From NCBI GenBank assembly GCA_030428125.1, contig JAUIBF010000001.1:362383-426382 (forward strand): 64,000 bases of DNA. The letters are read 5' to 3'. Source of the DNA: a bacterium. GTDB lineage: Bacteria; Patescibacteriota; Saccharimonadia; Saccharimonadales; SZUA-47. The notes beneath the pieces were generated by a model. The model was not told where the DNA came from. It worked only from the letters and a program-made list of their open reading frames with translations, and ran no database searches. Numbering within the stretch: the stretch's first letter is position 1; every line of letters starts with the position of its first letter. The position numbers and the translations under genes are program-made. Of the stretch, positions 1-64,000 are shown in pieces.

Positions 1-2
1 AA

Positions 3-665
3 ATCGAACGGGAGTTGAAATTCAACATTCTCCAGGAAACTGACGAAGTGTTTGATGGGTACTATTTAAGTCCAGGGGAGACAAAGTACTGCTATATCGG
101 AAACTTCGAACGTCATATTCAGACATCTGTTGAGGCTGTTTGTGAGAACAATTTCCCGTACTTAAGATGGAATGTGAGCGCAAACTTTACTCCGACACAG
201 TTCATAATCGAATGGTTTACCGAATCAGGAAATGATGCAAATGATCCGGCAGGGACGCTTGTTCAGACTGATACATTATCGCCAGGCGACGCAGGTGTAT
301 CATTCGATGGTACAACTTATAGCGGAACGCTACTATGGCCAGGTGCAAATGATGATCCAGCAAATGAGGATTGGCCAGGTTGGACAGAAGTAAATGGCAT
401 ATGGGAAGAAGATGTGAGCGACTTCGGTGGAAACTTACGACCAAGTGCAAATGTTTCGATTACAGTGAATCCTACAGTGGATACACCATCAGCATATCCC
501 GATGCCAATGAGGATTGTAATCCAAGTAACCCAGCAGTGCTCTCGGCTACAACAACGACGCTTGCTTCAACGGGTGAGACGCTATACGTTGATTTTCTAG
601 TCGCACTACTACTATTTGGCTCTGTTGCTGGTCTTTACAAAATTTCTCAAAAAGAAACTGAATAA
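3..665 (+). CDS. cell-surface protein, C-terminal part (5' end runs off the window) with a sortase-type sorting signal
   Basis: The frame is open to the window edge upstream of the TTG at 15. The C-terminus has LASTG (LPXTG-like), a hydrophobic segment (LYVDFLVALLLFGSVAGLY) and a charged tail (KISQKETE). Confidence 0.6.
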   Translation: MERELKFNILQETDEVFDGYYLSPGETKYCYIGNFERHIQTSVEAVCENNFPYLRWNVSANFTPTQFIIEWFTESGNDANDPAGTLVQTDTLSPGDAGVSFDGTTYSGTLLWPGANDDPANEDWPGWTEVNGIWEEDVSDFGGNLRPSANVSITVNPTVDTPSAYPDANEDCNPSNPAVLSATTTTLASTGETLYVDFLVALLLFGSVAGLYKISQKETE

Positions 666-720
666 ATCGTAAATTTCCCCTTAAATCATCGCAGTTAATT
701 CTGTATACTAGAGGGTAACG

Positions 721-1014
721 ATGTCAAAACTTAACCCTGAAGAAGTATTAAAGTTGGCCCGATTAGCTAGGCTAAAATTAACAGATGAAGAAGTCGAAAA
801 ATATTCTGAAGAACTCGGGACTATTATGGACTACTTTAAACTTCTAGATGAGGCTGACCTAAGTAAACTTGAACCTACTAGTCAGGTTACAGGTCTTGTA
901 AACCAGTTCAGGGCAGATGAGGTAGTTGAAGATCAGAAAGCTACACCGGATGATTTGTTAGAAATAGCTCCTGAATCAAAAGACAGATACCTAAAAGTCA
1001 AAAGGATGATTTAG
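721..1014 (+). CDS. gatC: Asp/Glu-tRNA(Asn/Gln) amidotransferase subunit C
   Basis: 97 aa and acidic, with a GatC-like N-terminus (VLKLARLARLKLTDEE). It sits directly upstream of gatA, and a GAGGG sequence lies upstream of the ATG. Confidence 0.9.
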   Translation: MSKLNPEEVLKLARLARLKLTDEEVEKYSEELGTIMDYFKLLDEADLSKLEPTSQVTGLVNQFRADEVVEDQKATPDDLLEIAPESKDRYLKVKRMI

Positions 1015-1017
1015 GTA

Positions 1018-2445
1018 ATGAGTATCTGGCCATCAATTAATGATATTGCTAAAGACGTAAAGAGTGGAAAGACTACGGCACTAGAACAGGTTGAAAAATC
1101 GCTGAAACAAATTGCTGATAAAGATGCTGATTTCAATTCCGTTCTATGGCTATGTGAAGAACGTGCAAAACAGCGCGCAAATGAAATTGACCAAAAAGTT
1201 AATAATGGTGAAGAACCTGGTCGACTGGCCGGAGTGCCTTTTATCGCTAAAGATAATTATTTAGTATTCGGTGCACAAACTACTGCTGCTAGTAATATGC
1301 TAAAAGGGTTTGAGGCTCCATACCAGTCAACAGCAATAGAAAAATTAGAAGCAGAAGGTGCAATCTGTGTCGCAAAAGCGAATCTGGACGCATTTGCGCA
1401 TGGTGGCTCAACAGAAAATAGTGATTTTGGTGTTACAAAAAACCCACATGACAAAACACGTGTTGCAGGTGGAAGTAGTGGTGGTTCGGCAGCCGCAGTC
1501 GCACTAGACTTAGCGCCTTTTGCGATGGGTTCTGATACAGGGGGTTCTATAAGGCAACCGGCAAGCTTTTGTGGGATTGTAGGATATAAGCCAACATACG
1601 GACTAGTTTCTCGTAGTGGAGTTGTGGCTATGGCAAGTAGTACTGACGTGCTTGGGCCTCTGACGAGAAGTGTCGAAGACTCAGCGCTGCTACTCGACGT
1701 AGTTAGTGGTAAAGATTCACTAGATGGTACGACAATCGACAGAGATGAAAAATCTTATCTGGATTTTGATGAAGATTCTGTAAAAGGCAAAAAAATTGGA
1801 ATTATCAAGGAATATTTTGGAGAAGGAGTAGATGAAGGTGTTGAAAGTAGCGTACGGGAAGCAATTAAAAAACTAGAAGATGCCGGTGCAAAAGTCGAAG
1901 AAATTAGCTTGCCTAGTCTGCCGCTTGCTTTGGCTGTTTACTACGTCGTAGTACCTGCCGAGCTTAGTAGCAATCTTTCACGTCATGATGGACAAAGGTA
2001 TCAGTACTCTGCGCTAGGCTCTAACTCTTTAGATGAATCATACGAAAACTCTAGGACCCAAGGGTTTGGTATGGAGGCAAAGCGACGAATAATGATTGGA
2101 ACGCATGTTTTGAGTTCTGGATATTACGATGCGTACTACAAAAAAGCTCAGACCGTTAGAACTAAATTGATAAACGAGTTCAAGCAAGCATTTGAGGAGT
2201 ACGATTTTCTAGTCGGCCCTGTTATCCCGACAGTAGCATTTAAAATCGGAGAATTAAACCAGCATCCGTTAAGTATGTACTTGCAGGACATAATGACCGT
2301 GGCCGTTAGTCTTGCAGGCCTGCCTGCAGTTAGCTTGCCATGTGGAGAATCGGAAGGAATGCCAGTTGGCCTTCAGATAATTGCAGGTCAGAAAAAAGAC
2401 AGGCAACTTCTGTCAATATCAAAAGTATTTGAGGAGATTAATTAA
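1018..2445 (+). CDS. gatA: Asp/Glu-tRNA(Asn/Gln) amidotransferase subunit A
   Basis: 475 aa with amidase signature motifs GGSSGGSAAAVA and GSDTGGSIRQPA. Confidence 0.95.
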   Translation: MSIWPSINDIAKDVKSGKTTALEQVEKSLKQIADKDADFNSVLWLCEERAKQRANEIDQKVNNGEEPGRLAGVPFIAKDNYLVFGAQTTAASNMLKGFEAPYQSTAIEKLEAEGAICVAKANLDAFAHGGSTENSDFGVTKNPHDKTRVAGGSSGGSAAAVALDLAPFAMGSDTGGSIRQPASFCGIVGYKPTYGLVSRSGVVAMASSTDVLGPLTRSVEDSALLLDVVSGKDSLDGTTIDRDEKSYLDFDEDSVKGKKIGIIKEYFGEGVDEGVESSVREAIKKLEDAGAKVEEISLPSLPLALAVYYVVVPAELSSNLSRHDGQRYQYSALGSNSLDESYENSRTQGFGMEAKRRIMIGTHVLSSGYYDAYYKKAQTVRTKLINEFKQAFEEYDFLVGPVIPTVAFKIGELNQHPLSMYLQDIMTVAVSLAGLPAVSLPCGESEGMPVGLQIIAGQKKDRQLLSISKVFEEIN

Positions 2446-2856
2446 GTGAGCCCTGAATCGATTTTAGCAATAACTGGAGCTGTTGTGGCAATTGGAGGCG
2501 CAACTGTTATATTGATGAGGAAGTTGCCAAAACGCATTAAGACCACTCACTATCGTCGTAAATGGAGAGAGCTGCAAAGAATGTGTGGCAACAAGCAAAC
2601 TTGGCCCGATGCTATCGTTGGCGCTGATAAGCTGCTTGATGATGTGTTGAAGAAACGTAGAAAACCAGGAAAGAAAATGGGCGAGCGAATGGTGGCAGCG
2701 CAGAAAAGCTTCACAAATAACGACGCCATCTGGAAAGCTCACAAATTAGCTGATCATATTGCACATAGCGAAGAGGAGGTCAAGCTTAAAGAAGATGATG
2801 TAAAAGATTCTCTGGTAGCTTTCCGTGAAGCCCTGAGAGATCTAGGAGCTATTTAG
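2446..2856 (+). CDS. membrane-anchored hypothetical protein embedded between gatA and gatB
   Basis: Its GTG directly follows the gatA TAA (2443-2445) and its TAG (2854-2856) abuts the gatB ATG. It has one N-terminal TM segment (ILAITGAVVAIGGATVILM) followed by a basic helical tail. Confidence 0.6.
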   Translation: MSPESILAITGAVVAIGGATVILMRKLPKRIKTTHYRRKWRELQRMCGNKQTWPDAIVGADKLLDDVLKKRRKPGKKMGERMVAAQKSFTNNDAIWKAHKLADHIAHSEEEVKLKEDDVKDSLVAFREALRDLGAI

Positions 2857-4341
2857 ATGGTCGATGAAAAGTACAAGGTTAAAGATTACTACCCAACGAT
2901 TGGGATAGAGTGCCATGTACAGCTAAAGACCAAAACAAAGTTGTTCAGTAGTGTCAGTAACGAGGCGATTGATGCCGAACCCAACACGTTGGTTAATCAT
3001 ATCTGTTTCGGTCTTCCTGGTGCATTACCAGTACTAAATGAGGAGGCGGTTAGGCTAGCATCTAAGGCAGCGTTTGCACTTGGCACAACACCACAGAAAT
3101 TCTCTAAGTTCGACAGAAAACATTATTTTTATCCAGACCTTCCAAAAGGCTACCAAATAAGCCAATTTGACGAACCAATTATTTTAGACGGTTCTATAGT
3201 AATACACCTCGAAGACGGTAGTCAGAAGACTATAAACATAACTCGTGCTCACATGGAAGAGGACGCCGGAAAATCCACTCATCCTAGCGGAGAAGATTTT
3301 TCATTAGTGGATTTGAATCGAGCTGGAACACCACTTCTTGAAATTGTTTCGGAGCCAGAAATTCACAGTTCTGCAGAAGCGAAAGCATATGCAAAAGAGT
3401 TATGGTTGAGAATGAAGTATGCAGGCGTGTCAGACGTAGATTTGTATCACGGCAATATGCGTTTCGATGTAAATGTAAGCGTTAGCAAAGACTCACAAAA
3501 ATTTGGTACAAGGACAGAAACTAAAAATCTAAATAGTTTTAAAAGCGTGGAACGAGCAGTCGACTACGAAATAGAACGTCAAATAAAAGCATTAGAAAAA
3601 GGTGAAAAAATTGTCCAGGAGACCAGGGGTTGGCTGGATGATAAACAGAAAACTGTTTCTCAGCGATCTAAAGAGGATGCGCACGACTATCGTTATTTCC
3701 CTGACCCCGATATCCCTCCAATTGTTTTGAGTGATGAATATATAGCTGAAATCAAAAAGTCTGTACAGAGAATGCCAGAAGAAATCCGCGAAGAATTATC
3801 AGAAGCAGGAATTGCTAAAGCAACGATCGAGGCTTTGATGGAGTCTAGCGGCAATGAGGATTACGTCGGACTTGTTATTGAAGCCCAAAAAGATGGCAAT
3901 AAGTTCGCAGCTTTTGTCGCTAACTTTATTGTAAACGATTACTTCAAGCTAATTTCTGATTCAAGAACGCAAACGAATGGTGCTGAGTCACTCAACAAAC
4001 TTCCTGGCATAAAGGTATTTAGCGATGTATTTGAGCTATTTAGCAGCAATGACATCAGCTCCAACAGTGTAGTGATGATTCTTTTTAAATTTTCACAAGG
4101 CACAACAGGATCGGTAAATGATTTCGTTGATAAAAATAACTTGCGGCAGATGAGCAATAGCGGAGAGATAGAAAAAATAGTAGATCAAGTTATAATTGAC
4201 AATCCAAAACCAGTTGAGGATGTAAAAAACGGTGAGATGAAGGCGATTGGATTCTTGGTCGGGCAAGTGATGAAGGCAAGCCAGGGTAAAGCAAATCCTG
4301 GGCTAGCAAAAGATCTAATTAAGAAAAAAATCGGGGTATAA
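2857..4341 (+). CDS. gatB: Asp/Glu-tRNA(Asn/Gln) amidotransferase subunit B
   Basis: 494 aa with a GatB-type N-terminus (YYPTIGIECHVQLKT) and a YqeY-like C-terminus (GFLVGQVMKASQGKANP). Confidence 0.95.
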   Translation: MVDEKYKVKDYYPTIGIECHVQLKTKTKLFSSVSNEAIDAEPNTLVNHICFGLPGALPVLNEEAVRLASKAAFALGTTPQKFSKFDRKHYFYPDLPKGYQISQFDEPIILDGSIVIHLEDGSQKTINITRAHMEEDAGKSTHPSGEDFSLVDLNRAGTPLLEIVSEPEIHSSAEAKAYAKELWLRMKYAGVSDVDLYHGNMRFDVNVSVSKDSQKFGTRTETKNLNSFKSVERAVDYEIERQIKALEKGEKIVQETRGWLDDKQKTVSQRSKEDAHDYRYFPDPDIPPIVLSDEYIAEIKKSVQRMPEEIREELSEAGIAKATIEALMESSGNEDYVGLVIEAQKDGNKFAAFVANFIVNDYFKLISDSRTQTNGAESLNKLPGIKVFSDVFELFSSNDISSNSVVMILFKFSQGTTGSVNDFVDKNNLRQMSNSGEIEKIVDQVIIDNPKPVEDVKNGEMKAIGFLVGQVMKASQGKANPGLAKDLIKKKIGV

Positions 4342-4343
4342 TC

Positions 4344-4553
4344 ATGACTATGTTTGATAAGGTATCCACTCCTAATCAAAGTGATCTTGAAATGTTAGCA
4401 GCAATGCTTGAAGGAAATAGGCCGCCAATAGGAACAGAAATACCTGCTAACGTCGGGAGGATGATCACAAGACTTGATTACCTGACAGGCTTAAGAGAAA
4501 TTGGTAGCGTACTAACACCAAAAAAAGTAATATTTGTAGGGAGATTTGATTAA
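4344..4553 (+). CDS. hypothetical 69-aa protein coupled to gatB and galU
   Basis: The ATG lies 2 nt after the gatB stop, and its TAA overlaps the galU ATG (TAATG at 4551-4555). No family recognised. Confidence 0.45.
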   Translation: MTMFDKVSTPNQSDLEMLAAMLEGNRPPIGTEIPANVGRMITRLDYLTGLREIGSVLTPKKVIFVGRFD

Positions 4554-5428
4554 TGAAAAAAGTTAGAAAAGCAGTCATAGCAGCAGCCGGTATGGGCACA
4601 AGGTTCTTGCCTCAGACCAAAGCAATGCCAAAAGAAATGTTGCCGATTATCGATAAGCCTGTAATTCAGTTGGTTGTTGAAGGACTTGTGGAGGCCGGAG
4701 TAGAAGACATCATTATTGTCACAGGCCCAACAAAACGTGCCATTGAAGATCATTTTGACAGAAGTCTAGAGCTTGAAGAAGAGCTAGAAAAGAAAGGCAA
4801 GTCCGAAATTAAAAGCCAGCTGGTTTCAATTGCAGAAATGGCTAATTTTATATACATCAGGCAAAAAGGCGAGCCTAAGGGTAACGGTCGACCAATTCTA
4901 AACGCAGCGCACATGATAGGCGATGAACCATTTTTTTTCTTCTTTGCCGACGACTTCTTTAGTGGACATAAATCTACAGCTAGTCAGATGCTAGAAGCCT
5001 ATGAAAGAACCGGCAAGAGTGTTGTCGCGCTTCGTGAAGTTCCGGAAAGTGAAGTTAGTAGTTATGGAGTAGCGATTGTTCACGGGGAAGTAGAAGATGG
5101 CGTTGTGGACGTTGGTGGAATATATGAAAAACCAAAACTTGAAGATGCCCCATCAAACTTAGCAGTAGGAACTGGCTATTTGTTGACACCTGGAGTGCTG
5201 CCAATATTAGAGCAAATAAAAGTAGGTACAGGTGGAGAAATACAGATTGCCGATGCTGTTGAAGGCCTGGCAAAGACAGAAGGTTTCAGTGGCAGAGTCA
5301 TAGAGGGTGATTATCATGATACTGGTAACCCTATGGCGTATTTACGGACTTTAGTTACATTCGCACTCAAGGACGACGAGTATGGACCAGAGCTGAGAGA
5401 TTTCTTACAGCATAAATTATCAGAATAG
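4553..5428 (+). CDS. galU: UTP--glucose-1-phosphate uridylyltransferase
   Basis: 291 aa with the N-terminal nucleotidyltransferase motif AAGMGTRFLPQTKAMPKEMLP and a VEKP-like YEKPK. Confidence 0.9.
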   Translation: MKKVRKAVIAAAGMGTRFLPQTKAMPKEMLPIIDKPVIQLVVEGLVEAGVEDIIIVTGPTKRAIEDHFDRSLELEEELEKKGKSEIKSQLVSIAEMANFIYIRQKGEPKGNGRPILNAAHMIGDEPFFFFFADDFFSGHKSTASQMLEAYERTGKSVVALREVPESEVSSYGVAIVHGEVEDGVVDVGGIYEKPKLEDAPSNLAVGTGYLLTPGVLPILEQIKVGTGGEIQIADAVEGLAKTEGFSGRVIEGDYHDTGNPMAYLRTLVTFALKDDEYGPELRDFLQHKLSE

Positions 5429-5464
5429 TCTATACTGGACCTATAAGGAGAAAGGGTCTAGCAT

Positions 5465-5713
5465 ATGGATTCATACGATATATTAGTAATACTATTGGCT
5501 ATTGCACTGGCGATTTCGTTAATAGTTTGGATTGTAGTTGGGGTGCTTGCAATTCAAATACTAAAGAGAGTAAAGATAGCATCTGAAACTGCTCAGCAAG
5601 CTGTTGAGAATGTCGAAGAGTTTACCGAGCAGCTGAAAAATGCCGGTAAAATGAGTGCTGTCGGTAGTGCAGTAAGTCAAATAACTAAAATGTTTAAAGG
5701 AAAGGGTAAATAA
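5465..5713 (+). CDS. small membrane protein, YtxG/DUF948-like
   Basis: 82 aa with an N-terminal TM segment then a coiled helical tail. AAGGAG SD upstream. It sits directly upstream of a YtxH-like gene, as in the Bacillus ytxGH pair. Confidence 0.6.
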   Translation: MDSYDILVILLAIALAISLIVWIVVGVLAIQILKRVKIASETAQQAVENVEEFTEQLKNAGKMSAVGSAVSQITKMFKGKGK

Positions 5714-5715
5714 TT

Positions 5716-6120
5716 ATGGGTAAGGAACGAAATAAAGGCGTAGCAGCTGGAGTAGCAATTGGAGCAGTAGTAGGCGTTATAACGGGAATTCTATTTGCCC
5801 CAAAAAGCGGTAAAGAAACACGTCAAGACATTAAGGACGGGGCATCGAGGGCTGCACAGAAGTTTGAAAAACAGGCAAGACTTTTGCAAGCTGAGATTAC
5901 TGACCTCATTAAAAAAGTAGAAAATCAGGTCAAAGATAAAAAGGGAGCAGTGGCTAAAAAAGCTAAAGAACTCATTGAACAGGCTAAGAAAGCTCAAGCC
6001 CAACTAAAAGTTGTAGCAAAATCAGTTAAAGAAGGTGAAGCTGACGACAAAGATTTAGATAAAGCTATCAAAAAAGCCCAAGAAGCAAAAGATTCACTTG
6101 CTAAGTACCTAAAGAAATAA
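5716..6120 (+). CDS. YtxH-like protein
   Basis: 134 aa with a Gly/Ala-rich N-terminal hydrophobic segment followed by APKSGKETRQDIKD, then a long Lys/Ala-rich helix. Confidence 0.7.
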   Translation: MGKERNKGVAAGVAIGAVVGVITGILFAPKSGKETRQDIKDGASRAAQKFEKQARLLQAEITDLIKKVENQVKDKKGAVAKKAKELIEQAKKAQAQLKVVAKSVKEGEADDKDLDKAIKKAQEAKDSLAKYLKK

Positions 6121-6413
6121 TGGCTAAAAAAGAGTCTGAAAAGATAGCAAAATCTAAAAAGCAAAACCTAAATCCGGTAAATTACGAAAGAGTCGGTCGG
6201 ATGTTTGTTGACATAGTTGCATCCACATATGCTAAGAAGTGGCGAATATACTGGCTGAGTATAGTTAAAGGATTCTTTGGAGGCTTAGGAGGGGTTATTG
6301 GAGCAACGGTAGGTGTGGCTTTGCTTTTGTATTTATTGTCTTTCTTTGATTCGATTCCGTTTATTGATCACTTTATAAGATTAATAGAAACAGACTCGCC
6401 CGGGACTCCGTAG
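6120..6413 (+). CDS. small membrane protein (Gly-rich TM hairpin)
   Basis: 97 aa. TAATG overlap with the upstream gene. Contains WRIYWLSIVKGFFGGLGGVIGATVGVALLLYLL. Confidence 0.55.
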   Translation: MAKKESEKIAKSKKQNLNPVNYERVGRMFVDIVASTYAKKWRIYWLSIVKGFFGGLGGVIGATVGVALLLYLLSFFDSIPFIDHFIRLIETDSPGTP

Positions 6414-6475
6414 CGAATTAAGTCGTTATTTTAACGACAGACAAACCTCCGTCGAACAACTATAATCATATATAG

Positions 6476-9400
6476 ATGGCGGATAATAATAGCTTTAGCG
6501 CAAAAGATTTTGTGCATTTACATAATCATACTCATTACAGCTTGCTGGACGGCTTGCAGAAGATTAAGCCCATGATCTCGCATGTTAAAGAGCTGGGTAT
6601 GGAAGCTGTTGCTATGACTGATCACGGAACAATGTCCGGGGTAATTGAATTTTACAAAGAGGCAGGTGAACAAGATGTAAAGCCGGTTATCGGCATGGAG
6701 ACATACATTGCCTCCCGAAAACATACCGACAAGGAGCCGGGCAAGGACAAGCTGAATTTTCACTTAATACTGATAGCCATGAACGAGACAGGCTATAAGA
6801 ATTTGATGCGCCTCAGCACTATAGCGAATTTAGACGGTTATTATTATCGACCCAGAATTGACCATGAGCTGCTAGAGAAGTATAACGAGGGCTTAATTGT
6901 GCTATCAGGCTGTATTGGTGGTGAGGTTGGAGATGCACTGCGTCAGAATCAGTATGACCAAGCCGTAGAAATTGCAAAATGGTACAAAAAAATATTCGGT
7001 GATAGGTATTATTTAGAGCTACAAGATCATGGCCACCCAGACCATCCACACAAGTGGGATGAACAAGTCGCAGTAAATAAACAGTTGATAGAACTCTCAG
7101 AACACCTGGACATCTCACCTGTTGTAACTTGTGACGCGCACTATCTCAAAAAAGAGGACCAGGAAGCTCATGAAATACTGCTATGTGTGCAGACCGGATC
7201 TTTCCTGGACGAGGAAAAAAGGATGAGCCTCAAGGAATTCGAGTTGTTTGTCGCAGACCCCGTTGAAATTAACAAGCGATGGAAAGATACGTTGCCAGAA
7301 GCTATTACTAACACAAAAAAGATTGCAGATCGCTGCAAAATTGAAATAGAACTAGGTAAAATCTTAATTCCTAAGTTCCCACTACCTAAAGGCGTCACTG
7401 AAAAATCATATCTAGATGAATGTGTTTACCGAGGGCTCATAAAAAAATACGGTGATGACGGGCCTTCAAAACAAACAAATAAACTAAAAGTTTCTGATGC
7501 TAAGAAGCTGCTCCCTAAAGAAGTTCTAGAGCGAGCACAATTTGAATTGCAGGTTGTTGATCAAATGGGCTTCAACGGCTACTTCCTTATTATTGCTGAT
7601 TTTATGGACTGGGGTAAGGCTCAGGGAATCGTGTTCGGACCAGGAAGAGGTAGTGCGGCTGGATCAATCATTGCCTATGCGCTCGGCATAACAGAGCTAG
7701 ACCCTCTTGAGTACGACCTTCTTTTTGAACGTTTTTTGAATCCCGACAGGATAAGTATGCCGGATATCGATATAGATATTCAGGATTCACGTCGTGACGA
7801 AGTAATTCAGTATTGTGTAGACAAGTACGGCAGCGATAGAGTTGCCAACATAGTAACATTCGGTAAGATGGCTGCTCGTAATGCAGTAAGAGATGTATCA
7901 AGGGTTTTGAGGGTTCCGTACGGCGAAGCGGATAGGTTAGCGAAAATGATTCCTCCACCAATCCAGGGTAGACACATTCCACTAGCAGCTTCGCTAAAAG
8001 AGAATAAAGATTTGGCTAACGAATATGAAAACAATGAGATTGCTAAAAAAGTATTCGACCTTGCTACAAAACTAGAAGGAACTATTAGAAGTCATGGAGT
8101 CCATGCAGCCGGTGTGGTGATTGCTCCGGATGATATCGTGAACTTTGTACCACTAGAAAAAGCTCAGAAAGGGGTTGTCTCGACACAGTACTCCATGAAT
8201 CCGGTAGAAGAACTCGGATTGCTTAAGATGGACTTTTTAGGCCTATCTAATCTTACGATTATTAATAATGCTTTGAGAATTATAAAAAAAGTCTACAACA
8301 AAGAAATTGATATCAATACTGTGCCACTTGATGACAAAAAGACTTATGAGCTACTACAAAGAGGTGAAACTACTGGGATATTTCAGTTTGAATCTTCAGG
8401 GATGAAACGGTACTTAAAAGAGCTAAAGCCCACAGAGTTCAATGATTTAATTGCCATGGGTGCTTTATATCGCCCTGGTCCGTTGACTGCGGGGCTAACG
8501 GATAGCTTCGTTAAGCGAAAAAATGGCCTGGAAGAAGTTTCTTATGTTCACGAGAAGTTTAAGGGTGCTCTAGGTTCTACATTCGGGGTTTTAGTCTACC
8601 AAGAGCAGGTTATGCGTATTTCCAGAGATGTTTGTGGCTTCTCTGGTGGTGATGCCGACACATTGCGTAAGGCAATAGGAAAGAAAAAACGCGATGTGAT
8701 GATAAAAATGAAGAAGCAGTTCATTGAGGGTGGAGAAAAGCACGGTGGTGTCCCGAGAGCTGTAATGGAGAAATTCTGGGAAGATTTAATGGGCTTTGCC
8801 GATTATGCATTCAACAAATCGCATTCGTCATGTTACGGATTAATTTCTTACCAGACTGCATACCTAAAAGCGCACTATCCAGCTGCATTCATGGCTGCAC
8901 TAATGACTAGTGATTATGATGATACGGAACGACTGACTATTGAAATGAATGAATGTCAACACATGGGAATCTCAGTACTGCCACCTGATATAAACGAATC
9001 ATTTGTAGAATTTGCTATTGTTCCGGGTAAAGATGAAATACGTTTCGGGATGAGTGCGATAAAAAATGTCGGTGTGGGAGCAGTAGAGGAAATATTGGCC
9101 GAACGAAAATCAGGTCCTTTCGTAAGTCTAGAGGATTTCTTTAACAGAGTAAGCTCAAGATCCGTAAACCGAAAAACTATTGAAAGTTTGATTAAAACAG
9201 GTGCTTTTGACAAGTTTGGTACCAGGTCTCTTCTGCTAAACAATATCGATGCAATGATTTCATATTCCCAGAAAAGACAGAAAGAAAAAGAAAGTGGTCA
9301 AGTAGATTTATTCGGGGGCTCAGGTGATGAGGCCACCGTTACAACAGAAATAACTCTTGGGCCTGAAGATACTAAGTATACAGAATCAGATTACTTGCAA

Positions 9401-10096
9401 TGGGAGAGAGAATTGATGGGATTGTATTTGTCAGATCATCCGTTGTCGAATTTTGAAGTATATCTACGAGAGAAAACTTACCCCTTGAAGTCAATAACCA
9501 AAGAGCATGACTCCAAGAAAGCTAAGGTTGGAGGAATAGTAAACACAGTAAGGGTCATACAAACCAAAAAAGGCGATAACATGGCGTTTGTCGGTATTAG
9601 TGATAGTACCGGAGAAATAGAGTTGTTGCTGTTCCCGGCAACATACGAGCAAACAGCATGGCTTTGGGAAGTCGACAAAGTAGTTTATGTGGAAGGAAGC
9701 GTGAACGCAAAAGATAGAGATGGGCAGTTAATCGATGACGTTAAGGTAAATGTTTCTACAGCAAGGGAGGTTTTACCTGAGGAAGCGAAGGCTTACAAAG
9801 AAAAGGGCAAAACTCTAAAGCCTTTAGGAGAAGTTTCTACGAAAAAACTAGTAAAGAATAAGCCTCCAAAGCTCGATAGAATTTTTATCAGGCTAATGTC
9901 GACCGACAATACTGAACAGCTAACTTCACTGAAGTCACATATAGATAGCTATCCTGGTGAAAGTGAGGTGGTGTTAGTGGTGGGGCCGGTAGATTCTAAA
10001 CAGGCCATACGTGTTCCCGATAGGACTAGTAGAGATGACGAAAGCGTTGATGAGCTAGTTAAGTTGTTTGGCCCAGAGAACGTTAAGCTGAGCTAA
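6476..10096 (+). CDS. dnaE: DNA polymerase III alpha subunit
   Basis: 1206 aa with PHP domain HLHNHTHYSLLDG, Pol III alpha core motifs (GPGRGSAAGS, PDIDID) and a C-terminal OB-like region. TATAAT (6461-6466) lies 9 nt upstream of the ATG. Confidence 0.95.
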   Translation: MADNNSFSAKDFVHLHNHTHYSLLDGLQKIKPMISHVKELGMEAVAMTDHGTMSGVIEFYKEAGEQDVKPVIGMETYIASRKHTDKEPGKDKLNFHLILIAMNETGYKNLMRLSTIANLDGYYYRPRIDHELLEKYNEGLIVLSGCIGGEVGDALRQNQYDQAVEIAKWYKKIFGDRYYLELQDHGHPDHPHKWDEQVAVNKQLIELSEHLDISPVVTCDAHYLKKEDQEAHEILLCVQTGSFLDEEKRMSLKEFELFVADPVEINKRWKDTLPEAITNTKKIADRCKIEIELGKILIPKFPLPKGVTEKSYLDECVYRGLIKKYGDDGPSKQTNKLKVSDAKKLLPKEVLERAQFELQVVDQMGFNGYFLIIADFMDWGKAQGIVFGPGRGSAAGSIIAYALGITELDPLEYDLLFERFLNPDRISMPDIDIDIQDSRRDEVIQYCVDKYGSDRVANIVTFGKMAARNAVRDVSRVLRVPYGEADRLAKMIPPPIQGRHIPLAASLKENKDLANEYENNEIAKKVFDLATKLEGTIRSHGVHAAGVVIAPDDIVNFVPLEKAQKGVVSTQYSMNPVEELGLLKMDFLGLSNLTIINNALRIIKKVYNKEIDINTVPLDDKKTYELLQRGETTGIFQFESSGMKRYLKELKPTEFNDLIAMGALYRPGPLTAGLTDSFVKRKNGLEEVSYVHEKFKGALGSTFGVLVYQEQVMRISRDVCGFSGGDADTLRKAIGKKKRDVMIKMKKQFIEGGEKHGGVPRAVMEKFWEDLMGFADYAFNKSHSSCYGLISYQTAYLKAHYPAAFMAALMTSDYDDTERLTIEMNECQHMGISVLPPDINESFVEFAIVPGKDEIRFGMSAIKNVGVGAVEEILAERKSGPFVSLEDFFNRVSSRSVNRKTIESLIKTGAFDKFGTRSLLLNNIDAMISYSQKRQKEKESGQVDLFGGSGDEATVTTEITLGPEDTKYTESDYLQWERELMGLYLSDHPLSNFEVYLREKTYPLKSITKEHDSKKAKVGGIVNTVRVIQTKKGDNMAFVGISDSTGEIELLLFPATYEQTAWLWEVDKVVYVEGSVNAKDRDGQLIDDVKVNVSTAREVLPEEAKAYKEKGKTLKPLGEVSTKKLVKNKPPKLDRIFIRLMSTDNTEQLTSLKSHIDSYPGESEVVLVVGPVDSKQAIRVPDRTSRDDESVDELVKLFGPENVKLS

Positions 10097-11127
10097 AGTA
10101 CAACTCCAGCGCTTTGGCTCAGGTATACCGCCAAAGCAACAATTAAGAGCACGATTACGTCGAGTATAGGGTGGTGAGCAACAAAGTGCTCTCCTTCTAT
10201 TACAAATTTTCTAACAATTACATAGTGCTTGAATAGCCAAGCGACTGCCAGTCCTAATGCTGCGGTACTGAGGACTATGGCGATCCAAGGGGCTTTACCG
10301 TCAGTTAATTGCTGGGAAAGCGTAATTCTTTGGGATGATGCACCTTCAGGCACTGGATTGTCTGTATTGACCGGTTGGTTTACTCTTTCTGGACTTACTG
10401 GTTCAAATTGTTCAATGGGTTCAGTGTCTTCTTTGGTTTTTTCAGCAGGTTCAGGTGTAGAGCTTTCATTTGAAGCATTTTGAGTTTGCGGCTGATTGAC
10501 AGGCGCAGGAGTAGTTGTAGGCTCCGGTGATGATGAAGCACCCAAAACTGGCGCACCGTAATGTGCCACAACTATAGTTTCATTACCAGTTCCTACGAAG
10601 TTCGGACTGTTGGCGAATCCAAAACCAACTTCAGTGTATGCCCCGTCTAACATATTCTCCTTATGGCTCGGGCTATTCATCCAACCAGTAACGGTGTTGT
10701 CACTTGTTGCAAAACCGTAAGCTAAGTTCTCACCTGCTTTCTTATAATTGTAGCCTTGAGCGTCTATAAATACCCAAGGCTCTTCGCCCTCTGGGGTGTT
10801 GTGCGACCAATAGTCTCTAGCAACCATGTCATCAGCTTTTGCTTGAGCAGCTGCATTCAACTTACTGTTTAACGTTAGTGCAGCTTTGCCGTTGTTAGCC
10901 CTGCGTTGATTTGTCGAACTTAGTAGGTTATCTCTACTCATTTCTGTAGCGTATGCGAGGGTCGCTGGCTTAGAAGACTGCAGAGGCTGCCATACGTTTA
11001 GGAACAAACCTCCGATTAGCAAAATAAGCAACGGCAAGTAAGGCCAGTAGACTTTGGCATGGGTCTTGGTAAAGTGTTTTTTAGGTGGTCGTTTGCCTTT
11101 AGTAGTTAGCTTTTGTTTTTTAGACAT
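10093..11127 (-). CDS. membrane-anchored CAP/SCP (YkwD-like) domain protein
   Basis: 344 aa with a basic N-terminus and TM segment, a CAP-like core (DYWSHNTPEGEEPW, GENLAYG, GWMNSPSHKENML), a Pro/Thr/Glu linker and C-terminal TM segments. Its stop overlaps the dnaE stop. Confidence 0.75.
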   Translation of the reverse strand: MSKKQKLTTKGKRPPKKHFTKTHAKVYWPYLPLLILLIGGLFLNVWQPLQSSKPATLAYATEMSRDNLLSSTNQRRANNGKAALTLNSKLNAAAQAKADDMVARDYWSHNTPEGEEPWVFIDAQGYNYKKAGENLAYGFATSDNTVTGWMNSPSHKENMLDGAYTEVGFGFANSPNFVGTGNETIVVAHYGAPVLGASSSPEPTTTPAPVNQPQTQNASNESSTPEPAEKTKEDTEPIEQFEPVSPERVNQPVNTDNPVPEGASSQRITLSQQLTDGKAPWIAIVLSTAALGLAVAWLFKHYVIVRKFVIEGEHFVAHHPILDVIVLLIVALAVYLSQSAGVVL

Positions 11128-11138
11128 AATTTATGAGT

Positions 11139-11645
11139 TCATTTTAGCATAAGCGGACTTCTAGTAGCCTGATATAGTGCTATTCCTGCGACAACTGAAA
11201 CGTTAAATGATTCTTTGTCTCCTCTCATTGGTATTTCGAAAATTTCATCAAAAAGCTCTAGGTCTTCTTTAGAAAACCCTGTAACTTCAGGTCCAACGAA
11301 AAGTGCTGTCGGTTCGTCAGAATTAATCAGGCTTATATCCTTTGATTTGGTATGCTGTTCTACGGCGTAAATTCGATAACCTTTCTGTTTTAAAAACTTT
11401 ATTGATTCTTGTAGAGTTTCGAAATAATCCCACTCAACAGTTTCCTCGGCACCAAGCGCTGTTTTACTTATGGCAGCGTGAGCCTTTTTGCCAATATGGG
11501 GGAGTCTATCATCGCGCTTACCTGAAGGTCTGGGCGTTATACCAACAAGTATTAAACTAGCCCCGAATCCATCGCAGGTTCTAAACAGCGAACCAACGTT
11601 GTGGGTGCTTCTAATATCGGCCGCCACCAAAACAATTTTTTTCAT
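11139..11645 (-). CDS. SpoU/TrmH-family RNA 2'-O-methyltransferase
   Basis: 168 aa with SpoU motifs NVGSLFRTCDGFG, FVGPEVTGF and PMRGDKESFNVSVVAGIALY. Confidence 0.8.
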   Translation of the reverse strand: MKKIVLVAADIRSTHNVGSLFRTCDGFGASLILVGITPRPSGKRDDRLPHIGKKAHAAISKTALGAEETVEWDYFETLQESIKFLKQKGYRIYAVEQHTKSKDISLINSDEPTALFVGPEVTGFSKEDLELFDEIFEIPMRGDKESFNVSVVAGIALYQATRSPLMLK

Positions 11646-11713
11646 TATCTTTTATTTTACAGCGAAAGGTATGTACGCAAAAAACACTTATGCTTTATAA
11701 TAAGCGTTAAGTT

Positions 11714-13312
11714 ATGTCACAAGACGCTCGAATTGCTGAAGAACAATCAACTAGACGTCGTGCTCAGGTATTGGGGATGGGGTATACTGACACGTCTCAA
11801 ATCCAGCAAAAAATTCTCTATAAAGACCTACTTTCAATTCCAGAGCTCAAATCTTTAAAAGTAATTCCGATTTATGCGACAGATCATAGAATTGATTTTG
11901 GCGTGACTACTACAACCTCACAAAAAACAATGCATAATCTAAAGATGCGCTTTCCTGATCAACAAGTTAACTTTTCTATCATTAGTGATTTCGGATTCAG
12001 GGAATACGTGCAACTTTACGATCCACCTCAGAAAGTTGAATATGCGGATATAAATATCAATAAGTCGCAGTCGCCTGATTTATTGGAGCAAGTTTCAGCG
12101 ACTTTAAGTCAGGTTAAGTCAGATGACATGCTCGCCTACCTGGTGCAACAAGCATTCAGATTGCAAGCCAGCGATATCCATCTAGAGAGTAAGTTAGAAG
12201 GTGCTAGGGTTCGGATTCGTGTTCACGGTGTACTGCACACTGTGGCGATTTTGGATAAAGAAAAATATCGGATGCTGATCGCGGCACTGGCTAGTTCTGC
12301 AAATATTAGTACTAGCGCTGATTCTGACCAAACAGGACATATTAATCGTGCCTATAAAATGGCTACGGGCGAGGAGGTAACTGTAAACCTTCGTGTTGAA
12401 ACAGTTCCGGCCGTAAATGGGATTGATGCAGTACTTCGAATCTTTAACTTTAATGTGGAAATGATGAAACTCGACAACCTAGGCTTGAGTGAGCATGAAT
12501 CGACTGTGATTAGAGACATTATTAAAAATCCGTCCGGACTAGTACTGATAGTTGGACCTACGGGGTCAGGTAAAACCACAACACTCTATAGTATTCTAAA
12601 TGAGCTTAACAGTGACGAAAGAAAGATTATTACTCTTGAAGATCCTGTTGAGTATCAGATTGACGGTTTATCTCAGATTCCGGTTAAATCACGCGACGGA
12701 CAAAGTTTCGCTGACAAGTTCAGAGCAGTTTTGCGATTAGACCCAGACGTGATTATGGTTGGCGAAATTCGAGACACCGATACAGCTAAAACAGCCCTGC
12801 AGGCTGCACTTACAGGTCATCTGGTTCTGAGTACTTACCACGCAAGTTCTGCAGCGGCAGCAGTAACCAGATTGCTTGACGCCATCGGCGAAAACCCATT
12901 GTATGCAAGCGCCATCAGGCTCATACAGGCACAGAGACTAGTCAGAAGACTAGATGACTCAACCAAACAACAAATTCAACCAACACCAGAGCTGGAAGCT
13001 CATCTAAAATCCGTTATTGACGATATCCACGGGAGTGCGGATCTATCGTTCTTGCCAGAGGCAAAATTATTCAAACCAGGCACATCAGCAGAACATCCAT
13101 TTGGGTTTAACGGCCAAGTAGCGATTCGCGAATTGCTTACGATGACACCAGAGATGCAAAAATTACTTGCTAGACCAGCACATGAGCTAACAACTGATGT
13201 AATAGAGCAGACTGCTAAAAGTACGGGCATGCTTACAATGAAGCAAGAAGGCGTTGTCAAGGCACTTAAGGGCGAGACAACCTATCAAGAAATCACCCGA
13301 GTCCTTGGCTAA
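11714..13312 (+). CDS. pilB: type IV pilus / type II secretion assembly ATPase (PilB/GspE family)
   Basis: 532 aa with Walker A GPTGSGKTTT, Asp box/Walker B DPDVIMVGEIRD and His box GHLVLSTYHA. Confidence 0.85.
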   Translation: MSQDARIAEEQSTRRRAQVLGMGYTDTSQIQQKILYKDLLSIPELKSLKVIPIYATDHRIDFGVTTTTSQKTMHNLKMRFPDQQVNFSIISDFGFREYVQLYDPPQKVEYADININKSQSPDLLEQVSATLSQVKSDDMLAYLVQQAFRLQASDIHLESKLEGARVRIRVHGVLHTVAILDKEKYRMLIAALASSANISTSADSDQTGHINRAYKMATGEEVTVNLRVETVPAVNGIDAVLRIFNFNVEMMKLDNLGLSEHESTVIRDIIKNPSGLVLIVGPTGSGKTTTLYSILNELNSDERKIITLEDPVEYQIDGLSQIPVKSRDGQSFADKFRAVLRLDPDVIMVGEIRDTDTAKTALQAALTGHLVLSTYHASSAAAAVTRLLDAIGENPLYASAIRLIQAQRLVRRLDDSTKQQIQPTPELEAHLKSVIDDIHGSADLSFLPEAKLFKPGTSAEHPFGFNGQVAIRELLTMTPEMQKLLARPAHELTTDVIEQTAKSTGMLTMKQEGVVKALKGETTYQEITRVLG

Positions 13313-13355
13313 TTAGTGATATTCATCACTCGAAATGATATAATAAACATAACAA

Positions 13356-14042
13356 ATGAGTTACGAAAATCTACAAAGATCAGATATTGGTCCAGGGTCT
13401 GCTTTTGCGTTTGATAACCTACGTGAACTTGATATATTCCAGGATGTATTAGCTGGACTGATAAAACCACAATTGAATGAAAAGGTCTGGAGTAGAAGAA
13501 CTAAAATTTCTGATTTACTTCGACCTGACGGGTTTAATGGAAATATTGACGATATTGTTCTGCAAGGTATCGAAGACCCATACGAAAGATTAGTAACTTC
13601 TGAGCTTGAATTCCCTGGGCTATCAATACCTAGATACTTTCCAGCAGAAACACCGGACAGAGATTTTCTGGACGAAACAACTTTCGGGTTTGAATTCAGG
13701 GCTATTGGTTCTAGTAGTCGGGGGTTACTAGGCCTGATAAAAGCAGAAGTGTACTTTGTTGACTTAAACCCAACCAGAAAAGCTGCACGGAAGCCAAAAA
13801 AACCTTATGTTCCACAATCTGACCAAGTTGATTATGCATACTATGATGAAGAGCGCGGTGAAAAGGTCACAGTGTGGGCATGGAAAAAAGGAACACCTGA
13901 TGTGACACTTCGTAGAGTTGTGTCTAGGCCTGAGAGAGACGAAGCAGCTATGGCACAAATTCAAAATACTGGTTCTATATCTGGTGCAGGCGGACGAGGC
14001 ACTCTAGTAGGGTCTATGCCTTCTTCAAACTACAATTCTTAA
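13356..14042 (+). CDS. hypothetical protein (orphan)
   Basis: 228 aa, no motif recognised. TATAAT lies 11 nt upstream of the ATG. Codon habits match the neighbouring genes. Confidence 0.5.
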   Translation: MSYENLQRSDIGPGSAFAFDNLRELDIFQDVLAGLIKPQLNEKVWSRRTKISDLLRPDGFNGNIDDIVLQGIEDPYERLVTSELEFPGLSIPRYFPAETPDRDFLDETTFGFEFRAIGSSSRGLLGLIKAEVYFVDLNPTRKAARKPKKPYVPQSDQVDYAYYDEERGEKVTVWAWKKGTPDVTLRRVVSRPERDEAAMAQIQNTGSISGAGGRGTLVGSMPSSNYNS

Positions 14043-14047
14043 AGCTT

Positions 14048-15178
14048 TTATTTAATTGAACTTGCAACAGCCTCAACAACACCTTCATCGAATGGATTAG
14101 GGACTATTTTATCTGCAGTTGGATTTTCTACTAGAGCAGCCAAAGCTTCAGCTGCTGCAACTTTGTGATCGTCAGTAATCTTGGTAACTCCATTGTCTAG
14201 TGCGCCTCGGAATATTCCAGGAAAACCAAGAGCGTTGTTTACTTGATTAGGGAAGTCACTTCTACCCGTAGCAATTATGCTAGCTCCAGCTTCTTTTGCG
14301 ATATCCGGCATGATTTCCGGAGTCGGGTTGGCGAGTGCAAAAATCACAGGATTTTTATCCATCGATTTAACCATCGCTGCACTTAGGAGTCCTGCCTTGG
14401 AAACTCCGATAAATACATCCGCCCCTTCTACGGCGTTCTCTAAACTGCCATCTATGTTTGACCTGTTTGAGAATTCTAGTAGCTTCTTCTTTTCTTCGTT
14501 TAAGTCGGTTCGATTTGCGCTAATTATCCCTTTACTGTCAACCGCAAAGATTCTAGGTTGAGCGTACTTATGCAAGAGTTTTGCTATCGCAATTCCCGCA
14601 GCACCAGCGCCAACCAAGACAATCTTCATGTCTTTAATTTCTTTTCCGGTGACTCTCGCGGCATTTATTAGTCCTGCAAGAGTAACAATTGCAGTACCAT
14701 GCTGATCATCATGCATAATTGGCATGTCTAATTCAGCCTTTAATCTTTCCTCGATCTCAAAACATTTAGGGGCTGAGATATCTTCTAAGTTAATCCCTCC
14801 GAAACTTGGAGCGATTGCCTTCACGGCAGAAATAATTTCTTCGGTATCATGGACATCTAGAACAATGGGTACAGCATCAACGTCGGCGAAGTGCTTAAAC
14901 AACATAGCTTTACCTTCCATGACAGGCATAGCTCCCTCTGGTCCGATATCGCCAAGGCCTAAAACAGCTGAACCGTCAGATACAATCGCAACAGTGTTAT
15001 TGGTCCAAGCAACTTCTTTCAATTTTTTCGCGTTATCAGTAGCATAGCGAGATGCCTCAGCTACACCTGGTGAATAGAACAATTTCAATGTGTCAGGCGT
15101 AACTTCGCCTCGCAAGCCTGTATAAATTTTTCCTTTTAGTTTTTTATGTAGATTTAAAGCTTCTTCGTTTAAGTCCAT
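14048..15178 (-). CDS. NAD(P)-dependent malic enzyme (short form)
   Basis: 376 aa with malic-enzyme motifs VVSDGSAVLGLGDIG-like (IVSDGSAVLGLGDIGPEGAMPVMEGK), FGGINLEDI and Rossmann VLVGAGAAG. Confidence 0.9.
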   Translation of the reverse strand: MDLNEEALNLHKKLKGKIYTGLRGEVTPDTLKLFYSPGVAEASRYATDNAKKLKEVAWTNNTVAIVSDGSAVLGLGDIGPEGAMPVMEGKAMLFKHFADVDAVPIVLDVHDTEEIISAVKAIAPSFGGINLEDISAPKCFEIEERLKAELDMPIMHDDQHGTAIVTLAGLINAARVTGKEIKDMKIVLVGAGAAGIAIAKLLHKYAQPRIFAVDSKGIISANRTDLNEEKKKLLEFSNRSNIDGSLENAVEGADVFIGVSKAGLLSAAMVKSMDKNPVIFALANPTPEIMPDIAKEAGASIIATGRSDFPNQVNNALGFPGIFRGALDNGVTKITDDHKVAAAEALAALVENPTADKIVPNPFDEGVVEAVASSIK

Positions 15179-15296
15179 TTATCCCTCATTTCTTATACAT
15201 AGTTTAACGTATTTTCGGAGTACTTTACCCCTTTTAATTTGTTACCGCAAATGGTATAATGACTACAAACGAATAAAAGGTTAAGAGAAGAAAACT

Positions 15297-15818
15297 ATGC
15301 AATCTGTAATTAAAGACGTGTCCGATAGCTTCAAGAAGAAGGCTGTAGTTGACGTAAAAAGTGGTGATACAGTACGTGTCCACCAAAAGATTAAAGAAGG
15401 TAATAAAGAGCGTGTGCAGGTATTTGAAGGTTTGGTTATCAAAGTTTCTAAGAAGAACAGCCACACGGCATCAATTCTAGTTCGAAGACAAACTGGTGGT
15501 TTAGGAGTTGAAAAGAGCTACCTAATCCATAGCCCTCTTGTAACCAAGATCGAAATTACTAAGCGTGGTAAAGTCCGTCGAAACTACCTAACATACATGC
15601 GAGATCGTCGAGGTAAATCTGCACGACTTACTAATAGAGATTTTGATCGTGCTGCAGTAAACGATATTGTAGACGAAGAAGCAGAAAAAGTTGAAGCAGA
15701 AGCAAAAGCAGCTAAAGAAGCAGAACACGCAGCAAAAGCAGCTAAAGAAGCTGAAGAGAAAGCCGAACTAGAAGCAAAGCAAGCAGAAGTAGAAGCAGCT
15801 CACAAAGCATCTGAGTAA
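15297..15818 (+). CDS. rplS: 50S ribosomal protein L19 with an Ala/Glu/Lys-rich C-terminal extension
   Basis: Has an L19 core (GDTVRVHQKIKEGNKERVQVFEGLVI, HSPLVTKIEI). The roughly 50-aa tail contains a repeated AAKEAE. An extended -10 (TGgTATAAT) ends at 15260. Confidence 0.9.
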   Translation: MQSVIKDVSDSFKKKAVVDVKSGDTVRVHQKIKEGNKERVQVFEGLVIKVSKKNSHTASILVRRQTGGLGVEKSYLIHSPLVTKIEITKRGKVRRNYLTYMRDRRGKSARLTNRDFDRAAVNDIVDEEAEKVEAEAKAAKEAEHAAKAAKEAEEKAELEAKQAEVEAAHKASE

Positions 15819-15837
15819 GATTTAAATCTGATTACTA

Positions 15838-15865
15838 AAGAGACTGCAGATAGAGGTCTCTTTTT
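15838..15865 (+). terminator. intrinsic terminator after rplS
   Basis: A 7-bp stem (AAGAGAC/GTCTCTT) with an 11-nt loop, running into a T-run (to 15865). Confidence 0.6.
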
Positions 15866-15881
15866 AGTTTATGCGTTATAT

Positions 15882-16460
15882 ATGGCGTATCATGAATATA
15901 TGATTGGGGTTGATGAAGTTGGTAGAGGGGCATGGGCTGGGCCATTGCTGGTTGTAGCTGCTAGAGCAAAGCTCCATCTAGAATTACCCGAAGGCTTAAC
16001 AGATTCAAAAATGCTAACCCAAAAACAAAAGGAGCAGTTCTATGAGCAACTCTTAATTGTTTGTGATTTCGGTGAAGGTTGGGTTGAGGTTGAAGAAATT
16101 AATGAGCTTGGGCTCGCTGCTTGCTTGAGAATTGGTGTCGGTAGAGCGCTAACCAATCTAGGTGCTGAATCGGACGAGGAAATTTGTATTGATGGAAAAG
16201 TAAATATGGCTGATGATAGCTACACCCAGGCTTATGCCAGAGTAGGTGCCGACATCAGTGAGCCGGTTGTTTCAGCGGCAAGTGTTTACGCAAAAGTTAA
16301 ACGAGATAAATATATGTGGAAACTTCATTACCGAATGCCGAATTATGGTTTTAAAGAAAATGTTGGTTACGGCACCACAAAACACATCGAGGCACTAAAA
16401 AAGTTTGGCGTCACAAACCAACACCGTAAAACCTTCAAGCCAATAATGGAACTCCTCTAA
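15882..16460 (+). CDS. rnhB: ribonuclease HII
   Basis: 192 aa with active-site motif GVDEVGRGAWAGPL and DSKMLT. An alternative ATG exists at 15897. Confidence 0.9.
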   Translation: MAYHEYMIGVDEVGRGAWAGPLLVVAARAKLHLELPEGLTDSKMLTQKQKEQFYEQLLIVCDFGEGWVEVEEINELGLAACLRIGVGRALTNLGAESDEEICIDGKVNMADDSYTQAYARVGADISEPVVSAASVYAKVKRDKYMWKLHYRMPNYGFKENVGYGTTKHIEALKKFGVTNQHRKTFKPIMELL

Positions 16461-16485
16461 CTGTACAAGGACGTTCCTTGTACAG
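16461..16485 (+). other. perfect 11-bp hairpin between rnhB and yraN
   Basis: CTGTACAAGGA-CGT-TCCTTGTACAG sits directly after the rnhB stop. No T-run follows, so this may be a processing or stability element rather than a terminator. Confidence 0.5.
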
Positions 16486-16497
16486 TAAACTTTCAGC

Positions 16498-16830
16498 ATG
16501 AGTACAACAGATTCAGGTAGAAAAGCAGAGAAGCTTGTTGCAGAATACCTGAAGAAGCAGGGGCACAAAATTCTCGAAATTAACTGGCGTACCAGATGGT
16601 GTGAAATTGATATTGTCACTAAATATAAGAAAACTATTTACTTTACGGAGGTAAAATTTCGTAGCTCTGATGCGTGGGGTGATGGTTTTAGTTATATCAC
16701 TAATATGAAACTGAAACAGATGAAATTCGCAGCAGAATTCTGGATTTCAGAGAATAATTGGAGTGGAGAAGCAATTTTGCAGGCAGCTTCAGTTGACCTA
16801 GAAAACAACATAGAAATTATCGAGATTTGA
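16498..16830 (+). CDS. yraN: YraN-family (UPF0102) endonuclease-like protein
   Basis: 110 aa with the typical YraN pattern GRKAEKLVAEYLKKQGHKILEINWRTRWCEIDIV...FTEVKFR. Confidence 0.8.
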   Translation: MSTTDSGRKAEKLVAEYLKKQGHKILEINWRTRWCEIDIVTKYKKTIYFTEVKFRSSDAWGDGFSYITNMKLKQMKFAAEFWISENNWSGEAILQAASVDLENNIEIIEI

Positions 16831-16862
16831 GTAATATGAGAAATAGCTTATAATATCTTTTA

Positions 16863-17282
16863 ATGTATTTAGCAAGCCCTGAAATGTTAGCAGGTGGAAA
16901 CCCTAGGGTTGTAGAAGCCGAGCCGCAACATAGCCTAGAGAGTAGAGAAGAGTTAATTAGGTCTTTGTACCATGCTTCTTCAGCATTGGTTAAAGCTCTT
17001 GGCTTAAGATACGGAAAATTATCACCACTAGATATTTCGCTACTACCAACAGCATCTCTAACGACAAGATACGAAGACATTTCCGGTACACGATTAAGCC
17101 TTAATGCGTATTGTGATGCTTCCGACTCGCCCTATTCGCACCAGTACATGGTCAGGAACTCAGGCGGCATAATTGACCCAGTGAAACCAAATTTAAGAAC
17201 CCTGGATCAATCAATGAGTTGCTATGAATTACAGGATAGGGTATCTGCAATAGTTATAGCTGGTGCTATGCTTGATCTCTAA
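16863..17282 (+). CDS. hypothetical protein (orphan)
   Basis: 139 aa. Promoter layout is TTGAGT-N16-TATAAT(16849-16854)-N8-ATG. The 3' end overlaps the pepN 3' end by 17 nt (convergent). Confidence 0.45.
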   Translation: MYLASPEMLAGGNPRVVEAEPQHSLESREELIRSLYHASSALVKALGLRYGKLSPLDISLLPTASLTTRYEDISGTRLSLNAYCDASDSPYSHQYMVRNSGGIIDPVKPNLRTLDQSMSCYELQDRVSAIVIAGAMLDL

Positions 17283-19845
17283 ACCACTTTAGAGCGACTT
17301 CGGAATCTCGCTTTCGCCAGTCACAATTCGTTTCAATCATTTCAACTCCTTGATTGTAAGAACGCTCCAGCATCGGTTCCATGTTTGCTTCAAAAAATTT
17401 CTTAAACTCAGCCAAATACTCTTCGTCAGCAAAGTTACGAGCAGCATAAATAGGCATACGTGAGAAGCTTAAATCTGTGCCATTTGTTTCTTTAAGCCAC
17501 TTCCAGTTTTCTTTAAGCCACTTCCAAGTTTCTGCCCGTGCATATCTATTCATAAAACTATAGGCTATCCAATATGCGACATCTTGAGTTCTAATTGTGT
17601 CAGATTTTATTAAATCAAAAACTTTTTTGTGAATATTAGGTTGCTCAAAACTACACATAGCAGCCGTCAACGATAGCTTTTCGTCGCTAGACTTACTATT
17701 TTCATAGATGTTCAGTAGTTCCTTAAACTCTTTTTCATCCCCGTGACGAGCAGCTGTTGTATAAACGATGCCTCTCATATCAGGATTAATGTGGTTCTTG
17801 CCTGAAATCTTATCCTTGTAAAGTTCTAGGGCTTTTTTTACCGCATCATCCTCGTCAGCTCCAGCTGCCACCCCAATAACTAACGGTCTAAGTAATGAGT
17901 CCAAATGAGATTCATTTTCTACCTCATCCCACCCCAACCTTGCAGACTGCTTGTCGACAAGTTTATGTATGAAAGGTTTCATCGCTTCGCGCAGCGAGTT
18001 ATCTAGGTCATTTACTGATAACGTGCTACGAATGGACCCAACTGAGCCGGCAATTATTTCCCAGACGGATAAACTGTCTTCCTCAGAATAATTTAATAGC
18101 AAGTCTAGGTATTCAGAAACAGGTTGATAACCAGCTTTTGTAGCTTCAATACTATCTGCAAGAAGGCCCATCCTGTCAATGTCATCGAATTTACCTGATT
18201 TTAATGCGTTAATTTGCTTTGTTTGAATATCGTGCGAGTAATTGACGCGATAGAATCCAGTTTGGCTACGATTTAGTTTCAGAGTTCTATCCTTGCCAGA
18301 AAAAGGTACGTTTTCGCTAGGTTTACTTACAGTTTGTCTATCGAGTCCATTGGTAAGAAGTGGAATCGGCCAGATAGTCTTGTCTGAACGAGCTTTAGAT
18401 TCTGGGTTGGTAACAAATCTCTTCTGAGTAATCTTAAGGTGGTCATTATTTTCCTCAACCTCCAACAGAGGGAAGCCACTCGCAGAAGTCCAAGCGTGCA
18501 TAAATTCTTTGACAGGTTTTTTCGTAACATCTTCAAGAGCCTGCCACAAATCAACGGTGTCAGTATTTTTGTATGCGTGAGTTTTTAGGTAGTGCCGCAA
18601 TCCGTCTCTGAATCCGTCTGGTCCCAGGTAATCATGGAGCATATGTATTACGCTTGCGCCCTTTTGATAGCTGATAGCATCAAATATTGTTCTGATTTCG
18701 TCAGGGTGTTTTACTTCTACTTCGATTGGGTGCGTGTACTCTAGGGCATCAAGCTTCAATGCTAACTGCTGTTCGTCTACTACAAATTGTGTCCACAGAT
18801 GCCAATCCGGGAAAAGTTTATCGACAGCAAGATACTCCATCCAGCTAGCGAATCCTTCGTTTAACCACAAGTCAGTCCACCAGCGCATTGTTACCAGATT
18901 GCCGAACCATTGGTGAGTTAATTCATGCGCTACAACCAGAGCCACCCACTGCTTTGTGCTTTTAGACGTTTGCTCCGGGTTAAATAGTAGAGCTTGTTCT
19001 CTGAACGTAATTAAGCCCCAGTTTTCCATAGCTCCACTAGCAAAATCAGGTAATGCAACAAAGTCGCATTTTTCTAAAGGGAATGGGATATCATAGTAGT
19101 CCTCGTAGAAGTCCATGCATTTTGCTGCAACATCTAACGCAAACTCGGTATTCTCTATTTGGTCAGTAGTAGCGAACGTTCGGATCAATACTCCACTTTT
19201 ACTTTTTGTCTCTTTAGATTCTATATCTCCGACTACAAAAGCCAGAAGGTAGGTGCTCATTATTGGAGTTTTGGCGAATGTTGTAATAGTTTTCATCCCT
19301 GTAGTTTTCTCATTAACCGAAGATGTATTACTAAGCGCAACTTCGTCTTTAGAGTGCGTAAGTGTAAATTCAAACGTAGCCTTGGCTTCAGGTTCATCGA
19401 CACAGGGGAAAGCTTCGCGAGCATGATGGCTTTCGAATTGTGTGGCAATGATTTTCTTTGTTTCATCGCCTACTTTAAATTTACTAGGGTAAACACCGTC
19501 CATATTGTCGGTAATTTTGCCAGAGAATTCTAGCTCGATCTTATATTCGCCAGGATATACTGTTTCGTCGAAATGGAATCTTACTTCGTCGAGGCTATTT
19601 TGAATAACAGATCTACTAATCTTTAATTCTCTTGGACCTGACTTTTTGTCGAGTTTCGTTACTTTGGGGTTGGTGATTTTCAAGCCCTTTTGATGAAGTG
19701 TAATCCGCTCTGAGGGTTTGCCGGTTTTAGACCCATCAATCACCACCGAACCAGAGAAAGAGCTCTTGTCTTTGGAAATTTCAAAATTAATATTGTAGTT
19801 TGTCGGAGCAAATTGCTCATATAGTCTCGTTACCTTTTTAGCCAT
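17266..19845 (-). CDS. pepN: aminopeptidase N (M1 family)
   Basis: 859 aa with the GAMENWG exopeptidase motif and HELTHQWFGNLVT...WLNEGFA zinc site. Confidence 0.9.
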   Translation of the reverse strand: MAKKVTRLYEQFAPTNYNINFEISKDKSSFSGSVVIDGSKTGKPSERITLHQKGLKITNPKVTKLDKKSGPRELKISRSVIQNSLDEVRFHFDETVYPGEYKIELEFSGKITDNMDGVYPSKFKVGDETKKIIATQFESHHAREAFPCVDEPEAKATFEFTLTHSKDEVALSNTSSVNEKTTGMKTITTFAKTPIMSTYLLAFVVGDIESKETKSKSGVLIRTFATTDQIENTEFALDVAAKCMDFYEDYYDIPFPLEKCDFVALPDFASGAMENWGLITFREQALLFNPEQTSKSTKQWVALVVAHELTHQWFGNLVTMRWWTDLWLNEGFASWMEYLAVDKLFPDWHLWTQFVVDEQQLALKLDALEYTHPIEVEVKHPDEIRTIFDAISYQKGASVIHMLHDYLGPDGFRDGLRHYLKTHAYKNTDTVDLWQALEDVTKKPVKEFMHAWTSASGFPLLEVEENNDHLKITQKRFVTNPESKARSDKTIWPIPLLTNGLDRQTVSKPSENVPFSGKDRTLKLNRSQTGFYRVNYSHDIQTKQINALKSGKFDDIDRMGLLADSIEATKAGYQPVSEYLDLLLNYSEEDSLSVWEIIAGSVGSIRSTLSVNDLDNSLREAMKPFIHKLVDKQSARLGWDEVENESHLDSLLRPLVIGVAAGADEDDAVKKALELYKDKISGKNHINPDMRGIVYTTAARHGDEKEFKELLNIYENSKSSDEKLSLTAAMCSFEQPNIHKKVFDLIKSDTIRTQDVAYWIAYSFMNRYARAETWKWLKENWKWLKETNGTDLSFSRMPIYAARNFADEEYLAEFKKFFEANMEPMLERSYNQGVEMIETNCDWRKRDSEVALKWFRDQA

Positions 19846-19948
19846 CCCAGTAGTAAAACCCCTTATTCCTTAGATTTTAGCCGTTTAGTAGTTTATAAAC
19901 GGGCTCATATTACATCTAGTGTAACAGGGATGAGGTAACTATTACTAC

Positions 19949-19977
19949 TTGACTTATAGTAAAAAGTATGATATTAT
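19949..19977 (+). promoter_or_regulatory. sigma-70-type promoter at the head of the nusA leader
   Basis: TTGACT(19949-19954)-N17-TATTAT(19972-19977). A second extended -10, TGgTATACT, lies at 20007-20015. Confidence 0.5.
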
Positions 19978-20025
19978 GAAGGTATAGGGTGTATTTCATA
20001 ATTATGTGGTATACTGGACTTAGTA

Positions 20026-20051
20026 TCCGACCGACTCAGGCCGGATTTTTT
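20026..20051 (+). terminator. intrinsic terminator-like hairpin in the nusA leader
   Basis: Stem TCCGACC/GGCCGGA (one mismatch), 6-nt loop, then T6 (20046-20051). Confidence 0.55.
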
Positions 20052-20153
20052 CTTTAAAAAGCCAGGTCATCAATTCTCTGCCGAACAGCAGAGCTGTCCG
20101 CACTAGAATTGACTCTTGGAATATATTGTTTGTTTTTCAGCAAAATACTCATC

Positions 20154-20183
20154 GCTGTATTTAATACAGCTCTTCCGTTTTTT
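20154..20183 (+). terminator. second terminator-like hairpin in the nusA leader
   Basis: Stem GCTGTAT-TTA-ATACAGC (7 bp, perfect). T6 at 20178-20183 follows a 7-nt spacer. Confidence 0.4.
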
Positions 20184-20279
20184 GCCAAAAGAACAAAGCA
20201 ATCTATTCTCAAGCCTGACATTTTTAAGAAATTCAAGAGACTTTTAAATTTAGTAAAAAATGAAAAGGAGGAACTCGAA

Positions 20280-21467
20280 ATGGAGTTCGACATTAAACAA
20301 CTAGCACAAGCTATGAAGCTTATTGCTGAAGAAAAAAATCTACCAGAAGATATGGTTCAGGAAATCGTAGAACAAGCACTAGCTGCTGCATATAAAAGAG
20401 ATTACGGTGACAGAGAACAAGAGGTTCGCGTATCAGTAAACCTCTCTACGGGCGCAGTTGATGTATTTGTAGAAAAGGAAGTCGTAGAAACAGTTGGCGA
20501 CGGTAATTTCGAAATTGCATTAACTGATGCCAAAAAAGCTAAAAAAGACGCTAAAGTTGGCGATATGATTGAGCAATTTGTTGAAGTAAAGACTTTTGGT
20601 CGTGTTGCAGCACAAACAGCTAAGCAAGTAATCATGCAGAGACTTCGCGAAGCAGAGCGAGAAATCGTAATGGCTGAGTATGAAGATAAGATTGGACAAG
20701 TTGTTAACGCTGTAGTTACTAGAATCGAATCTAGAATTGTTCGCCTAGAAATTGGTAAAGCTCAAGCTATCATGCCACAGAGTGAACAGTCTAAATCCGA
20801 GCGATACTTTCCAGGTCAAAGACTACGTGTCTACTTAAAAGACATTGAAAAAGGTTTCCGAGGACCACAGTTAGTAGTTAGTCGTGGTGCATCAGAACTC
20901 GTTCGTGCGTTGTTCGAAGCTGAAGTTCCAGAAATGGAAAGTGGCGCCGTGGAGATTAAAGCTCTAGCCCGTGAAGCAGGAATCAGAACAAAGCTAGCTG
21001 TTCATTCAACTGTTCAGGGTGTTGACCCAGTTGGAACATTCGTAGGCGGTCACGGTACACGTGTGAACGCTATCGTTTCAGAGATTGGTGAGCAGGAAAA
21101 AATCGATATCGTTGTTTGGGATGAAAGCCCAGAAGTATTCATTGCTAGTGCATTAAGCCCGACTAAAGTTTCAAGCGTTAAGATTGATAAAGAAGGAAAA
21201 CGAGCACAAGTAATCGTACCTGAAGATCAGCTAAGTGTTGCTATTGGTAAGGGTGGACAAAATGTTCGACTCGCTAGCAAATTAACTGGAATCGAATTAG
21301 ATATCGAAGCTGAAAAATCAGCTCCAGAAGCTAAATCCGATGATTCAGGCGATAAAGCTGAAAAGCCTAAGTCAGAAACAGTAGCAGATTCGAAGAAGCC
21401 AAAGCTTAAGAGGAAGTCAGAGCTAGAATCTAGCTTGCTTTCAGCTATCGACGAACACGGAGAGTAG
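20280..21467 (+). CDS. nusA: transcription termination/antitermination factor NusA
   Basis: Start set at the ATG preceded by AAGGAGG (the track ORF from 20109 adds 57 unlikely residues). Has a NusA N-terminus, S1 and two KH domains (GKGGQNVRLASKLTG) and an acidic/basic tail. Confidence 0.92.
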   Translation: MEFDIKQLAQAMKLIAEEKNLPEDMVQEIVEQALAAAYKRDYGDREQEVRVSVNLSTGAVDVFVEKEVVETVGDGNFEIALTDAKKAKKDAKVGDMIEQFVEVKTFGRVAAQTAKQVIMQRLREAEREIVMAEYEDKIGQVVNAVVTRIESRIVRLEIGKAQAIMPQSEQSKSERYFPGQRLRVYLKDIEKGFRGPQLVVSRGASELVRALFEAEVPEMESGAVEIKALAREAGIRTKLAVHSTVQGVDPVGTFVGGHGTRVNAIVSEIGEQEKIDIVVWDESPEVFIASALSPTKVSSVKIDKEGKRAQVIVPEDQLSVAIGKGGQNVRLASKLTGIELDIEAEKSAPEAKSDDSGDKAEKPKSETVADSKKPKLKRKSELESSLLSAIDEHGE

Positions 21468-21468
21468 T

Positions 21469-22080
21469 ATGGCAGAACCTCAGCCAATGGGTGGGGTTCA
21501 AGTTTTAGATGCGAAATCAGTAGATTTGTGTCCGTGGGTAGAATTTTATCCGGAAGTTTTAACGGATGATGAAGATATATCTAGTTACTGGTTAACCACA
21601 GCTATGCTAATTGAGGCGATACACGACTTTGGTGTAAAGAACCTGGAATCTGAGTTTGCAAGAATTAAGGTTAGAGACGGAAGCGATCTAGTCGCTCTAA
21701 AGTTCGGAGAACATACTCAAGACCAGTGGACCAGATATGCAACTTCGGGAATGTTTGGGGTCGACATAGACCCAATAATCGAGCTAGGTTACAAACTCGA
21801 TAGTTTAGTTGATTTTGAGCATAACGGAGAAGTTGTAGTCTATCGGTCAGAAGGTTTTCACGACCTTCACATAGATGGAAATAAAAAAAGGCCGATTAGC
21901 GTTAGGCGTTGTTTGCTGACTCTAGATGGAGAGAAAATTAATACATTTGGGAATCCTCAGACAAAACAAATCGTTTCATCGCTAACGGTTCCTGGCAGTG
22001 CAGTTACTATCAGTCATGGTGCTATTAGACATGCAGCAAGATACGAAGGCGAGAACTACGCAGTATACATCCAGTCTTAA
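21469..22080 (+). CDS. hypothetical protein (orphan), possibly a double-stranded beta-helix fold
   Basis: 203 aa. The ATG lies 1 nt after the nusA stop. The LHID...TVPGSAVTISHGAIRHAARY spacing is reminiscent of HxD...H 2OG/Fe(II)-oxygenase-like proteins, but this is a weak call by eye. Confidence 0.5.
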   Translation: MAEPQPMGGVQVLDAKSVDLCPWVEFYPEVLTDDEDISSYWLTTAMLIEAIHDFGVKNLESEFARIKVRDGSDLVALKFGEHTQDQWTRYATSGMFGVDIDPIIELGYKLDSLVDFEHNGEVVVYRSEGFHDLHIDGNKKRPISVRRCLLTLDGEKINTFGNPQTKQIVSSLTVPGSAVTISHGAIRHAARYEGENYAVYIQS

Positions 22081-22087
22081 TAAGTAA

Positions 22088-22114
22088 TTAGCACTCGGGG
22101 TTGACGAGTGCTAA
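22088..22114. promoter_or_regulatory. CIRCE operator (HrcA binding site) upstream of clpC
   Basis: TTAGCACTC-GGGGTTGAC-GAGTGCTAA, a perfect match to the CIRCE consensus TTAGCACTC-N9-GAGTGCTAA. Confidence 0.85.
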
Positions 22115-22130
22115 TTTGCTAATATATACT
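22101..22130 (+). promoter_or_regulatory. clpC promoter (leaderless geometry)
   Basis: TTGACG(22101-22106, inside CIRCE)-N18-TATACT(22125-22130), then 7 nt to the ATG at 22138. Confidence 0.65.
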
Positions 22131-22137
22131 TGGGCGT

Positions 22138-24627
22138 ATGAATAATAACGATGACTTTCAAGACTTCTTGCATAACCTAAGCGATAATGCGCTTCAGAGT
22201 CTGAAGCATGCTGATGCTATTGCTCGTGCTGCTGGTTCTGCCTACGTAGGCACAGAACACTTGTTACTTGGTGTTTTAGCTCAAGAATCGTCTATGGGTG
22301 CCAAGTTACTCAAAGATAATGGTGTAACTCTAGAAAAAGCACGACTTGCTATGAACTTGAAGCCTCAAACCATTGTTATGAGTATGGGTGCAAAAGGTTT
22401 GTCAGAAGCTGCTAAGTTAACGCTAAAAATGAGTTGGGAAGTTGCTCAAGAATATGCGCAAGAAACATGTGGGACTGAACACATCGTCTACAGTATTTTG
22501 AGCCAGAAAAATGCTTCTGCGACTGTACTGCTAAAAAACATGAATGTCCGAACCGATGAAGTGTTGAATGAGCTAGAAGCTCTATTAAATAGACAAAGTT
22601 ATGAAAGCGCTGATAGTACTGGTACAACAAAGAGGCGTCGCAAAGGTAAGAAAACACTCCTAGACCAGTACTCTACAGATTTAACATTACAGGCAAAAGA
22701 GAACAAATTAGACCCTGTCGTCGGTCGTGAGATGCAGATTAGACGATTAGTCACAATCCTAAATCGTCGTACTAAAAATAATCCGGTCCTAATCGGAGAA
22801 CCCGGTGTAGGTAAAACTGCAATAGTTGAAGGTGTAGCTACTAGAATTGCTGCCGATGATGTACCTGATGCCTTAGTTGACAAGCGAATTGTAATGCTTG
22901 ATCTGGCTGCAATGATTGCTGGTACTAAGTACCGTGGTGAGTTTGAAGACAGACTAAAAAAGGTCATGAAAGAACTAGAGTCAGACGACCAGACAATCGT
23001 ATTCATAGATGAAGTTCATCAACTTGTGGGTGCAGGCTCTGCAGAAGGTTCAATGGATGCTGGTAACATCTTAAAACCAGCGCTTGCTCGTGGAAAAATA
23101 CAGATGAGTGGCGCTACTACAACGGATGAATACACTAAACATATCGAAAAAGATGCAGCTCTAGAGCGTCGCTTACAACCTATTATCGTCCCAGAAACTA
23201 CAGAACAAGAAACCTTGGCTATCCTAAGGGGGTTAAAAAAACATTATGAGGATTTTCACGCTGTAAAAATTAGCGATGAAGTATTAGTCGACACAGTACA
23301 TTTAGCAGGACGCTACATCCAAGACCGGTATATGCCTGACAAGGCTATAGACTTGCTTGATGAAACCGCAGCTCATCTGCGTGTAGATAAAGGAAAAACT
23401 CCACCGCGAGTTAGAGAACTGCAAAAGGAGCGAAAATTGGTTCAGGTAAGAATTGATGACGCTGTTGACGCTGAAGATTACGAAAAAGCAGCTCGAGAAA
23501 AACAACGAGCAAGCCAGATTGATTCCGAGCTTGCTGAGCTTGCTAAATCCGATAAAGGTGCAAAACGCTTGAAAGTATCCAGTGACGATATCGCCGATAC
23601 TGTCTCAAGGATGACAGGCGTGCCTGTTAGTAAAGTTATTCGTTCAGAGGTTAAATACTTGCTAAATCTAGAAGACAACCTAGGAAAACACGTCATCGGT
23701 CAGAGCGAAGCTGTAGAAGCAGTCTCAAAAGCTGTGCGACGTTCACGCAGCGGCGTATCAAGTGAGAAACGTCCAATCGGTTCATTTATTTTCATGGGTC
23801 CTACCGGTGTTGGTAAAACTGAGCTAGCTCGTGTTCTGGCTTCTGAGTTTTTCGGCAACAAAGACGCTCTAATTAAGATTGATATGAGTGAGTTTTCTGA
23901 AAAGCATACAAGTTCACGACTGGTAGGAGCACCAGCAGGTTATGTTGGATATGATGATGGTGGACAACTGACTGATAAAATACGCCGTCAACCGTACTCC
24001 GTGGTGTTGTTCGATGAAATAGAAAAGGCTCATCCCGACGTGTTCAATATGCTCCTCCAGATTCTAGAAGATGGAGTGTTGACAGATGGTAAAGGTCGTA
24101 AGATTAACTTCACAAACACAATTATCATCATGACTAGTAACGTCGGAGCCGACAAGCTTCAGAAAGAAGCCAGATTGGGCTTTAGCGCCGATGATAAAAC
24201 TGATTTCAAGAACCTTGATGAAATGCACTCTAAAAACCAAGAAGATGTTAAAAGCGAACTAAAGAAATTGATGAGGCCGGAGCTACTTAACAGAATTGAC
24301 AAAGTATTAGTATTTAGAGCCTTGACTAAACCCGATGCCACTAAGATAGTAGACTTACAACTACAGGAACTTAAAGGTAGACTCGTTAGACAGGGGGTAA
24401 GCATTGATGCTTCGAAAGCTGCTAAAGAATATTTAGTAGACAAAGGATATGATGCAAAAAATGGCGCTAGACCATTGCGTAGGCTAATCCAAGATGACAT
24501 TGAGAATTATATAGCCGACAAGCTAATTTCTGATGAGTTGCCAAAAGGCTCGGTAGTAAAAATCGGTGTTAAAAAGGGTGAACTCGATTTCTCTGTAACT
24601 CACGAGACTAAAACTACTAAAAAGTAA
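22138..24627 (+). CDS. clpC: ATP-dependent Clp protease ATP-binding subunit ClpC
   Basis: 829 aa with two Clp_N repeats, Walker A sites [10 protein letters not shown] and [10 protein letters not shown], and a UVR-like linker ([17 protein letters not shown]). Confidence 0.92.
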
Positions 24628-24654
24628 CCCGAACTCGGTGGTAAACTGTAAGTA

Positions 24655-25608
24655 ATGAGAATTAAAACTGTTCTAGGTATGACTTTAACAGTCGTAATAA
24701 TGGCGACTAGTATTTGGATAGTCACAAACCAGCAAGCCATCGTAGACTGGTGGAAACTAAGAGATTATCAAGCTTCTGCAGAGATTATCCAATTGGTTAC
24801 AGATTCTGGTATGAGCGAGGAAGGAGAGCGTTTATTCTTCATTCACGCTCCAGAACTTCTTGATAAAGAGGGTTTTAAAGGTAAGTGCGACATCGGCGAA
24901 GAAACTATAATCCTAGGTTGCTATATAACGCACGACAAAATTTATATCTTCAATGTTAACGATGAAAGATTAGGTGGAATAGAAGAAGTTACAGCAGCAC
25001 ATGAAATGTTGCACGCCGTCTACGACAGGTTAAATGACTCAGTTAAAGAGGAGCTTGAGCCGATACTTCTAAGTACGTTTGAGGATTTAAATGATGACCG
25101 ACTAAACAATACTATCGAAAGTTATCGCGAGCGCGACCCAAGCATAGTAGTTAATGAGCTTCACTCTATTCTTGCCACTGAAGTTCGAGAGTTACCTACA
25201 GAGCTCGAAGAGCATTATAGTAAGTATTTTGACGACAGATTAGAAGTCGTGACGCTTGCGGAAGCTTATGAAGCTGAATTTACAAACCTAGAGACCCAGA
25301 TAGAAGATTATGATAAACAAATTGATGAGCTCGGCAAAGACATAACTTTGCGTCAGTCTGATTTAGAGCAGCTATCAAGTGCTCTGCAAACTGAACAACA
25401 GCAGCTAGAATCCTTGCGCTCAAGTCCGTCGCAGTACAACAATGCTGTTCCTGCCTATAATCAGAAGGTCAGAGAATACAATACTCAACTTAATCAGTTG
25501 AGAGATTTGATCAACTCCTACAACCAGCTAGTAGAACAACGAAATGCAATCGCGGTTGAAGAGCAAGATTTAATTCAGTCTATCGACAGCAACTACAGCG
25601 AACTGTAA
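24655..25608 (+). CDS. membrane-anchored putative zinc metalloprotease-like protein with a coiled-coil tail
   Basis: 317 aa with an N-terminal TM segment, an HEXXH motif (AAHEMLHAVY) and a Gln/Glu/Leu-rich C-terminal coiled coil. TGgTAAACT lies 7 nt upstream of the ATG. Confidence 0.6.
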   Translation: MRIKTVLGMTLTVVIMATSIWIVTNQQAIVDWWKLRDYQASAEIIQLVTDSGMSEEGERLFFIHAPELLDKEGFKGKCDIGEETIILGCYITHDKIYIFNVNDERLGGIEEVTAAHEMLHAVYDRLNDSVKEELEPILLSTFEDLNDDRLNNTIESYRERDPSIVVNELHSILATEVRELPTELEEHYSKYFDDRLEVVTLAEAYEAEFTNLETQIEDYDKQIDELGKDITLRQSDLEQLSSALQTEQQQLESLRSSPSQYNNAVPAYNQKVREYNTQLNQLRDLINSYNQLVEQRNAIAVEEQDLIQSIDSNYSEL

Positions 25609-25620
25609 ACTAGTTAATAT

Positions 25621-26970
25621 ATGGCTAAAGCAAAAGTTAGATATGAGTGCAGTTCTTGTGGAGCTCAGTATGGTTCATGGGCAGGGAAATGCAATACTTG
25701 TGGCGAGTGGAATACTATCGACAAGCAACTTGATGTTGACAGTGTCGAGATTAAAAAATCTGGACATGTAATAAAAGCTAGTAAAATCTCAGAAATAAAA
25801 GCCAGTTCTAAGAAATCTGAAATAAGGATTTCGACACGTGATAAGCAGTTAGATGAAGTTTTGGGTGGAGGCTTGGTATCTGGAAGTGTAATTTTGCTAG
25901 CTGGCCAACCTGGTATAGGTAAAAGTACTCTTTTGATGCAGGTGGCACATTCTGTGTCTAAAGATAGTGAAGTACTTTATATAAGTGGTGAAGAGTCGGT
26001 AAATCAAGTTGCGTCACGAGCAGGGCGACTAAATACTGTAAACGATAAACTCGAGCTTGCCTCTAGCACCAACGCAGATGACATAGCTCATACTATCGCC
26101 ACAACAGACAAGGATGTGGTTATTATTGATTCAATTCAAACGATTACTGTGTCCTCTCTAACTTCGGCAGCAGGCACCGTCAGTCAAATAACTAACAGTA
26201 CACAACTACTAACAAAAGCAGCTAAACAGTCAGACACAGTTCTTATTTTAGTTGGTCATGTTACTAAAGAAGGTTCAATCGCTGGCCCTAAGGTTTTAGA
26301 GCATAGTGTAGATGCTGTATTGCAGTTTGAAGGAGACAGATACGGTGGTTTCAAAGTAATTCGTTCGGTAAAGAATCGCTACGGTTCAACAAATGAAGTT
26401 GCAATTTATGAAATGGAAAGTGGAGGATTGAAGGCAGTAAATAATCCATCCGCTGCGTTACTAGAAGAAAGACAAGTTGTTGATGGTTCAGTAGTTCTGG
26501 CGACAATGGAAGGAACTAGGCCAGTGCTGGTTGAAATTCAAGCGTTAGTTAACACGACTAGTTATGGTTATCCAAAGCGCGCTGCCAGTGGATTTGACCT
26601 AAACAGACTTAATTTGCTAGTAGCGATGTTAGAACGACGTACAAAACTGGTACTAAACGACAAAGATATTTATATAAATGTTGTAGGTGGAATTGCTGTA
26701 AACGAACCAGCAGCAGATCTTGCCATTGCTATGGCGGTAGCAAGTGCCTGCAAAGGCATGCTACTGGCCAAAAACGCTGTTGTTTTTGGTGAAGTTGGCT
26801 TATCAGGAGAAGTGCGTCATGTGCCTCACATTGATAAGCGCATAGCTGAGGCAAAAAAGCTTGGATTCGAAGGTGCGATTGGACCAATGGTTAAATCAGG
26901 TAAGACGCCTGACTATCTGACTAGTGTTAGAGATGTTCGTTCTGCTTTAAATACCTTTTTAGAAAAGTAG
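25621..26970 (+). CDS. radA: DNA repair protein RadA/Sms
   Basis: 449 aa with zinc finger CSSCGAQYGSWAGKCNTCGEW, Walker A GQPGIGKST, a KNRYGST motif and a Lon-like C-terminal domain. Confidence 0.93.
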   Translation: MAKAKVRYECSSCGAQYGSWAGKCNTCGEWNTIDKQLDVDSVEIKKSGHVIKASKISEIKASSKKSEIRISTRDKQLDEVLGGGLVSGSVILLAGQPGIGKSTLLMQVAHSVSKDSEVLYISGEESVNQVASRAGRLNTVNDKLELASSTNADDIAHTIATTDKDVVIIDSIQTITVSSLTSAAGTVSQITNSTQLLTKAAKQSDTVLILVGHVTKEGSIAGPKVLEHSVDAVLQFEGDRYGGFKVIRSVKNRYGSTNEVAIYEMESGGLKAVNNPSAALLEERQVVDGSVVLATMEGTRPVLVEIQALVNTTSYGYPKRAASGFDLNRLNLLVAMLERRTKLVLNDKDIYINVVGGIAVNEPAADLAIAMAVASACKGMLLAKNAVVFGEVGLSGEVRHVPHIDKRIAEAKKLGFEGAIGPMVKSGKTPDYLTSVRDVRSALNTFLEK

Positions 26971-26971
26971 T

Positions 26972-29815
26972 TTAATCGTCGTCTTCAGGTTCTGGCTCGT
27001 CATCCGAGCTACCACCGTTGTTGTTTCCGGCTGGTAGATTGAAGTTGACATCACGCGCGTCTATTGTGCTATATAGAACACTATCAATGACCTCGACCTT
27101 TACAGTCTTGGTTGTGTCATAAATGCTGGTGTAAGGAATTTCGTAGACTCCAGGACCTGAAATTTGTATTGAACCGTTCGGTATTGCTTCTCCGTCAACA
27201 GTCACTGTTAGCTGACCTTTGAATTTATCGCCACTTATAGGATGCGTGCCGTTCCCAACTGAAATTTCGAAATTGTAGTTACCGTTGGCGTTTTCGACAA
27301 TACTTAGTGCAACAGTAGGTTTTATGTCTTCACATTTGTGGACATCATCTTCGTCTTCAGAATTAGTTGCAGAGTCATAGAATGGATCAGAACTAAAGCT
27401 TGCAGCATCACCTTGAGTCACTTCTTCTAATGCTAGAGGTGGTGTACACTCCGTTGCTCGCTTACCAGACACTTTGTCCTTGATTATTTTTTCATCTCCA
27501 CGTCCGCCACCCGGTTTTACGTACCAGGACGGGAATAGATCTACTGATGGACTTGGCTCTATGGAGCTTACTCCGACATGACTGCGGACAACATAGGCCG
27601 GGAGCTCTTGAATGCCCTGAGGTCGCTCACGCGTAACTGGGTCTAAGTCGTCATGAGCTCGCTGCATCCAGTCACCCCAAATTGGCTGAGTCATGGTTTC
27701 CATGAAGCCACTCATTTCTACTTCTCCAGTGTGGTGTCCTACCCAGACGCCGGCAGCGTACTTAGTAGAAAAGCCCATTAACCAGCCGTCTTTGTTGTCG
27801 TTTGTTGTTCCTGTTTTTAGGGAGAAGTCCCATCCCTTGTAATCATGCATCTTGCGACTCATATAGCTTGCTCGCGGATCAGACATCATGTCTGCAACAA
27901 TATATGCGGACTCTGACCTCACGACTTGCTCGCCGTTAGATTCTTCCCACTCAGTTAATGTTTTTCCCTCAGAATCTTCAACCTTCAAAATGTACGTTTG
28001 AGGAATTTTATTGCCATTACGTGAAATGGTTGCATAGCTGTGAACGTGTTTATCAAGATGCAGATAGGCACCATCTCCGATAGCAGAGCTTGGGTAGCAT
28101 TGTTCTTCGTTTTCTGCAGTAAATTCAGTTGTGCCGGGTACATAGCATTTATAGCCTCCAGTTTCTGTATCTGAGTCATATAGTCCCAAGCTGTTTGCAG
28201 TTTCTATTGTTTTGTCTACGCCAGCGATCAACATTGCTTTTACGGCAGGAACGTTCCGAGAACCACCCAATGAATAGCGCAATGTCACTGGTCCAGGATA
28301 TCTAAAGTCGTAGTCCCACAGACAGTTACCACCACTTCTAGGTCGAGCTTTGTTTGTGCACGGATAGCCTTCTATGGGGCCTTGAGTATCATAAATAACA
28401 GATCCTGCACCACTGTTTTCTGTGTTTTCTATTAGTGCTAAGTAATCATAAGGCTTAAAACTTGAACCCGGAGGTAGAGGTTGCTGGGCAAAGTTTACCT
28501 CTCCAGCTCTGTCTTTGTCATTGAAGTCACCTCCACCCACTAGCGCTACTACTTGGCCGTTGGTAACGTCTTCCGCTACGAATGCTGCAGTGTTACCTCT
28601 TTGTCGTTCTATCTGGGCAACACCTGCAGTTACTTCTTCTTCAGCGATTTTTTGTAGATCCATATCTAGAGTTGTAGTTACTTTCCAGCCACCATTTTGA
28701 TAACTGCTGCCTTGCTCAAGAAGTAGCTGGTTTTTTGCTGCTAAAACAAAGTGTGGCGCCAGTATGCCTGTGTATTTACTCGGTGAACGAGGTACAATGC
28801 TTGCAACTGTATCGTGATCTTTTGCTTCATCTCGTTCTGCTTCGTCAATGTACCCGAGTTCGTACATAACATCGATTGTGTAATCTTGTCGGGCCTCGAG
28901 TTCGAGTTTATTGAATGCAGGGCTATGAGGTGTGTAGGTTGGTGGTGATTTAGGAATTGCCGCCAAAAAAGCCGACTCGGCGACACTTAAGTCTTTGGCC
29001 GACTTATTAAAGTAAGTCCTAGCAGCAACCTCTGCTCCGTATTCGATAGTTCCATACGGAGCAGCGTTTAGATAACCTGTTAGAATTTCGTCTTTAGAAT
29101 AGCTTCGCTCTAACTCTACGGCGATAATTAATTCTTTAATCTTACGTGCCACAGTTTGCTCGTCTGAGAATCCAGGAGTAGTTAGCTTAACCAGCTGCTG
29201 AGTTATAGTAGAACCACCCTGGGTATCGCCACCAAAGGCGTTATTCCAGGCTGCACGTGATATACCACGAACGTTAAACCCACTGTGATCGTAGAAGTTT
29301 CTATCTTCGAGAGCGATTGTGGCGTCTTTTAAGTTTTGTGATATCTGTTCACTTTCTACAGGCACTCTCTTAACGGCATCGTAGTCCTCCCAGAGAAGGA
29401 TCTCACCACTTCTGTCGTAGTATCTGATGCTTCCGCCAATTGTATCGCCCGATATATCACGCAAATTAGGCAGGTCTTTTCTGAAGTAGGCAAATAAACC
29501 GACCAGGAAGAAGAAGCCAAGTACAATGGCAATACCAGAAATTTTGAGAGCCATAACAGCGCCGTCTCTACTAAACCAGTACTTATACTGCCGTCTAGGT
29601 GATAGCTTATAAATAGTTCGCTTGATGCGTCCTTTAGGCAGGCCTTTATTGCGCTCTGCTTTGCGCAGCGCCTTAGCATCTTTGCGAGCCTTAGATTTCT
29701 CTGTCAAAGTTCTATGTACTTTAATAGTTTTTCCTGATTTTGTAGTAAATTTATTGCCTTTTACTCTTTTGGACTTTTTACCACTTAAATTAGGGGACTT
29801 TTTCTTATCTGCCAT
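26972..29815 (-). CDS. ponA: class A penicillin-binding protein (glycosyltransferase/transpeptidase) with a C-terminal extension
   Basis: 947 aa with GT51 motifs EDRNFYDHSGF and GGSTITQQ and transpeptidase motifs SSFKP, SRN and KTGTT. A roughly 200-aa beta-rich C-terminal region ends in an acidic tail, SSDDEPEPEDDD. Confidence 0.9.
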   Translation of the reverse strand: MADKKKSPNLSGKKSKRVKGNKFTTKSGKTIKVHRTLTEKSKARKDAKALRKAERNKGLPKGRIKRTIYKLSPRRQYKYWFSRDGAVMALKISGIAIVLGFFFLVGLFAYFRKDLPNLRDISGDTIGGSIRYYDRSGEILLWEDYDAVKRVPVESEQISQNLKDATIALEDRNFYDHSGFNVRGISRAAWNNAFGGDTQGGSTITQQLVKLTTPGFSDEQTVARKIKELIIAVELERSYSKDEILTGYLNAAPYGTIEYGAEVAARTYFNKSAKDLSVAESAFLAAIPKSPPTYTPHSPAFNKLELEARQDYTIDVMYELGYIDEAERDEAKDHDTVASIVPRSPSKYTGILAPHFVLAAKNQLLLEQGSSYQNGGWKVTTTLDMDLQKIAEEEVTAGVAQIERQRGNTAAFVAEDVTNGQVVALVGGGDFNDKDRAGEVNFAQQPLPPGSSFKPYDYLALIENTENSGAGSVIYDTQGPIEGYPCTNKARPRSGGNCLWDYDFRYPGPVTLRYSLGGSRNVPAVKAMLIAGVDKTIETANSLGLYDSDTETGGYKCYVPGTTEFTAENEEQCYPSSAIGDGAYLHLDKHVHSYATISRNGNKIPQTYILKVEDSEGKTLTEWEESNGEQVVRSESAYIVADMMSDPRASYMSRKMHDYKGWDFSLKTGTTNDNKDGWLMGFSTKYAAGVWVGHHTGEVEMSGFMETMTQPIWGDWMQRAHDDLDPVTRERPQGIQELPAYVVRSHVGVSSIEPSPSVDLFPSWYVKPGGGRGDEKIIKDKVSGKRATECTPPLALEEVTQGDAASFSSDPFYDSATNSEDEDDVHKCEDIKPTVALSIVENANGNYNFEISVGNGTHPISGDKFKGQLTVTVDGEAIPNGSIQISGPGVYEIPYTSIYDTTKTVKVEVIDSVLYSTIDARDVNFNLPAGNNNGGSSDDEPEPEDDD

Positions 29816-29921
29816 GAGCTGTATTTGTTCAAAAACTCCTTAAACATGTCTATTATAGCAAAATATAAGCATTATTTAGCTACTTTTAACTCTTATTCTA
29901 CTTCTGTATACTGAGAGGAAC

Positions 29922-31169
29922 ATGAGTAAAATGACACTATCTGAAGAACTTGCTTGGCGTGGTTTTGTTAATCAGATGACGTTTGCTGATATATCTGAAC
30001 TAGATAATGAAAAAAGAACTTTTTATTTTGGGGTAGACCCTAGTGCTGATTCGATGCAAATTGGTAACCTGGCGGCTGCCATGATGTGTCGAGTTTTTAT
30101 AAATCACGGATTCAAGGCAGTGCTGTTAGTTGGTGGTGCAACAGGTATGATAGGTGACCCAGACGGCAAAAAACAAGAGCGCGAGTTAAAAACCCTAGAA
30201 GTTATAGAAGCCAATAAAAGTGCAATCGCAGCTCAATACAAGAAAGTATTTGATGGTGAGGAGTTCACACTTGTAGACAACTATGACTGGTTTAAAGACA
30301 TTAATTACCTAGATTTCTTACGAGATGTTGGAAAACACGCACCAATGCGAGTAATGGTCAATAGAGAGTTTGTCAGAGAACGATTGAGTGAGGACGGCGA
30401 AGGTATTAGCTATGCTGAATTCAGCTATTCGCTAATCCAGGGCTTTGATTTTGTACATTTGTTCAGGGAGCACGGAGTAACTATGCAGGTTGCTGGAGCC
30501 GATCAGTGGGGTAATAGTATCGCTGGAGTTGATTTGATTCGCAGGATGGAAGCCAGCGAAGCTCACGTATTCACTGTTCCGTTAATAGTAAATAAAGCAA
30601 CAGGTCAAAAGTTCGGGAAGACTGAAGGTGGAGCTGTTTGGCTAGACGAGAATAAAACCAGCGTCTATAAATTTTACCAGTTCTGGATAAACGCAGATGA
30701 TGAAGGTGTCGAAGATTACCTGAAAGTCTATACAGTGTTAGATAAGCCTACGATTGATGACATTATGTCTGCTCATAATGAAGCACGAAGTAATAGACTA
30801 GCTCAGAAACACTTAGCCTATGAGGTAACTAAGCTTGTTCACGGAGAAGTGAGGGCAAAGTCTATCCAAGTTCTAAGCGAAACGCTTTTTGGAGGTAAAC
30901 CGTACAGTGAACTAACAGCTGTAGATTTTAGAGAGCTAGAGACCGAGTTGCCGGTTGTATCAGGGGTAGATTTAGTAGAGCTTATTGTCTCGGGTGGCCT
31001 GGCATCGTCAAATGGTGAAGCTAGACGATTTTTAAGTAGCAATGCAATCTACGTAAACGGTATGCAGCTGCCACTAGAAAAAACTACACTCGATGAGAGT
31101 GATTTTATTGACGGCTATTGTGTTATTCGAAGAGGCAAAAACTCTAACGCTCTAGTTAAACGAGCTTAA
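29922..31169 (+). CDS. tyrS: tyrosine--tRNA ligase (HIGH signature reads QIGN)
   Basis: 415 aa with DPSADSMQIGNL in place of DPTADSLHIGHL, an intact KFGKTEGG (KMSKS equivalent) and a C-terminal S4-like domain. Confidence 0.9.
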   Translation: MSKMTLSEELAWRGFVNQMTFADISELDNEKRTFYFGVDPSADSMQIGNLAAAMMCRVFINHGFKAVLLVGGATGMIGDPDGKKQERELKTLEVIEANKSAIAAQYKKVFDGEEFTLVDNYDWFKDINYLDFLRDVGKHAPMRVMVNREFVRERLSEDGEGISYAEFSYSLIQGFDFVHLFREHGVTMQVAGADQWGNSIAGVDLIRRMEASEAHVFTVPLIVNKATGQKFGKTEGGAVWLDENKTSVYKFYQFWINADDEGVEDYLKVYTVLDKPTIDDIMSAHNEARSNRLAQKHLAYEVTKLVHGEVRAKSIQVLSETLFGGKPYSELTAVDFRELETELPVVSGVDLVELIVSGGLASSNGEARRFLSSNAIYVNGMQLPLEKTTLDESDFIDGYCVIRRGKNSNALVKRA

Positions 31170-31221
31170 TTTTGCTACACTCATACGTCGAATCATTTGA
31201 TAAATAATTTAGGAACAATTA

Positions 31222-31983
31222 ATGACAAACAACAAATCTATGAAGTTAAATAAAGCCGACCAGTACAACGACCCATCGCACAATTACCTCAAATACTGGG
31301 ATGGTCGTGATTATGAACAGGCAGCAGAAGAAATCGCTATTCGTAGACTATTAAAGGGTAAAAAGTTCAAACACGCTGTCGATGTTGGTGGAGGCTACGG
31401 ACGTCTATCTGTAGTATTACGCGACTTTGCTGACAAAGTGACCTTAGCTGAACCATCTCAGCAGCAACTAGATATATCTAAAGATTTCCTAAAAGACAAA
31501 CCAAAAGTTGAAGCTAAATTAGCTCAGGCCGAAAAGCTTCCGTTTAAAGACGGCGAATTAGATCTCGCGATGGTTGTGCGCGTTATTCACCATCTTCCAA
31601 ACCCAGTTCCGGCATTCGAAGAGATAAATCGTGTGCTTAAAAAAGATGGATACTTCTTAATTGAGTTTGCTAATTATTCAAACTTCAAAAACCGTGTTAA
31701 ACATGCTGCAAAAATGAAAAAAATGCCACTTGATCCGGTTGATATTCGAACCAAAGAAAGCAACATACCTTTCGTAAACCACAACCCAAAGACTGTTAAA
31801 AAGCAGCTTGCTCAGTGTGGCTTCAAACTAGAAGACGTCTTGTCGGTATCTAACTTTCGTTCTGCAACGTTAAAGAAGTATGTGCCAAAATCTACTCTGG
31901 TCAAGATGGAAAAAGCAATCCAGAAGCCACTTGCTAAAACTTACTTTGGTCCTTCGACTGTTTACTTACTGCGAAAGGTCTAA
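31222..31983 (+). CDS. class I SAM-dependent methyltransferase
   Basis: 253 aa with motif I VDVGGGYGRLS and a post-I acidic residue (LAEPS). Confidence 0.75.
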   Translation: MTNNKSMKLNKADQYNDPSHNYLKYWDGRDYEQAAEEIAIRRLLKGKKFKHAVDVGGGYGRLSVVLRDFADKVTLAEPSQQQLDISKDFLKDKPKVEAKLAQAEKLPFKDGELDLAMVVRVIHHLPNPVPAFEEINRVLKKDGYFLIEFANYSNFKNRVKHAAKMKKMPLDPVDIRTKESNIPFVNHNPKTVKKQLAQCGFKLEDVLSVSNFRSATLKKYVPKSTLVKMEKAIQKPLAKTYFGPSTVYLLRKV

Positions 31984-31987
31984 TCCA

Positions 31988-32233
31988 CTAAGTAGACTGT
32001 CCGGCTTTATGTCGTATAGCCGCGCCTCCAATTGATACTGCCGAGGCAGAATCTAGCACTACAGCGGCAACTATATTTAATGCAGAAGGGTTCATTATTG
32101 CTTCAATTGTTGTGTATGACCCAGCAGCAAACACTGCTGCTCTACCGTAGGCTATGTGTTTTGGTGTGCGAGTAACTCTTTCAAGCAAAGAGTTACTTTC
32201 TATATAACTAGCCATTCTTTCAATCACGAACAT
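31988..32233 (-). CDS. hypothetical small protein
   Basis: 81 aa, Ala/Ser-rich and hydrophobic. An AGGTAGGTGA SD-like sequence lies upstream on the minus strand. It is the only minus-strand ORF between two + strand genes here. Confidence 0.4.
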   Translation of the reverse strand: MFVIERMASYIESNSLLERVTRTPKHIAYGRAAVFAAGSYTTIEAIMNPSALNIVAAVVLDSASAVSIGGAAIRHKAGQST

Positions 32234-32268
32234 AATAATATCACCTACCTTTGTGTAATACTTTAAGT

Positions 32269-34287
32269 ATGGACATAAAAAAGGTTAAAGGTGTTGGCGA
32301 TGCTTTAGCTCAAAAATTTGCCAAGTTAAAAATCCATACCGTTCAAGATCTAGTAGACAACGTACCCCGACGTTATGACGATTATTCGGAAGTTATTTGT
32401 GTTAGTCAGATTCGTCCAGGTCCAGTGACAATTAAAGTTACACTTTCGGCAGTCAAGTCCAGGTATTCACGCAAAGGTTTGCATATAACAGAGGCCACTG
32501 CATCAGATGACTCAGGAAGCGTTAAGCTAGTTTGGTTTAATCAACCTTATAGGGCAAATGCATTAAAACCCGAAGAAGAGTACTTCGTATCTGGAGAATT
32601 TGCGAGTAGCTATAAATTTTTTGCTATTACCAATCCTGCTTGCGAGTTAGTCAGTTCTTTTCCGGTTAATACGGCTAGGCTGGTGCCAATTTATAGACTC
32701 ACCAAAGGACTAGGTCACGCTCAGGTGCGTAGAGTAGTCAAGAATGCCTTAGAATACTACAACCCAGAGGAAACCCTTCCAGAGTGGCTGTTAAATCAGC
32801 AGAAACTTATCCCAAAAGGACAAGCGCTACTAGAAATGCATTTCCCTAGCAGTAATCAAGCACTCGCAGAGGCCAAAAGAAGGTTGGGTTTTGAGGAGGT
32901 GTTCGAGCTGACTCTGGCTAGCGAGCTAAACAGGCAGGAATTCAAAGATAAACATGCTCTAGAAATACCTTTCAAGCAAAAACTTATTAAAGATTTTGTT
33001 TCTAATCTCCCTTTTGAGCTTACTGACGATCAGCGACGTGTTGCATGGGAAGTTTTCCAGGACATGGAAGAAGGAACTCCGATGAATAGGTTAGTTGAGG
33101 GGGATGTCGGTTCTGGTAAAACGGTCGTAGCTGTTTTAGCTGCATTAGGCGCTATAAGCTCTGGGTTCCAAGTTGCATTTATGGCACCAACGGAGCTGCT
33201 CGCTAATCAGCACGCTACCTCAATTTATAAGTTACTTGAATCGATAAACTACCACCAGGATATTCTGCTGCTAACTGGAAGTATGAATGCCAGCCAGAAA
33301 CAAAACGCATTACAAAAGATTAAATCAGGAGACGCAAAATTAGTCATTGGCACCCATGCAGTTTTCCAGGAAAAAGTTAAATTCAATAAACTGGGTCTTC
33401 TGATTGTGGACGAGCAGCATAGATTTGGAGTTGAACAGCGCAAAAAACTTCAGTCGAAGGCAAAACAGATGCCTCATGTACTGAACATGACTGCCACACC
33501 AATTCCGAGAAGCCTGGCCTTGACTCTATATGGAGAAATGGACGTTTCGATAATTTCTAAACTTCCGAAGGGACGTAAACAAGTAAAGACAGCTCTAGAA
33601 ATTCCAGAAAATCGTCAGAAATTGTATAAAAAAATATCTTCAGAAATCGATGCAGGGCGTCAAGTATTTGTGGTTTGTCCTCAGATTGAAGAAGGGGATA
33701 ATGCTCGGCTTTCAGCTGTTAAAACGCACGAACAGCTAACAAAAACCTGGCTAAAAGGCTATGAAGTTGGATTGTTGCATGGACAGATGAAATCAGAAAA
33801 CAAAGACAAAATTATGCAACAGTTCCTTGAAAAGAAGCTCGACGTATTGGTATCAACTACGGTAATTGAAGTCGGAGTTGACGTACCGAATGCTAGTGTC
33901 ATGATTATTGAAGGAGCAGATAAATTTGGCTTGGCACAGCTTCATCAGTTACGAGGGCGTGTAGGTAGAGGTTCAGACGAGGCGTACTGTTATCTTGTCT
34001 TGAGTGATAATGACGAGCCAACCAGAAGACTAAAGGTGTTAGAGCACGAGAGCAATGGGTTCCGCTTAGCAGAGTACGACTTAGAACTTCGTGGCCCAGG
34101 AGCCATTTACGGGACGATGCAACACGGCGAACTTGACTTAAGGGTTGCTAAGTTAACAGATGTAGAGCTAATCAAAAGCGCCAGGTTGTCTGCACAGGAA
34201 TTCGCACGGAGGGGCGAAAATCTGCTAAAATATAGTGAGTTGAATCGGCGCGTGAGCACGCTCCGTACTATAAACAATTTAAACTAG
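32269..34287 (+). CDS. recG: ATP-dependent DNA helicase RecG
   Basis: Has an OB wedge domain, Walker A GDVGSGKTVVA, VDEQHRFG and QLRGRVGRG. Start taken at the ATG 7 nt after TAATAC (32256-32261); the track ORF begins at the TTG at 32251. Confidence 0.92.
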   Translation: MDIKKVKGVGDALAQKFAKLKIHTVQDLVDNVPRRYDDYSEVICVSQIRPGPVTIKVTLSAVKSRYSRKGLHITEATASDDSGSVKLVWFNQPYRANALKPEEEYFVSGEFASSYKFFAITNPACELVSSFPVNTARLVPIYRLTKGLGHAQVRRVVKNALEYYNPEETLPEWLLNQQKLIPKGQALLEMHFPSSNQALAEAKRRLGFEEVFELTLASELNRQEFKDKHALEIPFKQKLIKDFVSNLPFELTDDQRRVAWEVFQDMEEGTPMNRLVEGDVGSGKTVVAVLAALGAISSGFQVAFMAPTELLANQHATSIYKLLESINYHQDILLLTGSMNASQKQNALQKIKSGDAKLVIGTHAVFQEKVKFNKLGLLIVDEQHRFGVEQRKKLQSKAKQMPHVLNMTATPIPRSLALTLYGEMDVSIISKLPKGRKQVKTALEIPENRQKLYKKISSEIDAGRQVFVVCPQIEEGDNARLSAVKTHEQLTKTWLKGYEVGLLHGQMKSENKDKIMQQFLEKKLDVLVSTTVIEVGVDVPNASVMIIEGADKFGLAQLHQLRGRVGRGSDEAYCYLVLSDNDEPTRRLKVLEHESNGFRLAEYDLELRGPGAIYGTMQHGELDLRVAKLTDVELIKSARLSAQEFARRGENLLKYSELNRRVSTLRTINNLN

Positions 34288-34296
34288 GAAAAACCA

Positions 34297-35124
34297 TTGT
34301 ATTCGGGTACGACCTTAACCAATAAATCAGGTGCAATTTTAGGTGCGCATCAAAAAATTGATCGCGTTGCATATAAGTACTTGCAAAAAATTACGCCTGG
34401 TGAAGATGTTAAGGATTTTCCCTCGCTGAAGAGCATTTTACATTTTGAGGGTAAAAATGGTCCTGACGGGATTAAACGCAAGAGCCCTGCCAAAGATGAG
34501 CCATGGCATTTTTATGATCCTTTTGATTCCGACGACACACAACTATTGGAAATAATTGACAATCACTATAAGGAGCTGGTTAAACAGCTAAAGAAAGGCA
34601 CACCTGAAAAAGCTGCATTCGATACAGCTTGGCTAGCACACGCAGTGGTAGATGGTTTGACGCCGGCTCACCACTTCCCGTATGAAGAAAAGCTAGAGGA
34701 ACTTCGTGGAGGTGGAATGCACGAACGTGACTCAATAAAAAATAAGATACTAATCCCAGGCGAAACTCCCGGGGAAAGCGTAAAGAACAATTGGCAGATG
34801 TGGGGTTTTGGTGGGTTAATGAGTATGCATGCAGCTTTTGAAGCCGGCGTAGCAATAATCATGGCGCCTATTAGCATGAAAAAGGCCATCCCAACTGATA
34901 CGGATTTAGAGTTGCTTGCAGAAATTGGTTATGAGGAATATTTCAAGCGTGCAGCACGAGAGATAGCCATGCTCGATATGTATGACCGATTCCACGACAA
35001 GGGTTGGACCCCTAAACTAGTTCGTGATGTACGAAACCATCTTGGTCCCGTAATAATCAAAACAGTCTGTATGGTCTGGTACTCTGCAATGCGCGAAGCC
35101 GGAATGCTCAAAGGTAAGAAGTAA
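34297..35124 (+). CDS. hypothetical protein, possibly a zinc-dependent phospholipase C / S1-P1 nuclease-like fold
   Basis: 275 aa with a TTG start. His/Asp clusters (GAHQKIDRVA, PWHFYD, WLAHAVVDGLTPAHH) resemble the metal ligand pattern of that superfamily, but this is a weak call by eye. Confidence 0.5.
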   Translation: MYSGTTLTNKSGAILGAHQKIDRVAYKYLQKITPGEDVKDFPSLKSILHFEGKNGPDGIKRKSPAKDEPWHFYDPFDSDDTQLLEIIDNHYKELVKQLKKGTPEKAAFDTAWLAHAVVDGLTPAHHFPYEEKLEELRGGGMHERDSIKNKILIPGETPGESVKNNWQMWGFGGLMSMHAAFEAGVAIIMAPISMKKAIPTDTDLELLAEIGYEEYFKRAAREIAMLDMYDRFHDKGWTPKLVRDVRNHLGPVIIKTVCMVWYSAMREAGMLKGKK

Positions 35125-35126
35125 AA

Positions 35127-35155
35127 TTGACAAAAGTAAGCATTAGTGGTATTAT
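35127..35155 (+). promoter_or_regulatory. near-consensus sigma-70 promoter ahead of a long untranslated region
   Basis: TTGACA(35127-35132)-N17-TATTAT(35150-35155) with an extended-10 TGg. About 185 nt then precede the rsmD ATG. Confidence 0.65.
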
Positions 35156-35347
35156 GATACTATAGGCACATTATGCGCTCGCTCATCTCAAGCACTTGTA
35201 GATAGTTTGGCTTTACTTCTTGAGAATCGGAACAAAGCGTATATATAATACGGAGTAGTGAGAATCGCAAAGAATAAAGTCAAAATATCACAAGAACTAC
35301 TTTCAAGACCACAACTTGATTGTGATTTGGAAAGTAGTGTTGCTTAG

Positions 35348-35875
35348 ATGAGAATAATATCTGGTAAATATAAATCTCGTATCATTTCCGATACAAAAAA
35401 CAACCGAACTCACCCAATGAGTGAGAAAATTAGGGGCGCGCTATTTAACTCTATTGGTGACATTGAAGGATTGAGTTTTTTGGACGCTTTCTCAGGCACA
35501 GGCGCAGTAGCTATAGAAGCGTTAAGTCGTGGGGCAGTGGGTGTTCACGCTGTCGAGATTAACGCAGACAGCTTCGAAACACTTAAAGGAAATAGAGATA
35601 AGATTACTGATGAAGATGAATTGCAGGTTCATAGAGCTAATGTCAGGACTTGGCTAAAAAATTACGATAAATACTTCGACATAGTAGTAGCTGACCCTCC
35701 TTATGACGCAATCGGAATGAAAGCGCTTGATGCTTGCGCCGAATATGTGAATTCCAAAGGTTTGCTAATCGTCTCTTTGCCTGTTGCAGAGCATATAGAT
35801 TTCAAGGGATTTAAAAAAGTAGACGAAAAACGATACGGCAACGCAAAACTAGTCTTTTATAAGAAGTTAAAATAG
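35348..35875 (+). CDS. rsmD: 16S rRNA (guanine966-N2)-methyltransferase RsmD
   Basis: 175 aa with FLDAFSGTGAVAIEALSRGA (SAM motif) and VADPPYD. Confidence 0.85.
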   Translation: MRIISGKYKSRIISDTKNNRTHPMSEKIRGALFNSIGDIEGLSFLDAFSGTGAVAIEALSRGAVGVHAVEINADSFETLKGNRDKITDEDELQVHRANVRTWLKNYDKYFDIVVADPPYDAIGMKALDACAEYVNSKGLLIVSLPVAEHIDFKGFKKVDEKRYGNAKLVFYKKLK

Positions 35876-35901
35876 GTTATAATTGCCCAGAGCAAATCCA
35901 T

Positions 35902-35926
35902 GCGGATGTGGTGGAATTGGTAGACA
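35902..35926 (+). pseudogene. 5' fragment (positions about 1-24) of a second tRNA-Leu
   Basis: GCGGATGTGGTGGAATTGGTAGACA. The 18 nt of the D-arm are identical to the intact tRNA at 35961-35978. The acceptor strand GCGGATG is complementary to CATCCGC at 36142-36148. Confidence 0.7.
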
Positions 35927-35953
35927 TTTAACATATAGTAGAATTTTTTGGAC

Positions 35954-36038
35954 GCGCGAGTGGTGGAATTGGTAGACACGCTAGTCTTAGGAACTAGTGC
36001 AGCAATGCGTGAAGGTTCAAGTCCTTTCTCGCGCACCA
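35954..36038 (+). tRNA. tRNA-Leu (anticodon UAG), CCA encoded
   Basis: Folded by hand: acceptor GCGCGAG/CTCGCGC, D-arm GTGGAATTGGTAGACAC, anticodon stem CTAGT/ACTAG with loop CTTAGGA, a long variable arm, T-arm GAAGG-TTCAAGT-CCTTT, and discriminator A plus CCA. Confidence 0.9.
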
Positions 36039-36064
36039 AAAAATCTTACTATTGTGTCGCTGGT

Positions 36065-36095
36065 CCCCAGTAGTAAGCCAAAGGCTACTACGGGG
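36065..36095 (+). other. 13-bp hairpin abutting the tRNA 3' fragment
   Basis: CCCCAGTAGTAAGCC-AAA-GGCTACTACGGGG with two bulged A residues and no T-run. Confidence 0.5.
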
Positions 36096-36099
36096 CATG

Positions 36100-36152
36100 C
36101 TTAGGAACTAGTGCAGCAATGCGTGAAGGTTCAAGTCCTTTCATCCGCACCA
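36100..36152 (+). pseudogene. 3' fragment (anticodon loop to CCA) of the second tRNA-Leu
   Basis: The 43 nt at 36100-36142 are identical to 35986-36028 of the intact tRNA. Its acceptor strand CATCCGC pairs with the 5' fragment at 35902-35908. The 5' strand of the anticodon stem is missing. Confidence 0.75.
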
Positions 36153-36190
36153 AAACAACCTGCCGACTCTTGAGGTCGGCTTGTTGTTTT
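36152..36190 (+). terminator. intrinsic terminator of the tRNA-Leu transcription unit
   Basis: Stem GCCGAC/GTCGGC within a longer helix (AAAACAAC..GTTGTTTT), followed by the T-rich run TTGTTGTTTT. Confidence 0.65.
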
Positions 36191-36286
36191 GTGGGAAAAA
36201 CGACTTGAACCGGAGGGGAGGAATGCCAGTGGCATTCTGAGCAGGAGCTTCACTTGAAAACTTGTTTTCAAAGTAAGCGACGATCC

Positions 36287-36306
36287 TCAAGTCCTTTCAT
36301 CCACAC
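36287..36306 (+). repeat. third copy of the tRNA-Leu 3' end (T-loop to acceptor)
   Basis: TCAAGTCCTTTCATCCACAC matches 36131-36150 with one mismatch. It looks like an att-type direct-repeat remnant. Confidence 0.6.
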
Positions 36307-36364
36307 AGGAACTAACAGGCGTATAAAATCGCAATAATTAAAAAATTATTGTAAAATAGCGTTT

Positions 36365-37003
36365 ATGAGTTTTGAGTTTGAACCCGAAGGCGTGGACTTT
36401 AAGGGCGTAGAGCAGGATTATGCAGATGAAACGTTCTTATCAATACTTGAAGAGCAAAAAAGAAAGCTAGAGGCAGATAAGACCTCGACAGTTGACTTTA
36501 GCTGTGGGAAAACCAGAATTGATAGCTATCGGCAGCTTAGAAACAGGATACTTGCATTTGGGGGAATTGTCTTTCCAGATGTGTATCGTGAAAACAAACG
36601 AGCGTCTCATTTTGGCATCGGCATGATATATGCTCACAAAAGTTTAGGGCTAGGCTGGGCGAGAACGCGACGCTTAGCTGGAAGTAAATATAGAGCCTTG
36701 ACCTTTCAGGTTGGTGAAGCAGTAAATCTGGAAGGAGAAATTGCTACGGCTACAGACCCGGAATATCACGTCCGGGCAATTACTGACGAGAGGTTTACTG
36801 ACCCGATGGGTGCATACTGGAAAGCGATACCTAGGCATGGTGCTGATGACGATGACAAGGCACACTTCATGCTAGGTTCTGGATTAGTTTTAACAATAGC
36901 TCAGGATGTAGAGACATTGAAGTTTACGGGCGATGAGCACGCCCAGGCCATGGCTAAGATACGGGATCAGGCTAACATGCTTCGAGGGCAATCTGGTAGT
37001 TAG
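36365..37003 (+). CDS. hypothetical protein (orphan island gene 1)
   Basis: 212 aa. TAAAAT(36352-36357)-N7-ATG, a leaderless-type start. The 7-bp inverted repeat AATAATT/AATTATT lies just upstream. No family recognised. Confidence 0.55.
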   Translation: MSFEFEPEGVDFKGVEQDYADETFLSILEEQKRKLEADKTSTVDFSCGKTRIDSYRQLRNRILAFGGIVFPDVYRENKRASHFGIGMIYAHKSLGLGWARTRRLAGSKYRALTFQVGEAVNLEGEIATATDPEYHVRAITDERFTDPMGAYWKAIPRHGADDDDKAHFMLGSGLVLTIAQDVETLKFTGDEHAQAMAKIRDQANMLRGQSGS

Positions 37004-37104
37004 CGCAGAATTATTTTTAAGTGTGATTTTTATGATACTTTCAAACTCGTAGCTTCTAAAGTAAACTAACATTACTAGTTAAGCTAGATGCGGGAAGATT
37101 TGTC

Positions 37105-37692
37105 ATGGGATGTAACGAGCTGTCAGAGAACGGTTTCACCGACTTAGTACAACATCACCTAGTGGTTGCTGAAGACCCGAATGTTTCGCACGGCACTCGT
37201 AGCATAGATGTAGAGATTCACGACACAAAGCAGGTCATCAGGACTTTTCATAAAACATCACTGCTGCTGACTGCATATCCTGGGTATTTCGACTTGTCAT
37301 TTCAATCGAGCGAGCCAGACCCCGACATCGCCGTCGAGAGAATGATTAGTCTGATAAGCAGTAAAAACGCCCCTTATGATCAAGACCTAGAAAGTCTTCG
37401 GGTTAGCAGGCTTGAACAAGAGCCAGGCATAGATGAGCGCGAGTATTGTACTGTTTTAGTATTTGACGAGCTTGGTCGCAGTGCAGTAAAACTCAGCGAC
37501 ACATTTGTGCAACTAAGGATACCAAGCAGGGTTGTTTTAGGGGACGTTTTTAGCCTCCAGGCTTTAATGGGGGTAGCCTGGCGGGCTACCGGAGCCGACA
37601 AAATTCATAGTGCTGATGTACCAAGTGTTTCGCCAAAAATATTCGCGCATGGATTTAATTTGTCAATGTACGCCGAACAAATGTTTCAATAA
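37105..37692 (+). CDS. hypothetical protein (orphan island gene 2)
   Basis: 195 aa and acidic. No motif recognised. Confidence 0.5.
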   Translation: MGCNELSENGFTDLVQHHLVVAEDPNVSHGTRSIDVEIHDTKQVIRTFHKTSLLLTAYPGYFDLSFQSSEPDPDIAVERMISLISSKNAPYDQDLESLRVSRLEQEPGIDEREYCTVLVFDELGRSAVKLSDTFVQLRIPSRVVLGDVFSLQALMGVAWRATGADKIHSADVPSVSPKIFAHGFNLSMYAEQMFQ

Positions 37693-37740
37693 GTGACATA
37701 AGCAATATCTAATTCACGGTTGTTTTGATACATTTATCTC

Positions 37741-38670
37741 ATGGTAGAAACTTACAGACCGAATTTTGTTGTGGCAGCTGAATATTATGCTACAAGAGGT
37801 TCTGAGACTTCAGAGCTAGCGACACTACTAAAGCCTGAAGGTGATTTTCCTGACTTCGCTCAAAATGTATCTGGTATATGGGTTCCTCACGAGATCTCTG
37901 AAGACCATGAAAGATTCGACAAGCTAAACTTACTAGCTAATACCGTTTCACAACAGCGTGTCGACGAAGGTGAAGAACCGCTTCGGCTCTATTGTGATTT
38001 GTCTTGTTCTGGGTCGGTAAAGGATGTCATTAAATATCTGGGGAGGTTTTATAGAAGAACTTTTGCGCCTCATGTAACTGTTACGTTTGCACCAAAAGTT
38101 GAACCAGAATTAATCAAAGCCGTACTTGAGGATCATGCAGTACTGGAGGGTAAATGGGTTCATGACTTCATGCTCTCAGGTGTATTGCCAGAGGACAATC
38201 CTAATCCGGGAGAGTTCAACATGAAAAGGAGTCCAAAGAAAGAGATAAACAGAACTCGCAAAAGATCTAAGTTAGTTGCTCAGTTTGAAGAAAAAGGATA
38301 TCCAGGCTTAGTAGGGTTGTGCGGTCTAGGTTCCTTGGCATTACACACACTTCACGATCAACCCTATTTAGCAATGGGTGTAGATGACGGCGAAGGCTAC
38401 GTAGTTAAGTTAGGTGAAGACGATTTAGTCTTTAAGCGAGGTAGTACTTTAGCTGAGACTTTGCCACAAGCTACAATGACAGATTTGTTATTTGGTAGGG
38501 CTTTATTCAAAGACGCTACAGGCGAGCATACATCATTCGATATGGTTGATAAATCCGGTCGTCCGGAAGACCTGAAAAGGATATACGAAACAGTTGTTGC
38601 TAATATTAAAGACCGTAGGCAAAGAGTTGCTGAATACATAGCAAGTCGAGAGGAATTTGTAATTGCCTAA
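37741..38670 (+). CDS. hypothetical protein (orphan island gene 3)
   Basis: 309 aa. TGaTACATT-N6-ATG. Contains a central basic patch, KRSPKKEINRTRKRSK. No family recognised. Confidence 0.55.
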   Translation: MVETYRPNFVVAAEYYATRGSETSELATLLKPEGDFPDFAQNVSGIWVPHEISEDHERFDKLNLLANTVSQQRVDEGEEPLRLYCDLSCSGSVKDVIKYLGRFYRRTFAPHVTVTFAPKVEPELIKAVLEDHAVLEGKWVHDFMLSGVLPEDNPNPGEFNMKRSPKKEINRTRKRSKLVAQFEEKGYPGLVGLCGLGSLALHTLHDQPYLAMGVDDGEGYVVKLGEDDLVFKRGSTLAETLPQATMTDLLFGRALFKDATGEHTSFDMVDKSGRPEDLKRIYETVVANIKDRRQRVAEYIASREEFVIA

Positions 38671-38692
38671 TAAAAGTATTATAATTAGTCTT

Positions 38693-38749
38693 ATGTTTAA
38701 ACCAGAAAGCATAATGACACATATGCAGCCGGGGTCAGTTCTTCGGTAA
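38693..38749 (+). CDS. candidate 18-aa micro-ORF (or the 5' part of a small RNA)
   Basis: TATAAT(38680-38685)-N7-ATG. Encodes MFKPESIMTHMQPGSVLR. A strong terminator follows 24 nt downstream. Confidence 0.25.
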   Translation: MFKPESIMTHMQPGSVLR

Positions 38750-38772
38750 GTTTTCTAGTTGTTTGAAATCTC

Positions 38773-38798
38773 ACGCCGGAGGACACTCCGGCGTTTTT
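38773..38798 (+). terminator. strong intrinsic terminator
   Basis: Perfect 9-bp stem ACGCCGGAG/CTCCGGCGT, loop GACA, then T5. Confidence 0.85.
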
Positions 38799-38836
38799 AG
38801 TTTGTAAAAATTTAATGAATCAATTTAGGAAATAAT

Positions 38837-39109
38837 ATGAATACAAGAAAAGAAGACACAGGAATTGAAAGCCAGGAGCGTGGCCTTGACGTACCTAAGA
38901 TAGAGGGAGAGTTTTTTGGCGTTGATGGCAAGAGGTATCTTGATAGAAGATACACTGCTGAATATGTAGAACAAAGCACTGTTCTTACTCCAAGGACAGC
39001 CGATCTAAACATAGTTGGGCCTGCAATAGTGGAGCTCTCCACACCGGCAACAAGAGCAAGTGTAAAGAAAGCACTTCTTAATAAAAACTTGCCCGGTGTA
39101 AACCTGTAG
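38837..39109 (+). CDS. hypothetical 90-aa protein (monocistronic, flanked by terminators)
   Basis: AGGA lies 7 nt upstream of the ATG. No family recognised. Confidence 0.5.
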   Translation: MNTRKEDTGIESQERGLDVPKIEGEFFGVDGKRYLDRRYTAEYVEQSTVLTPRTADLNIVGPAIVELSTPATRASVKKALLNKNLPGVNL

Positions 39110-39138
39110 AAAGGAGGAGGTTTAAACCACCTCCTTTC
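39109..39138 (+). terminator. terminator-like hairpin before hisS
   Basis: GAAAGGAGGAGG-TTTAAA-CCACCTCCTTTC (11 bp, one mismatch). A T5 run lies 9 nt further downstream. Confidence 0.5.
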
Positions 39139-39185
39139 GTACTTAATTTTTAAAGCACATGCATATATGTGAAGGAATAGTTATA

Positions 39186-40487
39186 ATGGATGAAATGAAA
39201 GCAAATACGCAACCTTACAAAGGCGCGAGAGATTTTTACCCGGAAGACAAACGCTTCCAGCAATGGATGTTCCAAAAGTGGCGCGATGTTGTCGAAAGTT
39301 ACGGTTACGAGGAGTACGACGCACCTATACTGGAGCCGACGGAGCTTTACCTCATGAAAGGTAGCGAAGAAATAGTAAATGAGCAAACATATACGTTTAA
39401 GGACCGTGGCAACAGAAGTGTGACAGTCAGGACCGAGATGACGCCGAGCGTCAGTCGAATGGTAGCCGGCAGGCGTCAGGAACTGGCCTATCCGCTGAGG
39501 TGGTATTCGTTTCCAAACTTATGGCGTTATGAGCGCATGCAAAAAGGAAGGCTAAGAGAGTTCTGGCAGCCGAATGTCGATTTATTCGGAGTTAGTTCTA
39601 TATATGGCGAGTTCGAGATGGTGCAAATCATCGATGATTTGCTGCAAGTTTTCAAAGCCAAAAGGACTAGCTATACAATAAAAATTTCTAGTCGAAAAAT
39701 AGTTAATGCATTGATGGAACAATGTGGGCTAGACGAAGAAACGCAAATTCAAGTTATCCGGTTGGTAGATAAAGTTGATAAAATGCCGGCAGATAAGTTT
39801 GAATCTGAGTTAGACAGAATTACAAAATCAAAAGATGTAAGTGTTAAGATAGTAAATTTTCTGGGCGCGAAGGATATTACTGATATCAATGCATCGCTGA
39901 AAGAAATACCATCATATAAAGACATGGTTAAGCTTTTTGAGCTTTTTAAATCCAGAGGTATTACCAACGCAGTGTTTTCCTCGTCGGTGATGAGGGGCTT
40001 TGACTACTATACAGACATCGTTTTTGAAGTGTTTGATAATAACCCTGACAATCCGAGATCTATGATGGGTGGAGGGCGCTATGATGGATTGGTCGGACAA
40101 TTCGGAGTTGAACCAGTACCGACAATCGGGTTTGCGTGGGGTGACGTAGTTTTTGCCGAATTTTTGAAATCCAATAAATTAATATCGACCCTACAGACCA
40201 CAGTTGACGTAATGGTTTTAATTAGAGACGATTCACTTGATGAAGCTCAGTTTGCCGCTCAGGAGCTGAGAGAAATGGGCATTAATGTCGCGATTGATAT
40301 AAGTGAGCGTAAGCTAGATAAGCAGCTAAAAAGCGCCTATAAGAGTGGAGTCAGGTATGTGATGTTTGTAGGGAAGAGTGAATTGTCGGAGCAAGTTTAT
40401 ACGCTCAAAGATCTCAAAACAGACAAAGAAGAAAAGCATACCTTGGCGAGAATAGTTAGTATCGTAAAAGATTCACGTAAAAAATAA
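39186..40487 (+). CDS. hisS: histidine--tRNA ligase
   Basis: Class II motifs: PYKGARDFYP, RYERMQKGRLREFWQ and GGGRYDGL. Start chosen at the ATG after GAAGGA; the track ORF begins at 39159. Confidence 0.9.
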   Translation: MDEMKANTQPYKGARDFYPEDKRFQQWMFQKWRDVVESYGYEEYDAPILEPTELYLMKGSEEIVNEQTYTFKDRGNRSVTVRTEMTPSVSRMVAGRRQELAYPLRWYSFPNLWRYERMQKGRLREFWQPNVDLFGVSSIYGEFEMVQIIDDLLQVFKAKRTSYTIKISSRKIVNALMEQCGLDEETQIQVIRLVDKVDKMPADKFESELDRITKSKDVSVKIVNFLGAKDITDINASLKEIPSYKDMVKLFELFKSRGITNAVFSSSVMRGFDYYTDIVFEVFDNNPDNPRSMMGGGRYDGLVGQFGVEPVPTIGFAWGDVVFAEFLKSNKLISTLQTTVDVMVLIRDDSLDEAQFAAQELREMGINVAIDISERKLDKQLKSAYKSGVRYVMFVGKSELSEQVYTLKDLKTDKEEKHTLARIVSIVKDSRKK

Positions 40488-40515
40488 ACTGTAAATTAGA
40501 CAAACCAATTTAGAT

Positions 40516-40776
40516 TTGTTAATTTGGATGACGATGGAAATTTTAGTAAGAGATACTTTCATTGAATATCCACAAGACAGATCAAGACAATGGGGTGCAG
40601 TCGTTGTGGCCGAAGCAGATGGCAACAAACTAAGAGGTCAGTATCCTCCGGTCAATGGGATGCCAGGCGCTGAATCTGCTACACAGGCTCTAGAGCTGGC
40701 AAATCTGGATCTTCACAGAGTCGCTAGAGGCTTAGGAGTCGGAGCTGCAACAGTGGCTAAGATTCACGCAGTATAG
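40516..40776 (+). CDS. hypothetical small protein with an HTH-like C-terminus
   Basis: 80-86 aa (ATGs at 40528 and 40534 are alternatives; TAATTT lies 8 nt before 40534). The C-terminal LHRVARGLGVGAATVAKI fits a helix-turn-helix pattern by eye. Confidence 0.45.
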   Translation: MLIWMTMEILVRDTFIEYPQDRSRQWGAVVVAEADGNKLRGQYPPVNGMPGAESATQALELANLDLHRVARGLGVGAATVAKIHAV

Positions 40777-40871
40777 ACAAATCACCCCTGTTATGCTAGA
40801 CTGGTAAGTCATTGGTTCTTGAGAGATTTTGAGAACGATTAATAACTACTAATTGAAAGTAAAGAAGACGA

Positions 40872-42143
40872 ATGAAACTTCATATTGAACGTAAAGAAGA
40901 CACGCTAGCAATGATTGATATCTCTGCTACTGAAGACGAATTGGCAAAGATTAAGCAAAAGGTACTAAAGAAGCTACAGCCGCAGGTAAAAGTAGCGGGC
41001 TTCAGAGACGGTAAAGTACCACTAGAAGTTGTCGAGAAGAACATTGACGGCCAGAGACTGCAAACAGAATTCATCGACGAAGCAATCAATACTCTATACA
41101 TCGCAGCTCTACGTGAAGACAGAATTCGACCAGTCGGACAACCAAAAGTAGAGATTAAGAAGTTCGTACCTTTTACGACATTAGATGTTGAGTTAGAGCT
41201 TCCGGTTGTTGGTGAGGTTAAGCTTCCTGATTACAAAAAACTAAACGTTAAAAGACCTGAAGTTAAGGTTGAAGCAAAGCAAGTTACTGAAGTCATAGAA
41301 AACTTACGTCTTCGTGCTGCAGAAAAAGAAGAAGTGAAACGTGCCGCAAAAGATGGTGATGAAGCTGTAATAGATTTTAAAGGTGTAGACGCTAAAGGCG
41401 AAGACGTTAAGGGTGCTGATGGTAACGATTACCCACTGGCGCTAGGTTCAGGAACATTTATCCCAGGGTTTGAAGAAAATGTTGTCGGAATGAAGCCAGG
41501 AGATGATAAAGAGTTCAAAGTTACCTTTCCTAAAGATTACGGCGCTAAAGCTCTGCAGAATGCAAAAGTAACCTTTACCGTAAAACTTAAAAAAGTAATG
41601 GAAGTGAAAAAGCCTAAAGCAGATGACGAGCTTGCTAAGAAGGTGGGCCCATTCGAGACACTAGCTGATTTGAAAAAAGATATTAAGAAACAACTAGAGC
41701 ATGACGCGAAGCACAAAGCAGAGCGTGACTACGAAGCAGCAATAGTTGAAGCCGTAACTGAAAAGACCAAGGTAAAGATTCCTGAAAGTCTGATTACCGA
41801 ACAAGAAGATATGGTGATTAATGAAGTAAAGCAAAACACAGTTCAAAGAGGCTTGACCTACCAAGAGTACCTAAAACAATTAGGTGTGAGTGAAGAGGAG
41901 TACCGAAAGACTGAGATTAATAAAGAAGCAGAACGCCGGATTAAAGCAGGATTAGTTTTGTCAGAAATTGCTGATATCGAAGGTATTGATGTTACTCCTG
42001 AAGAATTAGAATCTAGACTGCAACAGCTAAAGGGCCAGTACCAAGACAAGCAAATGCAAGCTCAGCTTGATCAGCCAGAAAATCGTCGAGAAATAAACGC
42101 TCGTTTGCGATCTGAAAAAGTTATTAACCTCCTGAAGAAGTAA
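40872..42143 (+). CDS. tig: trigger factor
   Basis: 423 aa with ribosome-binding signature AGFRDGKVP, a central FKBP-type PPIase segment (IDFKG...GFEENVVGMKPGD) and a C-terminal helical domain. Confidence 0.92.
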   Translation: MKLHIERKEDTLAMIDISATEDELAKIKQKVLKKLQPQVKVAGFRDGKVPLEVVEKNIDGQRLQTEFIDEAINTLYIAALREDRIRPVGQPKVEIKKFVPFTTLDVELELPVVGEVKLPDYKKLNVKRPEVKVEAKQVTEVIENLRLRAAEKEEVKRAAKDGDEAVIDFKGVDAKGEDVKGADGNDYPLALGSGTFIPGFEENVVGMKPGDDKEFKVTFPKDYGAKALQNAKVTFTVKLKKVMEVKKPKADDELAKKVGPFETLADLKKDIKKQLEHDAKHKAERDYEAAIVEAVTEKTKVKIPESLITEQEDMVINEVKQNTVQRGLTYQEYLKQLGVSEEEYRKTEINKEAERRIKAGLVLSEIADIEGIDVTPEELESRLQQLKGQYQDKQMQAQLDQPENRREINARLRSEKVINLLKK

Positions 42144-42153
42144 CAGCTACAAA

Positions 42154-42372
42154 ATGGATAGACTAGAACCTGGTGTTGATTCTTTATTTAGTGCTGCCGA
42201 TTTACGTAACGCAGCAGAAGCCAGCCCTGACCCTGAACAGTGTCGCCGGACAGCAGCCTGGGCTATAAAAGGGGTTGCTGACACTGGAGTCCCAGATGAT
42301 GTGGCTACTGAATATTTCAAAATTGTTGCAAGTAAATTTCAATACTTAGCACTCAAGCTTGACGAGTGCTAA
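42154..42372 (+). CDS. hypothetical 72-aa ORF whose last nine codons are the clpP CIRCE operator
   Basis: GNN-rich codons look coding, but there is no SD or promoter, and the 3' end ([10 protein letters not shown]-stop) coincides exactly with CIRCE at 42346-42372. Confidence 0.35.
42346..42372. promoter_or_regulatory. CIRCE operator (HrcA binding site) upstream of clpP
   Basis: TTAGCACTC-AAGCTTGAC-GAGTGCTAA, a perfect consensus match. Confidence 0.85.
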
Positions 42373-42388
42373 GTATAGAGTGTATATT
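42359..42388 (+). promoter_or_regulatory. clpP promoter (leaderless geometry)
   Basis: TTGACG(42359-42364, inside CIRCE)-N18-TATATT(42383-42388), then 7 nt to the ATG at 42396. Confidence 0.65.
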
Positions 42389-42395
42389 CAATATT

Positions 42396-43001
42396 ATGAA
42401 AGACGAGAATTCTAATCCAACAAGTTCAGTTTTAGTACCAACAGTCATTGAGTCTGACGGTCGAATGGAGAGGGCATATGATATTTATAGTCGCTTGCTT
42501 AAAGAGCGAATTATATTTCTAGGAACAGACGTAAATGCACATACTGCGAATCTAATCGTTGCACAGCTTTTGTTTCTTCAAAATGAAGATCCGAAAAAAG
42601 ACATCATGCTTTATATAAACAGCCCTGGTGGAAGTGTTTATGACGGCATGGCTATATTTGATACTATTCGCCATATAAAAAACGACGTCTCTACAGTCGG
42701 CATTGGTTTGCAAGCTAGTATGGGTGCGTTTCTGCTAAGTTCAGGAACTAAAGGTAAACGTTATGTCTTGCCTCACTCTAAAGTCATGATTCACCAGCCA
42801 TCTAGTGGGACTAGAGGTAAAGTCTCAGACATGGAAATCGATTTGAAACAGTCATTAGAACTACGTAAAGAGTTAAATGAAATTCTGGCTAAAAACACTG
42901 GTCAGAAACTATCTAAAATCGAAAAAGACGTCGACAGAGATTTCTGGATGTCTGCACAAGAAGCAGTTGACTACGGTATCGCCGACAAAGTTCTAGGATA
43001 A
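42396..43001 (+). CDS. clpP: ATP-dependent Clp protease proteolytic subunit
   Basis: Catalytic triad context [15 protein letters not shown] and DRDFWMSA. Start set at the ATG 7 nt after the -10; the track ORF begins at 42366. Confidence 0.93.
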
Positions 43002-43006
43002 ATATA

Positions 43007-43035
43007 TTGAATATATTTAACAAAAGCAGTATAAT
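43007..43035 (+). promoter_or_regulatory. promoter of the orphan ORF at 43044
   Basis: TTGAAT-N17-TATAAT, then 8 nt to the GTG. It overlaps the AT-only palindrome AAATATAT-TGA-ATATATTT (43000-43018). Confidence 0.55.
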
Positions 43036-43043
43036 ATGTTTTT

Positions 43044-43601
43044 GTGAGTAAAAATATACAACTAATTCCCTTGTCTGATGTAAAAGAGCGTGATCACCCC
43101 CACTATCCACTAAGATTAGGTGACAGGTTACGAAACGATGATTCGGTATTTTCTAGACGACCTCAGTTCGAAGTAGTAAATTTTACAGGTGAAGGCGTGC
43201 TAAAAAGGTACACCCAGCTAGAAGAAGGAAATAAAGGCGACAGTGGATTTCTAGTTACCGTTGAGAATGAGGATCACACACTTGCACCTATAGGATTAGG
43301 TTCGATTGCTACGAGAGAACTGTTTGTTAAAACTGGACGGATAAGCTATGAATGCATGGGTCAATTTACGCTCGTGAGTGCTGTAGTATTGAATGCTGAC
43401 GCGAACTTTGAACCAGCAATGGGAGCTTTAGTTAAAGAGGCAATAAATTCAGACAGAGAATCCGTTGCTGCAATAGAACCAATTTATACGGATGGTGTAG
43501 TAGTTGACGCCTTAGTAGCTACTGTTGGTGATCTAAAAGAAGTAGGCAAAATTGGTGGTCCTGGTATACCTAAGCGTCCAATGCAACTATTTGTGGCTTG
43601 A
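43044..43601 (+). CDS. hypothetical protein (orphan) between clpP and rpoB
   Basis: 185 aa with a GTG start. No family recognised. Confidence 0.5.
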   Translation: MSKNIQLIPLSDVKERDHPHYPLRLGDRLRNDDSVFSRRPQFEVVNFTGEGVLKRYTQLEEGNKGDSGFLVTVENEDHTLAPIGLGSIATRELFVKTGRISYECMGQFTLVSAVVLNADANFEPAMGALVKEAINSDRESVAAIEPIYTDGVVVDALVATVGDLKEVGKIGGPGIPKRPMQLFVA

Positions 43602-43794
43602 CAGAAATAGGTTAAATCAATTAAAGTCTTATACTAAGAAGTAGTATGCATGCGAGCTGTTTTAGTCTCTTCGACTTAAAACGGGATCCGGCTCGTGATT
43701 GCTGTGTTCTTCCTGGCAAAACACTATTAAATTTAACTAAACAAAACAAACTGGCAATATTCGGAAATTGTGCAGGTTGTTTTAGGAGTCGCAA

Positions 43795-46700
43795 GTGGCA
43801 AAAGGCACTAAGAGTGCGCCGCTCCCCGGAGCAGACGCAAGAAAGTTCTTTAAAAAAAAGAAAGAAATTATCAATCTGCCAAATCTCGTAGACCATCAGA
43901 ACAAATCATTTCAGTGGTTTGTCGATGAAGGTCTCGGCGAGATTTTGAGTGAAATCAGTCCTATAGATGATTACACCGGCACTAAATTAAGCATTCGGTT
44001 CAAAGATTATCACTTTGAAGATCCAAAAATGACCGAAGCAGAGGCGCGTGAAAACAACGTAAGCTTCGAAGCTCCGCTAAAAGCTGTTGCAGAGCTAACA
44101 AACAAAGTTACGGGTGAAGTTAAAGACCAAGAAATCTACCTTGGTGATTACCCATGGATGACATCACGTGGAACCTTCGTTATTAACGGAGCTGAGCGTG
44201 TCGTAGTATCACAATTAATTAGAAGTGCTGGTGTATTCTTTACTGCTGAAAATCACAGTGGCGGAAAGAACCTCTATGGTGCAAAAGTAATCCCTGGTCG
44301 TGGTGCATGGCTAGAGTTTGAAACAGCAGCAAACGGTGCGCTATTCGTAAAAATAGACCGTAAGCGTAAGATTGCTGTTACGACATTGCTAAGAGCACTT
44401 GGTATGAGTGAAACTAAAATGCGTGAAGCATTTGCTGGAATCGATGACCCTAAGAATTCACACATTACTGCAACCTTAGATAAAGACCCTGCTAAGGGTG
44501 TCAATGAATCGCTAATTGAAGTTTACCGACGATTGCGTCCAGGTGACCTTGCGACTGTAGATAACGCTCGTTCATTGATCGAAAACATGTTCTTCAACTA
44601 CAAGAGATTTGATTTCTCTCGAGTTGGACGATACAAAATCAACAAGCGACTTAAGCTTGACGTGCCTAACACTATTGAAAATCGTGTGATGCGCCTAGAA
44701 GATTTAACAGCGATTGTTGCTGAGCTAATCCGATTGAACGTAACTCAAGATACACCAGATGATATCGACAGTCTTTCAAACCGACGTATTAAGTTAGTCG
44801 GTGAACTAGTTCAAAGACAATTCCGAATTGGTCTGCTTCGTATGGAACGAAACGCAAAAGACCGAATGTCTATGTCCGAAATCGAAACTGTGACTCCTTC
44901 ACAACTAATCAATGCTAGGCCAGTTGTTGCTGCAGTTCGCGAATTCTTCGCCAGCTCTCAGTTGTCGCAGTTCATGGATCAGATTAACCCGCTATCAGAG
45001 CTTGCTCACAAGCGACGTCTAAGTTCTATGGGTCCTGGTGGACTTTCTCGTGAACGTGCAGGATTCGAAGTCCGTGACGCTCATGCAACTCACTACGGAC
45101 GTATTTGTCCGGTAGAAACACCGGAAGGTGCAAACATTGGTCTTGTGTTGAACATGGCTATGTATGCACGAATTAATGACTACGGATTCATGGAAACTCC
45201 ATACCGAGTAGTTAAAAAAGGAAAAGTTACAGACGAAATCGTTTACCTAGATGCTGCTGATGAAGCAGAAGCTGTTATTGCGAGTGCAGGTGAAGAACTA
45301 AAAGAAAACGGAAGTTTTGTAAATTCTCGTGTTTCTGCTCGTAACAAATTGGTTTCAACTGAAGTTGATACAAAAGAAGTTACTCACATCGACGCAGCTG
45401 ACCGACAGATTATCGGTTCAAGCGCTGGTTTGATTCCATTCATCGAAAAGAACTACGTTTACCGAAGTTTGATGGGTAGTAACCAGCAACGTCAGGCAGT
45501 TCCACTAATAACTCCAGAAGCGCCAATTGTTGGTACTGGTCTGGAAGGTGAAGTTGCTAAAAACTCTGGACAGGTTGTTATGGCCGAAGAGGCTGGTGAA
45601 GTTTTGGAAGCTAGCGCAAACAAAGTGGTCGTCGCTTACAAAAAGCGAAAAGCTACTTATGAACCAGTTCATTTCCTACGCTCTAACGAAGGCTCATCAA
45701 TTAACCAAAAAGTTATGGTTAACAAAGGTGACAAAGTTAAAGCTGGGGACATCCTTGTAGAAGGTATGTCAGTAGATCACGGAGAATTAGCACTAGGTAA
45801 AAACTTGCTTGTAGCATTCATGCCATGGCAAGGTTATAACTTCGAAGATGCGATTGTTGTGTCCCGAAGACTAGTACAAGACGACACTCTTACATCTGTT
45901 CACATTGTTGATTACATGACAGAGGTACGTGAAACAAAGCTAGGTCCTGAAATCGTAACTCGAGATATCCCTAACGTATCAGAAGAAGCACTACGTCACT
46001 TAGACGAGGATGGAATTGTCCGAATCGGTGCTGAAGTACATCCTGGAGATATCTTGGTTGGTAAAATTACACCAAAGGGTGAGCAAGAACTTTCAAGCGA
46101 AGAGCGTCTATTGCGCGCAATCTTCGGTGAAAAAGCTAAAGAAGTACGTGATACTTCACAGCGAATGAGTAACGGTAAGCACGGAAAAGTTGTGGGAGTA
46201 AAAGTATTCTCACGAGCAAACGGTCACGAGCTAAAAGCTGGTGTAATTATGCAAATCCAAGTGTTCGTTGCTCAGATGCGTAAGATTGCAGTTGGAGACA
46301 AACTTGGTGGTCGTCACGGCAACAAAGGTGTTATCGCTCGAGTTCTACCAGAAGAAGATATGCCATTTACAGAAAATGGAACACCAATTGACGTAGTATT
46401 GAACCCGCTAGGTGTGCCTAGCCGTATGAACATCGGACAGTTGTTCGAAGTCCACTTAGGAATGGCTGCTAGTGCTCTAGGCTTTAATGTAGCTAGTCCA
46501 TCATTTGACGGTGTAGAAACATCAAAAATTCGTGAACTGCTTGCCGAAGCTAAATTACCAGAAGACGGAAAACAACAATTGTTTGACGGACGAACTGGTG
46601 AACCATTTAGTGAGCGAACTACAGTTGGTTCTATGTACATGATTAAGCTAAACCACATGATTGTCGATAAGATTCACGCACGAAGCACTGGACCATACAC

Positions 46701-47229
46701 AATGGTTACCCAGCAACCTCTTGGTGGTAAAGCACAAAACGGTGGTCAGAGATTTGGTGAAATGGAAGTTTGGGCACTTGAAGCTTATGGTGCCGCAAAC
46801 ACATTGCAAGAAATGTTGACATTGAAGTCTGACGACGTTTATGGACGTTCAAAGGCCTACGAATCAATCATTAAAGGCACTGAAATCGTCGGACCGAAAG
46901 TTCCAGAAAGCTTTAACGTTCTTGTGAAAGAACTTCAAGGCCTAGGACTTAAAGTTGACTTAGTTGAAGGTGAAACAGCAGAAATTTTGGATGCTGAAAA
47001 AGTATTGCAGGAAAACGTAAAAGACGAAGGCGACCACATGCCTGAAGTTGAAGTTCCTACTGATGCAATTTCTGACGTAGATGTAACAGAAGACGCTGCT
47101 ACTGAAGGTGAATTTGCAGTTACTGACGCTGACGGAAACGAAGTTGAAGCTGAAAACAATGATGCGGAGGATGCCAATGCTGAGCATGAATACGCCGCAG
47201 ACTCTGAAGATGAGAAGGAGGTAGCGTAA
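43795..47229 (+). CDS. rpoB: DNA-directed RNA polymerase subunit beta, with an acidic C-terminal tail
   Basis: 1144 aa with a GTG start after AGGAG and the GDKLGGRHGNKGV motif. The last roughly 90 aa are Asp/Glu/Ala-rich. Confidence 0.95.
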   Translation: MAKGTKSAPLPGADARKFFKKKKEIINLPNLVDHQNKSFQWFVDEGLGEILSEISPIDDYTGTKLSIRFKDYHFEDPKMTEAEARENNVSFEAPLKAVAELTNKVTGEVKDQEIYLGDYPWMTSRGTFVINGAERVVVSQLIRSAGVFFTAENHSGGKNLYGAKVIPGRGAWLEFETAANGALFVKIDRKRKIAVTTLLRALGMSETKMREAFAGIDDPKNSHITATLDKDPAKGVNESLIEVYRRLRPGDLATVDNARSLIENMFFNYKRFDFSRVGRYKINKRLKLDVPNTIENRVMRLEDLTAIVAELIRLNVTQDTPDDIDSLSNRRIKLVGELVQRQFRIGLLRMERNAKDRMSMSEIETVTPSQLINARPVVAAVREFFASSQLSQFMDQINPLSELAHKRRLSSMGPGGLSRERAGFEVRDAHATHYGRICPVETPEGANIGLVLNMAMYARINDYGFMETPYRVVKKGKVTDEIVYLDAADEAEAVIASAGEELKENGSFVNSRVSARNKLVSTEVDTKEVTHIDAADRQIIGSSAGLIPFIEKNYVYRSLMGSNQQRQAVPLITPEAPIVGTGLEGEVAKNSGQVVMAEEAGEVLEASANKVVVAYKKRKATYEPVHFLRSNEGSSINQKVMVNKGDKVKAGDILVEGMSVDHGELALGKNLLVAFMPWQGYNFEDAIVVSRRLVQDDTLTSVHIVDYMTEVRETKLGPEIVTRDIPNVSEEALRHLDEDGIVRIGAEVHPGDILVGKITPKGEQELSSEERLLRAIFGEKAKEVRDTSQRMSNGKHGKVVGVKVFSRANGHELKAGVIMQIQVFVAQMRKIAVGDKLGGRHGNKGVIARVLPEEDMPFTENGTPIDVVLNPLGVPSRMNIGQLFEVHLGMAASALGFNVASPSFDGVETSKIRELLAEAKLPEDGKQQLFDGRTGEPFSERTTVGSMYMIKLNHMIVDKIHARSTGPYTMVTQQPLGGKAQNGGQRFGEMEVWALEAYGAANTLQEMLTLKSDDVYGRSKAYESIIKGTEIVGPKVPESFNVLVKELQGLGLKVDLVEGETAEILDAEKVLQENVKDEGDHMPEVEVPTDAISDVDVTEDAATEGEFAVTDADGNEVEAENNDAEDANAEHEYAADSEDEKEVA

Positions 47230-50200
47230 TGAGACGTTATACATCTAGCATAAATATTGAAGATTTTGATGCAGTACGACTTGCAGTCGCTAGTCCAGAT
47301 GACATCCTTGATTGGAGTCATGGTGAAGTTACCAAGCCAGAAACTATCAACTATCGAACACAAAAACCTGAACGTGATGGACTATTCTGTGAGAGAATTT
47401 TCGGCCCAGTAAAAGACATCAACCCGCATGACGCTAAGTTCAAAGGTGTAAGAAGCCGAGAAGCAGCAGTTGATAAAAAAGGTGAGCTTGTTACAAAAAG
47501 CATCGTTCGACGTGAGCGAATGGGTCACATCCAACTAGCTGCACCAGTTGCACACATTTGGTTCCTTCGTGGAACTCCATCAGCAATCGGATTGCTACTA
47601 GGAATGACTGTTAAGAACTTAGAGCGTATCGCTTACTTTGCTAGCTACGTCGTGATTTCAGTCGATGGGGAAGCTAAAGACAAATTGCTTGCTGACAAAG
47701 AAGCAGAATTTGCTGCTGCAAAAGAAGCTATCAAGTCACGATACGAAACAGAAGCAAAAGAAGAAGGTGCAAACGTAAAAGCGCTTGCAGAAATGCAGAC
47801 TAAAGAAATTGAAGAGCTTGAAGCTGATTTCGCTACTTACAAAGAACAGCTTGTTGGCCTTGAGAAAAAAGCACTGCTTTCTGAAACTGACTACCGAAAC
47901 CTTCCTGAAGAAATGGAAGACATCATTGAAGTCGGAATGGGTGGTTCAGCACTAAAAGACCTACTTCAAGAAGTAGACCTAGACGAGCTAATTGAACGAC
48001 TTCAGACTGAAGTTGAAGAAGCTAAAGGTCAACGACGCAAGAAGTTGATGAAACGACTTCGACTGCTAGAAAGCATGCAAAAAGCTGGCATCAAGCCTGC
48101 AAGTATGTGTGTATCTGTACTACCAGTCATCCCACCAGATCTTCGTCCGATGGTTCAACTAACTGGTGGTCGATTCGCTACATCTGACCTAAACGACCTA
48201 TACCGACGTGTAATTAACAGAAACAATCGTCTGCGAAAGCTTATCGATTTGAATGCACCAGAAGTTATTCGCCGAAACGAACAACGTATGTTGCAAGAAG
48301 CCGTTGATGCACTAATCGACAACAACTCAACTCGTTCAGGACGTGCAATTGCATCAACAGGACAGAGACGGCGCCTAAAATCACTATCTGACATGCTAAA
48401 AGGTAAGCAAGGTCGATTCCGACAAAACTTGCTTGGTAAGCGTGTAGACTACTCTGGTCGTTCGGTAATTGTTGCCGGTCCAGAACTGTCTATTGATGAA
48501 TGTGGTCTGCCGAAGATGATGGCTCTTGAATTGTTCAAACCATTCGTAATCGGTTACCTAATTGAGCGTGACCTTGCACATAACATTCGTTCTGCAACCA
48601 GAATGATTGAACTTGGTGAAACAGCTGTTTGGGATGCCCTAGACTACGTAATCGAAGGTAAGTACGTGCTACTTAACCGTGCACCATCTCTTCACCGATT
48701 GTCTATCCAAGCATTCAAACCACGACTAATCGAAGGTAAGGCTATCCAGCTTCACCCACTAGTTTGTAAAGGTTTCAACGCTGACTTCGACGGTGACCAG
48801 ATGGCTGTTCACCTTCCATTGTCTAAGAAAGCACAAGCTGAAGCTCGAGAAATCATGGCTGCTAACAAGAACTTGCTTAAGCCTGCTGATGGTTCTCCAA
48901 TCCTTCATATCGAACAAGACATCGTGCTTGGTTGTTACTACTTAACCTATAACCGTGCTTCACACGCAAAAGAAAAAGCGAAAACTTTCTCATCTGTATC
49001 TGAAGCTGTTATGGCTCGTGATAAAGGTGAACTAACACTTCAGAATCCTATCATCACAACTTTCCGTGGTGAAAAGATTGAAACAACTCTAGGTAGAATT
49101 CTGTTCAACGAAATTCTTCCAGAAGATTTTCCATTCCAAAACGAAGATATGACTAAGAAGCGCCTAAATGGCGTGATGGCAGAAATCTTCGCTAAATATG
49201 GGCAGGAAAAAACTGCACGTGTAGCTGACGACCTAAAACGACTTGGTTTCGAATACGCAACACGTTCAGGCCTATCAATGGGTATGACCGACTTTATCGA
49301 CGTACCAGAAGTTAAGAAGATTCTTGATGCTGGTGAAAAGAAAGCCACCGAGATCGACGAACAGTATGAACAAGGTTTCATTACTGACGAAGAACGATAT
49401 CGATTGACTGTAGAAACTTGGATGGACGCTGATGCCAAAGTTCAGGACACGTTAGCAGAACAATTCGTAAAAGAAGATAGCGCTATGTCAACTGCTGTTA
49501 ACTCTGGTGCTCGTGGTAACATTGGTCAGGTTAAAACCGCAGTCGGTTTACTTGGTGTGGTTACAGACGCGACCGGTAAAGCTGTAGAGCTCCCAATTAA
49601 GAACAACTATAAAGGTGGCCTAACGCCGCTAGAGTACTTTACGGCAACTCGTGGTGCTCGAAAAGGTATGATTGACACTGCGCTTAAGACGGCTGACTCT
49701 GGATACCTAACTCGACGTCTAGTTGATGTTTCTCAAGACGTATTTACTACAGAAGAAGACATTGTTGACCCAGGATTTGCTCTGTACCGTGAAGGTGCTA
49801 AAGAAATTGGCGTAAGCTACGGTTCTCGTCTTGAAGGACGCTACTCTGCTGAAGATGTAGATGGTCACATCAAGAAGGGTGAACTATTTACAGCTGAAAT
49901 CGCAGAAGCAATTGACGCTGACGAAAAAGTTGATGGAGTGAAAATAATGAGCATCCTATCTGTCCCGTCAGTACGTGGTATTCCACAGAAGAGCTACGGA
50001 CTTGACCCAGCCACAGGAAGCCTAGTAAGCCTTTACCATCCAGTTGGTGTTATTGCTGCACAAAGTATCGGTGAGCCTGGTACGCAGTTGACACTTCGAA
50101 CATTCCACTCCGGTGGTACGGCTGGCGAAGACATCACTACAGGTCTTCCACGTGTTGAAGAGTTGTTTGAAGTTCGAACGCCGAAAGGACAAGCATTCCT

Positions 50201-51074
50201 AACTGAAGTAGCTGGAAAAGCGAAAGTTTGGGAAGAAGGCGAAAAGTACATCGTCCAAGTTACTCCAGATGAACAACGAACTGAAGAGATTAAAGTTGGA
50301 AAACGAAACATTGTTGTTGCTCCAGAAACTGACGTACAAGTCGGCGAACTGTTAGCTGCAAACGAAGACGGAACAGATCCACTTAGCGCTCCTTTCGCTG
50401 GAATCGTAGAAGTTAAAGGTAAAGATACAATCGTTCTTGTAGAAGGCAAGCAGTCTCCTGCGCGATACGAAATCCCTAACTTCAAACAAATGTCTATCAA
50501 AGATGGCGATAAAGTTAAAGCAGGTCAAAGACTTACAAATGGTTCGATTCACCTGCATGAACTGATGCAACTCGCTGGCGTAGAAGCTACACAGCGCTAT
50601 ATCATGAACGAAATTTTGCGTATCTTTGCAGGTCAAGGTCAGAATATTGCTGATAAGCACCTTGAAGTTATAGTGCGACAAATGTTCAGCCGTGTTCAGA
50701 TTGATGAACCTGGTGATAGCGAATTCGTTACTGGTGATGTAGTAAGTAAGCAGACTGTGCTTGAAACTAACGAAAGACTTGCCGGTGAAGGCAAAGCACT
50801 AGTTAAGTACAACCAGTTGCTGCTTGGTATTACCAAGGCATCTCTAGCTACAGAGTCGTTCTTGAGTGCAGCAAGCTTCCAAGACACTACTCGTGTCCTA
50901 ATCGGCGCTGCTACAAGTGGTAAAGTCGACAATCTGTTTGGTCTTAAAGAAAACGTTATCTTAGGACGACTAATTCCTGTAGGAACTGGCGTTGTAGAAG
51001 ACGAAGAAGTTGAAGAGACTGAAGAAGAAGCAGAAGTTCAGCCTGAAGCTCCAGCGAGTGCCGAAGTAGCTTAG
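47229..51074 (+). CDS. rpoC: DNA-directed RNA polymerase subunit beta'
   Basis: 1281 aa. TAATG overlap with rpoB. Catalytic motif NADFDGDQMAVH. Confidence 0.95.
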   Translation: MRRYTSSINIEDFDAVRLAVASPDDILDWSHGEVTKPETINYRTQKPERDGLFCERIFGPVKDINPHDAKFKGVRSREAAVDKKGELVTKSIVRRERMGHIQLAAPVAHIWFLRGTPSAIGLLLGMTVKNLERIAYFASYVVISVDGEAKDKLLADKEAEFAAAKEAIKSRYETEAKEEGANVKALAEMQTKEIEELEADFATYKEQLVGLEKKALLSETDYRNLPEEMEDIIEVGMGGSALKDLLQEVDLDELIERLQTEVEEAKGQRRKKLMKRLRLLESMQKAGIKPASMCVSVLPVIPPDLRPMVQLTGGRFATSDLNDLYRRVINRNNRLRKLIDLNAPEVIRRNEQRMLQEAVDALIDNNSTRSGRAIASTGQRRRLKSLSDMLKGKQGRFRQNLLGKRVDYSGRSVIVAGPELSIDECGLPKMMALELFKPFVIGYLIERDLAHNIRSATRMIELGETAVWDALDYVIEGKYVLLNRAPSLHRLSIQAFKPRLIEGKAIQLHPLVCKGFNADFDGDQMAVHLPLSKKAQAEAREIMAANKNLLKPADGSPILHIEQDIVLGCYYLTYNRASHAKEKAKTFSSVSEAVMARDKGELTLQNPIITTFRGEKIETTLGRILFNEILPEDFPFQNEDMTKKRLNGVMAEIFAKYGQEKTARVADDLKRLGFEYATRSGLSMGMTDFIDVPEVKKILDAGEKKATEIDEQYEQGFITDEERYRLTVETWMDADAKVQDTLAEQFVKEDSAMSTAVNSGARGNIGQVKTAVGLLGVVTDATGKAVELPIKNNYKGGLTPLEYFTATRGARKGMIDTALKTADSGYLTRRLVDVSQDVFTTEEDIVDPGFALYREGAKEIGVSYGSRLEGRYSAEDVDGHIKKGELFTAEIAEAIDADEKVDGVKIMSILSVPSVRGIPQKSYGLDPATGSLVSLYHPVGVIAAQSIGEPGTQLTLRTFHSGGTAGEDITTGLPRVEELFEVRTPKGQAFLTEVAGKAKVWEEGEKYIVQVTPDEQRTEEIKVGKRNIVVAPETDVQVGELLAANEDGTDPLSAPFAGIVEVKGKDTIVLVEGKQSPARYEIPNFKQMSIKDGDKVKAGQRLTNGSIHLHELMQLAGVEATQRYIMNEILRIFAGQGQNIADKHLEVIVRQMFSRVQIDEPGDSEFVTGDVVSKQTVLETNERLAGEGKALVKYNQLLLGITKASLATESFLSAASFQDTTRVLIGAATSGKVDNLFGLKENVILGRLIPVGTGVVEDEEVEETEEEAEVQPEAPASAEVA

Positions 51075-51089
51075 AGCTTACTTCTGGTA

Positions 51090-51118
51090 TTGAAGCTTAA
51101 GCCTAAATCTGTTACAAT
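51090..51118 (+). promoter_or_regulatory. rpsL (str operon) promoter
   Basis: TTGAAG-N17-TACAAT with an extended-10 TGt. The same TGTTACAATAA core occurs in the tuf promoter. Confidence 0.6.
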
Positions 51119-51227
51119 AAGTTTACAAATTTAATGTGTGCTCGAGCCGTGAGATCATTCTGAATTACTAGGCATAAGGTAATCGGAACTCATGCAGCGG
51201 GAAGTGCACGACATATGAAAGGAATTT

Positions 51228-51641
51228 ATGCCAACAATCAATCAGTTAGTGCGTAAACCACGCAAGACGCCTAAGGACAAATCTAAGTCTCCTGCGCTTC
51301 ATCGTGTGGTTAACAATCTAAAAACTACAAACTATGAAAAACCAGCGCCACTAAAAAGAGGTGTCTGCGTTAAAGTAACAACTAAAACACCTAAGAAGCC
51401 AAACTCTGCTTTGCGTAAAGTTGCACGTGTTCGTTTGAACAACGGATACGAAGTTTGGGCTTACATCGGTGGTGAAGGTCACAACCTACAAGAGCACGCC
51501 GTTGTTCTGATCCGTGGTGGACGTGTGCCTGACCTTCCTGGTGTTCGATACCACATTGTACGAGGTTCATTGGACTTGCAAGGTGTAGAAAACCGAAAAT
51601 CTGGCCGTTCTAAATACGGTACGAAAAAGGCAGGTAAATAA
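51228..51641 (+). CDS. rpsL: 30S ribosomal protein S12
   Basis: 137 aa with PTINQLVRK and [16 protein letters not shown]. Confidence 0.97.
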
Positions 51642-51643
51642 CC

Positions 51644-52120
51644 ATGCCACGTAAAACTACAAAAGCCTTAGTGCGACCTAAGCTACCTGACCGAAAATAC
51701 AATTCAGAAATGGTACAACGACTAATCAACAGAGTAATGTTGAATGGTAAAAAGCAACTAGCAGAACGAATCGTTTATGACGCAATGGCAGAAGCTGCAC
51801 GTCTAGTTAAGAACGATAACGAGCTAGAAGTTTTTGATAAAGCGATGAAGAACGTAACTCCATACATGGAAACTCGTTCACGTCGTGTAGGTGGTGCTAA
51901 CTACCAAATTCCTTTTGAAGTTAAAGGCCAACGACAGAAACACCTTACAATTATGTGGTTTGTTGCTGCTGCTAGATCTAAAAAAGGTATGCCAATGAGC
52001 AAAAGAATTGCTACAGAGCTAGCTGATGCTTACAACCAGACGGGTACAGCCTTCAAGAAGAAGGAGGACACTCACAAGATGGCAGAGTCTAACCGAGCCT
52101 TTGCTCACTTTGCACGATAA
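51644..52120 (+). CDS. rpsG: 30S ribosomal protein S7
   Basis: 158 aa with an S7 core (GKKQLAERIVYDA, RRVGGANYQIP). Confidence 0.97.
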   Translation: MPRKTTKALVRPKLPDRKYNSEMVQRLINRVMLNGKKQLAERIVYDAMAEAARLVKNDNELEVFDKAMKNVTPYMETRSRRVGGANYQIPFEVKGQRQKHLTIMWFVAAARSKKGMPMSKRIATELADAYNQTGTAFKKKEDTHKMAESNRAFAHFAR

Positions 52121-52434
52121 TGGAACGATTTCAGGATTCAGACACAGGCTCTAGAATCGAGGAAGCTTTAACAGATCAACCTGGAGATGCACCGTCGTCA
52201 AAATATTTCAGAATAGCAAGGATGCTTGCACAAGGTGTAAGCGTTTCAGTAGAAGCTGGATTTAACTTTGGCTCTATCGTATCAACTGACGACGAGTTAG
52301 CTGCAGAGCTAAATGCAACTGAGCATTTAGCATCAAGATTAGCAACAAGGGCATCCTACGCAGATTTCGCAAATGGAAACGATGATCAACTAAAAAACTT
52401 AATTGGAGCAATTAGAGGAAACAATGGCAGTTAA
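52120..52434 (+). CDS. hypothetical 104-aa protein inserted between rpsG and fusA
   Basis: The ATG overlaps the rpsG stop (TAATG at 52118-52122) and the 3' end overlaps the fusA start by 11 nt. GNN-rich codons, acidic. No family recognised. Confidence 0.5.
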
Positions 52435-54511
52435 GAAAACACCACTAGGAAAAATTAGAAACATTGGTATTATCGCGCACATCGATGCAGGTAAGACTAC
52501 AACAACAGAAGGTATCTTGTACCGAACTGGACTCAGCCACAAAATTGGTGCAGTTCATGATGGTGAAACAACTACCGACTGGATGGAACAAGAACGAGAA
52601 CGCGGTATCACAATCGTATCCGCGGCCGTTACTTGTTATTGGAAAGATCACCAAATCAACATCATTGATACACCGGGACACATCGACTTTACAGTAGAGG
52701 TAGAACGTTCACTTCGTGTGCTTGATGGTGCTGTCGTAGTATTCGACGGTAAAATGGGTGTTGAATCACAGTCTGAAACAGTGTGGCGACAAGCTGATAA
52801 GTACGGTGTACCTCGTATCTGTTTCATTAACAAAATCAACCAAACTGGTGGTGATTTCTACAAATCACTTGAGAGCATCCACAACCGACTTTCAAAAGCT
52901 GCTTTTCCTATTCACTTGCCAATTGGCTTTGAACAAAGCATCAACGGTGTAGTCGACCTTGTTGACATGAAAGCCTACAACTACAAAGAATTTGCCGACA
53001 AAGAGCTAGTTGAAAGTGAAATTCCTGAAGATATGAAGGAAAAAGTAGCACGGTACAGAAGCTTGCTAATCGAAAACGCTGTAGCAGAAGACGAAGAATA
53101 CCTAGAAAAATACCTTGAAAAAGGTGAAGAAGGATTAACAGAAGACGAAATCCGACACGCTATCCGTTCAGCAGTTCTTGGTGGTAAATTCTACGCTGTA
53201 ACTGGTGGTGATGGCCGTGGTGTTATCGTTGAAAAAGTTCTAGACCTAATTAACGACTTAATGCCAAGTCCTGAAGACAGGGGTTCAACTTGGGGTAAGG
53301 ACGCAAAATCTGGCGACGAAATCGAACGAAAACCTTCCGATTCAGAACCTATGAGTGGACTAGCTTTCAAGATTACAACCGACCCATTTGTTGGTAAGCT
53401 TGCTTATTTCCGTGTTTATTCAGGAACACTTAAAGCTGGTTCATATGTAATGAACAGCTCAACCGGTAATAAAGAGCGTATCGGACGTATCGTTCGTATG
53501 CAGGCTGATAAGCGAGAAGAAATTGATGAAGTACAAGCTGGTGATATTGCTGCAATCGTCGGACTGAAAGCAACTACAACCGGAAATACACTTTGTGATT
53601 TAGATAAGCAGATTATATTAGAAAGCATCGACTTCCCAGAACCTCCAGTATCGATTGCTATCGAACCAAATACAAAGAGCGACCAAGAAAAAATGTCTAT
53701 TGCCTTGCAACGTCTTGCTGAAGAAGATCCAACTTTCCGAGTAAAGGTTGATGATGAAACAGGTCAAACTGTTATTTCAGGAATGGGTGAGCTTCACTTG
53801 GAAATCCTAGTAGACAGAATGAAGCGAGAATTTAAGGTTGAAGCTAACATCGGAGCACCTCAGGTTGCATACCGAGAAACTATCCGAAAAGACGGAGTAG
53901 AAATCCAAGGAAAATTCATCAAGCAGTCTGGTGGTCGTGGTCAATACGGTGATGTATGGCTAAGACTATCACAAAATACTGCCGGTGAAGGATTCGAATT
54001 CATTAACTCTATCAAGGGCGGTGTAGTTCCTCAGGAATACATCAAGCCTGTTGAGCAAGGAATCATCGAAGCAATGAACAACGGTGTTCTTGCTGGATAT
54101 CCGGTAGTAGACATCAAAGCAGAACTTTACGATGGTTCATACCACGATGTTGACTCAAGCGAAGCAGCCTTTAAGGTAGCTGGATCAATGGCGCTTAAAG
54201 ACGGCGTTAAAGCTGCAAAGCCTGTAATCCTAGAGCCTGTTATGAAAGTTGTTGTTGTAACTCCGGAAGAATTCATGGGTGACTGTATTGGGGATCTTAA
54301 CGCTAAGCGTGGACGAGTAGAATCTATGGAAGATTTGTCTGCTGGTGTTAAAGAAATTACTGCCTTCGTACCTCTAGGTGAAATGTTTGGATACACAACT
54401 AACCTTCGTTCAATGACTCAAGGTCGAGCAAGCTCAAGCATGGAGCTCGATCATTACGCTGATGTTCCTAACAACGTTGCAGAAGCAATCATTGCCAACA
54501 ACTCAAAGTAA
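52424..54511 (+). CDS. fusA: elongation factor G
   Basis: Start set at [29 protein letters not shown], preceded by AGAGGA; the track ORF begins at 52403. Full EF-G domain set. Confidence 0.95.
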
Positions 54512-54523
54512 AGGGTTTATACC

Positions 54524-55090
54524 ATGCCAAATGTCAGTGAACATACACTAGAGCACTTAGCGCTAGATGTTGAAAACTATTTTGACGCAGTGGCTAGAAA
54601 CCATGGTCATAATGCAGTTTGGTACCTTTCTCCAATCGGGGAGCGTATGATAGACCTGACTCAAGACCCAGATGACAGTAGTCACATGCCTTACGTATAC
54701 AATGATGTTACTGCCCAAATAGGAGCGGAAATTTTTGGAGAGTATAACGGCGTTCACTACACAGTTAATGATGATCTGACGGCTCTAGCAAAGTTGCCCG
54801 TGAGAGTAAGCCTAGGGCTTTTGCCACCCCTCGAAGAATTTCGCCTACCAATTGATGAAGCAGCCGAACAACTGGCAGCAATAATACCCGCAGTAAGGGA
54901 TGGTGCGGCGCTCATAAAGTCAGCGTACAGTGTCGATACTCATATTAAATCTATGGCTACTGCTGTAGAAAGAGTTAGCGTTACAGAAAGTAGACGAAGC
55001 TTAACTAGGATACCGTTCTTTGGTAAGTTAGTTCCCACAGAGAACGTTCCAACCTATGAAGCAAAAGTAGCACAACTACTTGATAGTTAG
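54524..55090 (+). CDS. hypothetical 188-aa protein inserted between fusA and tuf
   Basis: The ATG lies 12 nt after the fusA stop. The -35 of the tuf promoter lies in its last codons. No family recognised. Confidence 0.5.
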   Translation: MPNVSEHTLEHLALDVENYFDAVARNHGHNAVWYLSPIGERMIDLTQDPDDSSHMPYVYNDVTAQIGAEIFGEYNGVHYTVNDDLTALAKLPVRVSLGLLPPLEEFRLPIDEAAEQLAAIIPAVRDGAALIKSAYSVDTHIKSMATAVERVSVTESRRSLTRIPFFGKLVPTENVPTYEAKVAQLLDS

Positions 55091-55109
55091 TAGCAGAATT
55101 TGTTACAAT
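55080..55109 (+). promoter_or_regulatory. tuf promoter
   Basis: TTGATA-N18-TACAAT with an extended-10 TGt. Confidence 0.6.
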
Positions 55110-55216
55110 AACACTTGTAACTCGTGAGAGGGCTTTTGTTGATGCGCTCAACAAATATGGATCACGAAACTACGTAAAATAATTCATAAAACCCTTTAAA
55201 ATCTACAGGAGATAAA

Positions 55217-56401
<1,185 letters not shown>

Positions 56402-56423
56402 CCTAAAAACTAATACCAAACAG

Positions 56424-56457
56424 AAGGGCTCTTGGTATTACACTGAGAGCTCTTTTT
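56424..56457 (+). terminator. intrinsic terminator after tuf
   Basis: Stem AAGGGCTCT/AGAGCTCTT (one mismatch), 13-nt loop, T5. Confidence 0.6.
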
Positions 56458-56472
56458 AATGCGAAAGAAAAT

Positions 56473-56868
56473 ATGACAGACACTATAAACAACGGACTTA
56501 GTCCAGATTCTTATGAACACGTTAGCCCTATTATCGGAGCTATTCAAGATACTAGTGATAGATTAAAAAGCTTTTGGTGGAACGTTGGTTCAGGAAACAG
56601 GCCTAAGCCACGACTAGAACGTAGATTAGCCCCTCTAAGGGAAGGTATAGCAATGATGATTCTTGATCATCGAATGCCGGACGAGGTTTTTACGGAGTTA
56701 TCTAGACTTAATGGTGCATATAACACCGAACTTGATGCTTTCTCGGCCCATAGTTACGACTACTATGAACTGGGCGTAAGAACGTCTGCAAACCAGCTAC
56801 ATATGGTAATTGGCGCAGAAGCTACTAAGCCATTTGTTCTGGTTGGCGAACCAGTAATTGTTTCTTGA
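56473..56868 (+). CDS. hypothetical 131-aa protein (tuf-rpsJ insert, gene 1)
   Basis: No family recognised. Its own terminator follows. Confidence 0.5.
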   Translation: MTDTINNGLSPDSYEHVSPIIGAIQDTSDRLKSFWWNVGSGNRPKPRLERRLAPLREGIAMMILDHRMPDEVFTELSRLNGAYNTELDAFSAHSYDYYELGVRTSANQLHMVIGAEATKPFVLVGEPVIVS

Positions 56869-56903
56869 TTATTTAATCTAGGGTATGGCTAGACAATATT
56901 GAG

Positions 56904-56932
56904 ACTCGGGATGAAATATTCCCGAGTTTTTT
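56904..56932 (+). terminator. intrinsic terminator
   Basis: Perfect 8-bp stem ACTCGGGA/TCCCGAGT, 8-nt loop, T6. Confidence 0.8.
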
Positions 56933-56947
56933 GTTACACTTTACAAG

Positions 56948-57349
56948 ATGAGTTTTTCATACACAAAGACAGAAACAGCGATTTTTCAAGCCGCTGAACG
57001 TGCTGAATCTAAGGTTCGTGTTTTGGATTCTGGCATCGTTAGCTGGCCTGCAGAAGATTGGAGTGTAGTACTGTATCCTATAAAATATTTCGAAGGTTTT
57101 GAGGATTATGGTGCTCTAACAGCTGCAAAGGCAGATGAAGGTGTCGTAGAGTCAAAAGTGTTTGTATTTACAGCACTAAAGCTAGGCATGTGTGTATCAT
57201 TAGTTAGAGACGAAACTATACCAATGACTTCAGACTCAAATATCTTAGCCGATGCGATAACTAGCACTATGGATTTGCCGGGCTACTCTGCCCCCAACCA
57301 GGGAGACATGTCAGACTTTGAAACTTTTCTAGGTTACGCACTAATTTAA
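56948..57349 (+). CDS. hypothetical 133-aa protein (tuf-rpsJ insert, gene 2)
   Basis: TGtTACACT(56932-56940)-N7-ATG, a leaderless-type start. Acidic. No family recognised. Confidence 0.5.
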   Translation: MSFSYTKTETAIFQAAERAESKVRVLDSGIVSWPAEDWSVVLYPIKYFEGFEDYGALTAAKADEGVVESKVFVFTALKLGMCVSLVRDETIPMTSDSNILADAITSTMDLPGYSAPNQGDMSDFETFLGYALI

Positions 57350-57486
57350 TTTTTCATAAAACTTGGCTGATCTAGCGAACTTGAAATATACATCACTAAT
57401 CACATGCTAAACAAATAATCAAATATGTGATATTGTATTCTTTATGACAATGGAAAAAATACAGAAGGTTAGTTGACACGAATAGC

Positions 57487-58950
57487 GTGTTTACACAGGA
57501 GGTAGGCGTACTATTACCTTCAGTTATCGAATATGCACAGTTGAGTATTGAAGCCACAGATGCAAACGGTTTTTTCGTACATTCGGGCATGGGTCCAAAA
57601 ACAAGTAAAAGAGTAGCTGACAACTCTCAGAGAAGAAAACTTACTGATGATGAAGTAGATTTAATGAGGTTTTCGAATGCTTTATTGTTTCAAGTAAGAG
57701 ATCCAGAAGAGTTTGTAGAAATTAACCTAAGGGCTGTAGGCACTGCGGTTGATAACTTTTCTGAAGACAATGGCTTATCTAGACTTGGTAGACAAGAAAC
57801 TCTAGACACAGTTGAGGCAACTCTTAGAAATGGCTTAATTTATATGCTGCCCAAGGTGGTGCTGGTGAGCGATGTACACGAACAGTACAAAGCACTAGAT
57901 AATGATGAAAAAACTCATCTAAAAGGTGTGTTTGCTCATCCTGTAGCACAGGTAGGCTCAAGCGACTCACATACTTATGGTTCGCTTGCAACAACGCTGG
58001 CGTTTCCCGGACAAGACGGTGAGGCACCTATAGATCCAATCATTGCTTCTGTTAAAGAAGGTGAATTAGACGCAGAGCTTTATCGATATCTCATTCGCTA
58101 TCCAGAACTATTTCAGAAGTATCCTTCACTTGTGGCCATTACTAAATTTGCCGTATCAGTACTAAATGGTGCTCAAGATGAGCTGGAAGCTAGTGTTGGT
58201 AGTCAAGCAGAACGACTAGTATCCGATAAGCACGGTGATTTAACAGGACCAGCACATGAAGAATTAATTAAGCTACGAAATACTACACTCAACATGATTA
58301 CTAGCAGTATTCGCCTCGCTCGTTTAACTGGAGCAGGGTTACATTACACACCAGAACAACTAGAAGAATTACTTGCCTTAAGCCATGAATCTGAGATGTA
58401 CAGAATCAATTCAAGACTTGGTTTGGTTAGAGACACTAGGAGTGCGGCAGTTAAAAAGAAAAGAATACAGGCAACAAAAACAGCAGTAGCGAAGGGCCTG
58501 GATCCCGACATGACTTCTGAAGTAAAAAAAGTTATATCAAGACAAGCTGGAGCGCTAACAAATACAGTTAGCAGAGAATCGGAATATGGAGATGAGCCGG
58601 TAAGATCATTTATAGCAGATTTTGTTGGTAAGCGACCTAATGCAGAAGAAATAATCAAACAACTTGTAAAGTCAATAAAACACGTTAGTGCAGCAGACTT
58701 ATCTGGCGGTAATGTTAGAGGCTTAAGGACAATCAAAAATTGTGATAGAAAAATTGAAATTGACGGAGTAACACATACTGTCTTTGAGCTAAAGCCCAGG
58801 GACATATCAGATTTAGGTGCCGGTAAATCAAGAAATATAAATGATATCCGTATGATCGTCGCTATTAACGGAGATGAATCTTTGGTAATTTTAGGCATCG
58901 TAAAGAGAGATAAACTTTACGACAAAACCAAAACGCTTGGGTTGAGATAA
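57487..58950 (+). CDS. hypothetical 487-aa protein with a possible RelE/ParE-superfamily C-terminal domain (tuf-rpsJ insert, gene 3)
   Basis: GTG start is uncertain. The C-terminus, VFELKPRD...DIRMIVAINGDESLVILGIVKRDKLYDKT, resembles the yElR...yRiiY.i.gd.ivil.i..R pattern of RelE/ParE/HigB-like toxins. The N-terminal roughly 390 aa are unassigned. Confidence 0.55.
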   Translation: MFTQEVGVLLPSVIEYAQLSIEATDANGFFVHSGMGPKTSKRVADNSQRRKLTDDEVDLMRFSNALLFQVRDPEEFVEINLRAVGTAVDNFSEDNGLSRLGRQETLDTVEATLRNGLIYMLPKVVLVSDVHEQYKALDNDEKTHLKGVFAHPVAQVGSSDSHTYGSLATTLAFPGQDGEAPIDPIIASVKEGELDAELYRYLIRYPELFQKYPSLVAITKFAVSVLNGAQDELEASVGSQAERLVSDKHGDLTGPAHEELIKLRNTTLNMITSSIRLARLTGAGLHYTPEQLEELLALSHESEMYRINSRLGLVRDTRSAAVKKKRIQATKTAVAKGLDPDMTSEVKKVISRQAGALTNTVSRESEYGDEPVRSFIADFVGKRPNAEEIIKQLVKSIKHVSAADLSGGNVRGLRTIKNCDRKIEIDGVTHTVFELKPRDISDLGAGKSRNINDIRMIVAINGDESLVILGIVKRDKLYDKTKTLGLR

Positions 58951-59166
58951 ATTAAAACTATTGCTTAAAGCGCTAGAAAGAGATTATCCGGGTTCAAGCG
59001 CAGCTTTTACTTGTGAACTTCCACCTAATGCTTTACGAAAGACCATCAGTATTGTAGAATAATAGTACAAATTAATTGTGCGTGACTAAAAGTCATCCCT
59101 GGAAACACCACTAAATGCCCAAGGAAGATGTTACACCACATAAATATCAAATAGGAGATATTTATT

Positions 59167-59550
59167 ATGGCTGAAGCCAAAAAACCAGCTGCTAAAAAAG
59201 CGGCAACAAAGAAAACAGCAGCGCCTGCTGCACCAGCAAAGCCTGGAATGCAACGAATTCGTATTCGTCTGAAAGCCTATGATCATAAAGTAATCGACCA
59301 GTCTGCAAAACAGATTGTTGATACAGCACTGCGTAACGGTGCTAAGATTGCTGGCCCAATTCCACTACCTACACGTAAGAGTACTTTTACTGTCGTTAAG
59401 AGCCCTCACGTTTACAAAAAAGGTCGTGAACAGTTCGAAATGCGTGTCCATAAGCGACTTATCGACGTTCTAGAACCAACTCCAAAGACTATCGATTCAT
59501 TAATGAATTTATCTTTGCCAGCCGGTTGTGACGCTGAAATAAAAATGTAA
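59167..59550 (+). CDS. rpsJ: 30S ribosomal protein S10 with a Lys/Ala/Pro-rich N-terminal extension
   Basis: AGGAG SD before 59167. The S10 core begins at [19 protein letters not shown] (an internal ATG at 59248 would give a conventional length). Confidence 0.93.
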
Positions 59551-59567
59551 CCATATTAAATTACCTT

Positions 59568-60266
59568 ATGTCCAAGCCTAGAACTGAAACCGGCAGAGTC
59601 CTTAGGACTGCGGGAAATATAGTAAATTCATTTTCAGCCTACAGTAGAACAGAAATTCATGAACATGAAGAAAGTGCTTTAACGAAGCTTGATGCCGAGT
59701 CTGGGAGGTTCATAAGGGAAGTCTTAGAAATGTCAGGTAGATTCGGTAATCCAATGGATGCGGACATTTGCCCTACGGATAGGGTTCGTTCACATATCGA
59801 TCCACACTTAGAATTCATGAGACCATCTTTAGCTAAAGTATACAAAAAGCTTACGGAAACTATGTACGAGCTGAAGCAGCGTACAATTCCTCGTTTAACT
59901 CCGGGAATACTCAATTTGGTAAGTGAAGTTAATAAGGCAGGTGAGGTTACGCGCGAAGAGCTAGAATCAATGGCGAGAGAGTATTTCGATGATGAAGGTA
60001 TCGAAAGGCATTTATTCTTTATGGGATACACTGTCGGGGGAAAGACTTACGAACACGCCGAAACAGTACAAAAGCCCGAAACCTTTAGTGAGGCACTAGC
60101 GCTAGGCTTAGATAGGATTTGGACTCCTATTTTTCTCGAACGGGTCCTTCAGACTAGTAACTACATTGTTTCATCGCTGGGCGCGTGTTCACTGAAAGTG
60201 ACAATGGATTGTTTTGAAGCTAGTCCTCAAGAGCCAATAGCTGGCAGTATGCTACAATACCGCTAA
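59568..60266 (+). CDS. hypothetical 232-aa protein (rpsJ-rplC insert, gene 1)
   Basis: The ATG lies 17 nt after the rpsJ stop. No family recognised. Confidence 0.5.
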   Translation: MSKPRTETGRVLRTAGNIVNSFSAYSRTEIHEHEESALTKLDAESGRFIREVLEMSGRFGNPMDADICPTDRVRSHIDPHLEFMRPSLAKVYKKLTETMYELKQRTIPRLTPGILNLVSEVNKAGEVTREELESMAREYFDDEGIERHLFFMGYTVGGKTYEHAETVQKPETFSEALALGLDRIWTPIFLERVLQTSNYIVSSLGACSLKVTMDCFEASPQEPIAGSMLQYR

Positions 60267-60544
60267 TGGCTAAGAAAAAACAGACACGAAAAAACAAAGC
60301 ACTTATTGAGCCGGATTCGTTATTTTTCCTAAAATTAGTAGTTCTACTAATCATCGGTTCACAATGGATATTTATAAATAGCGGCGACAGTTGGCAGATT
60401 CCTATCCCAATTGGTTTTATATTGGGATTGGTTTTAGTTACTCACGAGCACTTCCAGATAGACAGAAAGATTGAGTACGCTCTGCTGCTTATAGCGTCGT
60501 TCATAGCCTTTTGGCTACCAGTCGGTCTAGTTATACAGCTATAG
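60266..60544 (+). CDS. small membrane protein (rpsJ-rplC insert, gene 2)
   Basis: 92 aa. TAATG overlap with the upstream ORF. Basic N-terminus then about three hydrophobic segments. Confidence 0.55.
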   Translation: MAKKKQTRKNKALIEPDSLFFLKLVVLLIIGSQWIFINSGDSWQIPIPIGFILGLVLVTHEHFQIDRKIEYALLLIASFIAFWLPVGLVIQL

Positions 60545-60580
60545 CTTGCAAAATAATGTGCTAAGTGTAATTGTGTACCT

Positions 60581-60955
60581 ATGAGTAGACTTACTAGAGT
60601 GGTTGCAACATCTTTGCTTTTAGCACCTTCGGCGTGTGGTCAAGATAGTTCTCTCGAGATTGAAGCACGGGATCCTTTCGCGCTAAATACGGCTATGGTT
60701 AAAGAAATAGAAGACAGAGACTATGACTGGAGCTCTGACTATATAGAAGGCTTCGCTGTTGGGGCTGCCTCAAGGTGTATAGATCTCGCCAGAGAGCGAC
60801 ACTACGCCATCGGAGATCAATACTTAGAAGAGGATATATCGGTTGAAGACAGAGAAGATTATAGTAGTGGTATAGAAAACTCGGCTGCAGTAGGAGAGTC
60901 ATTGATTGTGCATTTGTGTTCGGAGGCATTGGAAAGAATCAAACACACAGTGTAG
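60581..60955 (+). CDS. putative secreted protein/lipoprotein (rpsJ-rplC insert, gene 3)
   Basis: 124 aa. Layout TTGCAA-N16-TAATTG-N7-ATG. Signal-peptide-like MSRLTRVVATSLLLAPSAC, with Cys at a weak lipobox. Confidence 0.5.
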   Translation: MSRLTRVVATSLLLAPSACGQDSSLEIEARDPFALNTAMVKEIEDRDYDWSSDYIEGFAVGAASRCIDLARERHYAIGDQYLEEDISVEDREDYSSGIENSAAVGESLIVHLCSEALERIKHTV

Positions 60956-61037
60956 TAGAATAGTCAACCACAGTAGTGAGCACTACGTGCTACTACATGG
61001 CAGGCATATTGACACTAAGTGTAGTAATATAGTCAAC
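60949..61037 (+). repeat. 20-nt direct repeat pair flanking a hairpin, upstream of the rplC promoter
   Basis: AGTGTAGTAGAATAGTCAAC (60949-60968) and AGTGTAGTAATATAGTCAAC (61018-61037) match at 18/20. A 10-bp hairpin lies at 60973-60996. The inverted repeat TAGTCAA-CGTA-TTGACTA lies at 61030-61047. Confidence 0.6.
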
Positions 61038-61040
61038 GTA

Positions 61041-61070
61041 TTGACTAAAGTTAATACTTTGTGCTAAGAT
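61041..61070 (+). promoter_or_regulatory. promoter for rplC-rplD-rplW-rplB-rpsS
   Basis: TTGACT-N18-TAAGAT with an extended-10 TGc. Confidence 0.55.
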
Positions 61071-61232
61071 GTAAGTCAATCGCAAAACTTGGTGAATCAG
61101 AAAGTCTGATAAAAAAGAAACTCCTGACACCAAGAATTTTTATGTCTAAGAGACATGCAAAAATGCCCGCGGTGCCGGTATCACTAACAACTAAATATGA
61201 AAGGTACAGGAGTAAAACTCTGTAACCACACT

Positions 61233-61853
61233 ATGAAAGCGCTCATAACGAGAAAACTTGGCATGACTAGTACCATCGAAGAAGACGGTACAGTTACTGC
61301 TGTTACATTGCTTTCCGCTAGTCCATGCGTAATTACGCAGATCAAAGATGCTGAAAAAGACGGTTATCAGTCTATTCAGGTTGGCTTTGAAGAAACTAAG
61401 CGGGTAAATAAGGCACAAGAAAACCACTTTAAGAAGTCTAAGGCTATGCCGAAGATTATTCGCGAATTCCGCACAGAAGGCTTAGAGCTTCCAGAAGACC
61501 TCGCCGTTGGATCAAAACTAACAGCAGAGGTCTTTTCAGTTGGAGACGTAGTCGACGTAACCGGAACTAGCAAAGGTAAAGGTTTCACATCTACAATCAA
61601 ACGACACAACTTCCACCGTCAGCGAAAGACTCATGGTGGTAAAGGAAATACACGTCAGCCTGGTTCTATCGGTTCTATGTACCCGCAGAAGATTTTCAAA
61701 GGTAAGAAAATGGCCGGTCAGTCTGGTGCTGAACGAGTAACAGTAAAGAACCTAAAAGTTGCTATCGTAGATACCGATAAAGGTGTTTTGGCTGTAACTG
61801 GTGCAGTTCCTGGACCGCGAAAAAGTATTGTTCTAGTGAAAGGAGCTAAATAA
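61233..61853 (+). CDS. rplC: 50S ribosomal protein L3
   Basis: Start set at MKALITRKLGMTS, a typical L3 N-terminus; the track ORF begins at 61197. Confidence 0.95.
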   Translation: MKALITRKLGMTSTIEEDGTVTAVTLLSASPCVITQIKDAEKDGYQSIQVGFEETKRVNKAQENHFKKSKAMPKIIREFRTEGLELPEDLAVGSKLTAEVFSVGDVVDVTGTSKGKGFTSTIKRHNFHRQRKTHGGKGNTRQPGSIGSMYPQKIFKGKKMAGQSGAERVTVKNLKVAIVDTDKGVLAVTGAVPGPRKSIVLVKGAK

Positions 61854-62494
61854 TGGCTGTTGCAACCTATACAAAGTCTGGCTCTAAAGCTAGCGCACCT
61901 GCAAAACTGGATAAAGCAGTTTTCGATGTAGAGATTAAGAATCACGAGTTAGTTAAGCAAGCATATACTGCATACTTAGCTAACGGACGTGAAAACCTAA
62001 GCAAGACACTGCGACGTGGTGAAGTACGTGGTGGTGGTAAGAAGCCTTGGAAACAAAAAGGTACTGGACGTGCACGTTTCGGTTCCATCCGTGTTCCAAT
62101 CTGGCGTGGTGGTGGTATTACTTTTGGTCCATTGGGCGAAGAGAACTATTCTAAGAAACTTACAAAAGCTGCTAAACAAACAGCTATCCGCCAAGCTCTA
62201 ACTATGAATAAAGACAATGTTAAAGTTGTAGATTCTGTCGAAGCTAAAGATGGCAAGACAGCTGAATTAGCGAAACTTCTTAAGAAAGTTGAAGCTAAGG
62301 GAAACGTCCTTGTAGCTGTAGAGACCAAAGACGAAACTGTTGTTCGTGCTAGTAACAATCTAGAAAACGTAAAGCTAGTTAACGCGTCTTACCTAAACGT
62401 TTACGACATCATGAATGCTGACACGATTGTAATTAGCAAAAAAGGCCTAGACTTGGTTCACGAGTGGCTAGGTGTTAAGAAGGAGGCTAAATAA
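61853..62494 (+). CDS. rplD: 50S ribosomal protein L4
   Basis: 213 aa. TAATG overlap with rplC. Contains GGGKKPWKQKGTGRAR. Confidence 0.96.
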   Translation: MAVATYTKSGSKASAPAKLDKAVFDVEIKNHELVKQAYTAYLANGRENLSKTLRRGEVRGGGKKPWKQKGTGRARFGSIRVPIWRGGGITFGPLGEENYSKKLTKAAKQTAIRQALTMNKDNVKVVDSVEAKDGKTAELAKLLKKVEAKGNVLVAVETKDETVVRASNNLENVKLVNASYLNVYDIMNADTIVISKKGLDLVHEWLGVKKEAK

Positions 62495-62871
62495 TGAGTG
62501 CAATTACCCTAAAGCCTCGAATGAGCGAAAAGACTTACGCACAAAGTGCAAACGGTGTATACGTATTCGAAGTTGACAAATCAGTTAACAAGCACGAAAT
62601 TGCTGACGCAGTAGAGAAAGTTTACGGCGTATCAGTAGTTGATGTGCGAACAGTTATCGCTAAAGGTAAAGTTAAGAGAATTTACCGAAATCGACGATTT
62701 ACTACTGGTAAGCGAAACGATATCAAGAAAGCTTATGTAACTTTGAAAGCTGGAGACCAAATCCCGATTTTTGCTGCTGTTGAAGAAGCTGAAGCTCAAG
62801 AAGAAAAAGTTGTAGCAAAGCAAGAGAAAAAGGCTAAAAAAGAAGCCAAGAAAGAAAAGAAGGAGAAATAG
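62494..62871 (+). CDS. rplW: 50S ribosomal protein L23 with a Lys/Glu-rich C-terminal tail
   Basis: 125 aa. TAATG overlap with rplD. L23 core (LKPRMSEKT...KKAYVTL) followed by the tail KKAKKEAKKEKKEK. Confidence 0.95.
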   Translation: MSAITLKPRMSEKTYAQSANGVYVFEVDKSVNKHEIADAVEKVYGVSVVDVRTVIAKGKVKRIYRNRRFTTGKRNDIKKAYVTLKAGDQIPIFAAVEEAEAQEEKVVAKQEKKAKKEAKKEKKEK

Positions 62872-62874
62872 GCG

Positions 62875-63732
62875 ATGGCTGTTAAAACCCTAAAACCAAC
62901 CACCCCCGGCAGAAGAGGCATGACCACTCGTGATTTCTCAGATATTACGACTTCAAAGCCAGTTAAAAGCTTGGTTAAGTCTAAGAAAATTACTGCTGGC
63001 CGAAACAACCAAGGACGAATCACAACTCGTCACAAAGGTTCTGGAGTAAAGAAAAACATTCGTATTGTAAACTTCAACTTACCTGTTGGAACTGAAGCTG
63101 TTGTAGAGCATATCGAATACGATCCAGGTCGCAGTGCAAATATTGCAAGAATCAAAGACCAAGATGGACGCTATCACTATATTATTGCTCCAAACAAGCT
63201 TAAAGTCGGCAAGAAAATTTCTTGTGGCCCTGAAGCACCTGTATCAACCGGCAACCGTCTTCCACTTCGGAACATACCTGCCGGTTCTGTAATTCACGCT
63301 GTTGAACTAACTGCAGGTAAAGGTGCACAAATCGTACGTTCTGCTGGAAACAGTGCACAGTTAGTTGCTAAAGAAGATGATTATTCTCAAGTCCGCTTAC
63401 CATCAGGTGAAGTACGAAAAGTACGTTCTGACTGCATGGCTAGTATTGGAAGTATCGGTAACGAACAGCACCAGAACATCAAGTATGGTAAAGCTGGTCG
63501 AAAGCGAAAAATGGGAATTCGTCCAACAGTTCGTGGTGTAGTTATGAACGCTGCAGATCACCCACACGGTGGTGGTGACGGTGGTAGACACGGTGTTGGT
63601 GGTTCAGTTAATCACGGTGCGGCTCCTCGTACACCATGGGGTCAAAAGACTCTTGGATACAAGACTCGCAAGCGAAGTAAAACAAGTAATAAATTTATCG
63701 TGCGCAGCCGCCACGAGGCTAAAAGGAAGTAA
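62875..63732 (+). CDS. rplB: 50S ribosomal protein L2
   Basis: 285 aa with MNAADHPHGGGDGG and GRRGMTT. Confidence 0.97.
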   Translation: MAVKTLKPTTPGRRGMTTRDFSDITTSKPVKSLVKSKKITAGRNNQGRITTRHKGSGVKKNIRIVNFNLPVGTEAVVEHIEYDPGRSANIARIKDQDGRYHYIIAPNKLKVGKKISCGPEAPVSTGNRLPLRNIPAGSVIHAVELTAGKGAQIVRSAGNSAQLVAKEDDYSQVRLPSGEVRKVRSDCMASIGSIGNEQHQNIKYGKAGRKRKMGIRPTVRGVVMNAADHPHGGGDGGRHGVGGSVNHGAAPRTPWGQKTLGYKTRKRSKTSNKFIVRSRHEAKRK

Positions 63733-63741
63733 GGATTAGAT

Positions 63742-64000
63742 ATGTCTAGATCACTGAAAAAAGGTCCTTTTATCGATCCAAAGCTTGCAAAGAAGGTTGG
63801 AGCACTAGGTAAAGAAGACCGAACAATTATCAAGACTTGGGCACGAAGTTCAACTATACCACCAGAATTTGTTGGTAGAACTATCGCTGTTCATAACGGA
63901 AAAGTTCACGTTCCAGTTTTTATTACTGAAAACATGGTAGGCCACAAACTTGGCGAGTTTGCACCAACACGTAAGTTCCGGCGTCACGGTGGAAAGTTGG
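63742..64000 (+). CDS. rpsS: 30S ribosomal protein S19 (3' end runs off the window)
   Basis: Not in the ORF track because no stop is reached. My translation is [19 protein letters not shown]...[35 protein letters not shown]. Confidence 0.93.

Follow-up and report, generated by a model that had tools for sequence, protein, structure and literature searches.

The str/S10 region of this genome raises the question of why genes for ribosomal proteins and elongation factors are separated at four junctions by open reading frames (ORFs) that a sequence-only reading could assign to no family, and whether these inserts are ribosome or translation factors or cargo in strongly transcribed loci, the two interpretations which that reading had proposed. 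We analysed a 64,000-nucleotide stretch of DNA, here called the window. The genome belongs to the Saccharibacteria (TM7; Patescibacteria/CPR), as nearly all relatives of its S10 protein come from MAGs labelled Saccharibacteria or Saccharimonadia; this S10 has an N-terminal extension rich in Lys and Ala. Re-derivation of gene order and coordinates gave the same interrupted layout, rpsL-rpsG-i104-fusA-i188-tuf-i131-i133-i487-rpsJ-i232-i92-i124-rplC-rplD-rplW-rplB, with every gene on the + strand (Table 1). The TAATG overlaps described at 52118-52122 and 60264-60268 were both found. The layout of the original observation stood and its count did not, since nine inserts had been announced and both the accompanying list and the sequence give eight. 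The sole further ORF (54 aa, 61061-61225) lies within the rplC leader and has the coding score of non-coding DNA.

Table 1. Core genes, inserts and predicted expression signals from rpsL to rplB
Feature	Position	Strand	Remark
rpsL promoter-like site, TTGAAG-N17-TACAAT with TG extension	51090..51118	+	predicted from sequence
rpsL	51228-51641	+	core gene
rpsG	51644-52120	+	core gene
i104, 104 aa	52120-52434	+	rpsG/fusA slot
fusA, EF-G, 695 aa	52424-54511	+	core gene
i188, 188 aa	54524-55090	+	fusA/tuf slot
tuf promoter-like site, TTGATA-N18-TACAAT with TG, and conserved ~110-nt leader	55080..55216	+	from sequence
tuf, EF-Tu	55217-56401	+	core gene
Hairpin and T-run 3' of tuf	56422..56457	+	likely terminator, read from sequence
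i131, 131 aa	56473-56868	+	tuf/rpsJ slot
Intrinsic terminator after i131, CTCGGGA-loop-TCCCGAG then TTTTTT	56905..56932	+	read from sequence
i133, 133 aa	56948-57349	+	tuf/rpsJ slot
i487, 487 aa, GTG start	57487-58950	+	tuf/rpsJ slot
rpsJ promoter-like site, TTTACG-N17-TAGAAT, and conserved structured leader	59032..59166	+	from sequence
rpsJ, S10	59167-59550	+	core gene
i232, 232 aa	59568-60266	+	rpsJ/rplC slot
i92, 92 aa	60266-60544	+	rpsJ/rplC slot
i124, 124 aa	60581-60955	+	rpsJ/rplC slot
rplC promoter-like site, TTGACT-N18-TAAGAT with TG, and structured leader	61041..61232	+	from sequence
rplC	61233-61853	+	core gene
rplC, rplD, rplW, rplB block	61233..63732	+	core genes, tight packing

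Coding scores and base composition indicate that all eight inserts are genuine protein-coding genes of native composition. Their GC (0.39-0.45) and GC3 (0.27-0.41) are near the core-gene ranges (0.39-0.45 and 0.29-0.35), in agreement with the earlier impression that they look native, and there is no positive evidence of import, their compositions being native. A 3-periodic Markov coding score exceeded 0 in the annotated frame only for 8/8 inserts (+0.10 for i104); the scores of i104, i131, i133 and i487, 0.06-0.13, are on a par with many genuine genes of the window. At 42% GC, chance cannot account for ORFs of 232-487 aa, and the shorter inserts are unlikely to be chance ORFs because of their coding scores and the substitution patterns of their orthologues. 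In the four inserts with orthologues (i188, i232, i92 and i124) amino-acid changes are rarer than silent ones, with dN/dS of 0.14 for i188, 0.09 for i232 and about 0.10 for i124, compared to 0.11-0.13 for rplD; i92 has a dN of 0.08 with silent sites saturated. This pattern is that of purifying selection and not of neutral or frame-disrupted ORFs. None of the eight matched a curated family in Pfam, NCBIfam, PHROGs or PADLOC, and HH profile comparison of the inserts with every ORF found in these slots gave no remote link (best probability 12%). The statement that they have no recognisable family holds for curated libraries and fails for i92 and i232.

The product of i92 is a small membrane protein with 642 homologues that lack a Pfam domain. 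The family has 21 invariant columns, among them the motifs WQIPIP, HEHFQIDRKIEY and FWLPxG, and in 47 of 80 species loci it is encoded downstream of rpsJ, and upstream of rplC wherever the locus includes rplC. An AF2 model of i92 (pLDDT 65) gave no fold match. i92 is an old, class-wide small membrane protein of a conserved, unnamed family. This conservation and the fixed site by rplC fit poorly with a mere passenger, and i92 may have a link with the ribosomal operon. The preceding gene, i232, starts 17 nt past rpsJ and shares a TAATG overlap with i92 that indicates translational coupling of the two. Its orthologue in the closest relative, L082, is 84% identical and its family is tiny, with 3 clusters among 1.84 billion representatives; members at 33-34% identity also lie directly after rpsJ and are followed by an i92 homologue. 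i232 is a fast-evolving partner, limited to a sub-clade and fixed at the same position. The acidic i124 has at its N-terminus a hydrophobic signal that ends in a conserved Cys19 and is probably a lipoprotein or exported protein. Its orthologue in the relative L086 is 54% identical (pN 0.27 versus pS 0.74), and it is missing in L082. The acidic i188, which starts 12 nt past fusA and is predicted to be probably co-transcribed with it, has a 70% identical orthologue in L082 and is missing in L086, L087 and L007.

Comparison of synteny across relatives showed that the same four junctions are expanded and that the ORFs inside them are mostly unrelated. The median gaps in 80 species loci are 312 nt at rpsG/fusA, 515 nt at fusA/tuf, 604 nt at tuf/rpsJ and 1392 nt at rpsJ/rplC, versus 5-62 nt at rpsL/rpsG, rplC/rplD, rplD/rplW and rplW/rplB. 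The interrupted layout is a common one in the lineage, seen in 80 species and in an annotated cultivated genome, which by the terms of the earlier reading counts partly against it, and we found no publication in the literature describing it as a lineage feature. BLAST singletons make up 284 of the 419 gap ORFs, and slot occupants elsewhere include NUDIX, CxxCxxCC, PLP-enzyme, DnaJ, chorismate mutase, HAD and 23S-IVS proteins. L082, whose tuf is 98% identical and whose rpsL and rpsG are 98-99% identical to those in the window, has i188, i232 and i92, lacks i131, i133, i487 and i124, and has i104 replaced. DNA homology between the two breaks off at the stop codons of rpsG and tuf and picks up again where fusA begins and in the rpsJ leader. 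Insert content is different again in each of L086, L087, L088 and L007. Orthologues of i188 and i124 were each found in one close relative only (L082 and L086, respectively), and i104, i131, i133 and i487 have no detectable relative.

Based on these results, we favour the view, which we hold to be reasonably probable, that the inserts are turnover-prone accessory genes in permissive slots and not ribosome factors; for the eight inserts, accessory cargo is partly a default reading. The cargo half of the earlier interpretation is borne out by slots holding unrelated ORFs, homology breaks at core-gene boundaries, ordinary enzymes among the occupants and the transposon data given below.

An unlikely alternative is that i104, i131, i133 and i487 are proto-genes or very recent genes that as yet do little or nothing. 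They would have formed de novo, or degenerated past recognition, in spacers with heavy transcription and, through coupling, some translation. i131 opens a three-gene, 2.5-kb island that only this genome has; the tuf/rpsJ gap is only 178 nt in L082, where i131 is absent, versus 2.77 kb in the window. Searches of 86 loci gave no relative of i104, i131 or i133; IMG/VR likewise had none for i131, JGI metagenomes none for i104 or i133, and curated HMM libraries none for i104. In a search of 5.8 billion protein clusters i487 matched only itself; it had no match in phage or IMG/VR sequences, and its single-sequence AF2 model (pLDDT 34) was unusable. All four have host-like composition and lack the clear Shine-Dalgarno sites that core genes have. 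i133, which is acidic, has TACACT-N7-ATG at its start and its mRNA is possibly leaderless. Against a proto-gene origin, a 178-nt spacer could hardly have given rise to an ORF of 487 codons or to a 2.5-kb block that has a terminator inside it, the coding scores equal those of many bona fide genes, and in alignable rpsG/fusA slot ORFs of other species pN is far below pS.

It is improbable that all or part of the inserts serve the ribosome or translation as lineage-specific factors, for example as EF-G/EF-Tu modulators, as assembly factors or in place of ribosomal proteins that CPR bacteria have lost, with a placement in the operons that would give matched expression. The close spacing of i188 after fusA and i232 after rpsJ, the coupling of i104 to rpsG and its overlap with fusA, the class-wide conservation of i92 beside rplC, the purifying selection on all inserts that have orthologues and the filling of the rpsG/fusA slot in most Saccharibacteria would suit such a role. 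However, 5/8 inserts are missing or replaced in relatives whose EF-G, EF-Tu, S7 and S12 are 96-98% identical, although replacement and divergence beyond recognition are not cleanly separable here because dS to the nearest relatives is 0.4-1.4. The slot ORFs of different species are mutually unrelated. Seven of the eight inserts have a pI of 4.2-6.1 versus about 10-11 for ribosomal proteins, the eighth is a membrane protein, and one of the inserts has an export signal. No insert matched RNA-binding or GTPase-related families in curated libraries, and genes in the fusA/tuf and rpsJ/rplC slots are non-essential in Southlakia epibionticum. As acidic or membrane proteins that do not track the near-identical ribosomal proteins of relatives, the inserts lend no support to the translation-factor half of the earlier interpretation.

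The rpsG/fusA slot holds an ORF in most Saccharibacteria. In 40 loci this ORF is on the + strand; in 32 of them it begins no more than 30 nt from the rpsG stop (median +3 nt), and its end is usually about 25 nt or less from where fusA starts. In the window, i104 (pI 4.5) overlaps both neighbours, its ATG overlapping the rpsG stop and its own stop lying 8 nt inside fusA. The abutment on rpsG suggests selection for something at that site and not random cargo. Of the slot ORFs, 33 of 45 are singletons even at phmmer E<0.05, and L082 has in this slot an unrelated 112-aa ORF between flanks sharing 91% DNA identity with the window. For tight intra-operon ORFs, i104 in particular, being translated might matter more than the drifting peptide that results, with ribosomes on the spacer coupling fusA to rpsG and preventing premature termination. 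We give this little credence. About a fifth of species have an rpsG/fusA spacer of <150 nt without an ORF, so no such spacer is needed. In alignable pairs from other species pN is 0.23 versus pS 0.86, and 0.39 versus 0.72. Cys makes up 2.7% of the slot ORFs versus 0.4% of core proteins, and CxxC-type motifs occur in 19 of 45, which argues for constrained folds. The interest of the locus lies in this lineage-wide pattern, above all in the hypervariable, tightly packed rpsG/fusA ORF.

Remnants of mobile elements, prophage, defence or toxin-antitoxin islands beside conserved genes are a very improbable source of the inserts: the i131-i133-i487 block is private, occupies just the interval from the tuf terminator to the rpsJ promoter-like site and has slightly lower GC in sliding windows (0.37-0.41), but per-gene GC and GC3 are within the core range, integrase, transposase, recombinase and an adjacent tRNA are all absent, flanking direct or inverted repeats are not above chance level, PADLOC, PHROGs, phage and IMG/VR gave no match, and a RelE/ParE-like C-terminus of i487 seen by eye was rejected for lack of a match to RelE/ParE in Pfam or PDB sequences.

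The slots are likely operon borders because promoter motifs precede rpsL and rplC, and promoter-like sites with conserved leaders precede tuf and rpsJ. The full TTGnnn-N13-16-TGnTAnnnT motif precedes rpsL at 45 of the 52 related loci and rplC at 68 of 72 loci. We propose the rpsL site as the start of an rpsL-rpsG-i104-fusA-i188 unit. The tuf leader (55097-55216) is conserved with several species by blastn, the leader motif TAACTCGYG...ATGGATCRCGAA is shared, and L082 has an equivalent tuf terminator. The rpsJ leader contains the conserved elements UGACUAAAAGUC ... GAUGUUACA and shows covariation in 8 of 16 predicted pairs (36 loci). The rplC leader has no Rfam match; its helix (61088-61134) and the T-run downstream of it (61137-61141) resemble an attenuator, with compensatory changes in 11 of 14 predicted pairs. 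The -10/N7/ATG start of i133 and the terminator after i131 agree with the claim that some inserts have signals of their own.

In the accessory-gene reading, the str/S10 "supercluster" of this lineage is not one continuous unit and seems to consist of successive modules, each with its own promoter (rpsL-rpsG-fusA; tuf; rpsJ; rplC and the genes after it). The module borders would be permissive slots in which non-essential accessory genes are quickly gained, lost and replaced, the rpsG/fusA junction, though inside the first module, would behave as the borders do, and the eight inserts would be the current occupants in this species. i104, i188, i232 and i92 may be carried by read-through and translational coupling from rpsG, fusA and rpsJ, while i131 and i133 would each have their own start signals and i131 also its own terminator. 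The predicted products are cytosolic acidic proteins, one membrane protein and one exported or lipid-anchored protein, all presumably outside the translation machinery. Turnover could occur through homologous recombination in the very conserved flanks following natural transformation.

Published work on cultivated Saccharibacteria offers a comparison. In Tn-seq of S. epibionticum, which belongs to another genus than the window's and was grown in laboratory co-culture, the seven genes between EF-G and EF-Tu and the 106-aa hypothetical between S10 and L3 are NE at T0-T2 (PMC10633639 Table S1). We infer, from size and position only, that SEML1_0475 is an i92 homologue. The core genes flanking those slots are ES, or GD at T0 (PMC10633639 Table S1). 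Natural transformation that depends on com is also shown in that study, in which TM7x promoters of tuf and rpsJ each drive reporters on their own (PMC10633639).

The ORF table for the str/S10 region gave the + strand order rpsL, rpsG, i104, fusA, i188, tuf, i131, i133, i487, rpsJ, i232, i92, i124 and rplC-rplD-rplW-rplB, where the i-labels denote inserted ORFs named by their length in amino acids. This is the order given by the sequence-only reading, with every gene on the same strand; the inserts are real, and they number eight, not nine. Both TAATG overlaps that it had described, rpsG/i104 and i232/i92, were confirmed. The 3' end of i104 overlaps the start of fusA by 11 nt, i188 starts 12 nt past fusA, and i232 starts 17 nt past rpsJ. 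Shine-Dalgarno sequences are clear at core genes and not at most inserts. Using a 3-periodic Markov model trained on the long genes of the window, we found that all eight inserts scored positive in the annotated frame (0.006-0.126 per codon) and clearly negative in the other five frames; held-out window genes scored -0.05 to 0.31 per codon, and a 54-aa ORF inside the rplC leader scored negative. GC and GC3 of all inserts are within or near the core-gene range, which together with the host-like coding scores bears out the native composition claimed earlier. The eight inserts are real genes. Their proteins have a pI of 4.2-6.1 in seven of eight cases, compared with about 10-11 in ribosomal proteins. 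The i92 product is a membrane protein and i124, a possible lipoprotein, has an export-type N-terminus; its hydrophobic N-terminus and Cys19 are kept in the orthologue from L086 (the related genome GCA_041618555.1), with P or T at the -3 position, where the lipobox [LVI][ASTVI][GAS]C expects L, V or I. All eight slot inserts are without a Pfam match, as opposed to 11 of the 35 other window ORFs of at least 100 aa (Fisher p = 5e-4).

A query with S10 returned 561 relatives in GTDB contigs representing one genome per species. The best 80 of these were nearly all labelled Saccharibacteria or Saccharimonadia MAGs (77-98% identity) and were taken as the comparison set, so that the 80 loci are picked by S10 similarity, one per species. 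With gap limits set by tblastn matches and a simple ORF caller, the median gaps were 312 nt at rpsG-fusA, 515 nt at fusA-tuf, 604 nt at tuf-rpsJ and 1392 nt at rpsJ-rplC, with maxima of 2.0-5.4 kb, compared with medians of 5-62 nt at rpsL-rpsG, rplC-rplD, rplD-rplW and rplW-rplB. The gaps contain mostly + strand ORFs. Each of the four expanded junctions was examined in 50-70 loci, and in these the same flanks enclosed differing content, the pattern of a core-flanked turnover hotspot. By BLAST, 284 of 419 gap ORFs were singletons and the i92 family was the only large one. Ordinary occupants of the slots elsewhere include NUDIX, CxxCxxCC, DnaJ-domain, HAD and 23S-rRNA-IVS proteins, a PLP enzyme and chorismate mutase. 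The synteny comparison proposed earlier finds the four named junctions expanded across 80 species loci, with mostly unrelated contents. The proposal had also allowed that it would fail if the interruption were a common, already annotated feature of the lineage, and this is partly so: it is lineage-wide in the 80 loci and present in the annotated genome of Southlakia epibionticum. The arrangement is thus a lineage-wide feature, which lowers the novelty of this window, and is itself under-described; we found no description of it for Saccharibacteria in the literature searched.

The rpsG-fusA junction showed the most regular pattern. Its gap was at least 200 nt in 42 loci, 40 of which held a + strand ORF there, typically a single one of 60-140 aa and mostly acidic. 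In 32 of the 40, no more than 30 nt separated the ORF start from the rpsG stop (median +3), and the ORF usually ended about 25 nt or less from the fusA start. These ORFs were singletons in 33 of 45 cases even at phmmer E<0.05, and where pairs could be aligned pN was well under pS. They are rich in Cys (2.7%, core proteins 0.4%), with CxxC-type motifs in 19 of 45; many of those in loci L005-L081 have CxxC or CPxTGxxCP-like motifs, which i104 and the ORFs of L007 and L087 do not. In two species the slot holds a 23S-rRNA-IVS protein (PF05635, E = 2e-36). Members of the 23S-rRNA-intervening-sequence family (four-helix-bundle, bAvd-like) are known elsewhere from insertions in rRNA and from diversity-generating retroelements. 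An ORF is nearly always present at this junction despite its changing sequence, and this does not fit a pure cargo reading.

Turnover was also evident among close relatives. The DNA of L082, a close relative from a Logan assembly, is about 79-91% identical to the window in shared blocks, reaching 91% across rpsL, rpsG and tuf. Homology ends exactly at the rpsG stop and restarts at the fusA start, ends again at the tuf stop and restarts in the rpsJ leader, and skips i124. In L082 the rpsG-fusA slot holds an unrelated, Cys-containing ORF of 112 aa, and the tuf-rpsJ gap is 178 nt (a terminator, then promoter and leader) compared with 2.77 kb in the window, where i131, i133 and i487 form a private island. 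Five of the eight inserts are missing or replaced in L082, though EF-G, EF-Tu, S7 and S12 are 97-99% identical. Presence and absence of inserts vary among relatives with 97-98% identical EF-Tu, and L086, L087, L088, L090 and L007 each have further, different slot contents. With regard to a possible arrival of the contents by horizontal transfer, the breakpoints are sharp at gene borders, the composition is native, and no donor was found. In addition, L082 carries a further 59-aa ORF placed precisely at the rpsL-rpsG junction, which is only 2 nt long in the window, and because of this insert the rpsL-rpsG junction is to be counted as sometimes occupied; its gap exceeded 300 nt in 3 of 51 species loci.

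The cultivated S. epibionticum allowed the slots to be viewed against published transposon data. Its gene order is S12, S7, 466 nt free of annotated genes, EF-G, seven genes, EF-Tu, a 613-nt gap, S10, a 106-aa hypothetical and L3 (PMC10633639 Table S1), showing that the interruption also occurs in an annotated genome of a cultivated organism. The seven genes between EF-G and EF-Tu comprise one for an adenylate cyclase, three for an amino-acid ABC transporter and three for hypothetical proteins; they and the 106-aa hypothetical, which by size and position we infer to be an i92 homologue, were non-essential at all three time points with many transposon insertions, whereas the flanking core genes were essential or gave a growth defect at the first time point (PMC10633639). 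This shows that the EF-G-EF-Tu and S10-L3 slot genes of S. epibionticum are dispensable in co-culture and that insertions in those two slots are not lethal via polarity. Because com-dependent natural transformation was shown in the same organism's paper (PMC10633639), exchange through the highly conserved flanks by natural transformation is plausible.

The slots may coincide in part with the borders of predicted transcription units. Promoter-like sites were predicted before rpsL, tuf, rpsJ and rplC, with a TG-extended -10 element in three of the four. Because promoter-like matches in the region as a whole are no more numerous than in shuffled sequence, it is position and conservation that carry the argument. 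Within the 300 nt 5' of rplC, the motif TTGnnn-N13-16-TGnTAnnnT was found in 68 of 72 loci, and within those 5' of rpsL in 45 of 52; the same full motif precedes rpsG, fusA, rplD, rplW or rplB in 0-3 loci. Comparison between species shows conserved non-coding DNA just 5' of tuf, rpsJ and rplC. Each of these three genes thus has a promoter-like site and a conserved leader ahead of it; the rpsG-fusA slot has neither promoter nor terminator and looks intra-operonic. Hairpin-plus-T-run terminators are predicted after tuf and after i131, the latter in line with the earlier remark that some inserts have terminators of their own. Promoters, terminators and operon structure in the window are predictions, under which rpsL-rpsG-i104-fusA-i188 would form one unit, tuf would stand alone, each of i131, i133 and i487 would be a small unit by itself, rpsJ-i232-i92 and perhaps also i124 would make up a further one, and rplC would head a unit with the genes that follow it. 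In N. lyticus TM7x the promoters of tuf and rpsJ, along with the tuf terminator, served as independent expression elements, and both promoters were shown to be active (Wang et al. 2023, PMC10633639).

Three leaders were examined by comparison between species. In the rpsJ leader the invariant UGACUAAAAGUC and GAUGUUACA pair together between covarying outer and inner stems, with compensatory changes at 8 of 16 pairs in an alignment (A7) of 36 loci that were chosen on the invariant motif, so that only the flanking stems are informative; the strict motif is found in 39 of 75 loci. The S10 protein itself begins with a Lys/Ala/Pro-rich N-terminal extension of about 25 aa that varies in length, members of its 90%-identity cluster ranging from 108 to 131 aa. 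The rplC leader, of about 130-160 nt, has a long-range helix CUUGGn...nCCAAG enclosing the conserved elements CAGGUCU and GUAGAAACC, then a U-run, an attenuator-like arrangement, and compensatory changes affect 11 of 14 predicted pairs (alignment A6, 38 loci). A candidate autoregulatory leader of the L4 or L3 type, it sits ahead of rplC and not of rpsJ. Conservation of tuf leader DNA extends over several species (TAACTCGYGnGAGGGC ... ATGGATCRCGAA), and a looser form of the motif is present in 24 of 62 loci. Rfam gave no match in the region, including the rpsJ and rplC leaders, either at the gathering threshold or at E<=5.

Positions of features in the window and of selected ORFs in related loci (L-numbers)
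Feature	Sequence	Positions	Strand	Remark
gatA	window	1018-2445		
136-aa ORF	window	2446-2856		no Pfam match
gatB	window	2857-4341		
tRNA-Leu	window	35954-36038		sole tRNA in window
212-, 195- and 309-aa ORFs	window	36365-38670	+	no Pfam match
clpP	window	42366-43001		
185-aa ORF	window	43044-43601		no Pfam match
rpoB	window	43795-47229		
rpsL promoter-like site	window	51090-51118	+	predicted
TAATG, rpsG/i104	window	52118-52122		
tuf promoter-like site	window	55080-55109	+	predicted
tuf leader	window	55097-55216		
Surroundings of private island	window	56350-59250		repeats at chance level only
rpsJ promoter-like site	window	59032-59060	+	predicted
rpsJ leader	window	59062-59166		
S10 N-terminal extension	window	59167-59250		
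TAATG, i232/i92	window	60264-60268		
rplC promoter-like site	window	61041-61070	+	predicted
rplC promoter-like site and leader	window	61041-61232		
rplC leader helix	window	61088-61134		
rplC leader U-run	window	61137-61141		
59-aa ORF, rpsL-rpsG	L082	3424-3603		
rpsG-fusA ORF	L082	4215-4553		
rpsG-fusA ORF	L009	5227-5652		
rpsG-fusA ORF	L011	3980-4258		
rpsG-fusA ORF	L052	5299-5643		
23S-rRNA-IVS protein, rpsG-fusA	L020	5013-5378		
23S-rRNA-IVS protein, rpsG-fusA	L050	5314-5694		

Across all eight proteins, no match to Pfam, NCBIfam, PHROGs or PADLOC had an E below 0.03. The earlier statement that no family is recognised thus holds for curated HMM libraries; it does not hold for i92, with 642 homologues, or for i232, with three clusters. 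The i92 homologues are about 85-115 aa long (E down to 1e-47), carry no Pfam domain and share 21 invariant columns, including WQIPIP, HEHFQIDRKIEY and FWLPxG; i92 carries all the motifs, and its hydrophobic helices, length and motifs place it in this unnamed family of small Saccharibacteria membrane proteins. A homologue was present in 47 of the 80 species loci, always 3' of rpsJ and, wherever rplC was on the locus, 5' of rplC. The position between rpsJ and rplC was the same in the closer relatives L082 and L086-L093, which had been fetched via i92 homologues. The rpsJ-rplC slot is a mosaic in which i92 is usually last before rplC, with variable ORFs ahead of it. An AF2 model from the family alignment had a pLDDT of 65 and a best Foldseek E of 0.7 against the PDB, and profiles of the i92 and i232 families gave nothing significant against PDB sequences. 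The strong conservation and fixed position of i92 do not fit a pure cargo reading.

The other inserts have few relatives or none. A full HMMER scan of 1.84 billion representatives with i232 gave only three clusters (84%, 34% and 33% identity); the distant members lie directly 3' of rpsJ with an i92 homologue next, in genomes with 90% identical EF-Tu. In L082 (EF-Tu 98% identical) i92, i232 and i188 are 88%, 84% and 70% identical, and in L086 (EF-Tu 97% identical) i92 and i124 are 90% and 54% identical. Neither i104, i131 nor i133 was found in the 86 loci searched (tblastn, phmmer, hhalign); i104 and i133 had no relative in JGI metagenomes, and i131 had no match in IMG/VR or phage records. A search with i487 of 5.8 billion protein clusters returned only itself, no relative was found in phage records or IMG/VR, and its single-sequence AF2 model (pLDDT 34) was unusable. 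A RelE/ParE-like C-terminus was considered for i487 and set aside, as there was no Pfam or PDB sequence match. With hhalign, the inserts matched the 187 slot-ORF clusters and singletons at a best probability of 12%, and tblastn found no paralogues of the inserts within the window. All eight are singleton clusters at 90% identity; the window's proteins are on record in the NCBI contig and a Logan assembly. By the Nei-Gojobori method dN/dS was 0.14 for i188, 0.09 for i232 and about 0.10 for i124, compared with 0.11-0.13 for rplD and 0.03 for tuf, at a dS of 0.4-1.4 that is near saturation and blurs replacement with divergence; for i92, dN was 0.08 and silent sites were saturated. From these values, i188, i232, i92 and i124 are protein-coding genes under purifying selection, with the caveat of a dS near saturation.

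Based on these results, the best-supported reading is that the inserts are accessory genes occupying permissive slots in a str/S10 region of modular build, at its operon borders or close to them. Under it, i92 would be an old resident and i232 a clade-level one, i188 and i124 would be shared with one close relative, and i104, i131, i133 and i487 would be private orphans. This supports the idea of cargo put forward earlier, as four junctions are expanded, most gap ORFs are singletons, and slot genes are non-essential in a relative. A further reading, which we regard as unlikely, is that across Saccharibacteria the fixed junctions are "nursery" slots for hypervariable, operon-embedded genes of conserved position, most clearly at rpsG-fusA, which would be transcribed and translated with the operon and would evolve or be replaced so fast that relatives at the species level share nothing detectable, each gene nevertheless being under purifying selection. 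In that case i104, i188 and i232 would be local members of a previously undescribed class, whose possible roles include adjusting EF-G or ribosome output and strain-specific interactions between the epibionts and their hosts. The idea that the inserts are lineage-specific ribosome or translation factors is disfavoured because they do not track the near-identical translation proteins of relatives (five of eight are absent or replaced in L082), are mostly acidic, membrane-bound or exported, and because slot genes are dispensable in S. epibionticum; no insert matches a ribosomal-protein or translation-factor family in Pfam or NCBIfam (E<0.01), and the undescribed translation factors first proposed are therefore unlikely. 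For a mobile element, genomic island, defence or toxin-antitoxin system there was no positive signal: no integrase, transposase or recombinase was found, no nearby tRNA or repeats above chance mark the private island, GC and GC3 are host-like, PADLOC gave 0 matches, PHROGs gave none, and searches of phage records and IMG/VR with i131 and i487 gave none.

Other parts of the window contain ORFs without a Pfam match in similar settings. One of 136 aa lies exactly between gatA and gatB with zero spacer on both sides, the same packed pattern, and could be a divergent gatC in an unusual position. Just 3' of tRNA-Leu are three consecutive ORFs (212, 195 and 309 aa) that might be another accessory block. 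The rpoB gene is preceded by clpP and a 185-aa ORF and not by rplJ-rplL, so the rpoBC part of the classical cluster is also rearranged.

The rpsL-to-rpsS region serves as the textbook example of gene order that has stayed frozen, and as a block of phylogenetic markers for MAGs. Throughout a class of epibiotic bacteria of ultra-small size, four of its junctions rank with the most changeable places sampled. The region thereby offers a concrete setting in which to follow the origin, survival and exchange of orphan genes in very small genomes. It also supplies candidate sites for neutral insertion and native contexts of strong expression for the new genetics of Saccharibacteria, and points to the i92 family and two conserved leader RNAs, which are directly testable. 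The eight ORFs emerge as real genes, with no evidence of membership of the translation machinery.

In E. coli, the S10 leader upstream of rpsJ mediates attenuation caused by L4. The rplC leader resembles it in being structured, with a helix followed by a U-run before the L3-L4 operon and covariation in 11 of 14 pairs; it differs in lying before rplC and not rpsJ, and has no sequence or Rfam similarity to known leaders. In Archaea, S10 follows EF-1alpha in a str-like operon and L3-L4-L23-L2 form a separate operon. In Saccharibacteria rpsJ is likewise detached from rplC, which is predicted to head its own unit (promoter motif in 68 of 72 loci), but the sequences of the genes are bacterial and variable ORFs fill the space between rpsJ and rplC; no evolutionary link is implied. 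Like other orphan genes of CPR/Patescibacteria the inserts are small and without family, against a high background of unknowns (11 of 35 window ORFs); unlike them, they are concentrated (eight of eight), hold fixed positions and are partly coupled translationally to essential genes.

Oliveira and colleagues in 2017 are said to have framed the hotspot concept, in which gene turnover in pangenomes is flanked by core genes. As a rule, hotspots of the classical type contain mobile elements, defence systems or DNA that is clearly imported. The slots described here share with them the same core flanks around differing content, in naturally transformable organisms that make exchange plausible (PMC10633639). 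They differ in that none of these mobile, defence or import signs is detectable and that the slots lie in the most conserved gene cluster known. For this cluster, inter-operon insertions have been described from Gammaproteobacteria and Bacilli. They are rare there and consist of recognisable genes, such as, in Gammaproteobacteria, bfd-bfr located between tufA and rpsJ or tusDCB separating rpoBC from str, and, in Sporolactobacillaceae, ilv-leu between str and S10 (PMC8046335). Events of all kinds (insertions, deletions and rearrangements) numbered 163 in 204 genomes over about 2 Gy, and the insertions lay mostly between operons (PMC8046335). As in those cases, unrelated genes on the same strand occupy operon borders of the same cluster and leave the core undisturbed. 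In Saccharibacteria, by contrast, four junctions are expanded in most species, the contents vary and most are orphans, and rpsG-fusA and rpsJ-rplC, inside classical operons, are also affected. The Saccharibacteria pattern is a more extreme variant of the documented insertions.

Follow-up and report, generated by a model that had tools for sequence, protein, structure and literature searches.

The tuf-rpsJ gap of Saccharibacteria: variable gene contents, a positionally conserved protein family and a structured rpsJ leader RNA

The slots (hotspots) of bacterial pangenomes vary in length and content between two highly conserved core genes, and the gap between tuf and rpsJ in Saccharibacteria is alike in this respect and in its miscellaneous, orphan-rich cargo. 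It differs from such slots in lying inside the ribosomal str/S10 cluster of an epibiont whose genome is reduced (<1 Mb), in carrying cargo that is almost entirely co-oriented and accompanied by no integrases, tRNAs or repeats, and in holding one cargo family (ORF487, see below) at a conserved position. A second point of reference is offered by the leaders of ribosomal protein operons, among which the E. coli S10 leader is an autoregulatory 5' UTR RNA bound by L4. The RNA that we describe for rpsJ, with which the S10 operon opens, likewise lies after the promoter and before the Shine-Dalgarno sequence and is conserved with covariation across the lineage, although this Saccharibacteria leader matches no Rfam family in sequence or structure. 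Working expression parts have already been made of the TM7x promoters of tuf and rpsJ and of its tuf terminator, and a TM7x rpsJ promoter fragment drove expression of the resistance gene hph (Wang et al. 2023, PMC10633639).

The window (the whole 64,000-nt stretch of DNA that was analysed) belongs to a Saccharibacteria (TM7) genome and holds three plus-strand ORFs between tuf and rpsJ, here called ORF131, ORF133 and ORF487, which are separated by spacers of 79 nt (ORF131 to ORF133) and 137 nt (ORF133 to ORF487). A preliminary description had taken them for a self-contained cassette, insulated in transcription from both flanking genes and perhaps a toxin-related or conflict system. The sequence features on which it drew (the three ORFs, two terminators, TGTTACACT, an inverted repeat and the rpsJ hexamers) were all found at the locus. 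Comparison with related loci leads us to conclude that the three are probably separate, lineage-specific accessory genes in a gap with variable contents, and not one module.

55217-56401, plus strand: tuf (EF-Tu), the 5' boundary gene, with 86-94% identity to the EF-Tu proteins encoded at 65 related Saccharibacteria loci
56422-56458, plus strand: intrinsic terminator of tuf (hairpin and U-run), -18.5 kcal/mol, z -4.25, with 0 of 200 shuffles as stable
56473-56868, plus strand: ORF131, 131 aa, pI 5.3, orphan
56901-56932, plus strand: intrinsic terminator after ORF131, 11-bp stem and U-run, z about -4.6 (-4.57), with 0 of 200 shuffles as stable
56932-56940, plus strand: TGTTACACT, an extended -10-like motif 7 nt 5' of the ORF133 ATG
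56948-57349, plus strand: ORF133, 133 aa, pI 4.2 (acidic), orphan
57399-57431, no strand assigned: inverted repeat ATCACAT-N19-ATGTGAT in the 137-nt spacer between ORF133 and ORF487
57487-58950, plus strand: ORF487, 487 aa, GTG start
59167-59550, plus strand: rpsJ (S10), the 3' boundary gene, PF00338, with the Shine-Dalgarno sequence AGGAG at 59153-59157

Contents and boundaries of the gap

Comparison loci were fetched through S10 similarity (n = 80, almost all of them from Saccharibacteria or Saccharimonadales), and the content and length of the gap were compared in the 66 related loci in which both flanks could be examined. The gap ranged from -1 to 2673 nt, and an all-against-all phmmer comparison revealed that its plus-strand ORFs are mostly singletons. 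Besides many orphans, this cargo included proteins with Pfam matches to Bac_transf (a sugar transferase), Voltage_CLC, Patatin, HD_4, HTH with DUF5753, DnaJ and Excalibur. The three genes of our locus travel together in no other locus, as ORF131 and ORF133 were absent from all 92 others, including nine in which an ORF487 homolog occupies the slot without them. The preliminary description had itself named a failure of the three genes to co-occur elsewhere as speaking against an independent module, and the self-contained cassette has to be given up on this ground. We suggest that comparative evidence is needed before 'cassettes' in the ribosomal clusters of Patescibacteria are taken for functional modules.

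The idea of insulation from both flanking genes fared better on some sides than on others. On the tuf side it stands, the terminator there being a real intrinsic one, and rpsJ does possess its own promoter and leader, whereas the three-gene unit is not closed on its 3' side because folding revealed no convincing terminator after ORF133 or ORF487 (the segment 58951-59060 folds with z +0.45). The elements after tuf and ORF131 are both stable GC-rich hairpins followed by a U-run at the 3' end of a gene, as defines intrinsic terminators, and 49 of 74 related loci have a hairpin with T-run equivalent to that of tuf. Both the terminator of tuf and the rpsJ promoter with its leader are lineage-wide marks of two adjacent operons and not cassette parts.

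The promoter-like starts that had been proposed are present as motifs, but sigma-70-like sites are no commoner in the region than in shuffles (13 found versus 15.7 expected), and it is conservation of position in relatives that backs the rpsJ site. TGTTACACT is possibly a leaderless start signal for ORF133; TGTTACA is not enriched in the window (9 copies versus 10.8 expected), and five of the nine copies lie just upstream of genes. The inverted repeat at 57399-57431 is probably due to chance, a perfect 7-nt inverted repeat being found in 28% of spacer shuffles and in 14% of 137-nt segments of the window, and the 137-nt spacer folds with z -0.15. A role of the repeat as an operator is unsupported at this chance-level frequency.

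All three ORFs show an in-frame codon usage signal and a GC1>GC2>GC3 order like those of host genes. For ORF131 and ORF133 we nonetheless weighed the rather unlikely reading that they are not genes: they would be ORFs present by chance in a long stretch of decaying intergenic DNA, such as relics of former cargo. It would account for the fact that neither has a homolog in the 92 related loci or in viral or metagenome scans (remote ones could lie beyond the reach of the search), that each forms a singleton cluster and that no Shine-Dalgarno sequence precedes ORF133. It accords poorly with frame-specific codon usage in both (in-frame log-odds of +0.20 for ORF131, versus -0.5 to -1.2 in the other frames, and of +0.29 for ORF133), with the strong dedicated terminator 33 nt 3' of ORF131, and with the opposite strand across the cassette, where the sole competing ORF is one of 53 aa within ORF133.

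Very improbable, and already largely refuted through the lack of co-occurrence, is that the three genes constitute one toxin-antitoxin or conflict module in which ORF487 is a RelE-like toxin and ORF131 and/or ORF133 the antitoxin or an accessory. Such a module could be read into three adjacent genes on the same strand, of which ORF133 is strongly acidic and ORF487 has a basic C-terminal domain with a weak Foldseek resemblance to HigB. However, the nine ORF487 homologs lack either small gene, the strong terminator cuts ORF131 off from ORF133 and ORF487, and the spacers are of 79 and 137 nt in place of the tight gene coupling that is usual in toxin-antitoxin operons. Moreover, searches of Pfam, NCBIfam, PADLOC and PHROGs returned no match for ORF131, ORF133, ORF487 or the flanking orphans, and the toxin-related label finds no backing there. 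Least credible of all is that the genes came in recently on a mobile element or are what is left of a prophage, which would explain contents unlike those of all related loci examined, but is at odds with a GC content and codon use equal to those of host and flanks and with the absence of direct or inverted terminal repeats, of an integrase, transposase or PHROG match, of a nearby tRNA and of relatives in viral contigs.

On the reading as separate accessory genes, the str operon of this lineage ends at tuf with its intrinsic terminator and the S10 operon restarts at rpsJ with its own promoter and structured leader, and the gap between the operons would tolerate cargo whose content turns over fast between related species. 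ORF131 would then be a monocistronic orphan with its own terminator and ORF133 an acidic orphan. The slot may be permissive because insertion of cargo leaves both operons free of polar effects, and the cargo genes may be dispensable; we conjecture that they are expressed through terminator read-through or from weak promoters of their own. Natural competence has been reported for Saccharibacteria, and one can speculate, purely by reasoning from this, that exchange by recombination is aided by competence together with the highly conserved flanks. In S. epibionticum the tuf-rpsJ gap measures 613 nt and is without an annotated gene, and Tn-seq found SEML1_0475 (a hypothetical gene at the rpsJ-rplC junction) as well as SEML1_0478 and SEML1_0479 (next to tuf on its far side) to be non-essential (PMC10633639). 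Permissive slots that collect orphan genes would be found at the tuf-rpsJ junction and, it seems, also between fusA and tuf and between rpsJ and rplC.

The ORF487 family and readings of its function

Exhaustive phmmer searching with ORF487 recovered eight remote homologs (E 2e-17 to 8e-6), while a k-mer-indexed homolog search returned only ORF487 itself, both with the single sequence and with a profile, a scan of genome contigs gave no match, and viral and metagenome scans revealed no relatives. The family falls into nine clusters with pairwise identities of 17-37%, compared to 86-94% for EF-Tu of related loci, and its distribution in the lineage is patchy (on a rough neighbour-joining tree of three proteins). 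Wherever the flanks are visible, each homolog follows tuf, precedes rpsJ or does both, in the same orientation as these genes; at one homolog locus (L091) the downstream rpsJ was confirmed by a match of the leader covariance model described below. In most homolog loci the tuf terminator lies between tuf and the homolog. Members are absent from all 66 related loci with both flanks examinable. No homology was detected between the family and other gap ORFs, or among the orphans of the window, even with filters off, and no small partner gene is conserved beside the nine homologs, whose neighbours are tuf, rpsJ or unrelated ORFs. The ORF487 family is small, extremely divergent and restricted to Saccharibacteria, and it keeps its chromosomal position. 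On the basis that this position is kept despite the turnover of other cargo, there could be a functional tie to the translation operons and not a passive residence between them. As for the gene start, AGGAGG at 57497-57502 was rejected as the Shine-Dalgarno sequence of a later start of ORF487, there being no in-frame start codon at a suitable distance.

57487-58491, plus strand: N-terminal part of ORF487 (residues 1-335), acidic and all-helical, net charge -17
58591-58950, plus strand: C-terminal α/β domain of ORF487 (residues 369-487), basic, net charge +5, the best-conserved part of the family

An AlphaFold2 model of ORF487 (pLDDT 74.6, pTM 0.60) comprises only helices up to residue 335, and this N-terminal part has no significant fold or sequence match; its net charge in full-length homologs ranges from -5 to -27. 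The C-terminal domain was modelled with higher scores (pLDDT 87, pTM 0.80) and shows an H-H-β5-H topology, four residues that are invariant across the family (G408, G412, P437 and R455) and a Lys/Arg-rich tail. The split into an acidic N-terminal and a basic C-terminal part recurs in all nine family members.

The preliminary description had called the tail of ORF487 RelE-like, and what remains of this is a weak structural resemblance. Foldseek placed the HigB toxin and a BECR-fold CdiA toxin (CdiA-CT, 6CP9) as the highest-probability matches to the C-terminal domain, with TM 0.45-0.48 (about 0.46 for HigB, E >0.2) and E-values that all exceed 0.08 and are non-significant. Conversely, ORF487, its tail and the nine C-terminal domains gave no match to RelE/ParE/HigB families of Pfam (PF05016, PF05015, PF05973 and others) at E up to 10, a profile search against PDB sequences gave no RelE/ParE/HigB match, and hhalign against a RelE profile built from a 35-sequence alignment gave E 0.41 and a probability of 0.1%. 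Scanning tail and body separately yielded no family match, and scanning the nine members one by one yielded nothing recurrent and no PADLOC match. An NCBIfam match to L25/Ctc (E 0.04) was discarded, as it concerns one member only and is not common to the others. The full-length model returned helical-repeat noise only in Foldseek, and the BFVD library of viral structures was uninformative.

With the RelE/ParE/HigB toxins (S. pneumoniae HigB, PDB 6AF3/6AF4; E. coli RelE) the domain shares small size and basic character and, as modelled, an antiparallel sheet that carries two N-terminal helices and leads into a C-terminal one, and hhalign places its last strand and 'KRD' motif on the 'GKRE' of RelE. 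By contrast, it has no significant sequence or profile similarity to them (TM <0.5), no antitoxin gene adjoining ORF487 is conserved, and an 18-residue insertion separates the strands expected to bear K54 and R61 of RelE. Furthermore, RelE-type toxins are stand-alone proteins of ~90 aa, whereas ORF487 joins its domain to an acidic helical region of 335 residues.

A tentative case can be made that ORF487 binds RNA or ribosomes and possibly acts as a self-inhibited RNase; a role outside translation is no less probable. The first form of this idea, an unlikely one, is that ORF487 is a lineage-specific accessory factor of translation or the ribosome, whose basic C-terminal domain and tail would bind rRNA or mRNA and which would be kept at the slot through joint expression or use with the translation machinery. 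The strictly conserved tuf-rpsJ position and strand of members with only ~20% identity, along with the basic domain and its Lys/Arg-rich tail, are consistent with such a factor. Yet it is missing from all 66 of the fully examinable loci, evolves far faster than any ribosomal component and is separated from tuf by the tuf terminator in most homolog loci, and the sole L25/Ctc match is not shared by other members.

The second form is that of a single-gene, self-inhibited RNase in which a C-terminal nuclease of the RelE/BECR fold would be restrained by the fused acidic N-terminal domain, akin to a toxin and antitoxin in one chain. We regard it as quite improbable. The charge split in all nine members, the H-H-β5-H topology with HigB and the CdiA-CT BECR toxin at the top of the fold matches, and the lack of a conserved separate partner gene would fit it, as would a conserved order of Lys, Arg, Arg/Lys and an aromatic residue along the strands that parallels K54, R61, R81 and Y87 of RelE, which is a reading by eye and not a test. 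Against it are the Foldseek scores, the hhalign result and the failure of the nine C-terminal domains to match Pfam RelE/ParE/HigB families as given above.

More speculatively, and in our estimate a long shot, ORF487 might belong to a new class, specific to Saccharibacteria, of self-inhibited RelE/BECR-fold RNases made as a single polypeptide, or of ribosome-binding regulators, and be hard-wired at tuf-rpsJ, with a dose that tracks transcription of the translation operons via read-through of the tuf terminator. If so, ORF487 would be a built-in translation brake for these epibionts, and an arms race, or rapid co-evolution with the ribosome, would lie behind its extreme divergence. As an uncharacterised, positionally conserved family with a possibly RNase-like domain, it is a concrete target now that Saccharibacteria are genetically manipulable.

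The rpsJ promoter and its leader RNA

59032-59060, plus strand: rpsJ promoter TTTACG-N17-TAGAAT, with equivalent hexamers at equal distance from the start codon in three related loci (L009, L011 and L028)
59070-59146, plus strand: structured RNA in the rpsJ 5' leader, covariance-model match of 67.3 bits

The validation of the rpsJ promoter site consists solely in its conserved position in relatives. Downstream of it, an alignment of 23 leader sequences supports 15 base pairs, with 94.8% of cells paired compared to 25-53% when the alignment was slid. The covariation score of 0.391 compares with 0.04-0.10 in the slid controls and was reached by none of 500 shuffles, and seven pairs show double changes. 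The covariance model matched 52 of 89 sources, once per locus and always on the plus strand just upstream of rpsJ. A conserved, covarying structure in the 5' UTR is what characterizes leaders of ribosomal protein genes, and the rpsJ leader has one. Rfam, searched over 54000-62000, gave no match beyond a HOLDH fragment at chance level (E 0.15, 19.6 bits versus a gathering score of 319). We conclude that the rpsJ leader contains a new conserved structured RNA, a well-supported assignment. GATGTTACA in the leader had been considered as a -10 element, and the RNA helix is preferred on account of covariation between the flanking bases and the 5' arm.

The leader RNA provides a handle on the regulation of ribosomal protein synthesis in epibionts with reduced genomes, and one of the expression parts with which the field already works also contains the element. 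Within Saccharibacteria the leader RNA occurs in two structural variants.

The tuf-rpsJ junction as a variable inter-operon slot

The three plus-strand genes between tuf and rpsJ, named ORF131, ORF133 and ORF487 after their lengths in amino acids, are the local content of a hypervariable slot between two operons. The preliminary description, which read them as a self-contained cassette, was mostly accurate in what it observed: the three genes and the promoter-like site of rpsJ are there as described, but the three genes do not form a unit. The interest of the locus is moderate and lies mainly in the ORF487 family and in a new rpsJ leader RNA.

Gene layout of the region (window coordinates)
52403-54511: fusA
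54524-55090: orphan ORF of 188 aa
55217-56401: tuf
56473-56868, plus strand: ORF131
56948-57349, plus strand: ORF133
57487-58950, plus strand: ORF487, with a GTG start
59167-59550: rpsJ
59568-60955: three more non-ribosomal ORFs, between rpsJ and rplC
from 61197: rplC, then rplD, rplW and rplB

Codon log-odds of ORF131, ORF133 and ORF487 were +0.19 to +0.29 in frame versus -0.2 to -1.2 in the five other frames, and all three follow the GC1>GC2>GC3 pattern of tuf and the ribosomal genes in a region of flat GC content. Searches of Pfam, NCBIfam, PADLOC and PHROGs returned no meaningful match for them or for the neighbouring orphans, and the proposed toxin-related or conflict module thus found no backing among known toxin and defence families. 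Every looked-up protein of the window, EF-Tu included, is a singleton at 90% identity; the species has no close sequenced relative. An S10 protein scan of species-representative genomes gave 80 loci, nearly all of them titled Candidatus Saccharibacteria, Saccharimonadales or Saccharimonadia.

Among the 66 related loci in which both genes are visible, the tuf-rpsJ spacing ranged from -1 nt to 2673 nt. An all-against-all comparison of the plus-strand ORFs in these gaps revealed mostly singletons and a few small families of 2-5 members, and none was matched by an HMM of the ORF487 family or of its C-terminal domain, with filters off too. The larger cargo genes with Pfam domains encode a sugar transferase, a CLC channel, a patatin-like phospholipase, an HD-domain protein, an HTH/DUF5753 regulator, a DnaJ-domain protein and an Excalibur-domain membrane protein. 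Southlakia epibionticum has a 613-nt gap with no annotated gene in it (Wang et al. 2023 supplement, PMC10633639). Repeats, tRNA, integrase and phage-like genes were not found in the region, and viral-contig scans were empty.

The junction is a gap from a terminator to a promoter, both of which are seen here, so that insertions would be polar on neither of the two essential operons; on this basis we infer that the junction is permissive. Little DNA in the genome is as conserved as the tuf and rpsJ flanks, and natural competence is established for Saccharibacteria (PMC10633639), so cargo could be exchanged by homologous recombination. The patchiness of the cargo, together with Tn-seq data on analogous genes, suggests that these genes are accessory: in S. 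epibionticum the hypothetical gene SEML1_0475 at the rpsJ-rplC junction is non-essential, as are SEML1_0478 and SEML1_0479, which adjoin tuf on its far side (PMC10633639).

Operon boundaries and the structured rpsJ leader

The hairpins after tuf (z -4.25) and after ORF131 (z -4.57) are far stabler than those of shuffled sequences and each is followed by a U-run, whereas folding against shuffles uncovered no comparable hairpin and U-run 3' of ORF133 or ORF487. In 49 of 74 loci tuf is followed by a hairpin with a T-run, no more than about 60 nt past its stop codon; these include most of the loci with an ORF487 homolog directly behind tuf. In relatives, the region upstream of rpsJ carries TTTACA, TTAACA or TTTACC, N17, then TATAAT, TATGAT or TACAAT, at the same distance from the start codon as TTTACG-N17-TAGAAT in the window; sigma-70-like hexamer pairs as such are not commoner in the region than in shuffled sequence. 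The cargo is thus separated from tuf, and rpsJ starts afresh, but this insulation marks the ordinary border between two operons in the lineage rather than a property of a cassette. Of the terminators ascribed to the cassette, the strong one after ORF131 stands, that of tuf belongs to the flanking operon, and none was seen after ORF133 or ORF487. ORF131 is most likely a stand-alone unit with its own terminator, and ORF133 may start leaderless from the motif TGTTACACT. With no terminator seen behind ORF487, its transcription probably runs on into the region of the rpsJ promoter. The inverted repeat noted in the spacer before ORF487 is present (57399-57431), but 28% of shuffles of that spacer give such a repeat by chance.

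The motif TGTTACA occurs nine times in the window versus 10.8 expected, hence without overall enrichment; five of the nine copies are intergenic, just upstream of genes, and that of tuf is part of an extended -10, TGTTACAAT.

TGTTACA copies upstream of genes
51110, plus strand: upstream of rpsL
55101, plus strand: upstream of tuf
56932, plus strand: upstream of ORF133
59129, plus strand: upstream of rpsJ
19920, minus strand: upstream of the minus-strand gene ending at 19845

Between promoter and start codon of rpsJ lies a structured RNA. The -10 hexamer is followed by AATTAATCGTG, common to relatives, and then by a long irregular hairpin. Its basal helix (P1) varies and covaries, its middle, in which ACUAAAAGUC is paired with GAUGUUA, is invariant, and its upper helix (P2) covaries and bears a variable tip; the Shine-Dalgarno sequence follows about 10-20 nt beyond. 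In a 23-sequence alignment, 94.8% of cells are in standard pairs versus 25-53% in controls with the partner shifted by 1-3 columns, both sides change in 51 cells versus 1-11, and the covariation score is 0.391 versus 0.04-0.10; none of 500 shuffles reached these values. A covariance model built from this alignment matched 52 of 89 sources, each locus with a single copy, always on the plus strand just upstream of rpsJ and including 29 loci outside the model-building set. Rfam has no match for this RNA, a candidate for autoregulation of the S10 operon from its leader.

Structured RNA in the rpsJ 5' leader
Window 59070-59146, plus strand: conserved structured RNA, covariance-model match
L015:9836-9908 and L028:5282-5358: examples of the same RNA in relatives (51 related loci in all)
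L002:4622-4687, L004:3248-3313, L007:6711-6775, L092:11576-11642 and others: second variant

The second variant shares the logic of the basal helix, which by eye covaries here too, and consists of CGAGAACU, a hairpin whose loop UCACUCAUCACU is conserved, and then AGGUUACG; in three loci (L006, L027, L079) about 70 nt are inserted into the hairpin. Wang et al. 2023 (PMC10633639) employed the tuf promoter and terminator and the rpsJ promoter of TM7x as working expression parts in S. epibionticum. The rpsJ fragment in their supplement includes, besides the promoter, a form of the leader element, which we recognize as this second variant.

The ORF487 family

A word-indexed search with ORF487 returned only ORF487 itself, whereas exhaustive phmmer against 1.84 billion representatives recovered eight remote homologs (E 2e-17 to 8e-6; 308-539 aa; 22-25% identity), all eight of which, when looked up, lie in the same place and orientation as in the window. 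The homolog is directly behind tuf in L002, L004, L006 and L007 and upstream of rpsJ in L003, L004/L005, L006, L007, L009/L010 and L092/L093, with an 82-aa ORF intervening before rpsJ in L007 and a minus-strand methyltransferase-like gene in L002; in L091 the contig end truncates the homolog, and the gene downstream of it has the rpsJ leader RNA in front. No locus with an ORF487 homolog carries a homolog of ORF131 or ORF133, and the expected co-occurrence of the three genes was thus never seen. Pairwise identity within the family is 17-37%, compared to 86-94% for EF-Tu and 57-85% for L3 in the same loci; in L009, L3 is 85% identical and the ORF487 homolog only about 20%. ORF487 thus belongs to an uncharacterised, positionally conserved and rapidly evolving family of Saccharibacteria. 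In a rough neighbour-joining tree (S10, L3, EF-Tu) the bearing loci occupy at least three separate positions and have sister taxa without the gene, a patchiness that fits both an old gene repeatedly lost or replaced and exchange between species.

In L092, a 749-aa orphan without Pfam domain (7710-9959) separates tuf from the homolog, so the slot can take further large unique genes next to a family member. Two contigs (L004:1635-3203 and L005:145-1713) encode an identical 522-aa homolog, with five nucleotide differences in the gene, all synonymous, and zero across 2 kb of downstream flank; this is only a hint of purifying selection, the sample being biased because the protein look-up requires exact identity.

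AlphaFold2, given only nine sequences, modelled the whole of ORF487 (pLDDT 74.6, pTM 0.60) as a helical part (residues 1-335), a low-confidence Lys/Arg-rich linker and an α/β domain, which modelled alone (pLDDT 87, pTM 0.80) has the order H-H-β-β-β-β-β-H. Conservation within the family is highest in this C-terminal domain, where G408, G412, P437 and R455 are invariant. The eight full-length members have an acidic N-terminal part (net -5 to -27), and all nine members have a basic C-terminal part (+2 to +8), which in most of them ends in a basic tail.

We consider it likely that ORF487 serves a role unrelated to translation; that it is an RNA- or ribosome-binding accessory factor is doubtful, and a self-inhibited RNase of the RelE/BECR type is more doubtful still. 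The preliminary description saw a RelE-like tail in ORF487, a likeness that is unproven for the family. By eye, a conserved Lys (LKP), Arg (TRxLF) and Arg/Lys (RD), with an aromatic residue some six positions further on, parallel in order K54, R61, R81 and Y87 of RelE, which is a lead rather than proof. In Foldseek searches of the PDB no match was significant (all E above 0.08), those of highest probability being the HigB toxin of S. pneumoniae (6af3/6af4; probability 0.63-0.87, TM 0.45-0.48) and a BECR-fold CdiA-CT of K. pneumoniae (6cp9). Against a 35-sequence alignment built from an E. coli RelE search, the hhalign alignment (E 0.41) was confined to the final strand and the 'KRD' behind it, which fell on 'GKRE' of RelE. 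With E allowed up to 10, the Pfam models of RelE, ParE and HigB matched no C-terminal domain of the nine members, and a PDB profile search was empty; neither sequence nor a partner gene places ORF487 in the RelE/BECR group.

Neighbouring junctions

The fusA-tuf junction looks variable too. The 188-aa orphan begins 13 nt past the fusA stop codon, tightly coupled, and has no homolog in any of the related loci; relatives have other, unrelated genes there, such as a DUF1996 protein and a 210-aa ORF in L006. Between rpsJ and rplC, a 92-aa predicted membrane protein (60266-60544) is conserved, with E down to 1e-39, across about 50 related loci; SEML1_0475 of S. epibionticum has the same position. 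The genes flanking it in the window, ORF232 (59568-60266) and ORF124 (60581-60955), are orphans. S10 of the window has an N-terminal extension of about 27 residues rich in Lys, Ala and Pro (59167-59250) before the conserved core, and many related loci have such an extension, of varying length.
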